From Octopus vulgaris (taxonomy: Eukaryota), in NCBI GenBank assembly GCA_951406725.2, contig OX597816.1:26722001-26786000 (forward strand): DNA of 64,000 nucleotides. Reading direction: 5' to 3'. Both the position numbers and the translations under genes were made by a program. The notes below the pieces were generated by a model that saw only the letters and a program-made list of their open reading frames with translations, did not search any database and was not told the origin of the DNA. Below, in pieces: positions 1-64,000 of this stretch; position 1 is the first letter of the stretch, and each line of letters starts with the position of its first letter.

Positions 1-203
1 TTAATGCATTTTTTCGCTATTATATAAGGGAAGTAACTCTCTAAAAATGTCTCCGATGAGTCAACGATTTAAAAAAAAATTTACCATAATTCTTTTTTCC
101 ATTTTTAATGCATTTTTTTGCTATTTTTTGGCTATAACTCTCTAAAAATGCTTATATAGTTATTTCCCTTACAAACCTGAGCAACGCCGGGCGAAACTGC
201 TAG
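1..203 (+). mobile_element. Non-autonomous Helitron 3' end
   Basis: Subterminal hairpin (cctgagcaacgccggg) followed by CTAG|T; same family as 15533-16169. Confidence 0.8.
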
Positions 204-328
204 TTACTGTATATTACTATGACAGTTAGCAGATGCCTGAGGACTAAGCCTTAACGGACTCCAACCTTAATGCTAATTTTATCACTGAATTCATTATTGA
301 GTCTCGTTTTACTGACTGTATCTTTGTA

Positions 329-1654
329 CAAGGTGGTCTCAAAAAGTTCTCAGTCTAGCTATGTTTAATATAAAAAAAAATAACTTATTTACATAAGTTT
401 TAACATCATCTCCCTCAAAGTAGTCACCTTGCACTGCAATACACAGTCCCAGCATTCCTGCCACTTATAGAATCTGGCCTGGTAGTCATTTTCTGTGAGT
501 CGAGGACTTCCAGCGCTCTGCACTGGATATCGACAGTGAGGTTTAAAGTGGCGACCTTTGAGCTGCATTTTCATCTTGGGGAAGAGGTGGAAGTCAGCAG
601 GTGATAGATCTAGTGAATAGGTCAGGTGCGGAAGCAATACCATGTTTATGGCAAGAATCTTATGAATGAGGAGAGTTTAGTGACGGATTGCATTGCCATC
701 GTGATCCACAGTTCCAGTCATTTTCATTGAATGTTCTCCCTCGGATATTTCAAAACGTCACAGTAGAACTCTCAATTGATGGTCTGGCCCTGAGGAACAA
801 ATTCTCGATGCACAATACCACATTTCCAGGAGTGACACCCATGGCAGGTCTTCCAGATTGCTCATCATCTCCCAGGAACATTTTTCGGATCTTTTCGGTT
901 TGAATGGCAGTTTTTTCTAGCAGTGTCATATGAAATTGTCACCAATAATTATGACCCTAGAATCGATCTATTGCATTTCAATCTGTTTTAGGGTTAGGAG
1001 TGGGGGAAGGGTATCTTTTTTTCTTCACAAATGTAAATAAACCCAATCTGTTTCTTAAATGAGGGACATATTCATACGGCACAGAATGCTTTTTAACTCA
1101 ATAGATGTCATTGATTGGTTGAAATTGCAGAAATTGAAGAAAAAAAAAACAACAAATATCTTACAGACTATAGAATTTTCTCAATAAAGCCAAGAGAAAA
1201 AGATGTTTTATAAACACATTCTACTAGTATACAAAGTTTAAAATTTTTTAGTTACCTAGAAATTATGTTTAAAAACTACCATTCAAACCGAAAAGATCCC
1301 ATTTTTCTTCTTTTGAAGTACCCATGGCCACTTGAAACACTGCATAGAGCCAATTGCCTTGTTGCCGTAATCATGCCAAAGCATGCTCAATGTCCGTGTA
1401 GCAGACTTCCCAAGTTTAACGCAAAATTTCACATTGGCTCTTTGTTCCTGTTAATGATAAATTCAGACCACAGCATACGCATGATCACAAAAACACAAAT
1501 TTCCCAACTTGCAAAGTAAACACAACAATGTCACTCAGTACACTGCACACTGCCCCACGAAGGTCACTGCTAGCTCTCACTGCGCATGCAACTGTGTGCT
1601 GCCATCTGTTGATATGCTACAGAACAAGTTCAGGAACTTTTTGATACCACCTCG
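329..1654 (-). mobile_element. Internally deleted mariner (Tc1/mariner) element, interrupted by a MITE
   Basis: TA-flanked imperfect TIRs (caaggtggtctcaaaaagttc / gaactttttgataccacctcg); ORF 389-643 has YSLDLSPADFHLF (YSPDLAPxDF motif). Confidence 0.85.
887..1299 (+). mobile_element. Merlin-like MITE, copy 1
   Basis: TIR GGATCTTTTCGGTTTGAA, 8-bp TSD CATTTTTC; GG terminus with 8-bp TSD suggests Merlin. Confidence 0.8.
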
Positions 1655-1689
1655 TACATAGTTTGTACACCCTGTATAAGCTATTTGTC

Positions 1690-2870
1690 TTCAACTAATC
1701 TCTTTAATGACCAACCAAATTACTGAATTACCCTGTCAAAAGGCCTTTACCCAATCGATGAATACCCTGAATAGTGGTTTACTCTCAGCCAAGTATTTCT
1801 CCTTCACTTGTCTCACTAGGAAGATTGCATCCATGATGCCTATTCTAGGCACAAAGCCAAACTGCATCTCATCTAGGTTTACTGTTTCAAATCAATTATG
1901 TTGTGACTCTCTCTATGACTTTCATAGCTTATCCAGCCTGGGTGATTACCATGTATTCTTTCTTACCAAATATTTTAAGCATCTCTGCAACTATCCTTGA
2001 TAGACCAGCTTTTCCTTTATGTCCTTAATCATTCTATCTACCATACTGCTATCAACTTGAAATACCTATTTCTTTACTACCCACAAGGGGCTACACACAG
2101 AAGGGACAAACAAGGACAGGCACACGGATTAAGTCGATTATATCGACCCCAGTGCGTAACTGGTACTTAATTTATCGACCCCTAAAGGATGAAAGGCAAA
2201 GTCTACCTCGGCGGAATTTGAACTCAGAACGTAGCGGCAGACGAAATACCGCTAAGCATTTCGCCCGGCATGCTAACGTTTCTGCCAGCTCGCCGCCTTG
2301 AAATACCATTCCCTCTGTATGGTCAGCATGTGGTAGCCCTTCTTTATCCCATGCATTCTCCACATTCAACAGCCTTTCATAATGGCACTTTCATGCCACT
2401 TTATTGTCTTTATTGGCAAGTAACCCTTCAGCATTTTGGATACATTTCTCCCTAATGACATTTCAGTTCTCTCTCACACTGCAGTACATGTGAAAATTTC
2501 TTCCTTGTTGCCTCTCCCTTAAACTAAGTATACCTATCGCCTAGCTGCCCTTCTAGCTACTTGATAATGCTCTCTACTCACACCTTTCCAAGTTTTTCAA
2601 GTAACTCTTAGCTTTTACAGCCATATTGTTCTACCACTAAATCACCTTCTAATCTGTAACCTTAAACAAGTTATTTTGTTGGAATCCCCAGGTATCTGAA
2701 TCTTTTTCTCTACAGTCATACACGACAAGTAGAATTTCTCTAAATCTATTCTAATTGTGAGTTCTTTTAGCTTCCATGTCTTCCTTCTCCATGTCGTCTT
2801 CTGTCTCTTTACCTGCCTAGCCCTGACTCTGAAGTTACTTTTCTTGAGTAGTGCATTGTTCACCAGGAAA
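1690..2870 (-). mobile_element. Decayed RTE-clade LINE fragment, interrupted by a SINE
   Basis: Minus translation QFGFVPRIGIMDAIFLVRQVKEKY...FIDWVKAF (RT N-terminal region) with stops. Confidence 0.7.
2066..2297 (-). mobile_element. tRNA-derived SINE family A (Meta-domain-like core); other copies 3050-3450 (dimer), 5877-6104, 8573-8800, 22026-22440 (dimer), 55560-55788, 56231-56465
   Basis: Head ggcggcgagctggcagaa with A/B-box-like motifs (gagttcaaattcc), core gcctttcatcctttcggggtcgataaa..agtaccag; TSD cttgaaatacc. Confidence 0.85.
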
Positions 2871-3789
2871 AGCTTTGGTATTTACAATGGTCTGTCCATT
2901 CCATTCTCTGATGAAAATGAAATCTGACTTGAGTTTTCACCAGATTAGCAGGGAATAAGGTGGTTAGCTAGCAACTTGAAGTCTATGTTGCACACTGTTT
3001 AGTTGCAACACCATACTCCAGAAGCCTTACCTCCTCCCCAATTCTCATACCTATTTCTTTACTACCCACAAGGGGCTAAACATAGAGGGGACAAACAAGG
3101 ACAGACAAACGGATTAAGTCGATTATATCGACCTCACTGCGTAACTGGTACTTATTTAATCGACCCTGAAAGGATGAAAGGCAAAGTCGACCTCGGCAGA
3201 ATTTAAACTCAGAACGTAACGGCAGATGAAATACCTATTTCTTTACTACCCACAAGGGGCTAAACACAGAAGGGACAAACGGATTAAGTTGATTATATCG
3301 ACCCTAGTGCGTAACTGGTGCTTATTTAATTGACCCCAAAAGGATGAAAGGCAAAGTCGACCTTGGCAGAATTTGAACTCACAACGTAACGGCAGACGAA
3401 ATACCGCTCAGCATTTCGCCCGGTGTGCTAACGATTCTGCCAGCTCGACGTAGCCATAGGCTCCAGGGATATCATAGAATCCATCATCCTACCAAAGTCT
3501 CCACCTGTAATAATGAGCATACTGTCAGTTCTCATTAAGTTGGTCTATAGAAGAATGTCAAATGTAATTACTTATTTATTCACATTGTTTTAAATTAATC
3601 ATGAATTATTTTGTAGCTTCAAGATTTTGATGATATGATTGTTTTTAGATTGTTGTTGTTGGTGAGACACCAGATCTGGCCAATTTGAACATAAAGCAGA
3701 TAGAATAGTCTGGCTGGTTAAAAGCTAAATGGTTAATAAATTATTATTTTCAGATCTTTCAGGCTGCCCACTGGCACTGATGCCATTCT

Positions 3790-6290
3790 TGCAGGCCCCT
3801 TCAGACTCTTACAAAAAGCTTTGAACCCCAGTCAGCTGCAAGTGCATGTACTTTTCTGCTGCAGTGCATGTACTGTCCTCAACTGACAAAGTCCTCACTC
3901 CTACACCAGATGTTCTGGATGCTCTCTGTCTCAGATATCCGGGCCCTCCAGAAAATATCAGGGATATCAGAGACACAGCCTTGACTATGACATGGCTGCT
4001 GCCATGAGAGTCTTCCCTGTGAGCAGCAGTGGTGGAGCTGGTGTCCTGCAAGCTGGTTGCCCTAAAGATTTAATTTTGCACACTCTGCCAAGGTGGACAC
4101 ATGCTTGTTCCAATCTGTCACCATTTTGACAGACTGGCTTCTTTATGCGGATCTCCCCTGTCATGCCCTAGATCTTCTCTTCCTAGCCAACCTGATTGTC
4201 CTGAAAAAAAAGGATGAAAGCATTTGTCCTATAGCAGCGTGAAATGTCTTCCTTCATCTTGCAGCTTGGCTAGTTTGTAGATCAGTCAGTGATGACCTGA
4301 GTGAGGCACTCATCCATGTCCAGCTGGGGATGGGAGTCAAGAGTGGTTGTGAGGTTGCTGCCCATACTGCCCGACACTTTATACGGCACACACATCCTTC
4401 ATCTCCTTGCCTCTTACTGAAGTTGGATTTTAAAAATGCCTTCAACAGTGTCAAATGCAACCACATCTTGGAAACATGTCTAAACATGCCCCCCTCATTA
4501 TATCCACTCACATACCTCTCCTATGGTACACGCTGCTCGTTCATAGCTGCTGACAACAGGATTGCTTCTTCCACAAGTGTCTGCTGGGTGACCCTCTTGG
4601 TCTACTCCTTTTTGCTCTAGCTGTCAACAATGTTGCCCGATCAGTCCACTTACCCTTCAATGTCTAGTACCTGGATGACACAACCCTGGGTGGCCCAGCT
4701 GAGTCTGTTGTTAGGGACCTTCAGCAGGTTATAAAACTTCTTGGACTTGAGATCAACCCATCCAAGTAGGAGGTGATTAATGTGAGCTATAGCAAGGCCA
4801 AATTTCGAGATGCTATACTCAGTATCCAGTCTGTCTTGGCCAGGGTTCAGCTGACACCTAAGGATGCTGTCTGCATGCTTGGTTCCCCCAATCCTCCAAA
4901 AAAGGTATAATAGAGTGTCTAGAAAACAAGCTTGTGGGCTTGTCCAGGATGATTAATTGATTGCACCTTATTGATGTGCACTTGGCGGCACTCTTCCTCT
5001 TAAGGAATTGCTCTGCCTAAGCTGCTGTTCTTGCCACTGTGCACCATATCGCTCTCTCAGAGACCACCTCTGTGATTTCAGCAACACCATCCAGTACTGT
5101 ACCAAATTGATGTGCAATGTCAGTTTTGACAATGCTGGCTGACAACAGGCTAAACTGCCCGTTAGATTCAGGGATCTTGGTCTCTGATCTGCCAACGTAT
5201 CTTTCCTTGGTCTCCTTCAGCTGCACCCTCATTGGGAAGATACTCCATGAGATAGCCATATCTGATGTGGCCCTGAAATTGGAGTCAGCCCTAGCCAGTT
5301 GGACCACTGATGGGCTCGCCATCCCCCAGAATATATGTCCAATGCAACTGGGACAACATCAGATGCATCGACCCTTGAGCAGCTAGAGACATCACTAGAT
5401 CAGCACCACCTTGCCTTCCTCCATTCCACCTTGTAGCCAAGTAGAGGCACATGGCTCAATTCAGTGCCCTCTTCATCTACTACTACCCTTCTAGATGACG
5501 CGTGCACCCATATTGAAGTTGCCCGATACTTTACTCTCCACATGTGTGAGTTACACAGATGTTGCTGCAGAGCAGCTGTAGCATGGATCAATTCCTCCAA
5601 AACACCATGCTAAATGACATAATCAGAAGGGGTTTGACACAGCTGGCTTCACATCTCAACTTGAGCCATTCAAGGGAGGCAGATCTCTAGTATGGGACAC
5701 ATGCAGTAACACATTCTCGAGCTCCAACCATGCAGTATCTACTGCAAACCCTGGGGTTGCTGCCCATAATGTAGAGGAGAAAAAAAATCAATAAATACAG
5801 GAGCCTGTCCAGCTACTATCGGTTTGTGTTGGTTGCCATTGAGGCGTGAGGTTTTTCTAGGACCCTATACTACTAAGGCGGTGAGCTGGCAGAAACGTTA
5901 GCGCACCGGGCGAAATGCTTAGCTGTTTTTCGTCTGTCGTTACGTTCTGAGTTCAAATTCCGCCGAGGTCGACTTTGCCTTTCATCCTTTCGGAGCCGAT
6001 AAATTAAGTACCAGTTTCGCACTGGGGTCTATTTAATCAACTTAATCTCTTTGTCTGTCCTTGTTTGTCCCCTCTATGTTTAGCCCCCTAGTGGGTAGTA
6101 AAGATATATATACTACTGATCTCCTCTGCAAAATAGGGATGACAGCAGCCCATTGGGAAAAATGAGCACTGCAAGTTGGAGTGGCTGCTGCAGTGAGTGG
6201 CACTGGCCATTCTCTGCAGCAATACCGTTGCAGTCATTACCATGAGGCACAGCTGAGCACCCCACTTGCTCTGGGATATGTGGCCCATCG
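3790..6290 (+). mobile_element. Degraded CRE-clade non-LTR retrotransposon (RT + restriction-like endonuclease)
   Basis: QLGMGVKSGCE..H, LLKLDFKNAFNSV, GDPLG, YLDD (preceding W mutated to TAG), LEPFKGGRSLVWD, VAIE and terminal LQ..ALAI..N motifs; multiple stops and frameshifts; SINE inserted at 5877-6104. Confidence 0.8.
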
Positions 6291-6511
6291 CCTCCTCCCC
6301 CTCCTTTTTTTTCTTTTTTCTTACTCTTCTTTTCTTATCTCTGTTCTTCCCTGATCTTTTTTGTATTCTCATGAAATAAAAAACTTTCATCTAATTTGTA
6401 AAAAAATATTTTCGCATTTTTCTCTTACTTTATTTTTATTAATTTTCTTTTATTTTTTTCTTTCCTTTTTTTCTTTTTCTAGTATATTATAATTTGAAGA
6501 GACTTCGCATC

Positions 6512-6706
6512 ATGTCTTCAAGTTGCTTTCTTCGACCACTTCCTCTCTCTATGCTCCTACTCATCTCATTCTCCCTTGTATATTTGGTCTTTGATGCATA
6601 TTCAGTCTACAAGATCCCATTTCGTCTTCTTCCACGGAAAACTGAGCATGACCGAAATCGTGACTATTCTCGGTGGCCAACCTACAAGCACATGAATTTC
6701 AATAAT
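6512..6706 (+). CDS. Coding exon 1 (MSSSCF...HMNFNN), contains hydrophobic signal-anchor
   Basis: Long pyrimidine tract + AG at 6481-6482, ATG 6512, donor AAT|GTAAGT at 6706/6707; [18 protein letters not shown] is hydrophobic; phase 0. Confidence 0.8.
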
Positions 6707-9700
6707 GTAAGTCAAACTGAATTTATACATTGATTTTTCTCATTATCTATCTGTTTTATTGAATTAAACATTTACAGCTGTGCAAACTGTACTGTATCAA
6801 CCTACTTTAGAAATGAATTAGCTTTGTAGGTAAGCTATTGAATCCCTTGCTGCAAGTTGAAATCCAGTATGGACATGTTCTGTATTGCCTTTTCACTCCA
6901 ACTATGTGATCTGGTATCTGACTCTGACTCACTTGCAATGTTATTTTTATTAAATTTGTGGGATCTTTTCGGTTTGAACGGCAGTTTTTTCTAGCGGTGT
7001 CATATGAAATTGTCACCCATAATTATGACCCTAGTATCGATCTATTGCATTTCAATCTATTTTAGGGTTAGGGTTAGGGGTGGGTGGAAGGGTATCTTTT
7101 TTCCTTCACAAATGTAAATAAACCCAATCTGTTTCTTAAACGAGGGACATATTCATACAGCACAGAATGCTTTTTTACCTCAAATACGTCAGTGATTGGT
7201 TGAAATTGCAGAAATTGAAGAAAAAAACAACAACAAATATCTTACAAACTATAGAATTTTCTCAATAAAGCCAAGAGAAAAAGATGTTTTATAAACACAT
7301 TCTACCAGTATACGAAGTTTAAAATTTTTTAGTTACCTAGAAATTATGTTAAAAACTGCCGTTCAAACCGAAAAGATCCAATTTGTGTCCTAGCCAGGAG
7401 CAAGATTTACATCTCATCTACTCCAAACTATGATACTAGAGCTAAATACCAACACTTTGAGAATCCTCAAGAGTCAGTAAGTGATAATTTAAAATGAAGA
7501 ATTTGTAGTTTTCGCAAGTATGGAAATTTAAATATCACTATGTTATCCAGTTGATAAAGCCTGTGACAATCAGCAATTTCTAACTAGTTTTGATACATAC
7601 AAGTTTTGAATAGCATAAAATGCGTTTAAGATATTCCTCAGAGTCTTCTTACTACTCGCTGGAAGAGTCTAACATTTGTTGGACTCACAATCACGAGGTA
7701 GTGAGTTCAATTCCCAGACCGGGCTGTGTGTTGTGTTCTTGAGCAAGACACTTTATTTCATGTTGGCCAACATGAAATAAAGTGTCTTGCTCAAGAAGTT
7801 CACTCAGCTGTAGAAATGAGTTGCAACGTCATTGATACCAATCTGTATTTGCCTTTGCCTTTCCCTTGGATAACATCAGTGGCATGGAGAGGGGAGGGTG
7901 GTATTCATGGGTGACTGCTGGTCTTCCATAAACAACCATGTACGGACTTGTGCCTTGAAGGGGAAATTTCCAGGTGCAATCCCATGGTCACTCATGACCA
8001 AAGAGGATCTTTACCCTTTACCCTGGTTATTTTACTCCAGGCCTACTCTAATCAAGCAGATCTGTGATCAAAGGCATGACAAGCTATGAAAATCCCATCT
8101 TTAAGAGTAAATTAGGCTAGATCAGTGGTTCCCAAACTTTTTAGAGTCGTGACTCACTATTTATCACACCAGTTTATGACGACCCACTTATAAGTCTTGA
8201 ACTATCTCGATAGACAGCTGTTAATCAAAGCTAATGCGTAATTTTATAACTTTTTGCGACCCACTAAGATTCCGTTCGCGACCCATCTGTGGGTCACGAC
8301 TCGTAGTTTGGGAACCACTGGGCTAGATCAATCTTGTTCTGATATGGCAATAGAGAGATTTTGATGATTGATATTCCTTGCAAGTTGAACGACTAAATAG
8401 AAGCTCCATGAAATAGGGAGGTAATGCAGTTTTACCTTAGTAATTGCTGTCATGGCATCACCATTCATGAATAAGATAACTAGTTCTTTATCAGTTGGAA
8501 GGTTGTAACATTCCAGATCTTTGTCTTTGATAACATGATTTCCAAGACATTAGTTTTTCATTCATATGTATATCTATTTCTTTACTACCCACAAGGGGCT
8601 AAACACGGAAGGGACAAACAAGGACAGACAAAGGGATTAAGTCGATTATATCGACCCCAGTGCGTAACTGGTACTTAATTTATCGACCCCGAAAGGATGA
8701 AAGGCAAAGTCGACCTCGGCGGAATTTGAACTCAGAACGTAACGACAGACGAAATACGACTACGCATTTCACCCGGCGTGCTAACGTTTCTGCCAGCTCA
8801 CTGCATTATATATTTTTATATATTTATATATATATATTTTATACCCTTATATATTTTTACTCATGCATATCATTTTAACATGCTATGCTTTCCTTCACAT
8901 TTTATACATACACTCACATTCACTAACAGATATATATACACACACTCACACACACATGCACATATATAGTTTACATTTGTGTGTTTCAGGAATGGTTCAA
9001 GTTACACTGTTGGAACAATGAGAAAATTTCAATCTCTAATCTATATTCTGTCCTGAAGACACTAAAAATGTCTTCACTCAGTGAGTGCAGGTATGTCGGT
9101 CTCTGTAGATCTTCCTAGTGAACTTTCCTAAATGTTGGCCTATTTGTCATTGCCTCTACTTGTGCTTCTTTATTTCTTGCATCTTTTTTTTTGTCCATTT
9201 CCATATCTGTCTTTCTCTTCCTCTTTTCTTTTGCCTCACTGTCTTTTTCAACATATATTTAACTATTTATCTACATCTATCAGTATATTCTCTCCAACTG
9301 TCTGCATATTTGCACATAAGATTAATGCATGTATCAGTTCCACATAGCCCCTGCCCATTCAAAGTACCCCGGATCCCAGATAGTCCTGCTGTGCCTGAGG
9401 AGATCTGTTGAGTCAAGTACATGAACATGAACGTCGAAATAAATATCAATGGAAATAGGAGAAATGTGGCACATAAAAAGCACCATCCAAATGTAGCTGA
9501 TGCCAGCGCCGCCTCGACTGGTTTGTGTGCCGGTGGCACATAAAAAGTACTATCCGAACGTGGCCGATGCCAGCGCTGCCCCGATTGGCCTCTGTGCCGG
9601 TAAGACCATCCGAACGTTGCCAGCGCCGCCTTGGCTGGCTCCCGTGCCGCTGGCACGTTAAAAGCTCGAACCGATCGTGACCGATGCCGGACCCCCCGGC

Positions 9701-10066
9701 CCCTGTGCAGATGGCACGTAAAAAGCACCCACTCCACTCGCGGAGTGGTTGGCGTTAGGAAGGGCATCCAGCCGTAGAAACTCTGCCAGATCAGACTGGA
9801 GCCTGGAGCGGCCCCTGGCTTCCCAGACCCCGGTCGAACCGTCCAACCCGTGCTAGCGCGGAAAACGGACGTTAAACGATGATGATGATGTACACATGCG
9901 CATATATACATATCAATCAGATGGTTGCATTTCACACCTGTGTTAAATTACCATTTATTTACTATACATATGTTTGTTCATTTTTACATGTTTACCTGAA
10001 ACTTTTCATAGGTTTATCACACCTACAGTCATGAAGTGAATTCTTATGTGTTGGGTGGGATATATG

Positions 10067-10122
<56 letters not shown>

Positions 10123-10271
10123 ATATATATGTATGTATATATATATGTATGTATATATATATATATGTATGTATATATATATATGTATGTATATATATAT
10201 ATGTATGTATATATATATATGTATATATGTATATATATATATGTATGTATGTATATATATATGTATGTATG

Positions 10272-10305
<34 letters not shown>

Positions 10306-10427
10306 TATATATGTATGTATGTATATATATATGTATGTATGTATATATGTATGTATGTATATATATATATGTATGTATATATATATGTATGTATGTATAT
10401 ATATGTATGTATGTATATATAAATATG

Positions 10428-10466
<39 letters not shown>

Positions 10467-10644
10467 GTATATATATGTATGTATGTATATATATATATAT
10501 GTATGTATATATATATGTATGTATATATATATGTATGTATATATATATGTATGTATATATATATATATATGTATGTATATATATATATATACATCATCAT
10601 CATCATCATCATTTAACGGACGCTAAATGATGATGATGATGATG

Positions 10645-10675
<31 letters not shown>

Positions 10676-12552
10676 TATATGTATGTATATATGTATGTAT
10701 ATATATATAAGTATATATATATGTATGTATGTATATATATATATGTATGTATATATATATAAGTATATATATATGTATGTATGTATATATATATATATAA
10801 GTATATATATGTATGTATGTTAGGAAAGGCATCCAGCTGTAGAAACATTGCCAGATCGGATTGGAGCCTGTTGCAGCCTTCTGGCTCGCCAACCCTCAGT
10901 CAAACCGTCCAACCCATGCCAGCATGGAAAGCGGATATTAAATGATGACAATGACACATGTGTCTTTACATCTGTTTGCAGATGCATGGGGTTGTTTTAG
11001 CTTTTCTAATAAATCTTCAGTAATCAGTATTCCTGTGTACTGACCAAATTCACATAACCTTAGTTACACATATATCACTAAACACATGCAACATACCTTG
11101 ACTGTTACAATATATTTCCTATACAAACAGCCATATTTCATGATTCTCTTGTGTGTGGATTTTAGTTAATCTGCTTTGGTCTATTTCGTTTTTGGATTTG
11201 GTCTGCAAGATTCTTTATATGAGTTCGTGTGTTGAAGCATATTCTGTTGTGTCTGGGGAGAGTCATTCTCTTTTAGTGCCTTATAATTTAACACACTCGC
11301 CGGTAAAATTTCCACTTATTTCCTTTTTATTTTCTAAAATTTTCGTTGCGTCTTGCAACCTTTTCAATAGTCTTGAAATAGTCTTTAACACACTCACTGG
11401 TAAAATTTCCACTTATTTCTTTTATTTTTATTTTTCTAAAATTTTCGTTGCGTCTTGCAACCTTTTCAATAGTCTTGAACGAAAATTTTAGAAAATAAGA
11501 AATAAGTGGAAATTTTACCGGTGAGTGTGTTAAATAATAAGGCACTAAAAGAGAATGACTCTCCCCAGACACAACAGAATATGCTTTGGTTTAATTACAT
11601 TTCTGTTTTTTAAATACATATTTCTCTCTCCATCAGAGAACTATACGACAGAATCTCCAGTATATTCAGTGTAACTCAGAGGTCAGGTCAACTTGTGCTA
11701 CCATCCCCATTTGTTGTGAAAGTGAGAAAATGGTTAGGTGGGAATCCATCATTATTTGAAGAAGCTAAATATCAGGTAAGTAAAATGTTTAAATCATCAT
11801 CATCATCATCATCATCATGTCCAAGATAAATTTTTGTTTATAAGATTATAATTTTCTAGACTTTTAACTTTATCTTTAGAGCGTATCTTTTATCTAATAC
11901 TTGTTTCAGTCATTAGACCACGGCCATACTGGAGCACCATCATTAAGGATTTTAGTCAAGTGAATCAACCCCAGTACCATTTTACTTTAAAGCCTGTACT
12001 TATTCTATCAGTCCCTTTTGCCAAACTGCCAAGTTACAAGGACATAAACACACTAACACTGGTTGTTAGGTGGTGGGAGGAGACAAAGATACACACAGAT
12101 AGATATATATATATATAAGATGGACTTCTTTCAGTTTCCATCTATGAAATCCACTCACAAGGCCTTTGTTTGGCCCAAGGCTATAGTAGAAGACGCTCAC
12201 CCAAGGTGCTACGCAATGAGACAACCCAGAACCATGTGATTGGCAAGCAAACTGCTTACCACACCGCCACCTGTACAAAGTTTATATGTACATAACATTA
12301 TTGACTGATCTGATTTCAGGTGTTTCATTTCTGGATGTGTTGATGACCTCTGAATGAATTCACATTATGCACTTTTATTTCTAAACTTATTTATGAGCAA
12401 TAGAGCCAGACCAGTGAGAGTTAGTCAAAAAAAAAAATCTATATAGTGAGAATTTACAAAAAAAAACAAAAGATCAAAAGACGAATGTGTAAAGAACAAA
12501 CAGATGTATTAATTCAATGCTTGGGAAGTGAGGAAGTCTTTTACAATATACC

Positions 12553-12590
<38 letters not shown>

Positions 12591-13875
12591 ATTTAACCCT
12601 TTCATTACTGTATTTATTTTGAGATGCTCTGTGTTTCTTTCTATTATTTTAAGCATAACAAAGAATTTAGTAAAATAACTTAGTTATATGGTGGTGCCCC
12701 AGCATGGCCACAGCTCGTGAGCTGAGATAAAATAAAAAAAAAATAAAATTATCATTAAGCTAGTGTTAAGAACATAAACTGTGACTAAGGCTTGGTGGAA
12801 GATTTTAATTCAAAACTTATGAAAACAAGACATTTTACCACAGAGCCAGAGCCGGTTTTGGCCGGGTTAGTAACAAAAGGGTTAAAGGGCTAAAAAACCA
12901 CTAGGTGGTCAGCCGTATGCTAGAAGTAAATCACCTACGATCAAACTACTAAATATACACGTGTTAGAATTTTCTCTGATTTTTCAGATTTTTGTATGCT
13001 AGGCTACTGGTTTTAAATTGATATTAATTAAATTAATATTCAATTTATCTACCTCATAATTTAAATATATATATATATATATATTTTACTGTTTTTGTTC
13101 TCATTGTTCTGTCTTTTACTGATTTTACTTTTTTATTGTTCTCACTGTCCTGTTCTTGTTAACACTTTTACCCTCTGCAAAAAATCCCAAATTTTATTTA
13201 ATTTGCTTTGCGGGAAGGACTGTTTCAACGAAGTCGCGTCTTGCCTTTACCTTTGAAACGTGGAGTAGATGAAACAGGGGACAACTGAAGAAGGGAAATA
13301 TTCTTTATGTTGTACGTCTCGTTTCTCTGTTTGTTTGTTTTCGTTGTTTGAAAGAAAGTTCGTTTCTATGTTTTTGTTTTTTCGTTTCTCATTGTGTTCA
13401 ACGTTTTATTGATGTCCTGTACCCATATATGCATATGTATATATACATATACTTGTAGATATGTACATATATGTATATATGCATATATTTATATATTATT
13501 TATATGTGTGTGTGTGTAGAGTGTTAGGTGTGATGTACAGAAATGAATATTGAGAAAAAGAATTTTTTTTATATTAGCGCTTTCATTAGTCTTTCAAACT
13601 TACCAAATATAATTGTGAGCATACTGATATCTTGCTTATTTATATAAAACAGATGTTTTGGGGGGGATTTTGTTTATAAGAGAACATTGTTTTTTTTTGG
13701 GGGGGGGGTTGAGGCTTTGAAGACAATGGATGGATAAATAAATAGATAGATAGATAGACAGACAAACAGCCAAATAGACAGATAGATAGATAGATAGAGA
13801 GAGAGACAGACAGACAGACAGATAGAGAGAGAGACAGACAGATAGATAGATAGATAGATAGAGAGACAGATAGAT

Positions 13876-13946
<71 letters not shown>

Positions 13947-16900
13947 GATTGAGAGAGAGAGAGAGAAAGATGGGCAGGGTAAAAGAGGGAGAGAAGGGCT
14001 ATTCATTTTCCTATCCACCACTTTCATTTGTATTGAAAAGGTCTTTTTAAGGATTGTCAAAAAAAATAAATAGATAAAAGTAAAAACTTGTTTACTACTT
14101 GCACCATTGCTTTGAAATGGTTTTTAAGGGAAGAAAGAAAGAAAAGAAAAAGAAAAAATAGAGAATCTCTTATTATAAAAGTCAGATTTTAGCTGCCTCC
14201 CTTTGGGAGTTATAGAAATCTACAATATAGGATTTCTTCAATTACAATTTACCTGGCATTTTTAAGAGTACAATGCATCGCATCATGCCAGGTCCAGTTT
14301 TTAAAATTTAAACTCCAATTAAGCAAAATTTACAGAAAACTCACATTCTGGTGTGTGTGTCAAATGCTTTTCTTAGTCTGGTTTACACCACACGCAAACG
14401 CACACACACAGTGTGCAACCAATAAAGTGAAACTAGATGTAATATTTGTTTCTCTCTATCACGCTGATAGATACATGAGTAAAATGTATGGGAAGCTAAC
14501 ACATAAGAGTGAGTGAAAATGTTCTTGGAAGAGAGTAAATAGCCAGAGATAGTGATTTGAGGTACATTAAATAACCGTAGTGGCTTGTGTTAGTAATAAA
14601 GTAAACATACACTCATACATACATACATACATACATACATACATACATACATACATACATACATACATACATACATACATACATACATACATACATACAT
14701 ACACACACACATACACACACACATACATACATACACACACACACACATACATACATACACACATACATACATACATATACATACATCTATATACATACAT
14801 ACATACACACACACACACATACACATACACACAGTATTGAAGCTTGAGAACAATCAGATACATTTGCAACACATCTGTTGAAAATATTATTGTTCACACA
14901 CATACATATACATATATACATACAGACAGACAGACAGATAGACACACACACACACACACATGATCCAGCATGGCCACAACCTCAAGGCTGAAACATATAA
15001 AAGAATAACAGAATATAAATGTGTGCATGTGTGTGAGAGAGAGAGAGTGTGTGTGTATATGTATGTATGTATATATATATAATAATGCGGTTTTTTCAAC
15101 AGCTTGAACTAAAAGTCAGAGGGGAATGGGATAAACTACTTATATTAACTTGCTATAAAAGCAGGTAGTAATTTTATCTTGTCCTTATTCATAGTGCAAG
15201 TTTTGAAGAGTGCATTTCGATTTTAACAGCTATTTTTTTCAAAGCTATATTGGAACAGCCTAGAAGACGAGCCTCATCCTGAAAGATCTGTAGAACTCGA
15301 CAAGGACATCCTGAAAACCCTGGTGGAACAAAATCTCATCGTAACTGTTGAGGAACTAGCAGAGAAGCTTGGATTTGGTCATTCAACCATTCATTGACAC
15401 CTGTGTGCTATCGGAAAAGTTAGCAAATTGGGTCAATGGGTTCCTCACGAACTTTCCGAGTCTAATTGCATGCAGAGAGTAAATGTATGCTTTTCTTTGC
15501 TGTCACATCTCACCACTACTGCGCTATGTATATCTATATATATAAAACTGTAGTTGTGTGAGTGTCTGTCCCCTTCGATTTAGATTCCTAACTACTCCCA
15601 CATTTTGCGGTGCAGTTTAACCAAATTCGGGTAGCTTATAGTCGTGATTCATATCGAGCCCGTCTGAGTATTAGCGCGCGTCTACGATGAGTCTATGATT
15701 TTAAAAATAATTTAACATCATTTTTTATTCCATTTTAATGCATAATTTTTCGTGTGTCGATGGCGGCGGAGTTGGCGTCCACGCTCACACCTGCACCTGT
15801 GGGGAAGGGAGTGTAAGGAAATCAACGTCGTAATGCGTTGTCAAGGAGACCAGCGTTCTTTTAGAACAACGACTTCATGGCTTGAAGACACCAAAACAGA
15901 AATGGCTAAGAAAGCATCTACATGAGTCTACGATTTAAAAAAAATTTACCATCGTTTTTTTTCCATTTTAATGCATTTTTTCGCTATTATATAAGGGAAG
16001 TAACTCTCTAAAAATGTCTACGATGAGTCAACGATTTTTAAAAAAATTTACCATCATATTTTTTTCCATTTTTAATGCATTTTTTGCTATTTTTTGGCTA
16101 TAACTCTCTAAAAATGCTTATATAGTTATTTCCCTTACAAACCCGAGCAACGCCGGGCGATACTGCTAGTGTAGTATAAATCATATCACCAGCATAATTA
16201 CAATGGCCAATACAATTAACAGAGATTTAATTACAACTATAATCAATAGAAGCTAATTACAACTGTGCACAGATGGCTTCAGAAATCAGCAAAACAAGCA
16301 TTCAATATACCAGTTCTGTCACCATGGTGATCATAACCAATTGTGGCATAAGGACAGCAGTCTTGAGGGGAGAGGGAGTTGATTATATTGATCCCAGTTC
16401 TTGACTAATGTTTATTTCATTCACCCTGAAAGGATAAAAGCCAAATTCAACCTCAGCAACATGTGAACTCAGAATGTATAAAGAAGTGATGTTGTCCAAT
16501 GTGGTACAGACTCTGCCAGCATGCTGCCTTTTCCATGGTAATATATATCATAGTTAGTTATTATACAAACTTTTGAGTTATTGAGTTAACTTACCTTTAG
16601 TCTAAGCTCTTTTTCCTGGACAACATCTTTCACAATGTGAATGGCACAAAGCAAAAAGCTAAGGATGAGAATAAAAGGAAATTGGTTCTGTAAGACCAAA
16701 ACCATAGGATCATTGTTGTAGGGTGGAAATGGTTGCCGATTCAGTTCCACTGTAGTTCGATTGAAAAAATCTTCACCAGAAGCATTGAGATAAGTTATTA
16801 TAGCTTCAGTAAGTTTATACTGGAGATAAAAGAAACCAGTGTCACTATAACCTGTAAAAATAATTATTAGAAATAAATTCTTAAAAATTTCAAAAGATTG

Positions 16901-19900
16901 GAATAATTATAAGAACAATAAATTTCAAAAAGTTAAATAATTTTTGAGAAGCTACCTTCAGTGCACGATAATGTATATCAAGGATGCAAAAAAATTAGCT
17001 ATTCAAAATAAAAGGGTTACTGCTTCAACAAACACTTACACACGATAACACTTCAAATTACTTCATACATGGAAACACATAGCTTAGATGTTTTAGAGTG
17101 TTGCACTCCTGATTATAAAATTGTGGTTTCAATTCTTGGACCAAACATTTTGTTGTGTTCTTCAGCAAAACAGTTCATTTCACATTGCTCCAGTCCACTC
17201 AGTTGGTAAATGCAGAATCCGAGGAACCAGCCTTATGACTCTGTTGCTCAGGAAAGATATTTGGTCCTCTTGCTTTTTTTTATGACTTCATGCTAACCAA
17301 CAAAGAGAGACTCTACAAGCCAACACAGGGGCCTTTCTTTGACAAACCAATGAAGGAGTCTCCACTAAGCTTCTACAAAGCCAACAATGGAGCATCAACG
17401 TAATCTATGAGCAATTCAACCTGTTAGAAATAGTAACCAACCAAATCTCCCTCACAACCACCTCCACTATTTTAGAGGAGGACACATTGAATGATGTGAC
17501 CCTGAGTCCAGTGGACCCCGAGTCCATTGGTCCCTGCCAAAAAGACAATAGGGTAATGTTAGGAATGTCTTTCATCATAGCTAAATCAGAGTTTAGCTCG
17601 GTTAAACAACAGTAAATCAACATCAGAGCATACTCAGAAATCAGATTTGATTGAGGTTTATCACTGAATATTAACACTTTTTTTATTATCTCTTATTATA
17701 AAAGGCAGATTTTATCTGCCTCCCTTTGGGAGTTATAGAAATATACAATATAGGATTTCTTCAATTACAATTTACCTAGCATTTTTAAGAGTACAATGCA
17801 TCGCATCATGCCAGGTCCAGTTTTTAAAATTTAAACTCCAATTAAGCAAAATTTACAGAAAACTCACATTCTGGTGTGTGTGTCAAATGCTTTTCTTAGT
17901 CTGGTTTACACCACACGCAAACGCACACACACAGTGGGCAACGAATAAAATGAAAGTAATTCACTTACTGTAGTGAGTGATTCTTTCACTCTGCCTCCCA
18001 CTTCCTCTTTCCACACATAGACACGCAAATATATAAATAAAATTGTAAGCTAACGTGGGTGTGTGTGTGTGTGTGTGTGTGCGCGTGTGTGTGTGTGTGA
18101 GGGTGTGTGTGTGTGCGTGTGCGTGAGTGTGTGACAGGAAAGTTTTTTACAAGGAATATAAGACCTATATCCAAGTAGCAGAAAGATAAGACAGTAAGGT
18201 GTGATTTGAGGGAGATTTGGCTGCTATTTCTACCATGTCTAGCTGCCATGTAGGGGTCTCCCTCATAGGCTCATACATACATATATACATAGATAAGACA
18301 GTAAGGTGTGATTTGGGGGAAATTTGGCTGCTATTTCTACCAGGTCTAGCTACCATGTAGAGGTCCCCCTCATTGGCTCATATATATATATACATACATA
18401 AGACAGTAAGGTGTGATTTGAGGGAGATTTGGCTGCTGTTTCTACCAGGTCTGTTAGGCCTTCTCATGTAAACTCAAGCTTTCTCATGCCTTGAACATAA
18501 GACCAAAGCAGAGAATGTATTCTTTTATTCTTCTGCTTTTTCCAGCCATTGCTCTGTGGCCATGCTGGGGCAATGCCTTGAAGAATTGTAGTTTAATGAA
18601 TCAACTCCAGTTTTATTTTTGTAAGCATTGTACTTATTCTATCTGTTTCCTTTGTCAAACCACTAGGAAACAAACCAACATTCGTTGTCAAGCAGTGGTG
18701 GAGGACAATCACAAGCACAGACACGCACACACACACACATACATGCATACACATATACACACATACATACATACATACATATATATATATATATATGTGT
18801 GTATATATATATTGCAGCGTGGAAGGTGTTTGTAAGCCATTTAAGAAACACACAAAAACCGTTACATTCACTTCAACATCATCATCATCATCATCATCAT
18901 CGTTTAACGTCCGCTTTCCATGCTAGCATGGGTTGGACGGTTCAACTGGGGTCTGGGAAGCCCGAAGGCTGCACCAGGCCAGTCAGATCTGGCAGTGTTT
19001 CTACAGCTGGATGCCCTTCCTAACGCCAACCACTCCGAGAGTGTAGTGGGTGATTTTATGTGCCAGACGAGGCTGGCAGACGGCCACGCTCGGATGGTGT
19101 TTTTTATGTGCCACCGACACAGGTGCCAGACGAGGCTGGCAGACGGCCACGCTCGGATGGTGTTTTCTTATGTGTCACCGACACAGGTGCCAGACGAGGC
19201 TGGCGGACGGCCACGCTCGGATGGTGTTTGTTACGTGCCCTCAGCACGGAGGCCAGTCATTGCGGTACTGGCTACGGTCACATTCGGATGGTTTTCTTAT
19301 GTGCCACCGGCACTGGTACCACAAGGATTTCCAACCTGGAACTTCTCAGAACGTAAAAAGCTACAGTAACACCCCTCCCCCTTTGTGGTTAGCCATATTG
19401 AGATGGCTATTATACTTTACATCTCTAAAAATGCTTATATAATTATTTCCCTTACAAACCCGAGCAACGCCGGGCGATACTGCTAGTAGAAATAAATTTA
19501 AATTTAATTTGCCGCGCTTTGAGACCGCGACCTGTTCACTGACAAAAATATCGTGCTAACAGGTCGCGGTCTCAAAGCGACGAAAATATTTTGACAAATT
19601 AAATTTAAATGTTGAAGTGAATCTAACGGTTTTTGTGTGTTTCTTAAATGGCTTATAAACACCTTCAACGCTGCAACTGTTTTCGTTCCAGCACACGATC
19701 TCAGATCAAGTCACTTGCTATGCAAGTACATCTCTGTAACTATATATATATTTATATATATATATATATATGTATATTGGTAAAAACAGTAAGATAACAA
19801 AAGAAAGAAAGAGACCTCAATATTATGTAAATAGAGCAAATCTTTATATATAAAAGTGAGGTTGTGTGTCTGTCTCCTACGATTTACATTCCTAACTACT

Positions 19901-22900
19901 CCCACATTTTGCGGTGCAGTTTAACCAAAACTGGGTATCTTATAGTCGTGATTCATATCGAGACCGTCTGGGTATTAGCGCGCGTCTACGATGAGTCTAC
20001 GATTTAAAAAAAAATTTACCATCAATTTTTCCCATTTTTAATCCATTTTTGACATATATAAGGGAAGTAACTCTCTAAAATTTATTATTAAATCTCAGAA
20101 CGTAAAAAGCTACAGTAACACCCCTCCCCCTTTGTGGTTAGCCATATTGAGATGGCTATTATACTTTACATCTCTAAAAATGCTTATATAATTATTTCCC
20201 TTACAAACCCGAGCAACGCCGGGCGATACTGCTAGTAAGAAATAAAAAATAATTTTAAAATGTTTTCCTGTCCTTTCTGTGTTAGTGTGTATGAAAATAC
20301 ACTCTTCCTCCTTGACTCCTTGCTCACAAGTAACCAGTGGCTATTGTTCTTTTTTCCTCTTGCTCCACAAGAGATAAGACCTACTTTTGCCTGTCACTAG
20401 TCACAGCCCCTTTCTCCAGCTTTCACCACTTCACATCCTTATGGCTTAACAGCCCTCACCTTTTGTTTTTACTGTTTTGTTCTTACTTTTCCCTTTATGT
20501 TACAAGTCTGTAGTTTCTCCTTCTCATCAAATTTCTCATTTCAGGTGTCCCTAAATCTCTGACCATATAAAAGATCCTTAAGCTTCCAGATTGGTCTGCT
20601 TCTAGGCAACATTCTGGCCTGAAGTCTAAAGTCACTGATGACTAGTCTATAGTGGAGTACATTCTTCACCCAGGAAGGTCTTTGCATTTATGGATGACCA
20701 TTGTCTGGTGAGAATGTAATCAACCTGGCTAGCATGGTCACCCGATTGATGGGTTATCAGGTGACTGGCTGGTTTACTGAAGTAGGTGTAACTTCATTAA
20801 GTTATTTGCATCGCAGAACTCCAGTAGCCTTGTTCCCTCTTTGTTTCAGGGACCAATTCCTTCCCTGACCCCCATGTACTTCACAGAGAGTACCTGGCTG
20901 CTGCCCAACATGTCCATTGAAATCACCAGCCATAAAGATGAGATTATTGTCATTTCTCTTTGGATAACCTGCAGAAGGTTATCGTAAAAGCGGTTCTTCT
21001 GTTCATTTGGTAACCCTGCCTGGGGCACATAGGCAAAGATAATTGTTGCTGTATGATTCTGCAAATAGTATACATATCTTTGTATATATATTGATAGTAT
21101 GAGGCTATAGCAGAAGGCACTTGCCCAAGATGCTACGCAGTGGGACTGAACCCGGAACCATGTGGTTGGTAAGCAAGCTACCTACCACACAGCCACTCCT
21201 GCGCCTATGCACTCTTATTTCTAAACTTATTTATGAGTAATAGAGCCAGACCAATGAGAGTTAGTCATTAAAAAAAAAACTATATAGTGAAAATTTACAA
21301 AAAAAAACAAAAGATCAAAAGACAAATGTGTAAAGAACAAACAGATGTATTAATTTAATGCTTGGGAAGTGAGGAAGTTTTTTACAATACAGATATTGTA
21401 CAGATATAGACTTTACTAGGTTTACTTACTGGAATTCAGCTATCAACGTAAAACAGGAGTCTTCTCAAAAAGTGGTAGGAAGTCACTTTGCTTATTCAAA
21501 TAAATCGCTACTGTTGTTGTTTAACCCCAAGGTGTCCCAGCAGGTCCTGTTTTTTTTTTGCTTATCCAAACATAAAATATCTAAGATTATGTCCTTCTTT
21601 CTTTTAGATACTAGGCTGTGATTTAAGTAAAATTTGGCCATTTTCTTAGTGACGTAATCACATCATTGGCTCTGTTATTGATGACAAGCTTTTCAAGTAT
21701 TCTATATCCAACTGATGAACTTCATAGGTTGCAGGTTTCTGATGGACCAGTCAGTAGTTCACTGCATTTCTTATGAGAAGCATGATCAGGGATTATCTGT
21801 AACTATATGCTTATCAAATATTTCAAGGAACTTCGTTAACAAAGTATTGGTTTTGAAGTTTCCTTGCCAATATTCATCTCCATTGAGGTGATGAGCTGAC
21901 AGAATTGTTAGTGGTTAGTGTGCTGAGCAAAATGCTTGGCAGTATTTTGTCTGTTTTTACGTTGAGTTGAAATGCTGCCAAGGTTGACTTTACCTTTCGT
22001 TTTGGAGGTTGATAAAATAAATACCTATTTCTTTATTGCCCACAAGGGGCTAAACACAGAGAGGACAAACAAGGACAGACAAACGGATTAAGTCGATTAT
22101 ATCAACCCCAGTGCATAACTGGTACTTATTTAATCGACCCCGAAAGGATGAAAGGCAAAGTCGACCTCGGCGGAATTTGAACTCAGAATGTAACGGCAGA
22201 TGAAATACGTATTTCTTTATTACCCACAAGGGGCTAAACACAGAGAGGACAAACAAGGACAGACAAACGAATTAAGTTGATTATATCGATCCCAGTGCGT
22301 AACTGGTACTTATTTAATCGCCCCCGAAAGGATGAAAGGCAAAGTCGACCTCGGCGGAATTTGAACTCAGAACGTAATGGCAGACGAAATACGGCTACGC
22401 ATTTCGCCCGGTATGCTAACGTTTCTGCCAGCTCGCCGCCTAAATACCAGCTGAGTACTGGGGTCATTGAAATCAACTTACCTGCTCACTTGAAATTACT
22501 GGCATTATGCCAGAATTCAAAACCAATATTTATATCCGTACACTGACATACATTTATATCAATATATGAGAAGTTCCTGGCTTTGGCTAAAAGGAAATAC
22601 AGGAGGATCAGTTAATTATGATTTTATGCAACATATTTCCCCTCCCAGATTCACACACTTATTGCAGCAGTCCTTCAGTTTTTCTAAGGCCTGTAAAAGA
22701 ACTCGGAAGGTTAGACTTTCAACCAGGCCTTTTGCAATACTCTTAAAGCCTGGAACTTTTTAACACCTACTTACATGTGTGTGTGTTTCATAAGCTTCCT
22801 CATAGTTTCTATCTACCAAATTGCTCTTACATTGCTGTACTAGAAGATACTTCCCAAAGGAAGGTACTGAACATTAGGATCAAACCTGGAACCATGTATT

Positions 22901-23975
22901 TGTGAACCAAATAAGGGGAGGCTCAATGGCCCAGTGGTTAGGGCAGCGGACTTGCGGTCGTAGGATCGCGGTTTCGATTCCCAGACCGGGTGTTGTGAGT
23001 GTTTATTGAGCGAAAACACCTAAAGCTCCACGAGGCTCCGGCAGGGATGGTGGTGATCTCTTTCACCACAACTTTCTCTCGCTCTTACTTCCTGTATTTC
23101 AAAGGGGTCGGCCTTGTCACTCTCTGTGTCACGCTGAATATCCCCGAGAACTACGTTAAGGGTACACATGTCTGTGGAGTGCTCAGCCACTTACACGTTA
23201 ATTTCACGAGCAGGCTGTTCTGTTGATCGGATCAACCGGAACCCTCGTCGTTGTAACCGACGGAGTGCTAAAGAGAAGAACCAAATAACTATGCCAGCAT
23301 TCATTTACTCTGTTTAATACAATGATGCCTTCTGCTTGTCTTTTCTAGCACATCACTCTTTCCTTTAATGAATACACACGTGACAACACAATGTTTAATC
23401 CTCTTCGCTCAAAACGTCCTCTCCAGAAACCGAATCAACCACAAAGAGAATAGTGAGTATCTACAGAGAATTGTTTTGCTTGTCATCATCATCATTATTA
23501 TGGTGGGGAGTTGGCTGAAACATTAGCATGTTGGACAAAATGATTAGCCACATTTCATCTGTCTATATGTTCTGAGTTCAAATTCCACTCAGGGCTTTGC
23601 TTTTCACCCTTTCAGGGTTGATAAAATAAGTACCAATTGAACTCTGGGGTCAAAGTAAACTATTTACCCTCTCCCCCAAAATTGCTGGCCTTGTGCTAAA
23701 ATTTGAAATCATCATTATTATTATTATTATTATTATTACTACTACTACTACTACTACTACTACTACAGTGTAGAGCTGGCAGGATCATTAGCATGCTGAG
23801 CAAAATGTTTAACAGCATTTTGTCTATACATTCTAAGTTCAAATTCCTGCTGTGGTCAACTTTAATTTTCATCTTTCTGGGGTTGATGAAATGAAGTACT
23901 AGGCAAATACTGGAGTCATATCAACTAAAGACTCCTCCTAAAAAAACTGTTGGCCTTGTATCTAAGTCAGAAGCA

Positions 23976-24012
<37 letters not shown>

Positions 24013-24635
24013 AGAGATGATACAGTGTTATTCAGGATTTGATTGCATTCCTTTACATTAAGTTTTAATTCTGTATGGAGTCTGATTTGCTTTTTATTCA
24101 TCTGGGGGAATTAAATCAATTACACTACTCATTCCTTTGTGACATTTTGAGAGTTTGTTAAAGTGTCAGAAACAGTAGAGTGACTGACTAAATATGTCTT
24201 GCAATGTTTTGTTAGGTCTCTTTATGTTTGTTCTGAGTTCAATTTACAGTAAAGAAAAAAATTATTTTTTATTTCTTTTGTTTTTTTTTTCCCCTCTGCA
24301 GTGTGGAAAAATTATCTGAGAAGACTGGTCAAAACTGTGACTTTTGTAAATATTCAAAGTAAGAAAATGTCTTCAAAATTATTTTCAGATATTTTTGTTT
24401 TGTTTTTGTAGTTTTTTTTTGTTGTTTATTTGTTTTGTTCTTTTGTTATTTTTGTTCTTTTCATTTTTTTTCCTTATATATGTCTGGTGTAGTGGAAATG
24501 GTTGTATCAGTAAAGCGTCAAACCAAATGCTTTATCTCTCAATACCTTCAGTTTAAAATCCACTATAGATAATGAATCAAGGACTAGGAAATATATACCA
24601 ACATGGCTACAGCCTTGGAGCTAAAATGCTTAAAA

Positions 24636-24676
<41 letters not shown>

Positions 24677-25777
24677 TGCATGTATGTAATGCATCTCTCT
24701 ATATATAAACAGCAAAATGTCTGTCTGTGTGTGTATCCTTTATACAAATCTACAATTTTTCAGTTAGAGGGCTCGCACTTTCTATGGTCACTCAAAACCG
24801 TCCAAGGGTGGTCGTGCACATCTTTACATTTCCCCAGTCACCCCACAAAGCCATTAAAAAATCAATAGAAGTGACTGTTTTGTGAATTTTCTATCCAAAA
24901 CCCAATCAAAATGCCCGAAACTTGATACACCAATTGAATGCCGGCTAGCTGTATGTGATTGGTCGGAGATTTGGACAGTACTCGCGTGTATGTGCTCACG
25001 CACGCAGCTGTATATGCATGCACTAATACTATATATATATAAAATGTATGTATGTAATGTATATATGCATGTAATGTACGTATGAATGCATATATACATA
25101 CATGCATACATATATACACACTCTCAACCACTCACTCACTCACCCACTGATACACTCTACAAAATACCTTATCAAGAGAGATAGGAAAATTTTCATTGCT
25201 GAGTAAGATATCTACCACATGGTTGTTCTTTAGTCTCATTTCAGCCCTGACTAAGCAGAACTATGATCAAAGATATTCCAACCTTGACCATTCCATCTTT
25301 TTTTTTTTTTTTTTTTGTATATCTAGGCCTACATAGTCCAATATGTCCAGCCCATTTTAAAATTGTAGGATATGATTTGAGGGTGATCTAGCATCTCCTG
25401 CTAGACAGGTTGAGTGAGTATGTAGTCTCTGTCATTGTCTCATTATATATATATATATATATATGGCCGATGCCAGCGCCGCCTTGACTGGCTTCCGTGC
25501 CAATGGCACGTAAAATGCACCAATCAGATCATGACCATTGCCAGCCTCGCCTGGCACCTGTGCAGGTGGCACGTAAAAAGCACCCACTACACTCACTGAG
25601 TGGTTGGCATTAGGAAGAGCATCCAGCTGTAGAAACACTGCCAGATCAGACTGGAGCTTGGTGCAGCCTTCTGGCTTCCCAGATCCCTGGTTGAACCATC
25701 CAACCCATGCTAGCATGGAGAACGGACGTTAAATGATGATGATGATGATATATATATATATACATATATATATATAC

Positions 25778-25823
<46 letters not shown>

Positions 25824-26638
25824 CCCTGTACTTGAGGAGACCAATTGAGTCAAGTACATTAACATCAAAATAAATATCAAATGGAAATTGCAGTTGTGAT
25901 ACCTGTGCCAGTGGCACGTAAAAAGCACCATCCGAACATGGCCAATGCCAGTGCCGCCTTGACTGGCTTCTGTGCTGGTGTCACATAAAAAGCACCAACT
26001 GATCGTGGCCACTGCCAGCCTCCCCTGGCACCTGTGCCAGTGGCACGTAAAAAGCACTCACTACACTCGCAGAGTGGTTGGCATTAGGAAGGGCATCCAG
26101 CTGTAGAAACACTGCCAGATCAGACTGGAGCCTGGTGCAGCCTCCTGGCTTCTCAGACCCCAGTCAAACCGTCCAACCCATGCTAGCATGGAAAGCGGAC
26201 GTTAAACGATGATGATGATATGTGGTTAGGGAGCTTGCTTCCTAACTACATGATTTCGGGTTCAGTCCCACTGCGTGGCACTTTGGGCAGGTGTCTTCCG
26301 CTATAGCCCTGAGCCGTTCGGTGCTTTGTGATTGAATTCAGTAGGCGGAAGTTACTGCCATGTGTGTATATGTGCGTATAGCTGCTCAGTGCCTCTCCGA
26401 AAGAGAGAGAGAGGGATATACACACACAAATTGAAGGCAAGACATAAATAATAATCATTAAATATTTTTCCTTATTGTAATAAATTTGACCTACAGCTGT
26501 TTCCAGAAGTCATTATAGGTTTTCATCAGTCATTTCTGGTTATAACTAAGCAATTGCAAAATTTTCTTAAAATTTAATTCAATTTACAATTATATTTGGC
26601 CTTCAATTTTATATGATTTGATTTGATTTTAACCTCAC

Positions 26639-26695
<57 letters not shown>

Positions 26696-29600
26696 GCCCT
26701 CTCTTTCTCCCCCCCCCCAAAAAAAAAACTCACCAAAGCTTTTTCAACCTTCTTGTCATAATATAGTTACTGCTGAGTTTTCATTCCTTTTCTAAAACAA
26801 TTTTCCCACTGTGCAGCATAGTACCAATGACCAAATATTAAAGATTTAACTTGGATCATGTGAGTAAGTGGCCGTTATCAAATTTCAACACAATATCTGG
26901 AGAGTATTTGACCTGAAAACAATGCAATTGTTTTTCATGTGTGATAACCCAATTACAAACACTATAATGCTTCTATGAATCTCTGCCTTTTTTCCTATCA
27001 AATATCGCCCTTCCTCTACTCATTCTATTCCTTCCTCTCTTCCTTTCTTTCCTTCTCTTCACTTTAGTCCTCTATATCTCTCTTCCACTTACCTTACACT
27101 GATTCTTATTGTCTCTCTTCACCACCACCCCATCCATACCTGTACCATTCCTTTAGTGTGTGCTTTGTTATAACCAGAACTAACTAACAAAAGCAGCATT
27201 CATTTTTTTTAAGTCATTCAATTTTTTTCAACCAATCTATGGACCGTTTGAGTGAACCCATCAATTAGCAAACCTATAATGACTACTGCAAACAGCTGTA
27301 ATTGCTTTGATTTGTGCTTTTGGTACACTAAGATAACAATTTTTTTTTTGTGGTGGGGAGGGTCTTGTTTTTCTTCTGATATCACCATGTAATGAGGTAA
27401 AATAAAAGATTGGGTATTGAGAAAATTTTATTTTCCATTGAAACAAAAATAGCTAGTTCTTTTTGAAAAAATTGGTAGATTTTTCTAATAGAAACAGAAG
27501 GGAATGAAAAATATTTTACTTGCCATGGAAACCAAAATAGTTCTTTTTGAAAAAATTGGTAGATTTTTCTAATAGAAACAGAAGGGAATGAAAAATATTT
27601 TACTTGCCATGGAAACCAAAATAGTTCTTTTTGAAAAAATTGGTAGATTTTCTAATAGAAACAGAAGGGAATGAAAAATATTTTACTTGCCATGGAAACC
27701 AGAATAGTTCTTTTTGAAAAAATTGGTAGATTTTCTAATAGAAACAGAAGGGAATGAAAAATATTTTACTTGCCATGGAAACCAGAATAGTTCTTTTTGA
27801 AAAGATTTTGAGATCTTCCAATAGAAAATGCCCCAAAATTTTAATTCACCAATATTCCTAATGTCTCTTGCTAAAATACTCAAGGCAAAGGGAAGGATTA
27901 TCTGTGCATTCAGCACAATATGCATTTACATTTTTTTTGTTTTTTTATCTGCTTCCTTTTTCTTATTTCGCTGTAACAGCCTACACATCTTTTATTGTTG
28001 TTGTTAAGCAACAAGACGGGTAAGGGTGATTAGGTGATGGTCTAGGGTTTAGGTGCAGGAGATCCCAGACCTTGAGAAAAAAGAAAAACATTGGTCGTCT
28101 TGTAGTCAAGGGTTCTTCATCGACACCTGACACCAATGGGAGATGGCCCTCGAAGTCACTGGAAATGGAGATCTCCAGGTCCAAATTCTTGAACAGCACA
28201 CATCTTTTATGAACTATTCTGTTGGATTTGTCCCTTTCACTGCATCTCTTGAAGTTATGGCAGGTACTAGTACTTGCAGTTCTTGATGTTGCTGGTGGGT
28301 GATTGTCCACAGTACAGGGTGATTCAATAACAGATTTTCTAAACTCTGCAATCTGCACTTTCTTTGGATCATTCTTTCGAAATACCACTAAAACATTTAC
28401 TATGGCTGTGCTGAGCAGGTATTCAAAAGCAATCCTGTGATGATACTATCTGATCCTTTTTCTAAGAGGTGTGAAGTAGCTCGCCATTTGTTCAGAGATA
28501 TCTATTCCCTGTTTCATCGTATTCATCATCATCATCATTTAACGTCCGCTTTCCATGCTAGCATGGGTTGGACGGTTCAACTTGGGTCTGGGAAGCTAGA
28601 AGGCTGCACCAGGCCCAGTCTGATCTGGCAGTGTTTCTACAGCTGGATGCCCTTCCTAACGCCAACCACTCCGTGAGTGTAGTGGGTGCTTTTTACGTGC
28701 CACCGGCACAGAAGCCAGAGCAGGCTGGCAAACGGCCACGATCGGATGGTGCTTTTTACGTGCCACTGGCACAGGAGCCAGATGAGGCTGGCAAACGGCC
28801 ACGATCGGATTGGTGCTTGTTACGTGCCACCGGCTCGGAGGCCAGACGAGGCTAGCAAACGGCCACGATCAGATGGTGCTTTTTACCTGCCACCAGCACG
28901 GAGGCCAGTCAGGGCAGCGCTGGCTACGGCCACATTTGGATGGTTCTCTTATGTAGCTGAGAATTATTTCCAGCTTCTTTACTTCCACATCATTCACTCT
29001 TTGCTTTGTTTCCCTGAAGCTAAGGTCATGTTTCATAGATAACACTAGCAGTATCGCCCGGCGTTGCTCGGGTTTGTAAGGGAAATAACTATATAAGCAT
29101 TTTTAGAGATGTAAAGTATAATAGCCATCTCAATATGGCTAACCACAAAGGGGGGTGTTACTGTAGCTTTTTACGTTTTGAGATTTAATAATACATTTTT
29201 AGAGAGTTACTTCCCTTATATAATAGCCAAAAAATGCATTAAAATGGGAAAAAATTATGGTAAATTTTTTTTAAAATCGTAGACTCATCATAGATGCGCG
29301 CTAATACCCAGAAGGGCTCGATATGAATCACGACTATAAGATACCCGCTTTTGGTTACACTGCACCGCAAAATGTGGGAGTAGTTAGGAATCTAAGTCGT
29401 AGGAGACAGACAGCACACAACCTCACTTTTATATATAAAGATTAGCACATCATGCCTATCCTTCCACTTTGCCGCTACAATTCCATCATTTTGTTACATG
29501 CTAGAAGTACCAGCAGGATGATAAAGATCATCATCATCTGAAGACAGATTACATTGGGAATTATCATCGCCATCTTCGCTGCTGGAACTGCTCAGAATGT

Positions 29601-32600
29601 TTTTTCTTAGAACTATGAAAGAGATTCACTGGTACTCTGCTTTGATCGGTGTTCATTATGGGGTCTGCTGTTTTTGGAATACCTGGTATTGCTAATTTAT
29701 ATTTAGGTTTGCTAATTTAGATTATGCTAGTTTGCAAATTATAGATAATTAATAACCTGAAAAGAAAAAAATAAGGTTTAGTATGTATGTAATAGTTATT
29801 ATATCTCTAAAATTTCCACACAACCCACAGGTAGGTCGTGTGGTATCTAGGATGTAATATGAACTAGGGTACCACACGACCCTCCAGTGGGATGTGGGTG
29901 TCTAATACTACCTATGTGATGGTTGCCTCATGTATGGTATAGTGTAAGAAATATTATGCCGTTCATGTCAAAATTAAGATATCGTATTGGGAGCCTAAGA
30001 TAAAATGTAAAATGAGGCTCAGGAGCCAATGTGTTGAGATAATCTATAGAGTAGGCATGAATATTCCAAAATTGATCAACATGAATGGAAATTGTCGCTG
30101 TGATATCAGTGCTGGTGGCACATAAGAGAACCATCCAAACGTAGCCGTTGCCAGTGCTGCCCAGATTGGCTTCCGTGCCAGTGGCACGTAAAAAGCACCA
30201 TCCGAGCGTGGCCGTTGCCAACTACGCCTGGCCTCCGTGCCGGTGGCACGTAAAAAGCACCATCCGACCGTAGCCGTTTGCCAGACTTGTCTGGCACCTG
30301 TGCAGGTGGCACGTAAAAAGCACCCATTACACTCACGGAGTGGTTGGCGTTAGGAAGGGCATCCAGCCGTAGAAACATTGCCAGATCAGACTGGGCCTGG
30401 TGCAGCCTTCTGGCTTCCCAGACCCCAGTTGCACCGTCCAACCCATGCCAGCATGGAAAGCGGACGCTAAACGATGATGATGATGATCATCATCATCATC
30501 ATCGTTTAACATCTGCTTTCCATTCTAGCATGGGTTGGACGATTTTGACTGAGGGCTGGCTAGCTAGATGGCTGCACCAGGCTCCAATCTTGATCTAGCA
30601 GAGTTTCTACAGCTGGATGCCCTTCCTAACGCCAACCTCATCTGGCAACGTTTCTACAGCTGGATGCCCTTCCTAACACCAACCACTCCATGAGTGTAGT
30701 GGGTGCTTTTTACATGCCACCGGCACAGGGGCCAGTCAGGCAGCACTGGCAACGACCTCGCTCGAATCTTTTTACACGTGCCACCGGCACAGGTGCCAGT
30801 GAAGCGATGTTGTTAACGATCACGCTAATTCTAAAACTATAATTTAAACCTATTGAAACTTGTCACATTTTTGCTCACCATCTTCTTAGACCTACAATGA
30901 AATCAAGTGCCATACCTAGAAGCACTACTTAGATCTGGTAGAGGCTTTTTTCTTTTTTCTTTTTGTCTATTTCCTCCAATGTGACCTCTTGATAACTTGC
31001 ATCAACTGAATCTATGCAGGTTTGAACCCATTTAGAGAAATCTCCTTGTTTACCTCTTTAACAGTGTTATAAGTTGTGTTCTTTGTTTAATCATTACTAT
31101 TACTAACAGTAGAATCTGTCCCCAAATCCTATCCACACAACCAGTTAAGTTCTTTGTGGTTTTGCAATTTACTGTCTTAACTGAATATATCAACATATCT
31201 AACACTGTTAATATAAGGAATGCAACAAAGCTAATCATTATTTACTTTACTTTTTCTTCTAGTTTTACTGCTGAAGATTTGTTTGGACGTATTGAATCAA
31301 AACACTCATTCACAGCTGCAAATGCCTTTAAATATGATGCATGGCATGCTTTAGTTATTACAAGGAACCATCATCCATTGAAATGGTCTGAAGATATATT
31401 TTTAGACTGTATGAAAGTAGCTAGAGAATGGTGAGTTTACTGTTTTCTTTGTAAATATATTCCTTCAAAGGTAAGTTAACCATCAACCAGAATTATGAGT
31501 GCAACACCTTAATCCCTTAGCCGTGCATCCTCAGAACATGATGATGATAATGATAACGGTCTCAAATATTGCCACAAGGCCCACAATTTTAGGGGAGAGT
31601 TAAATCAATTACATTGATCCCAGTGTACAAATGGTACTGAGGAATTGCAACCGTGTTTCGTGGTCTGCTACCACAACAGCTCCTTTATAGGATCCAGTTA
31701 GCTCAAGACATCATCAGGAGGAACCACGTCCGGTTTCGGCCCCTACTCCTCTACCGTTTTCACGTGGCGGGGCCCCCCCCTTTCGGAGGTGTCTTCAGCT
31801 CTGATGTTGGGTGCATGTCTTCTTTCTTCTGTTCCCTGGCCTCTTCGATGTATCGTCAGCGAGTGTCAGCTGGTGACTGACTGACTTGTCAAATTTTTCC
31901 CTTTAAATACCTGCCGCTAGGCTCCAGCAGGCAGCCCATAGAATGAAAGGCAAAGTTGACCTCTGCAGGATTTGAACTTGAAACTTAAAGATGAACGAAA
32001 TGCTGCTATGCATTTTTCCCAGGATTCTGCCAGCTCTCTTACCTTAATAATCATCATCATCATCGTTTAACGTCCGCTTTCCATACTAGCATGGGTTGGA
32101 CGGTTCAACTGGGGTCTGGCAAGCCCGAAGGCTACACCAGGCCAGTCAGATTTGGCAAATGATATTATTATATATAGAAGTGAAGTTCTAACTGAAAACT
32201 GAAATTGCTAGTTTTGGTCAATGTGAAAATGCTGAAAGAACATTGGATCAGAAGATAAACTGTAGTACATTATTTCTCTCCCTCTTATTCATGGATTCAT
32301 TCTTTTGCTTTCTCTCATGAGTTTTCTATATTATATTTATTATTACAGGTATGATAAAGTACATTCAGTAGATATCCGCTACAAATTACCAACGTTATTG
32401 TGGGATCTGCTGCCCCATGCCAGTGCCAGCCAAGTTCATCCACATATGCATATCAATCTACTTCCAGACAGATATTATGGTAAATAGATTTAAATGAGAA
32501 ATTATTTGGTCATAAAGTCAACTGTATCTTCTTTATTTGTGTTCATTTTCCATTCTGATATTCCAGCATAAGTACCCAACTGCATCTCCCGACCACAAAT

Positions 32601-34567
32601 CACATATTCACCACTAAACTGTCTACACCAGTGCTTTTCAAACGTTTTGCTGGAGCGGAACCCCAAGGAAACATTCCACTGGCTCGAGGAACCCCTGTGC
32701 AATAAGTTAATAGTCTTCTGCACACATATCTGCACAGGAGAATTAAAAATTACTGCCGCATTTAGCAGTTTTGTAACTTCTTGTGGAACCCCTGGACCGT
32801 ACTGGCGGAACCCTGGTTGAAAACCACTGGTCTACACCAACAACAAAAGTTGATTATTTCATCAATGACAGAAACTCATAGACCTTGTAATCAACTTCAT
32901 TTTTTTCTTTTGCATTAGGTGGATTAAACAATAATTCTTCTCAGCAGATTATCTATCTGTTGCTTGTTCTATTCCAAAAAAAACATCCCAGCAACTACTC
33001 ACCAGGAAAGAGATAAACTGGGAGGATGTAGAATTAAATAAAATACCTACAGCAGATTCTGATTACTGATTCATGAACTGATGGTCCGTTACCTAGTCTG
33101 TTCAACCATTTCAATTTCACAAAGCCACTTAGAATTGAAATTAAGACATTTTAAACAATTGATGTGTAAATAGATAGGCAGAGGTCACTTTGCTAAGTAG
33201 TGGAGACACATGGCTTAGTGATTAGGGTATTGGACTCACGTCTGCAGGAAACTTGTTTATTTTTGTTAAGACTTTTTTTGCTACCAATTTTTCACAACAG
33301 TGTTAATAATAGTGTAGGAACTACTCATGCAAGAATTTAAAGCAATGTACTATAAAATAAAAATATATTTACTCTTAGTTTGAGATGATGGCACGTAAAA
33401 AGCACCATCCGATTGTGGCCGTTGCCAGCCTCATCTGGCCCCCGTGCCGGTGGCACATAAAAAGCACCCACTACACTCATGGAGTGGTTGGCGTTAGGAA
33501 GGGCATCCAGCTGTAGAAACACTGCCAGATCAAACTGGGCCTGGCGCAGCCTTCTGGCTTCCCAGACCCCAGTTGAACTGTCCAACCCATGCTAGCATGG
33601 AAAACGGACATTAAACGATGATGATCATCATCATCATAAGATCATGGTTTTGATTCCTGGACTGGGCGATGCATTGTGTTCTTGATCAAAACACTTCATT
33701 TCATGTTGCTCCAGTCTACTCAGCTAATCATCATCATCATCATCATCATCATCGTTTAGCGTCCGCTTTCCATGCTAGCATGGGTTGGACGGTTCAACTG
33801 GGGTCTGGGAAGCCAGAAGGCTGCACCAGGCCCAGTTTGATCTGGCAATGTTTCTACGGCTGGATGCCCTTCCTAACGCCAACCACTCCATGAGTGTAGT
33901 GGGTGCTTTTTACGTGCCACCGGCACAGGTGCCAGATGAGTCTGGCAAACAACCACGATCGGATGGTGCTTTTTATGTGCCACCGGCACGAGGCCAGTCG
34001 GGGTAGCACTGGCAACGGCCACGAATGGATGGTGCTTTTTACTGAATAATCCTGTGATGGACTTGTGTCCTATCTAGGGAGGAATATATACACCAAAGAA
34101 ACCAGGAAACTAGCCCTTTGCTGCTTATGAAGCAATGTGGACTAACCACTTTGCTAAGAACATAATAAAAGAAAAGGAAGAGTAGACTTGTTATATAAAC
34201 TTAGGAGGATTTTTGAAAAAGCAAAAAACTGCTAATATGATAACTGTGAGAACAGCATTTGACCACATTCTCTAAGCCAGCAACAGAAGCTGTGTTGTTT
34301 GCAAAAAGATTAAAATATAGGTCATCTCAAACCTAGATATGTAATTCTTCTTTCTTTCTTTTCTTTTCTTTTACTTGTTTCAGTCATTTGACTGTGGCCA
34401 TGCTGGAGCACCACCTTTAATCGAGCAACTTGACCCCGGGACTTATTCTTTTGTAAGCCCAGTACTTATTCTATCGGTCTCTTTTGCCGAACCGCTAAGT
34501 AATGGGGACATAAACACACCAGCATCGGTTGTCAAGCAATGCTAGGGGGACAAACACAGACACACAA

Positions 34568-34620
<53 letters not shown>

Positions 34621-37600
34621 TACGACAGGCTTCTTTCAGTTTCCGTCTACCAAATCCACTCACAAGGCTTTGGTCACCCCGGGGCTATAGTAGAAGACAC
34701 TTGCCCAAGGTGCCACACAGTGGGACTGAACCCGGAACCATGTGGTTGGTAAACAAGCTACTTACCACACAGCCACTCCTGCGCCTATGTGCATTTATAA
34801 CTACTAACTAGTCATTTATAACTACTAACTACCTGGCTTAATATTATTTCAACATCACACTAGAACAAGGCATGGTATATTTGGAACAATGGAATTAGTC
34901 ATTTGAGAACTCCCTGCATGCCATAGATTTGCTAGCAACCAGAACTGACCTTTACTGCGATATCCTTTTAATGTCTCTCCTATCATTTCCTTACAGGGGT
35001 TATAGAAAACTGGCGCATTGCAGCTGAACACTTCAGTAATGATTATCCAGACAGAAACTATTTCTCAGAAGTACTCTACATCCATTCAATGTTAGACTTG
35101 GCTTTCCATTATAAAACTGCTGCTGCATTTGCTAATATTGTGAGTATCTTTGCATTTCTCTTCTTGGATCTTTTCGGTTTGAACGGCAGTTTTTTCTAGC
35201 GGTGTCATATGAAATTGTCACCCATAATTATGACCCTAGTATCGATCTATTGCATTTCAATCTGTTTTAAGGTTAGGGTTACTTAGGGTTAGGGTTAAGG
35301 GTGGGGGGAAGGGTATCTTTTTTTCTTCACAAATGTAAATAAACTCAATCTGTTTCTTAAACGAGAGACATATTCATACGGCACAGAATTTTTTTTTTTT
35401 ACCTCAATAGACGTCATTGATTGGTTGAAATTGCAGAGATTGAAGAAAAAAACAACAACAAATATCTTACAAACTATAGAATTTTCTCAATAAAACCAAG
35501 AGAAAAAGATGTTTTATAAACACATTCTACCAGTATACGAAGTTTAAAATTTTTTAGTTACCTAGAAATTATGTTAAAAACTGCTGTTCAAACCGAAAAG
35601 ATCCCTCTTCTTTTTTTATTCTTTTTAGAATTTCTCCTTTTTTTGTGTGTTTTTCTTTTCTTGGTTTTAATATCAGTGCTATTCAGATCTGTTCAGTTGT
35701 CATTATGGACCCAAAGAAATGCAGTCTATGTTGCTGAAACAACAAATTGTAGAAGTGAATTAATCTATTACAAATGACAATGAAAGGGCTGGAACAAATA
35801 CCACAAGACATTTTATCTCTACCAATTCTGCCAATCCACTGTTATAATATATAATAATAATTATAAAATAATATATAATAATAATTTCTGATTCTGGTGG
35901 TACGTAAAAAGCACTATCCGAATCGTGGCCAATGCCAGCGCCGCCTCGACTGGCTTCCGTGCTGGTGGCACATAAAATGCACCAATCCGACCATGGCCGT
36001 TGCCAGCCTCACCTGGCACCTGTGCGGGTGGCACGTAAAAAACACCCACTACACTCACGGAGTGGTTGGCATTAGGAAGGGCATCCAGCTGTAGAAACAT
36101 TGCCAGATAAGACTGGAGCCTGGTGCAGCCTTCTGGCTTCCCAGATCCCCGGTCGAACCGTCCAACCCATGCTAGCATGGAGAACGGACGTTAAACGATG
36201 ATGATGATGATGAATGAAGCATATAGTTCATTATGACTACTTATATGAATACCCTTGAGAGATGAAGACAAAGTCCATCCTTGCCCACGTTCTTCTATAG
36301 ATGTTAAGGTTAAACATCAACTGAATCAGTCTCTGAAAGGCCTGCAATGGTCATAGGCACTACCTCTCTTCTAACTTATTAAAAGAAAGCAAAAGCACAA
36401 GATCATATATAAATAAAATAATGATAATAATGATATTATTGTATACAGTGTTCAGGTGCACCACAACTTGTCAAAAAGTGCATATAATGTACAAATGTCT
36501 GGAAAGCGAATAATGTATGAGTCAGATACATGCTTGCGTGTGTATGGAGGGGAGAAAATCAGGTATAGTGTTGGCGAATCTCAGGAAGCATGGAAGTTTT
36601 GAAGGATGCAGTGCTCCGACAACTAACAACTGATGCCGGCAGCTTGCTTCAGCATCTCTTAGTGTGAAAAATGTTTCCAAAAGTCATGGGAGTTGTGCTG
36701 TTTTCTGATTTTGTAAATATGTCCACCAGTGTTAGACAGGTGGAGTTTGAAAAGGTGCTCAGAGTTATTGTTTGTAAGATGGTTAATAATATTATGGGTA
36801 TCTGCCAAGTCAGCTGCTAGATGTCGGAGTTTCAATGTGTCCATGCTCAGGGAAGTAAGGCATTCAGAATATGGCAAATGCCTGATTGAGGGTATTCTTT
36901 TGGTTGCACGCCACTGAACGGCTTCCAAACAATTAATATCCTGGGCAAGATAGGGGTTCCAGACCGGAATTTAGAGTAGTTTATATTTTGTGACATAGAA
37001 ACTTTTCTCAAGGGCTTTAGTGGCATAAATGAAAGGATATGGTTTTTATTTTATATTATTTGTTAAATACAACTGAAAGAAATTCTGTTTAATGTCCAAG
37101 GTTATTTTATTTTGTTTTTCATTTGTCTTGTTTAATTTTCATTTAGACACCAAAGAAAGATAATGAAATTGTTGTTCTTGGTGAAGCTCCCAACGATGAT
37201 TTTTTTAAACTTTTGTACTATGTACTAAGAGGTAAACAGCTTTATTTTATTAAATGTCTAAGTGTTTGAAATGAACTATTAATAAGATTATTATTTTTTT
37301 TTTTTGGACTATTCGTCTCATTTTTAGAGATGAAACACTTTTCTGTATATATATATATCTACATTGTTTTTGTTGATTTGATCTTATTTCCATTTGGTGC
37401 CTTATTTTTGGCAGTCTACATAGTACCAGACTGCTTTATTTCATTTGTTCCTTTTTTAACCCTAATTTATTCTTAAGAGAATAGTCTGAGATTTATTGCT
37501 GTAAGCCTTTGTGAGGTCCAACTTCCTGAAATCAGTCCCTACCACTTCATCCCGTGTCTTCCTAGGGTTTCCCTCTTCCATGGGTACCATCCACTTTCAG

Positions 37601-39275
37601 TGATCGGCACTTCTTTATGCAGCTGTCCTCATTCATAAGCATCACATGTCCAAACCAACATTGTCTTCTCTCTTGCATGCTACATTTGATTCCTCTTATG
37701 CCCAACTTTTCTCTCAGTATATTTGCACTTTATCGTATATGTGCACTGATGTTGCACATCCAACAGAGCATACTACCTTCGTTTCTCTCCAGTCTATGCA
37801 TTTCTTCAGCATTCAGATCCCATGTCTCACTACCATGGAGAATAACCATTCATACACAAGCATCATTCAGTCTACCTTTCATTCTGAGAGAGAGTCCTTT
37901 TGTTGCCAACAGAGGTAATAGCTCTCTGAACTTCCTCCACCCTAATCTTATTCTAGAAACAATACTTTCAGAGCATCCTCCACCATTGCTAATTTGGTCA
38001 TGTAGGTAACAGAAACTATCTACAATCTTAAGAGAGCCTCCTGGGCATTTGAGAGAATCTAATTCCTGTGTGCTCTTAGTGCTTATTGTTCCTGCACATC
38101 TGCCACATACAAAGACTACTCTACCTGTTAATCTACCTGTATTACCACTGCATCTCTTATGCGTCCATAGTTTACACTGGGTGCAGCAGAGGGAATTTCT
38201 TCCAAGTCCTTTCCTACGTATGGAGCAGGGCCATTTACCTGACTGAAAAAAAAGTTTTATCTTCTTACTAACAACCATTTTTGTCTTAGCTAGGTTAATT
38301 TTAAGGCCCTTTGATTCCAGGTTTTGTTTCCATACCTGGAATTTCTTCTCCAATTCTGCTAAAGATTCTGCAATAAGAGCAAGGTCATCAGCATATAGTA
38401 GTTCCCACAGGCACCCAGTTTTGAATTCCTCTGTTATAGCCTGGAGGACTATAATGAATAAGAGTGGGCTGAGAACTGAGCACTGGTGAACCCCTACCTG
38501 AATGCTAAATTCATCACTGTATTCATGGCCGACTCTCACCTTACTGACAACACCAGTGTACATGGCTTGGACAGCTCTAACAAGCCAATCCTCTACTCTT
38601 AACTTCCATAGAGACCACCATATAAAAGAGCGGGGAACCCTGTTGAAAGCTTTCTCCAGGTTGATGAAGGCTAAGTACAATGGCTTACTTTTGCAAGAAT
38701 TTTTCCTGCAGCTATTTCACTAGGAAGATGGCATCTGTGGTACTCTTTCCAAGCACAAAACCGAACTGTATCTCATCTAGTTTAATTCTCTTTCTAATCA
38801 ATTGAGTTATAACCTTCTCAGTAATTTTCATGACCTGGTCTATATATATATATATATATATATTTATAAATAAATTATATTAGAGATAAAACCACTATTA
38901 GGCAACTCAAACAGTGATAGACATAAACCAAAACATAAAAAACAAAAAATAAATATAATTAATATAATATACAATATATATATAAAATTTAAAATTTAAA
39001 TTATTAAAATTTAAAATTTTTTAATTTATATTTATAAATTTTTAAATTTTTAAATTTTACATATTTAAATTTTTAAATTTTACATATATATATTGTATAT
39101 TATATTAATTATATTTATTTTTTGTTTTTTATGTTTTGGTTTATGTCTATCACTGTTTGAGTTGCCTAATAGTGGTTTTATCTCTAATTTAATTTATATT
39201 TATACTGTGAAATTTGATTTAATCCTAAATCTAATTTTTCCCTGTAACTTTGGATATACTCCCTAATATTATTAT

Positions 39276-39322
<47 letters not shown>

Positions 39323-41584
39323 GGCTTTGTGTCTGTGTTTGTGCCCCACCTCCACTTGATAACCAGTGTTGGTGTGTTTACATTCACTAACTTAGTTCAG
39401 TAAAAAAGGTCAATTTAAAAGAAAGTACCAGGCATAAAAAAGAAAGAATTAGTATCAATTTGTTCAGTTAAAATTCTTCAAGGCATGACCCAGTGTGGTC
39501 GCAGTCTGATGACTGAAAAAGATAAAAGAACCACTAAATTCTTTAGTAAAACTTTAAGCTAAGGGTGGTGTTATGACATAGCTATGCATCTGGTATAAAA
39601 TGATATTACACAAATAAATAGTTGGTTGTGGTTATCTAAAAATAGCCTATCACAGAAATATATGTTGACACAGAATGCACTCCATACTACTTGAACATAG
39701 GTACAATACTCAGTATTCACTGTTCAACTTCTGACTGTTAAACCAACACACATTGAACTAACGTGGTTAACTAACATATTCGAAGTAACACCATCAACTA
39801 CACCCTGACAGTTCACTCTTATTTATTGTATTTAGTTAGTCCACCTTTAGTCACATGGGGGTGTTCAGGTTTCTCCCATAACAGGCAGTAACTTTTGTTC
39901 ACCTATCTCAGTGATATTATGGTGCTGAAACCTCTAATGGTCACTTTAACTGCCAGAAATGCTTTTAACCCTTTCGTTACTGTATTTATTTTGAGATTCT
40001 CTGTGTTTCTTTCAATTACTTTAAATATAACAAAGAATTTAGTAAAATAACTTAGTTATCATTCTGCTAGTGTTAGAAACATAAATTGTGACTAAGGTTC
40101 AGTGGAAGGTTTTTATTTAAAACTTATGAAAACAAGACATTTGTACTCAGAACCAGAGCCGGTTTCAGCTGGGTTTGTAACAAAAAGGTTGAGTCAGATC
40201 ATAATGCTGGATGTTCAAGAAGCAAATGAAGGGCAGGTTTTCAATCCCGGGATTATCCTGATTCCAAGAAGGTATAATATGTCTGTCTAGAGCAAATGTG
40301 GACTGAGGTACAGAGGTCCCAGACAGACAGACAATTACACTTTTATTAATATAGATACACACATACACATGTATACATGCACATACATACATATACTCTT
40401 TACTCTTTTACTTGTTTCAGTCATTTGACTGTAGCCATGCTGGAGCACCGCCTTTAGTCGAACGAATCGACCCCAGGACTTATTCTTTGTAATCCTAGTA
40501 CTTATTCTATCGGTCTATTTTGCCGAACCGCTAAGTTACGGGGACATAAACACACCAGCATCGGTTGTCAAGCGATGTTGGGGGGACAAAAACAGACACA
40601 CAGACATACACACACATACATATATATGATGGGCTTCTTTCAGTTTCTGTCTACCAAATCCACTCACAAGGCTTTGGTCAGCCCGAGGCTACAGTAGAAG
40701 ACACTTGCCCTAGGTGCCACGCGGTGGGACTGAACCCGGAACCATGCGGTTCGCAAGCAAGCTCCTTACCACACAGCCACTCTTACGCCTATGTTTATTT
40801 CACTTCCAAAAAATAGTAGTTAAATCTCCATTGAATCACACCTGGCATCTTTAAAAAATATGACACATTATATAAGGGGGGGGGAAGCACTCCGTCGGTA
40901 ACGACGATGAGGGTTCCGGTTGATCCGAATCAACGGAACAGCCTGCTCGTGAAATTAACGTGTAAGTGGCTGAGCACTCCACAGACACGTGTACCTTTAA
41001 CGTAGTTCTCGGGGATATTCAGCGTGACACAGAGAGTGACAAGGCCGGCCCTTTGAAATACAGGCACAACAGAAACAGGAAGTAAGAGTGAGAGAAAGTT
41101 GTGGTGAAAGAGTACATCAGGGATCACCACCATCCCCTGCCGGAGCCTCGTGGAGCTTTAGGTGTTTTCGCTCAATAAACACTCACAACGCCCGGTCTGG
41201 GAATCGAAACCACGATCCTACGACCGCAAGTCCGCTGCCCTAACCACTGGGCCATTGCGCCTCCACACATTAGATAAGAAGGTTATTACAACTGGAATGT
41301 TTCTGCTTGTAGATATGCTTCAGGTAACAAAATAGGTTAATTTCATACTCAGTAGATTGTGATTAAGAATTTCCTTCCTACTTTCAAAACATTCAACTGA
41401 GCCTTGTATTCTCTTTTTCCAGCTTATATTGATGACATGGAAAAACTTTGTTTTAGTATGGCTATTGCATTTCCAAGTATTGTAAGTATCACATTTACCA
41501 TTTTGAATTGAATCTGTGTGTATGGAGAAGGGCGTGTCTTAAATGTCGGTGTTGAAACTAGAATTATTGCAAACACAGACACAC

Positions 41585-41615
<31 letters not shown>

Positions 41616-42192
41616 TATATCATTTAATGTATGCAGTATATTTTGGGTTGCCGTTTTTTAAAATTTTAATTTTTTAAAAGGTTTAATTAAAAATAACTAC
41701 TAATTAATCAATAATATATTCACACTTGTTGTTTGCAAATTCTTCCCAACTCAACAAGATTTTCAATACCTCATTAGTAGAAATCACCGAATTTCGATTT
41801 TTTTTTTTTTGTTTAAAAGCCTGGTACTTATTCTATCGGTCTGTTTTGCCAAACCACTAAGTTATGTAAACACACCAGCACTGGTTGTCAAATGGTGGTG
41901 GGAAATTCACAGTTACGCTGGGCTGGCCATGTTGTTAGAATACCCAGTTCTCATGTACAGCCAGCTTGATAGTGAGTACAGGAATGTTGGTTGGCTATGG
42001 CTCAGATATATATATATATATATATACGGAGATGTATTCGCATAGCAAGTGATGCTGCACGGATTTTTGTCAGTGAACAGGTCGCGGATTTTAGCGACAA
42101 AAATATTTTGACAAATTAAACTTAAATGTTGAAGTGAATCGAACGGCTTTTGTGTGTTTCTTAAATGGCTTACAAACACCTTCCACATTGCA

Positions 42193-42233
<41 letters not shown>

Positions 42234-43591
42234 TCAGGCTTCTTTCAGTTTCCATCTACCAAATCCACTCACAAGGTTTTGGTCAGCCTGAGGCTAGAGT
42301 AGAAGACACTTGCCCAAGGTGCCATGCAGTGGAACTGAACCCCAAACCATGTAGTTGGGAATCAAGCTTCTTACCACACAGCCACGTTGCACCTAAAATA
42401 TATTTTTATGATTTTTATATTGGTGGTGATGATGATGACGGCATAGCATCTGTAATAGTGGTAGTAATAGTGAGGGCAATGAACATTGGAGGTTATCATG
42501 GTGGTGTTAAATCAGTCGTCAAATTTATTGCAGCTGCTCATTAAAACTGGTATTGTTGATTTTTAGGTATTTTAATGTCTTGTCTGCAACTATATCTTAA
42601 TTCATTCCCTCTTCTTTTTTTCTGTTTTTTTTTTTTAGTTAAAGGAGGATGTCACAGGTCGCTTACCTGTCTATGCACGGCTGATATCTCGAGGTACAGT
42701 TGGTGAAGTACGCTCTGATATCAGCTCCCTGGAGCTATTTGCGGTAAGCTCAAGAATAGATTTCATCCGTCATTGTATCGTTTGTTTTCTTAATTTATCT
42801 TAGCTTTATGATGTTGTTTGCATTGAATATGGTAACACTTACTTATTTTAATTTTTAATTCTGATGACATTGATTAAATTAAAAGCTTTTATTTTAGTTT
42901 GTTGGGTTTATCCCTTCATAGCATTCTATATTTCATTATGCCAGTGCTAGCTGGTTTTCTATGGTATTAAGTGTTTGACAAACAAATCCTGGTTTAGCTG
43001 CCGGTTTGTTACAGATGACTTTTCCCCTTAAGAGGAATCCTCTTAATACTGTATTCCAATGAATCAGTTATCACTTTTACAGTGATGTTGTTTCATAACA
43101 CTCAACTAATGATACCACCCGTGTGAGAGAACCTCTGCATGGCTTCTTAGAATTAGCAGCTAATCTCCCTACAAAACACACTATGTTGTCTTTATAATGG
43201 AAGGTTATTTTGCTGAGTTAGTAGTGCAAAATTTTCAAAATGTATCATATTCTGTTAGAAAGTTACCTTAAATGAAGATTAAATTATATCATCGTTGTCA
43301 TCGTTTAATGTCTATGTTTCATACTGGCTTCGCTTGGACTGTTTGACAGGATCCAATGAATTCAAGGACAGCGCTGTGGTATGGTTTCTATGGTTGGATG
43401 CCCTACCTGATGCCAACCACTTGACAGTATTTACTGGGTGCTTTATTCATGGCACCAGCAGTAGTGAAGTTGCAATGCAACTTGCAAAACTACAAACACT
43501 GAGGGGGGTGGTTATGCTAGCGAATAAGGTCAGAAAAACCATGGTGGTGCTCCAGCATGACCACAGCTGCATGGTTGAAATGAGTAAAAGA

Positions 43592-43631
<40 letters not shown>

Positions 43632-44622
43632 TAAATAAGGGTAGAAATTGATATTAATCAATTAAAACCAGTGGCCTGGCATATTTTTTTTTAAATCCGA
43701 AGATTAAAAATTTTATACATACAAAATTTAGAGGAATGACCACTAATAGTGGACAGCCTGTATGCTAGATATAGACGTCAAACTCGCCATTTACCATGAA
43801 GAATGTTCTCAAGAAAAATTCAGCAAAAGCCAAAGTTTAAAAATAAGACAAATGAAAATATACGAAAATAAAAAATGATTACCTACATACTAATTAGTTT
43901 CACTTGTTAATATTTACGTATATGTAAACGTATATGCAAGATCGTCAGCGTAGTCTGTCGTTTACGAAATACAATTTCTAGAACCAGAAATTGATTGATA
44001 TCAATTTCTACCCTTATTTAATTTTAAATAAAAAAATGTTCTCTAGCTGGTAAATTAACTGGAAAGCGGACGTTAAATGATAATGATGATGATATAGATA
44101 GATAGATAGATACATGTATATACGTACATATATTTATTTATCAATAGATAGTGATTTATTTATTGGTTTTATTGAATTGATCCACATATGAAATGGAGTT
44201 GCTCTTAATTACTATTCTGTAATTATGACATGTCCTCTAGAAACAGAGCTAACTTTAATAAGTCAAGAATTTGTTATATGACATACTTGTCTATGTTCTA
44301 TATACATAACCCATGCTAGCATAGAAAATTGACATAAAATGCTGACAATTATGACACACACTTAAACACGAATACATTCAAGTATATATTACTACCTCTT
44401 AGTCAATGTTGTTTGTTACGATATTATAAATATTTAAATGTTTGAACTTGTAACTGTTTCGTGATTATCCATTTTTAACTCTGATGACTGAGATATTTTT
44501 CACTTCAATACATTCTTGATTTTTTTTGATTTTTACAGGCATCCAACGTAAATGTCGATCCATTTCAAGTGGCTACCAAAGTCCGGAATTTTGTTGCAAA
44601 AATGACCAGTGCTAAAAGTTAA
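6512..44622 (+). CDS. 12-coding-exon gene: ~456-aa predicted type II membrane-anchored GalT/HIT-superfamily protein (uncharacterised)
   Basis: Exons 6512-6706, 8990-9090, 11637-11775, 23349-23452, 24302-24358, 31263-31430, 32349-32479, 34997-35139, 37147-37231, 41423-41481, 42639-42743, 44539-44622. All introns are GT-AG with polypyrimidine tracts, phases match at all 11 junctions, total 1371 nt with no internal stop, ending TAA. GalT-fold motifs occur in order: [28 protein letters not shown]-terminal LELF..DPFQVA..VR. Start codon is uncertain (no in-frame stop between acceptor and ATG). Confidence 0.88.
6961..7379 (+). mobile_element. Merlin-like MITE, copy 2
   Basis: Same TIRs, 8-bp TSD AATTTGTG, internal (TTAGGG)3. 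Confidence 0.82.
8123..8320. mobile_element. hAT (Charlie-like) MITE
   Basis: TIR CAGTGGTTCCCAAAC, 8-bp TSD GGCTAGAT. Confidence 0.85.
8990..9090 (+). CDS. Coding exon 2 (EWFKLHCW...SLSEC)
   Basis: tttcag| acceptor, CAG|GTATGT donor, open frame, phase 0 to 2. Confidence 0.82.
9380..9890 (+). mobile_element. SINE family B with (GAT)n tail and internal tandem cacgtaaaaagcacc units; other copies ~10820, 18880-19330, 25465-26220 (two), 28525-28955, 30080-30826 (two), 32050, 33390-34043 (two), 35895-36212, 46158-46295, 52763-53160
   Basis: Recurrent near-identical ggcgttaggaagggcatccagc...aacccatgctagcatggaaagcggacgttaaac(gat)n; source of many spurious ORFs. Confidence 0.85.
10069..10820. repeat. 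Compound (TA)n/(TATG)n microsatellite with embedded (CAT)n/(GAT)n
   Basis: Direct inspection. Confidence 0.95.
11235..11586. mobile_element. Penelope-like pseudo-LTR remnant, partial tandem plus inverted copy
   Basis: ~110-bp inverted arms (11235-11348 / 11478-11586) around a partial tandem duplication; arrangement typical of PLE termini. Confidence 0.55.
11637..11775 (+). CDS. Coding exon 3 (ELYDRISS...EEAKYQ)
   Basis: ctctctccatcag| acceptor, CAG|GTAAGT donor, phase 2 to 0. Confidence 0.88.
12366..12548 (+). repeat. Left copy of ~183-bp direct repeat (right copy 21206-21389)
   Basis: tatgcact..tatttctaaacttatttatgag...gaggaagt..tttacaata seen twice, roughly 90-95% identical by eye. Confidence 0.9.
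12597..12881. mobile_element. piggyBac-type MITE (second copy 39969-40188)
   Basis: TTAA|CCCTTTC...AAAAGGG|TTAA. Confidence 0.8.
13745..13965. repeat. (GATA)n/(GACA)n/(GA)n microsatellite
   Basis: Direct inspection. Confidence 0.95.
14166..14580 (+). mobile_element. Helitron-like 5' portion (near-identical copy at 17689-~18165)
   Basis: A|TC start, tctcttattataaaa; ~260 bp shared between the copies; no 3' CTAG end adjacent. Confidence 0.6.
14615..14832. repeat. (TACA)n/(CA)n microsatellite
   Basis: Direct inspection. Confidence 0.95.
15256..15510 (+). mobile_element. mariner transposase N-terminal (HTH) fragment
   Basis: [53 protein letters not shown] (WVPHEL motif). Confidence 0.85.
15533..16169 (+). 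mobile_element. Non-autonomous Helitron
   Basis: A|TC ... hairpin CCCGagcaacgcCGGG ... CTAG|T, no TSD. Confidence 0.85.
16595..16851 (-). CDS. ABCA3: Single intact exon of an ABCA-subfamily (ABCA3-like) transporter; end of ECD1 plus TM2
   Basis: Minus strand tttttacag|...AAG|GTAAGT, 257 nt open: (G)[10 protein letters not shown]...[48 protein letters not shown], matching the ABCA GY..GF..LQ / PxPPY..D / EKExRLK signatures. No other ABCA exon recognised in the window. Confidence 0.85.
18184..18452. repeat. Tandem repeat, ~107-bp unit x ~2.6
   Basis: ataagacagtaaggtgtgatttg..gagatttggctgc at ~18184, 18291, 18397. Confidence 0.85.
18811..19738. mobile_element. Inverted Penelope-like terminal-repeat family with hammerhead-like motif, interrupted by SINE B and a Helitron 3' fragment (19343-19486); related copies 42024-42196, 52309-52483
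   Basis: Inverted homology of 18811-18879 with 19610-19675; shared tacagagatgtacttgcatagcaagtga end; gtcgc..gcgacGAAAatat motif. Confidence 0.55.
19841..20235 (+). mobile_element. Non-autonomous Helitron
   Basis: A|TC...hairpin...CTAG|T. Confidence 0.85.
20470..21065 (-). mobile_element. RTE LINE AP-endonuclease fragment
   Basis: [28 protein letters not shown] and IDYIL motifs, frameshifted. Confidence 0.75.
21206..21389 (+). repeat. Right copy of ~183-bp direct repeat
   Basis: See 12366-12548. Confidence 0.9.
22916..23270 (+). mobile_element. tRNA-derived SINE family D (copies 40884-41265 and 51196-51577 on minus)
   Basis: Head ggaggc.caatggcccagtggttaggg...ggtttcgattccc; shared 3' end accgacggagtgc. 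Confidence 0.85.
23349..23452 (+). CDS. Coding exon 4 (HITLSFNE...FNPLRSKRP...QRE)
   Basis: ttttctag| acceptor, |GTGAGT donor, phase 0 to 2; RxxRP motif. Confidence 0.88.
24302..24358 (+). CDS. Coding exon 5 ([18 protein letters not shown])
   Basis: poly-T + ctgcag| acceptor, |GTAAGA donor, phase 2 to 2; CxxC zinc motif. Confidence 0.88.
27454..27803. repeat. Minisatellite, 83-84-bp unit x ~4.2
   Basis: tagttctttttgaaaaaattggtag... starts at 27454, 27538, 27622, 27705, 27788; units nearly identical. Confidence 0.95.
28195..29660 (-). mobile_element. Decayed piggyBac transposase remnant, interrupted by SINE B and a Helitron
   Basis: [54 protein letters not shown] (PGBD C-terminus); acidic N-terminal-like piece at ~29450-29600; catalytic core missing. 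Confidence 0.7.
29045..29441 (-). mobile_element. Non-autonomous Helitron
   Basis: Reverse complement of the 19841-20235 family; inserted between A and T. Confidence 0.85.
31263..31430 (+). CDS. Coding exon 6 (FTAEDLFGR...KVARE)
   Basis: tttttcttctag| acceptor, |GTGAGT donor, phase 2 to 2; overlaps ORF 31156-31434. Confidence 0.9.
32349..32479 (+). CDS. Coding exon 7 containing catalytic histidine triad [11 protein letters not shown]
   Basis: ttacag| acceptor, G|GTAAAT donor, phase 2 to 1; HPHMH at 32437-32451. Confidence 0.9.
32629..32829. mobile_element. hAT (Charlie-like) MITE
   Basis: TIR CAGTG.TTTTCAA, 8-bp TSD GTCTACAC. Confidence 0.85.
34372..34787 (-). mobile_element. tRNA-derived SINE family C with internal (CA)n/(TA)n; copies ~11900-12275, 40409-40791, 48767-49138, 60640-60885
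   Basis: Head taggcgcaggagtggctgtgtggtaag...ggttcagtccc; 3' ccagcatggccacagtcaaatgactgaaacaagtaaaag. Confidence 0.85.
34997..35139 (+). CDS. Coding exon 8 (VIENWRIA...AFANI)
   Basis: tttccttacag| acceptor, |GTGAGT donor, phase 1 to 0. Confidence 0.88.
35166..35604 (+). mobile_element. Merlin-like MITE, copy 3
   Basis: Same TIRs, 8-bp TSD CTCTTCTT; begins 27 nt after the exon 8 donor. Confidence 0.82.
36560..36965 (-). mobile_element. CR1/L2-clade LINE 3' fragment
   Basis: [36 protein letters not shown]. Confidence 0.75.
37147..37231 (+). CDS. Coding exon 9 ([10 protein letters not shown]...YVLR)
   Basis: ttttcatttag| acceptor, AG|GTAAAC donor, phase 0 to 1. Confidence 0.86.
37490..38840 (-). 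mobile_element. RTE-clade LINE, RT domain to 3' end, degraded
   Basis: ORF 37850-38680: [36 protein letters not shown]-like Cys cluster. Confidence 0.9.
38879..39188. repeat. AT-rich inverted repeat, ~120-bp arms (Penelope-like tail-to-tail remnant)
   Basis: ttagagataaaaccactattaggcaactc... / ...gagttgcctaatagtggttttatctctaa, flanked by (TA)n. Confidence 0.8.
41423..41481 (+). CDS. Coding exon 10 ([19 protein letters not shown])
   Basis: ctctttttccag| acceptor, |GTAAGT donor, phase 1 to 0. Confidence 0.86.
42639..42743 (+). CDS. Coding exon 11 ([10 protein letters not shown]...SSLELFA)
   Basis: poly-T ag| acceptor, GCG|GTAAGC donor, phase 0 to 0. Confidence 0.88.
43631..44022. mobile_element. 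Penelope-like remnant with inverted termini, containing a hammerhead motif; related piece at 12890-13065
   Basis: ttaaataagggtagaaattgatat / atatcaatttctacccttatttaa inverted ends next to (TA)n. Confidence 0.6.
43883..43953 (-). ncRNA. Type I hammerhead ribozyme motif
   Basis: CUACG-CUGACGA-u-CUUG..CAAG-u-GAAA-CUAAUUAG-UA-UGUAG: stems I, II and III with full core; U.U at 10.1/11.1 is non-canonical. Confidence 0.65.
44539..44622 (+). CDS. Coding exon 12, terminal ([27 protein letters not shown])
   Basis: ttttacag| acceptor, TAA at 44620-44622, followed by non-repetitive UTR-like sequence. Confidence 0.86.
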   Translation, partial: ASNVNVDPFQVATKVRNFVAKMTSAKS

Positions 44623-45520
44623 CTCTTCATCAGTATTATTGTTGCAATTATTTTTATTTAAATTTTTCCTTCATCATTTCAAAGTGCTCTCTTGATGCTG
44701 CTGTAGCCTTTATATTAGAGCTCTGGTAGTTTCATCATCTTACATCGCATGCTCTAATGGCTACTGTAGCCCATCATTTGGCATTTGAATGATTTCTTGG
44801 TCTCTCTATAGACACACTGCAACGTGTGTTGCTTTGTCACATGGGATTTTCAGCAATGCATTTGGCAATTCCAGTCTTTCAAATCTTTATATTTATAAAC
44901 TCTGTATTGATAAATGATCACTTGCACATTTGTACACTTGGATATCTCCTTATATGCAGATATCAATATAGACATTGATATTAATATCTGAACATTTGCA
45001 TACACTCATTTCATTTTTACACATACTCAAACATACTTCAAAAGGCAAAACACACTTTCAGTGACATACACACACATCACATATTCAAATTTACAAATGA
45101 GACAAAACAACGTTCAGTTTATATTTTAGAGTTTTTTCATCTATTCAAACCTCTGGCCTCCCCAAAAGTATCAAGATTATATATATATATACATACACAT
45201 ATATATATATGTAGACAGGCATACATGTGTATATGTATACATATGCATACATATACATATATGTATACATATGCATATATATATTTGTGTATATATATAT
45301 ATGCATATGTTTATATTTATGTATGTATATTTGTATGTGTCTATATATAGGGATGTTTTTAAATATGTACATATGTGTATGTGTCTGTAATGCATGTTAA
45401 ATATTATGATAAGGATACATACACATGCTTATATACATAATTCATATATGTATACATATACATGTATGTGTATATATATATATATATGTATATATATACG
45501 TACATTTATATATATGTGTG

Positions 45521-45557
<37 letters not shown>

Positions 45558-46289
45558 ATGTATGTGTGTGTTCATTCATACTAAATAATGTATTTGGTAC
45601 TTTAGGTTGTTGAAATATGTGTGTTTCTTACTGATTGGTATACTGAGTGGTAATTCCATTTTAACTATACTGTGTTTTTAAAACTGTAAAGATTGAGACT
45701 GAATTATATATGTAACTCTTTACTAGATGTATGCCAGTCATCAACAAACAAATATATACACACATGCATATGTATATATGTGTGTGTGTGTGTGTAATGC
45801 ACGTTAAATATCATGATGATGAGAATACATACACATGCTTACATATATATATGTATATATATTTCTTTTTTTTTTTATTTTCATAAAGCTTCCCGTTATA
45901 TATATATATATATATATACATACATAAATACATACATACATACATACATATACCAGAGTAAGCAGAAAAATGTGAAACAAGGTGGAAAAAAAAGAGTACT
46001 CAAATACCAGAGTAGAGTAATATGCTTTATTAATAAAACTGCGAAAACAACAAAAACTCAGTTACTCAGTTTCTCATTCTCATTCTGATGAACAGGAATG
46101 TGAAACTCTGAATAACAGTTTTTGTGATGACCTTGCAGCTTTATGTATACATACATAAGGGCATCCAGCTGTAGAAACATTGCCAGATTAGACTGGAGCC
46201 TGGTGCAGCCTTCTGGCTTCCCAGAACCCCGGTCGAACCGTCCAACCCATGCTAGCATGGAGAACGGACGTTAAACGATGATGATGATG

Positions 46290-46349
<60 letters not shown>

Positions 46350-46366
46350 AAATTAGAAAATGGAGA

Positions 46367-46408
<42 letters not shown>

Positions 46409-46425
46409 AAATTAGAAAATGGAGA

Positions 46426-46477
<52 letters not shown>

Positions 46478-47790
46478 CATACTCGTGCATATTTATGACA
46501 ACCATACAGTATTTATTTTTGCAAGGTAAAAATGATTTAATTTATAGTTGAAAAAAACACTGTTCATTCACTGATCACTGTTATTGACTTTGATCTCTTC
46601 CCCTTGTATGTTACTTTAGTTCTGGGTTAGGAGTGGAGTGTAGACATAGTACAGAGTGCTAGACTAAATATGTTATAATATTTAGCTTTATTCTTCTGCA
46701 TTCCATGTTAAACTCCTAAAATGCGTAACTTTGTCCTTGCATCACTTGAGGGTTGAGTAAATATGTACCAGTAATAATATATTGTAGTATGTACTGTCAT
46801 CTGTAGTTTTCTCTTGCAAAAATTAATCTTGCATATTGTCCAAAAATATTGATTTGTTTTGTGGAGGTTTGTGAGTTGTCAAAAATGGCAGTGTTTTGTA
46901 TTTATATGTCTTACAATATCTGTGCTGTTCTAGTTTCTGAGATTTTTAGCTTTGGTAGTTATTTTATCAAACCCTGAGTGTTTAAGGGAACATGTACAAG
47001 TTATGTTCTGAAAATGTTACAATTATCTATCCTCATCTATTTAAAAATTTTCTTCGTTCTGCCAAAGAAATTCAATTTTGTATTTTGAGTAGGAATTGAA
47101 CTCTGTTCAGGGACTAAATTGGCTCAAAAATATATATATATAAACACTATCCTATAATCAAAGTATCATCTCTCAAAGCATTCTAATAATGACTTTCAGT
47201 GAGATAACCTGAAGAGCTGTTCTGACTGTTTCATCTATCATCTCATGTACAAACCTGTATAAAATTTTTTATCAAATCTTACCTCAGCATCACTGGCTGT
47301 TCATCTTAAGCAAACTTTTGATTAGAGAAACCATATTTTTAACATGTTAAACTGGGCTCAAAAATAGAGGAAAGGGAAACTCAAAAAACTAATTTCCGTT
47401 GCTTACTTCTGACAGAAACATCTAGTCGTGTTTTAGTCCACATTTTTAATTAAATTATTAGTTAGTTTAATTATCTACTACTTGTTACACTAATATACAT
47501 CAGTATTATTTATAGAAACATTATAAATGCAAATTTTAACATTGTGAGACCACTTTTACATATCAGGATATTTTCATCATATTATCAACATACCAGACTT
47601 TGAAGAGATTTGGTGGTTATTTTTGCAAGAAGCAGCAATCAAGTAGATATTCTGACACATTATAGCAAGGTAGAGACGCTGATATAATTTCAGTCTCTGG
47701 TTGAACTCACAGCAAACTTGCACTAAACTTACAATGGTAATTCTTTTGAAAGAAGCATGAAAAAAATTCTCTAAAATATAGGATCTTTAT

Positions 47791-48217
47791 CACTTTGATC
47801 ACTTTGACCGACCAGTCCGTCAGGCGTCCATTTGACACCGCTGATCACAGCACGCTGTCCACTCTTCTCTGGATCGCGCCCCTCTCATCCACGTGATCCC
47901 AATCGTCCTCTTGAAATTGTCACTCCACCGTCGTGGAGGTCTTCCGGGTGGTCTTTTCCGCTCATGTGGGTACCACTCGACAACTGCGTGCATCCACCGG
48001 TTATCGGGGAGTCGGGTGACGTGTCCAGCCCATCTATACTTGCAATGTTATATGGTAGCTACCACAAAGAGAGAAGAGCAAAGACTGATAACGGCTCAAA
48101 GAGCCATGGAAAGGTCAATGCTTGGTATCTCGTTGAGAAAGCACATAAATAGCAACATCATCAGAAAGAAGTCCGGCGTGAGAGATGTCATCGCAGAGTA
48201 TACTCGCAGCAAGTATA
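47791..48217 (-). mobile_element. 5'-truncated RTE-like LINE with 5' inversion
   Basis: Minus part SKYRWAGHVTRLPDNRW..EWYP..KRPPGRPPRRW plus (caaagtgat)2 tail; plus part LITAQRAMERSMLGISL..SKY; 11-bp TSD AGGATCTTTAT. Confidence 0.85.
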
Positions 48218-48957
48218 AGGATCTTTATATCTAAAGAAAAGAAAACAAGAAATATATTTTGTCTTTTGGGGCTGAAAAATAATAAAAGTATGACTTGATA
48301 ACAGAGATTAAAGTTGTTCAAAATATTAATACAATGTTTTCCATTGCTGCATTAGAGCAGCAAGCTGGCAGAATTGTTCCCGTGCTGGATGAGATGCTTA
48401 AAGGTATTTCTTTCAACTTTACCTTCTGAGTTCAAATCCTGCTGAGGTTAGCTTTACCTTTCATCCTTTTGGGGTTGATAAAATAAATAAGTGCCAGTTG
48501 AGCACAGGGTTGATGTAATCAACTTAACCTCCTTGAAATTATTGGCCTTGTGCCAAAATTTGAAACCAACACTATAAAATATTTGTAACCAGCCTTTAGT
48601 AAAAAAACGTTGCCGTATCATCATAACATCATCATAACAATGTTCTTTTGTCAAGAGATTACTGAACTAAAATTTACTCTATTTCATATATGATATTAGT
48701 GTTCCTTATTTGAGCATGTGAAAGAAAAGAACCTATTAATATTACTGAAGAAATCTTTCATCACTTACTTGTTTCAGTCATTAGACTGTGGCCATGCTGA
48801 GGAGGCATGCTTTGAAGAATTTTTAGTCGATTGAATTGGCCCCAGAAGTTTTTCTTTTTTGTTTTTTTAAACCTGGTGCTTATCCTATCAATCTCTTTTG
48901 CTGGATCACTAAGTTATGGGGACATAAACACCAACACTGGTTGTCAAGCAGTGTAGG

Positions 48958-49002
<45 letters not shown>

Positions 49003-49135
49003 ACAATCTGCTTTCAGTTTCCATCTGCCAAATCCACTCACAAGGCTTTGGTAGGCCCAAGGTGCCACAGACTAGGACTTAACTTGGAAATATGTGATTG
49101 GGAAGCAAGTTTCTTACCACACAGTCACACCTGCG

Positions 49136-49169
<34 letters not shown>

Positions 49170-49242
49170 GTAGGATAAATTTTTTTTTTTTTCAATGGCC
49201 AGCATATTAAAAAATACCTTTAAAGGTTATATATATATATAT

Positions 49243-49818
49243 ATATATAAAAAAGGAAATGAAGAAAATGCTGACAAAATAATTTAAGTAATTTAATTAG
49301 GTGAAAGTTCTTTTTACCGGTTGCGCATTTGTTATGCTTATCAAAAGATGTTTTTTAAGAGAGATAGAGTTACTTTCTGATAGATTTTTTCCTCTTATCC
49401 AGATAAGAGGAAAAAATCTATCAGAAAGTAACTCTATCTCTCTTAAAAAAACATCTTTGAGATGTGGAACACGAGTTGTGATATATAAAAAGGAAATGAA
49501 GAAAATGCTGACAAAATAATTTAAGTAATTTAATTAGGTGAAAGTTCTTTTTACCGGTTGCGCATTTGTTATGCTTATCAAAAGATGTTTTTTTAAGAGA
49601 GATAGAGTTACTTTCTGATAGATTTTTTCCTCTTATCCAGATAAGAGGAAAAAATCTATCAGAAAGTAACTCTATCTCTCTTAAAAAACATCTTTTGATA
49701 AGCATAACAAATGCGCAACCGGTAAAAAGAACTTTCACCTAATTAAATTACTTAAATTATTTTGTCAGCATTTTCTTCATTTCCTTTTTTATATATCACA
49801 ACTCGTGTTCCACATCTC
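49243..49818. repeat. Near-perfect palindrome (~179-bp arms, 2-nt loop; 49459-49818) preceded by a partial tandem copy; Penelope-like
   Basis: Centres at tcttatc-ca-gataaga (49638-49639 and ~49400); flanked by (TA)n. Confidence 0.9.
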
Positions 49819-49824
49819 CTTTTT

Positions 49825-49869
<45 letters not shown>

Positions 49870-50451
49870 TTTTTATTCCAATATATGTTTCTTTCTCTTT
49901 CTCATTAACAAAAATTTTACTTAGGCTTCGTGTCACAAACTTAAGGGCTGCAAGGGGTTGATGAAATGAGATAATTACACCTCTTCCAAGGGCACTAGCA
50001 ATATAAGTGAAATGAATCAGCTTCAGACAGTAATTAAGATGGCTTAACGGGTTCAGTTTTTCAAAAAGACATCATTATAATCATGCCTATCCTCAGAGCA
50101 ATAGTTGCATGAAATGAAATGAAATGAAATGAAATTGCACTACTGAAGATTGATACCATGTGGCATTCTCAACTTGCTGAAAGATTACCTCATGCTTTAC
50201 AGCACTTACTCTACATGAAGAGTTAATATCAACATATATCAAAGATCATAGTTCATCTCTTTAATACTAGAATTAATTCAACTGACTGCATATCAACTGA
50301 TTTACTTCCCAGTTATTGTACTTCACTTTCATAGCCTTTTGGAAAAACTACAAGGGTCGCACAGTCCCCACCCTCCCATTCCTTAAAAAAATAGTGGCTA
50401 TTAAGTTTGTTATAGTCAGGCTAATTTGCTTTAGTAACTCAATTTATAGTC

Positions 50452-50985
50452 TTAGTTAGTTAGTTAGTTAATTTTTTGGCTCAAAAAGCAAAAAGCAAGG
50501 CCATGTAAGGGGACATGGAGTTATGTACAGTGAGGGTGTTCATGCAAAGAGTTCAGGCCATTTCTGGTCAAGAGAGACTTTGAACCGAGTGGTCGTCAGC
50601 ATCTTCACTATCTCGTCCAGCAGCTTATTCCACGGATCCGCAACCCGGACGGAGAAAGCCCCTCTCCTTCGATTGAGATGAAATCGTCGCAGATAGAGCT
50701 TTTCGGAGTGACCCCGCAGCCGACGCTCTGGAGCAGGAGTGAAGAACAGCTCTTTGAAGAGGTTACACTTTCCGCTTATGATGTTGTGAGCGAGAATGAG
50801 ATCACCATGGCGGCGGCGTTTTTCTAGGGAATAAAGGTCAAGCGTCTTCAGCCTTTCTTCATCAGATAAATGCTTGAGACCAAGAACCATGCGAGTAGCC
50901 AGCTTCTGGACTCTTTTGAGATGATGTATGTCTTTGAGGAGATAAGGAAAAGAGGCTTGAATCCCGTACTCCAATATGGGTCTTG
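50452..50985 (-). mobile_element. CR1-clade LINE 3' fragment with (TAAC)n tail
   Basis: RPILEYG..PYLLKDIHHLKRVQKLATR..LYSLEKRRRHGDLI..FSVRVADPWNKL. Confidence 0.85.
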
Positions 50986-53900
50986 AGTGATATCCCAACA
51001 CAGCAAGGCTCTTTAACATATATTTTCATCCTTGGTTTAATAATTTATATTTTAGTGATTTTATTTCACATTTAATTCATCAAACGTAGGGATTTGTTGT
51101 ATTTTAGGTTTGAAATTATCTTTGCTGGTTCTTTGATAGCGTTAAAGTTTCTGGTATAATCTAATTAGTTATCCTCCTGTAATCTGAATGTAGATGGAAG
51201 CACTCCGTCAGTTACGACGACGAGGGTTCCGGTTGATCCGATCAACGGAACAGCCTGCTCGTGAAATTAACGTGTAAGTGGCTGAGCACTCCACAGACGC
51301 GTGTACCCTTAACGTAGTTCTCGGGGATATTCAGCGTGACACAGAGAGTGACAAGGCCGGCCCTTTGAAATACAGGTACAATAGAAACAGGAAGTAAGAG
51401 TGAGAGAAAGTTGTGGTGAAAGAGTACAGCAGGGATCACCACCATCCCTGCCGGAGCCTCGTGGAGCTTTTAGGTGTTTTCGCTCAATAAACACTCACAA
51501 TGCCCGTTCTGGGAATCGAAACCGCGATCCTAAGACCGCGAGTCCGCTGCCCTAACCACTGGGCCATTGCGCCTCCACAATCTGTATGTATGCAAATGGA
51601 CATATGCATTCATACTCGTCTTCTATATTTTTCTTATTTTAATCTCTATCTTGGATAATGTTGATAAGCAAGATGACCGAGTTCATGTATATATAGTTCT
51701 CTCTCTCTCTCTCTCATATTTTTAATTCTTCATTTCAATTTTTGTTTTTAAATGTTTTTATTAGTAATCTGCCAGTTACCCTCTTTGCACAAAAGTGTGA
51801 ACCTGTGCAGACATGCACTTGTATGTGTGTGATACAAAATAAAAACAACTTTATTACTATGATTTCTTAGTAGAAATGTTCACTATTTCGGCAAATATCA
51901 ACTATTTCATGTTCTTTGGCGAGCCAGTCTTTCTCTTTCATCTCAATATCTTTTTCTATATAAATATAATTAATGAAAAATTTCTCATAAAATTCATTTA
52001 AACTATCTTTTTGAAGAGGAAGAAATATTTAAAATGATTCTGGTCATGAAACTTTTAATGGTAAAAATGAAAATTTTTTTTGTAAAAAAAAAAAAAAACC
52101 ATAAAAAGTTTTAAAAAAATTATTTTTTATTCTTTTACACATCTATTGGTTAAACAATGATGATGAAAACAAATGAAATAAAAAAAGAAGTAAAAGAAAA
52201 ATGTTTCTCAGATTTTTTTAAAACTTCTTTCTTGAGTTTGAAATAAAATAAACTAGTGAAATGGTGACAACAGATTTAAATACCAACTTTCACAACATGG
52301 AAATAATTATAGAGATGTACTCGCATAGCAAGTGATTTGATTTGAGATCGTGTGCTGGAACGAAAACAATTGCAGCGTGGAAGGTGTTTGTAAGCCATTT
52401 AAGAAACACACAAAAGCCGTTCGATTCACTTCAACATTTAAGTTTAATTTGTCAAAATATTTTCGTCGCTAAAATCCGCGACCATTTTTATAAACATAAT
52501 CAAGGTAGCAAGCTGGCAGAATTGTTACAATACCGAGCAAAATTCTTCGCTGCATTTCGTCTGTATTTACTTTCTAAGTTCAAATTCTGCTGAGATCAAC
52601 TTTACCTTTCTTTCATCCTCGGGTGAGTGGGGACTGGGGGGGGGGGGGTCAATAAAATAAGAACCAGTCAAGTACTGGTGATGATGTAATCGACTCCCCC
52701 TCCTTCCCACAAAAACTGCTGACCCTGTGCCAGAATTTGAAATCAATGTTAGAAACTTGATTCATCATCATCATCGTTTAACGTCCATTTTCCATGCTAG
52801 CATGGGTTGGACGGTTCGACCGGGGATCTGGGAAGCCAGAAGGCTACACCAAGCTCCAGTCTGTTCTGGCAGTGTTTCTACAGCTGGATGCCCTTCCTAA
52901 CGCCAACCACTCCGTGAGTGTAGTGGGTGCTTTTTACATGCCACCTGCACAGGTGCCAGGCGAGGCTGGCAACGGCCATGATCAGATTGGTGCATTTTAC
53001 GTGCCACCGGCACGGAAGCCAGTCAAGGCGGCGCTGGCATCGGCCACGATTTGGATGGTGCTTTTTACGTGCCACCAGCATGGAAGTCAGTCAAGGCGGC
53101 GCTGGCATCGGCCACGATTCGGATAGTGCTTTTTACGTGCCACTGGCACGGAAGCCAGTCTAGGCTGATTATGAATGATTAATCATTAGTTATATTATTC
53201 GTTTTATTATTGCTGAAGACTGGCTCTTTGGATTTATTTACACCACATTCATGGTAGATAGTCACTGTTTATTCTTTCTAATTCCACTCGATTTCAACTG
53301 GAAGAGGTCATTGCAAGAGAGTAACATCAACCATCTCAGTTTAGTAACGATAATATCTAATAAATAAATAAACCTAAAGAAAAGGATAAAGGAGAAAAGT
53401 ATTTTTAGTTTTAAAACATGTATCAAATGTATTAGGGAGATTTAAATATTTCTACATAAATCAAATAGTCTATACCTTGTGTGGTGTCCTCTATAATTAT
53501 TTTTGTTAGTCCAGCTTCATTGTGTAATCTAAATAAAATTTTGAAGAAAGTAGTCCTGCATTCCCATCTTAGACCGAGTCCATTTCATTGCATTGCCAAA
53601 GTACTTGAAAAGGCATAATGCCACAACTTAATATTTCTTCTTTCTTCATTGTTCGACTATAAGGATAATCCCATTTTTATTTCTAACATGAGTGTAGCTA
53701 ATACTGTGCTATCCAATGTGTTCTGCTGAAAATAGCAGCAGAATTTCCTTCCAATCACACTCTGCTATCTTAAGCAAGTCAAGATAATTCTACATATGCT
53801 TAAAATGATGGTTGGAATGTCTTGGTTGGACATAGATCTTCTCAAGTGGGATTGAACTGGGAATTAACAATGCCACTGTAATTCCATCAGCATAAAAGAA

Positions 53901-54005
53901 ATAAGGAAATTTCAAACTCAAAAGCCTCAGACTTGACAAAATCACAAATATGCACTTAGATTCCTTACAGTTGGAAAGAATTATTACGCACAATATCTTC
54001 AACTG

Positions 54006-54055
<50 letters not shown>

Positions 54056-54779
54056 TCGGAGAGGCACTGAGCAGCTATACGCACACATACACACACGGCA
54101 GTAACTCCTGCCTACCGAATTCAATCACAAAGCTCAGGGCTATAGTGGAAGACACCTACCCAAAGTGCCACACAGTGGGACTGAACCCGAAACCATGTAG
54201 TTAGGAAGCAAGCTCCCTAACCATACAGCCATAATTTCACAAAATTTCAAAACTGCAAAACAAAAACAACGATGACCCAATAAAAACAGCATTACCCAGA
54301 TCCCTTACCATACCATGTACACACTCAGATCACTGATCCACACATCCCTTTTTCCAAGTTGCAATATGGATTCCACTCAACTACGAAACCTCACACAAAG
54401 ACGACAGCTTCAAGACAATTTAGCTTAATATATCCAGTATCTGCAATTTACCACACTCACTCTAGTTAACATATGCTGATACTTATCTGTCCACACGACA
54501 AAACATAAGCACATCTTTAAATGCAGGTAACAGTTACCTCTTTTATTCCATTGCTACAATCACAAAACTATTTCAACTCCATATTCACCAGATTGCAAAC
54601 AATAGACTAAAAGTGGCACCTAACAAATTCACAATCTCCTTTCTTACTGATATTATTAAGGAATATCCGAAGCAATCAACTATCATATTCAACATCACAG
54701 ACAAGTGGAAAATGTTCTGAATCATATACAACATTCACAACACACTTAGAAGACTGTAAAGAGAGGAAACAATGCACAT

Positions 54780-54957
54780 ACATATTTAGGCTGCTCACAA
54801 TTGAGATGAAGTCTTATGTACATAGGGTACTCACAGTTGAGACGAAGTGTATAAACAATGTTAGAATATGCATACTTAGGGTACTCACAATTGAGACGAA
54901 GTCTCATATACATATTTAGGGTACTTAGTTGAGACGAAGTCTATAAACAATGTTAGT
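54780..54957. repeat. Degenerate tandem repeat (tagggtactcacaattgagacgaagtc, 4 units)
   Basis: Direct inspection; two-unit higher-order structure. Confidence 0.8.
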
Positions 54958-57351
54958 ATGTTAGATTCATCCCATATTATGCCAGTTCTGCTAGCTAACC
55001 AAGAATCTTCTGCAAAGCACCTGTCTTCTCTCGAACCGCTATACTGCATCTTCATTTATGGCCATGTCTTCGTGATAAACTGCATGGAAATTTCCATTCA
55101 AATCACACGATCATACGAATGCATCTGAAATAGAACTCACTGAAATGTAGGCTAAAATCAGTAGATATGCCGTAACCTTCGTCGGTCACAGGCTGACATG
55201 ATTTCAAATGTCAAGTACTGCTGCAAATACTCTTTTGTTGGAAGACATGCAAACGAAAATAATTAAAAAGAATGAATGCTTTTGAGACCAAAATGTGCAG
55301 AAAAAGTTGAATGCCCTTAAGTGGACATATTAATGCCAAAGACTGGTAGCGAAAACCATTAGAAAGCAAAAGAACAATGTGTGATGCGTGCATAGTGGTG
55401 GGTACAAAATATGGCAAGAAAAAATAGCATGGACAGTATGCGCAAAAATCAAATGCAAACCTAGAATGAGGCTTCATGCAGAAAGGTATCCATAGAAAAC
55501 TTAGGGGCAGAAATGCTATCAGCATGAATAAACCATGCAGGTAAATGTATGCGAAAGATATATTTCGTTATTGCCCACAAGGGGCTAAACATAGAGGGGA
55601 CAAACAAGGACAGTCAAAGGGATTAAGTCGATTCCATCGATCCCCAGTGCGTAACTGGTACTTTATCGACCCCGAAAGGATGAAAGGCAAAGTCGACCTC
55701 GGCGGAATTTGAACTCACAATGTAACGACAGACGAAATACGGCTACGCATTTCGCCCGGCCTGCTAATGTTTCTGCCAGCTCGCCACCTTTGTATACGAA
55801 AGATAATGTACATAGGATAGAGAAAGAATACATGAGTACGGGAAAAAAACCTGAAGTTTAAAACATTAATAAGCAATACAACAAAAAAAAAAGATGAAAA
55901 TATCAAACAAAAGCAAAGGTATGCAACTGTAAATGACAGAAAATAAAACGCATTGTCCATATTCAGAATTCGCGGATACTAAATGGTACTGAACTGCTAA
56001 AAACATGCTGAGAAAAGTGTTCATGTAGTATCTTTGAAAGTCAAAATATAGTGTTTATGTATGGAAACTGTAAGATTGATGCTGGATGCACTGAGCCAGG
56101 TAACTTGCTCTAACTTTATGTACAACGTGATCATAGAGAGATGTTATAGAGGAAAACGGAGGTGTTGCCGGAAGAGAGAGTGCAGAAAGCACGGTTTGTG
56201 TTTTTGTGTGTAAAACTGCTCAGAGAATATGTATTTCTTTATTGCCCACAAGGGGCTAAACATAGAGGGGACAGACAAAGGGATTAAGTCGATTACATCG
56301 ACCCCCACCCCCACCCCAGTGCGAAACTGGTACTTCATTTATCGACCCTGAAAGGATGAAAGGTAAAGTTGACCTTGGTGGAATTTGAACTCAGAACGTA
56401 ACGACAGACGAAATACCGCTAAGCATTTCACCCGGCGCGCTAACGAGTCTGCCAGCTCGCCGCCTTCAACTGCTCAGAGAATATGGCATGCATGTGACTA
56501 GATGTATGGACAGGTATAGGTTTGTATGTCTTTTATGCTAACAAGAAAAAGTACAGCAAAAATTAAGTAACTTGAGAAAACTGCAAACATTTATGCGAAA
56601 ACCATTGCAAGAAAACAGTGAGTACTTGTCTGCTAGAGAGAATGAAACTCCATGCAGAAATACGTTCATGCATGTTTGGCAAGAAGTGATATATGTTTGT
56701 GCTGGAAGGTCTTGTGTTTGTGGTAGGCTAAGTGATTCTTTTTAATCCAAAGTCGACCGGCACGGCTAACCAAGAATCGTTTGTGAAAATCTTGCCTTCT
56801 TTTGAATCCCTACACTGTTTGTCCCGTGCGTCTCCATTAATGGCCATGTTTTTGACGAAAAACTGCACGGAAATTTCCATTCAAATCACGCGATCAAATG
56901 AATGCACTTGAAATATGACAGGCTAAAATCAGTTGATATGTCGTGACCTGTTACGGGGCTGATGCGGTTTCAAATGCCAATAGTATTCAACTGCCCAATA
57001 TTTTTCCTGGGTCTGTTGATATGTTTTCTTTAATAAGAAGTGGCCCATTTTCGTTGTATTTTCCCTCTACCGTTGATCACTATTACTTCTATCTGTTGGT
57101 GAACGATAAAACAATACAGTAAGACATTGAATAATCAGAATTTGGATGCTTCAGCTCAGAATTTTTTAGTAGCTTGGTCAATCATGCGTAACATCAAATC
57201 GATAGGTTTCATACCGTGTCATATCATATAGGGGTCGTTGCAGTTCAACAATTGTAGAATCGGTTAGCTGTGATCTGGTTTACTTTTTTTTATCTGGCTG
57301 CGTTCTGCTACTAGACAAAATCCACTGCGATATTTCGATTTTAGTAACATG

Positions 57352-57763
57352 GGATCTTTTCGGTTTAAATGGCAGTTTTTTCTAGCAGTGTCATATGAAA
57401 TTGTCACCCATAATTATGACCCTAGTATCGATCTATTGCATTTCAATCTGTTTTAGGGCTAGGGTTAGGGGTGGGGGGAAGGGTATCTTTTTTTCTTCAC
57501 AAATGGAAATAAACCCAATCTGTTTCTTAAACGAGGGACATATTCATACGGCACAGAATGTTTTTTTTTACCTCAATAGACGTCATTGATTGGTTGAAAT
57601 TGCAGAAATTGAAGAAAAACATATGTTACAAACTATAGAATTTTCTCAATAAAGCCAAGAGAAAAAGATGTTTTATAAACACATTCTACCAGTATACGAA
57701 GTTTAAAAGTGTTTAGTTACCGAGAAATTATGTTAGAAACTGCCATTCAAACTGAAAAGATCC
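57352..57763 (+). mobile_element. Merlin-like MITE, copy 4 (24-bp flanking duplication)
   Basis: Same TIRs; cgatatttcgattttagtaacatg on both sides. Confidence 0.82.
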
Positions 57764-57953
57764 CGATATTTCGATTTTAGTAACATGTTTATTTACAGGG
57801 AGATGTTACAATAGTTTCTTTACACAAGTTGTTATACCGAGAAAAGATGTTGATTTGCGCTTGGAGAGTAGAGAAAATATATGCTTTGGGCGTGGAGAAA
57901 ATGTTATGCTCGGTGAGAGATGAGAATAATGTATACTTCGAAAAGGAGTTCTT

Positions 57954-58359
57954 GGATCTTTTCGGTTTGAACGGCAGTTTTTAACATAATTTCTAGGTAA
58001 CTAAAAAATTTTAAACTTCGTATACTGGTAGAATGTGTTTATAAAACATCTTTTTCTCTTGGCTTTATTGAGAAAATTCTATAGTTTGTAACATATTTGT
58101 TGTTTTTTTTTCTTCAATTTCTGCAATTTCAACCAATCAATGATGTCTATTGAGGTAAAAATACATTCTGTGCCGTATGAATATGTGCCTCGTTTAAGAA
58201 ACAGATTGGGTTTATTTACATTTGTGAAGAAAAATAGATACCCTACCCCTAACCCTAAAACAGATTGAAATGCAATAGATCGATACTAGGGTCATAATTA
58301 TGGGTGACAATTTCATATGACACCGCTAGAAAAAACTGCCGTTCAAACCGAAAAGATCC
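57954..58359 (-). mobile_element. Merlin-like MITE, copy 5
   Basis: 8-bp TSD GAGTTCTT. Confidence 0.82.
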
Positions 58360-58816
58360 GAGTTCTTTTAACATGAAGTCAGAGTGGCATGACTGCCGGT
58401 TGACCAAGAAAATATCTACCATCCCCTAACTTGTACCATCCCACGCATCTTCACTTTATAACCATGATTTGGCGCGAAACCTCATGGGATTTTTCATTTG
58501 ATCGCGCCACCATTCAAATGCACCAGAACAACGACTGAATGAAATATGGGCCAAGATAACCTGATGGGTCGTGGCCTTCATCCATTGCTGGACTGACAAG
58601 GTTTTAAATGCTAAGCTCTGCTGAAATACTTTACACATCTCTTTTCTCTATTTCCTAAATACCAAAGGAAACTAGGCCCCTTTTGATCTTACTGATATAA
58701 TGCTTCAATAAACAGATTAAACATCACATGGTTTATGAACACAAGCTAAAAACATAACAGTATGTAAAAGATTTCAACAACGCTATTCAAGGTAAAGTTT
58801 ACGTGTTTGTGAGAAT

Positions 58817-59226
58817 GGATCTTTTCGGTTTGAACGGCAGTTTTTAAAAAATAATTTCCACGTAACTAAACACTTTTAAACTTCCTATACTGGTAGATTG
58901 TGTTTATAAAACATCATTTTCTCTTGGCTTTATTGAGAAAATTCTATAGTTTGTAACATATTTGTTGTTTTTTTCTTCAATTTCAACCAATCACTGACAT
59001 CCATTGAGGTAAAAATACATTCTGTGCCATATGAATATGTCCCTCGTTTAAGAAACAGATTGGGTTTATTTACATTTGTGAAGAAAAAAAGATACCCTTC
59101 CCCCCATCCCTAACCCTAACCCTAAAACAGATTGAAATGCAATAGATCGATTCTAGGGTCATAATTATGGGTGACAATTTCATATGACACCGCTAGAAAA
59201 AACTGCTGTTCAAACCGAAAAGATCC
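58817..59226 (-). mobile_element. Merlin-like MITE, copy 6 (no TSD)
   Basis: Intact TIRs; flanks gtgagaat / aaattttt do not match. Confidence 0.8.
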
Positions 59227-60889
59227 AAATTTTTTTACATAGTGTTATTTGTGTATTACAAAGTCAAGTGAATTTTTGTTTTGTATTAATATGTGTTACC
59301 AGAATTGGCCTAAACTAAAGAGATAAGGCAACTGCGTGATCCATTCCGCTAGGACGTGCCTCGCAGTAAGACTGTCCAAAAGAGAATAGTTCATATAGAA
59401 AAGTGAAGATTATTGAAGTGTCGTTTTGTTCTAGTGTCATCCATGTGTCAGTGGGTCATAGCATTGAAGTAGAATTTGTAAGAATAGGGCATTGCCAAAA
59501 TATTTTTCATTGAACTTAACATATCTCGTATTTTAAGACAGCTAAAAAGAGTCGATTCTGTTCTCTGTTGTCGCTGCCTGGGTAACTATGTAAAGAGAAA
59601 AGTAGACCTAATGGCATTTGTACTCAAAACATAAATGGATACGCCTAAATATGGCATATTTCACACATCACATTGTCTTTTTCAGCTACTCATCCCCCTG
59701 ATTCAAGACATAAATAAATTGTATCATGGCTTTGGGCTTGAAACTTAGGCATAACTTATACAGCTGAAACGTGTCCTTGTTTACAGGGCAATGTCCTATT
59801 ATCATGAATTTCGCACCGAACAAAAATAGAATAAGTATAGATTGCATAATCTACATTTTTTCTATTTTCGTTCTTTTTATATCATACTAGCAAACGCACC
59901 CGTCCTTTGGACGGTTTAAGTTGCTTTGGTGGTATTTTTTCCACCAAATAATTGAACTACCGAGAAGGTTTATGAATAACACTGCAATCTATGTTTTCGA
60001 TTAACCTAGGAACAGAAAACCAAACTGAAGGCTGGTTATTGTGGAGGTCGTTGCACTTTAATGATCATAGAACATATAAGAATCCAAGTGATGCAAAGCA
60101 GAGCTATTGAAGTGTTTTGGGAGTAGATTACAGATAATGATTACAAAATATAGTTCTTTTACATGAAAGCAAAATTTCTTGTAAGAAACAGTCACATAAA
60201 TGGTGTAAAGAAATTGAAGGAAGACGTTGAAACTTCCCCTTTGTTAGTTTATTTTATTCAACAGCAAAGGGAGCTATTTTTTCAGAGAGAAGTATGATTG
60301 GTACATTCAAAAGTGGCAATATAATACCTAGTTGAAAAACTAGAGTTAAAGGAATGTATTTGCTATGTGTTTACAGCGTACGACCACTTTGAAATTGACT
60401 TCAGGTAATGAAGACGTGAAGAGTTTGACTTCAGTTCACGAATACTACTTTGAATCTTCAGCACTTCGCAGTGAAAATATATGGATGAGTAAATAAGCAT
60501 CCTTAAAGTGAAATAACGCATTGGTGGGTAAACAAAGGGTGTCAACAAATAGAAGAAGAGGAAAAGATCCGTGTTTATTCGTTTCTTGCCTGATTTCTTT
60601 TGGATTTGTATCGTTGTGTATTTTACTCTTTTACTCTTTTAGTTGTTTCAGTCATTTGACTGTGGCCATGCTGGAGCACTGCCTTTAATCAGGCAAATCG
60701 ATCCCAGGGCTTATTCTTTGTAGGCCTAGTACTTATTCTCTTGGTCTCTTTTTAGCTGTTACGGGGATGTAAACACACCAGCATCGGTTGTCAAGCGATG
60801 TTGGGGGGACAAACACAGACACACAAGCATATATATATTTATATACACATACATATATACGACGGGCTTCTTTCAGTTTCCGTGTATGC

Positions 60890-62834
60890 TTCATTTTTTT
60901 TTTTTTTTTTCGGTTGTCATTTCCCATCTCATGTACATTTATTGTGCCGACTGCCAAGAATTCCCCTTCTGGGATGTCTACCTGTTGTTGGGCATGTACG
61001 TCTTTTTGTCTTCTCTTTTCACTCCTCTTTGGGGCTTGTATTTGTGAGATTTTGTTAATCTACACATTTTTTCTGGTGGTTGGGGTTTCTGGTCATTGAA
61101 CTCACGCTCTGCACCACAGTACTGGCATGTTCTCTGCTTGTGGATATGTTTCATCCTATGTCTAGAGATATCTACACTATTGCCCATTGTATTTGCTTGA
61201 AAGGTAAGTGAGGCCATTTGTTTTGTAGTAGCTTCAAATGCTCTCGCAATGTTTACTGCTTCTATCAACTGGAGAGCTTTCTTACCTATGAAGGTTTTTT
61301 TAACTTCTTGGTGAGCACCCCACCCCCCACCATATGAGTTGATCAACAATCCTTTTGTCCTTATCTTTGAATCTGCATTTCTCGGCAACATTCTTTAGAA
61401 TAGACAGGAAGTTATCAATCGTTTCTTGTGGGTCTTGTTTTATGCCCTGGAATTCGTACCTATGAATTCTGTGGCTTGATCTGGGCTCTAGGTGTCTTTC
61501 AAATTTCCCTAAAAGTGTGTCTGGATTACTGCAATCCGATTCTGACATGTTCCAACTATTGAATAGGTCTAAACCCTTCTCTCCCGTCCATAAAAGGATG
61601 TAGCTTACCTTTTCGTCAGCGGTTGTACCTTTCCGGAAGCTTTTGAAAATCAACTGACTTTTCTGTTTGAATTTCTCGAACGCTTCCGCGACATCATCAG
61701 CGTTCAAGTTCATGGTCGGATGTAGATTCATCTGTACGGCGACGGGGCCCGCCCTTTCGGATACTCATGTGTGTCCGAAGACGAAGCGATATTCACTTTG
61801 TAGGGATACGACCGTACGTAAAAGAGTTGGTGACAGAAATGTCTCCTTTTTAACGCCGCACGGTCGTCCCACAGAATAAGAAGCCAAAATACATGGTATA
61901 AAGAATAAGTGCCAAAAGGAATAATGAAGACGACAACCGTTCTGCTGTTTGAAAGAAAGATAGACTTTATTTACAGTAGTGTACAATAGGATAAAGTATG
62001 GGTGCTAGCGGAGTGGAGTGCCTGAGTGCGTACGACAAGTGTTTGTGTCTGTGAGTTCGTGTGTGCGATAGAAGTACAAGCAAGGTATATGCATGTGAAA
62101 CAGAATACAATACAGAGCATAGAATGAGTCTCTCAGGATATTTCAGACAAGATGGAGTTAATTTACCAGTTCGTAGTAAGGTTACACAATAGTTGTAGTC
62201 CTGTAAAAGAGGTTGAGGTCACGAGGCAGTACCGGTTACTACACGTGCAGAAGTTGTGGTTATTATGCCGTGCCGGGTTACTTGATACAGGAATCTCGCT
62301 GGTAGACTGGAGCTGTTCACCTTGGTGAATATTCACAACAGCGTGGAGTTTAAACCTGAGCGAGTTGCTGTGTACGTATTGGTGTTGCTGGAGATGAAGC
62401 CGACGGAGATGGAGACGTCCTGTGTTGCTGGTGTATGTTAGCGTCGTTGTCGGTTGGAGCAGGAACATGGCTGGCTGGCTGGTCGTCGCTGTTTGTCACT
62501 GGAACTGGCTGAGTCGCTCTGTGGTCAGAGGTTAGTCCTGAGAAGGACTGGAACCTAAGACCGGTGTTGCTGGAACATGGTTGAGTCGCTCTGTGGTCAG
62601 AGGTTAGTCCTTGGAAGGACTAGAACCAAAGACGAGAAATAGTGAAATGTAGCAGTCCATTGGGGGACGATGCTACTGTTGTTTATAGCCCCAGGAGGAC
62701 ATCTCCTCCAGCTGGCAAATAACACACTGCCTGTGTCTGCTTAGTAGCTTAGTATTTGCGAAGGGAAATCATCGTTTCTATCTCTAGCCTTACGGGATAC
62801 ACACAGACCCGGGTTTCTAGGTAGTAACCCATCA
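60890..62834 (-). mobile_element. Gypsy-like LTR retrotransposon remnant: putative LTR (61799-62834) plus frameshifted gag
   Basis: ORFs 61300-61731 and 60978-61391 are gag-like (ILLWTGEKGLDLFNSW, RYEF..KQ..ETIDNF..L..AEKC.F, CQYCG); upstream segment has TG...CA ends, TATAAA and AATAAA on minus; no PBS or pol seen. Confidence 0.7.
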
Positions 62835-62836
62835 GT

Positions 62837-62882
<46 letters not shown>

Positions 62883-63179
62883 AGTGTGTGATATATTGAT
62901 ATATATTCAATATTATCTGGGTAATAACCTCATGACATGCATTTAAAAGCTTCTATACTGTTGTCAGCTATTATATACCATCATGCAGCAAAGTTATTTC
63001 CTGAGCTGGAGCAAATCTACCCAATGAAGTTCCGGCACATAGTTGTTGCTGAATCATATTATTTATGTAATTATTCATACAATTCTTTTTGTGTAATGTA
63101 TGAGAATGAAAGCTCAGCAACGTAAAGCTGGTGACGCAGCACAGAAACAAATGTTGCAATTTCTTAGCAAAGCCTGTTT

Positions 63180-63505
63180 TTTTTTTTTCCATCTTCCTGT
63201 TGTTTAGCAGGTATTGCTTGGGTGATACAATACGGCATTCGAAGGCCATCTGCACTGATCTCAGGCCTCTACCGCCTTCATTTCTTCTTAAGTAGAGCCG
63301 GTCAACATCCCTGATTCTGTGGAAGTTCCCAGTTGTTGTCAGGATTTTGCGAGTTTTGAGTGGATTTCCTCTGCGGACCAATCAAGTATCCCAAATGTTG
63401 GGATCAGTACTGGTACTGCAAATGCACTTTGGGATATTGTTTTGTTGTAAGAGGAGAGTTCCGGCTGCCATATTTTCCTAACTCTGGTGTAATATTCTCG
63501 GGTCA
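63180..63505 (-). mobile_element. R4/Dong-like non-LTR RT C-terminal fragment
   Basis: EYYTRVRKIW..ELSSYNK..FAVPVL..FGILDW and DVDRLYLRRNEGGRGL motifs. Confidence 0.7.
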
Positions 63506-63512
63506 CTCTTTA

Positions 63513-64000
63513 CCGTAAATCCATGAGAATAATCCGCATTTTCCCCCAAAATTTAAAGGTCAAAATCTCTAGTGCGTAATATATACGAGGTTAAAAATGA
63601 AAAATATTTTCTAAGTAATGTTCGAGTCTCTATTTGCTGTCCGGCAATTTTTATTCAGATGCATTTTGTGATGTCGGGCGCAAAAATACCTTAAGCTAAG
63701 CCCGAAAGCAATGAAGTCATAAAAGAATCATCCATAACTTGCAGTAAGCAACATTTATTAAACGTTATTACTGTTATTACTTTATTTTCTACAAACAAAA
63801 TGCACGAAAAAAAGCTATACGTTTGCATTGTTATATAAACAATAATAATAAAGGACGTTACCCTATACATTTTTACAAACCAAGGACGTTATATAGACCT
63901 CCTTGATTCAAGTTAGAGAAGGGGGGCGTATTATACACAAGGTTTAAGTTTTTCAGAGGTACAGCCCCCTAAAAATCCCCTGCGTATTATACTCAAGGGC
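63513..64000. mobile_element. Probable Tc1/pogo-type non-autonomous DNA element, runs off the window
   Basis: TA|CCGTAAAT start and repeated gcgtattatac subterminal motifs; second terminus not visible. Confidence 0.5.

Follow-up and report, generated by a model that had tools for sequence, protein, structure and literature searches.

An orphan ABCA3 exon in an intron of Octopus vulgaris belongs to a duplicated gene fragment enclosed by Helitron ends

A solitary ABCA3-like exon that lies antisense within an intron of another gene in Octopus vulgaris is part of a block of genomic DNA copied from a complete ABCA3 gene on another chromosome-scale contig, and the block is bounded to the base by two non-autonomous Helitrons. 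The exon was found in a window of 64,000 nucleotides (assembly GCA_951406725.2, contig OX597816.1, positions 26,722,001 to 26,786,000 of the forward strand), to which all coordinates below refer unless a contig is named; this contig is referred to as C3, and that of the parent gene as C5. The explanation considered moderately probable is that the ABCA3 block was carried into the host intron by Helitron end bypass or by composite transposition. The orphan exon is thereby explained, and the claim that two genes are interleaved at this locus is removed.

The exon (16595..16851, minus strand) is a 257-nt copy of ABCA3 coding exon 3, of phase 1-0. Read on the minus strand from 16851 to 16595, its limits are tttttacag|GTT...AAG|gtaagt, where the AG acceptor is rich in pyrimidines and the donor is GTAAGT, and its reading frame of 85 codons is free of stops. 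The best match among solved structures in the PDB is ABCA3 (E 1.1e-13, residues 229-312), and the peptide is 91% identical to residues 176-260 of the Octopus bimaculoides ABCA3 protein P0001 (XP_052824141.1); a Pfam search assigned no family to the 85-aa piece. The initial annotation, which had described an intact antisense exon with canonical splice sites, no stops and an ABCA signature, was correct on each of these points. The exon product presumably comprises the last part of extracellular domain 1 together with the membrane stretch that follows it. Relative to octopus ABCA3 P0001 and to human ABCA3 (PDB 7w01/7w02), the copy represents 85 of 1,651 residues and has no neighbouring exon. As had also been reported, the exon stands alone: it is the sole match of each of four ABCA proteins (P0001, P0002, P0016 and P0017) in 124 kb of C3, comprising the window and 30 kb on either side, and a genome-wide search, made with a more stringent initial step, gave no further ABCA match on the rest of C3.

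The exon is matched at two places in the genome, in the window and on C5. The C5 locus is a complete ABCA3 gene on the minus strand (45,817,954-45,898,025), where 19 exon matches account for 1,638 of the 1,651 residues of P0001 and where the phase of exon 3 (C5:45873749-45874005) agrees with that of its neighbours, exons 2 and 4. Both the flanking exons and the second copy, for which the initial annotation had proposed a genome search with ABCA3, are thus located in this one gene. The duplicated block in the window (16170..17688, no strand assigned) extends beyond the exon to include part of ABCA3 intron 3 and part of intron 2; its first letter is T and its last letter is A. It corresponds to C5:45873324-45874979, from which it differs by 14 substitutions in 1,519 bp and one 1-bp gap (99.1% identity), and it has one 136-bp tandem unit fewer than the parent. 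This source block inside ABCA3 supports the suggestion that the exon is a recent duplicate or captured fragment. DNA searches with both block halves found two full copies of the block in the assembly, such counts being lower bounds. Because the block retains its introns, it was copied at the level of DNA. A retrocopy or a LINE 3′ transduction was rejected, given the introns on both sides of the exon, block ends that abut Helitron termini, and no poly(A).

Within the exon, copy and parent differ at three adjacent bases and nowhere else. The codon concerned specifies Ser in the window copy, Glu in the C5 parent, and Lys in O. bimaculoides and Argonauta; protein searches returned no ABCA3 protein from O. 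sinensis or O. vulgaris. The three-base change turns 16838-16846 into a perfect inverted repeat of 4 bp around a single base, and may represent an event resembling a template-switch mutation.

Both edges of the block coincide with Helitron termini. On the left is HelD (14166..16169, plus strand), a non-autonomous Helitron of ~2.0 kb with a 5′ TC that follows an A and a 3′ hairpin followed by CTAG. The block is flush with the 3′ end of this element, and the letter that precedes the block (16169) closes the GC hairpin and CTAG; the hairpin itself (-4.5 kcal/mol with DNA parameters) ends 12 nt before the CTAG end at that position. On the right is HelB (17689..20235, plus strand), likewise non-autonomous, which has a 5′ end of the same family as HelD and the same 3′ hairpin-CTAG, then T, its CTAG end at 20235 being the same as that of HelD at 16169. 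The block is also flush with the 5′ end of HelB, where the letters from 17689 are TCTCTTATTATAAAAG and the junction is A|TC. TC termini are present at both 14166 and 17689, and a TC start was found at 18 of 20 HelB loci, the window's own locus counted. The gene fragment is therefore enclosed by Helitron ends, from the TC at 14166 through the CTAG at 20235.

At least 40 near-identical copies each of HelD and HelB were scored. Over 913 bp, HelD departs at 5 positions from the majority of 32 sampled copies, and other stretches of the two elements differ from their copy majorities at 2/352, 4/559 and 3/636 positions. Both families are young and high-copy. Both elements are composite, with a complete smaller Helitron at the 3′ end (15533-16169 in HelD and 19841-20235 in HelB), and both carry pieces of other repeats. 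HelD also contains, at ~15250-15510, what is taken to be a scrap of a mariner-like transposase. The HelB family is ~1.8 kb in length, and the extra stretch of ~0.6 kb in the window element (18880-19495) consists of a common dispersed repeat and a duplicate of the final ~145 bp of the element that is 99-100% identical to 20093-20246; it resembles a recent insertion that was accompanied by a local duplication. The composite make-up of HelD and HelB suggests that capture of flanking DNA may be routine for these Helitrons. At two loci (L081 and L082, on C7 and C29), HelD is joined straight to HelB, CTAG to TC, with no block between them. Descent of the window elements from a HelD-HelB tandem family was considered and found to be unsupported, with 3 of the 10 nearest HelD copies in tandem versus 8 of 31 overall.

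The bases that adjoin Helitron ends elsewhere in the genome provide a standard for the two edges of the block. Among fetched loci, which were picked by likeness to the ends, a T follows the 3′ end in 56/56 distinct ends and an A precedes the 5′ end in 41/42, the remaining one following CTAG, and none of these 42 surveyed 5′ ends follows a plain G. By this standard, the left junction CTAG|T and the right junction A|TC are the usual ones for the HelD and HelB families, and both are described as marks of Helitrons (PMC4778049; PMC4067079). The unit 14166-20235 as a whole occupies an A|T site in an A/G-rich tract and has no target-site duplication. The first 14 bases of the block obtain a target-flank score of 3.7, compared with a leave-one-out median of 2.7 for 34 real flanks, and 6.9% of 75,065 background T sites score as high. 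Training was on these 34 of the 56 flanks, with 12 TA-repeat flanks, 9 flanks that are the next Helitron, and the window site left out. The block start fits the target preference of these elements, which lends modest support, the motif being mostly AT richness. At the parent locus on C5, the site corresponding to the left edge is G|T and has no Helitron, and the right edge is an A|T that lies at most 2 nt from a Helitron remnant of ~125 bp, at its eroded 5′ end. The new end of the block has neither a hairpin nor CTRR.

At least 150 Helitron Rep matches above the Pfam cut-off are present in the genome, many of them in frames of 1,300-1,750 codons. One of ten Rep loci that were fetched (L113) matches Helitron_like_N (E 9e-58) and PIF1 (E 6e-57), with the helicase match ending at profile position 174 of 223. 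The 5′ end of this locus is that of HelB and HelD (96% over 72 nt), and its 3′ hairpin-CTAG end is also alike. A related 3′ end was found in seven of the remaining nine loci, and neither end in two. Clusters of Rep matches at a spacing of tens of kb occur on C29 (~27.64-27.83 Mb) and C7 (~58.76-58.96 Mb), and are possibly arrays of autonomous elements.

The host gene (LOC115209428-like, 6483..44619, plus strand) has 12 coding exons that encode 469 aa, and the ABCA3 exon lies antisense in its coding intron 3 (11776..23348, plus strand), a GT-AG intron. Host exons match O. sinensis LOC115209428 (P0003) virtually letter for letter, and conservation extends to Argonauta (87%, in the exon searched) and Lingula (73%). 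Exons 3 and 4 are directly joined in those protein models of O. sinensis and O. bimaculoides that were examined. Pfam and PDB searches with the host protein both gave no match. An O. bimaculoides member of this protein is named galactose-1-phosphate uridylyltransferase by one source, and includes an H-x-H-x-H-like stretch (QVHPHMH). Host intron 3 also contains a 184-bp direct repeat (12366-12548 and 21206-21389) whose copies are 95% identical and 8.8 kb apart; it occurs at full length at these two places only in the genome, and its 3′ 108 bp is a dispersed repeat. The repeat flanks the Helitron unit on both sides and is probably a local duplication of greater age; it is unrelated to the edges of the block.

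Capture by end bypass or composite transposition would proceed in four steps. HelD would first have landed immediately next to ABCA3 exon 3 in one of the haplotypes, and Rep would then have started at the 5′ TC of HelD and bypassed its hairpin-CTAG. The block would have been copied until the reaction stopped. The stop may have been the 5′ end of the next Helitron, of which the parent has an eroded example within 2 nt of the block's end, or else the 3′ end of a HelB that had inserted at this place. The product would finally have entered an A|T site in the A-rich tract of the host intron. Since the new end of the block has no hairpin or CTRR, the short version of this route needs termination at a 5′ end. 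The weak point of end bypass is that the progenitor HelD is absent from the assembled parent, where it would sit at a G|T site. As no surveyed 5′ end follows a plain G, the first step calls for an allele that has not been seen or for insertion at an atypical site. It also counts against capture that the assembly has a single captured copy, with no further copies to show mobility of the unit.

The alternative that survives best, although it is unlikely, is an artefact of assembly, in which the exon flanked by HelD and HelB lies on a second ABCA3 haplotype and the assembler crossed the 2-kb repeats at a plain tandem on C3. The flanking repeats are indeed ~2 kb in length with copies ~99% alike, the plain HelD-HelB tandems on C7 and C29 exist, direct 3′-to-5′ joints are common in reads, and a block difference of 0.9% may fall within the range possible for alleles. 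Such an artefact presupposes an assembly error on top of two insertions that occurred independently around the exon, in a window that has no N gap. Moreover, apart from the block, the C3 region (124 kb) and the C5 region (120 kb) share sequence of at least 250 bp at 96% identity or more in five repeat matches only.

Contigs from four short-read runs (X1, X2, X6 and X7), which show presence only, were compared with 15100-18000 and bear on this question from both sides. The X1 and X2 contigs, from two studies with two species labels, open at 16151 with 19 letters of Helitron and pass directly into the block, a length below the 31-letter standard for bridging. This supports the left junction as real DNA that exists beyond the present assembly, unless the assembly was itself built from X2; the contigs do not place the junction on C3. 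Before the block, X6 has 197 and X7 has 195 other letters, as expected of the parent flank, the letters themselves being unseen. Beyond 17689, 24 unmatched letters are present in X2 and X6, and the X7 contig stops exactly there. In the four runs, no contig has the block running into HelB and none spans the whole unit; direct joints from 16169 to ~17689 are found in X1, X2 and X6, as tandem paralogues predict. In favour of an artefact, a contig of X6 combines window-type variants with the other left flank. On the opposite side, X7 has both variants of a 4-SNP cluster (16270-16318) at nearly equal depths (3.7 and 3.8), which together with the break at 17689 fits two loci, as it would also fit a heterozygote. 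The depth of the flank-bearing contig in X7 is 6.45 and that of the block is 8.09, against rough expectations of ~5 for two loci and 8 for one locus. A reading of X1 and X2 as proof of a Helitron at the ABCA3 locus, and of X6 and X7 as lacking the copy, was dropped, as unbranched contigs may be mosaics of two loci. Overall, a real capture is more likely than misassembly. The depth of X1 at 17177-17683 is 3-5x that of the exon part, though the assembly has two copies, and this excess is perhaps due to an expanded tandem unit in that sample.

Next in probability, and doubtful, is a repair-driven copy, in which a break at a resident HelD-HelB junction was mended from ABCA3 by filler DNA or ectopic gene conversion; it is equally doubtful that Helitron homology or microhomology primed such a repair. 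The empty junction exists in the form of the paralogues L081 and L082, a T-rich end at the right edge and the Helitron 5′ ends that follow it are alike in parent and copy, and a filler model has been published (PMC6544945). At the left edge, however, the window shares 1 nt (G) with the parent flank. Repair would need neither the coincidence of both edges with the terminal bases of the Helitrons nor the fit of the left edge to the target motif, and the window elements are not clearly nearer to tandem than to solo copies.

Lower still in probability is a split-target capture. In this proposal, Rep would have opened a CTAG|TC junction in head-to-tail order and attached its two ends to separate host sites 1.65 kb apart, the 3′ end at a T and the 5′ end at an A, so that the host block was trapped inside the junction in one reaction. 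Each junction is standard by itself, neither an insertion at G|T nor a second insertion is required, the head-to-tail precursor junction is common, and circles with head-to-tail junctions are known for Helraiser (PMC4778049). This proposal rests on one case, a literature search found no precedent, and ordinary end bypass would give an identical product; nor is there a sign of descent from the tandem family. If true, it would be a route of capture in octopus Helitrons distinct from end bypass and from filler repair. Finally, the option raised in the initial annotation of interleaved genes, with the exon as part of a giant ABCA gene on the strand of C3 opposite to the host, is suggested by the intact splice sites and frame, yet it was rejected as extremely improbable and, as far as the assembled sequence can tell, is refuted in the assembly, where C3 has no other ABCA exon in 124 kb or match elsewhere, the complete gene on C5 has its own copy of the exon, and the flanking introns are 99% identical to C5 up to the transposon ends.

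Capture by Helitrons, if it occurred as proposed, would be recent. With a calibration in which a JC distance of 0.09 equals 25 Myr, quoted in the O. vulgaris repeat paper (PMC13282606), the 0.5-0.7% divergence of HelD and HelB from their family majorities would correspond to an age of about 1.5-2 Myr. The difference of 0.92% between block and parent implies an age of at most ~1.3 Myr, or less if the difference is partly allelic, and the capture may be dated to roughly 1-2 Myr ago or younger. Its youth accounts for the intact look of the exon: few changes are expected at such an age, so the open frame and the preserved splice sites do not point to selection. Being antisense to both the host gene and the Helitrons, with no neighbouring exons and an asymmetric phase, it is predicted to be neutral, and the captured exon is probably functionless, no function being indicated.

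The capture of gene fragments by Helitrons is already well known from maize, bats and insects. A literature search, with most subscription journals and some supplements outside its range, found no cephalopod case, and the word 'capture' is absent from the main text of the O. vulgaris repeat paper (PMC13282606). The locus described here would be a clean, base-exact and young example in a cephalopod, and copies of this kind can cause errors in the annotation of genes and in SNP calls at ABCA3.

One of the closest known systems is Helraiser, for which capture of a 1.6-kb cassette by read-through made up ~11.7% of events in the assay described (PMC4778049). The octopus unit shares with it the A|TC and CTAG|T junctions, a preference for an AT-rich 3′ flank, and ~1.6 kb captured past an intact 3′ end; Helraiser is experimental and autonomous, whereas the octopus elements are non-autonomous and the event is deduced from sequence. 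HelibatN539 of vespertilionid bats is reported as a composite capture between two Helitrons (PMC4224331). In that account, flanking ends are present at the parental locus, unlike the octopus parent, which has no upstream Helitron and an eroded 5′ remnant downstream, and, also unlike HelibatN539, the octopus unit is found in one copy only. In maize, silkworm and other insects (PMC6544945, PMC4067079), non-autonomous Helitrons carry single intron-bearing gene fragments, as in the octopus, and form stepwise composite elements and clusters of Helitrons side by side. The maize and insect fragments are often amplified and lie inside one element, whereas the octopus block is located at the junction of two.
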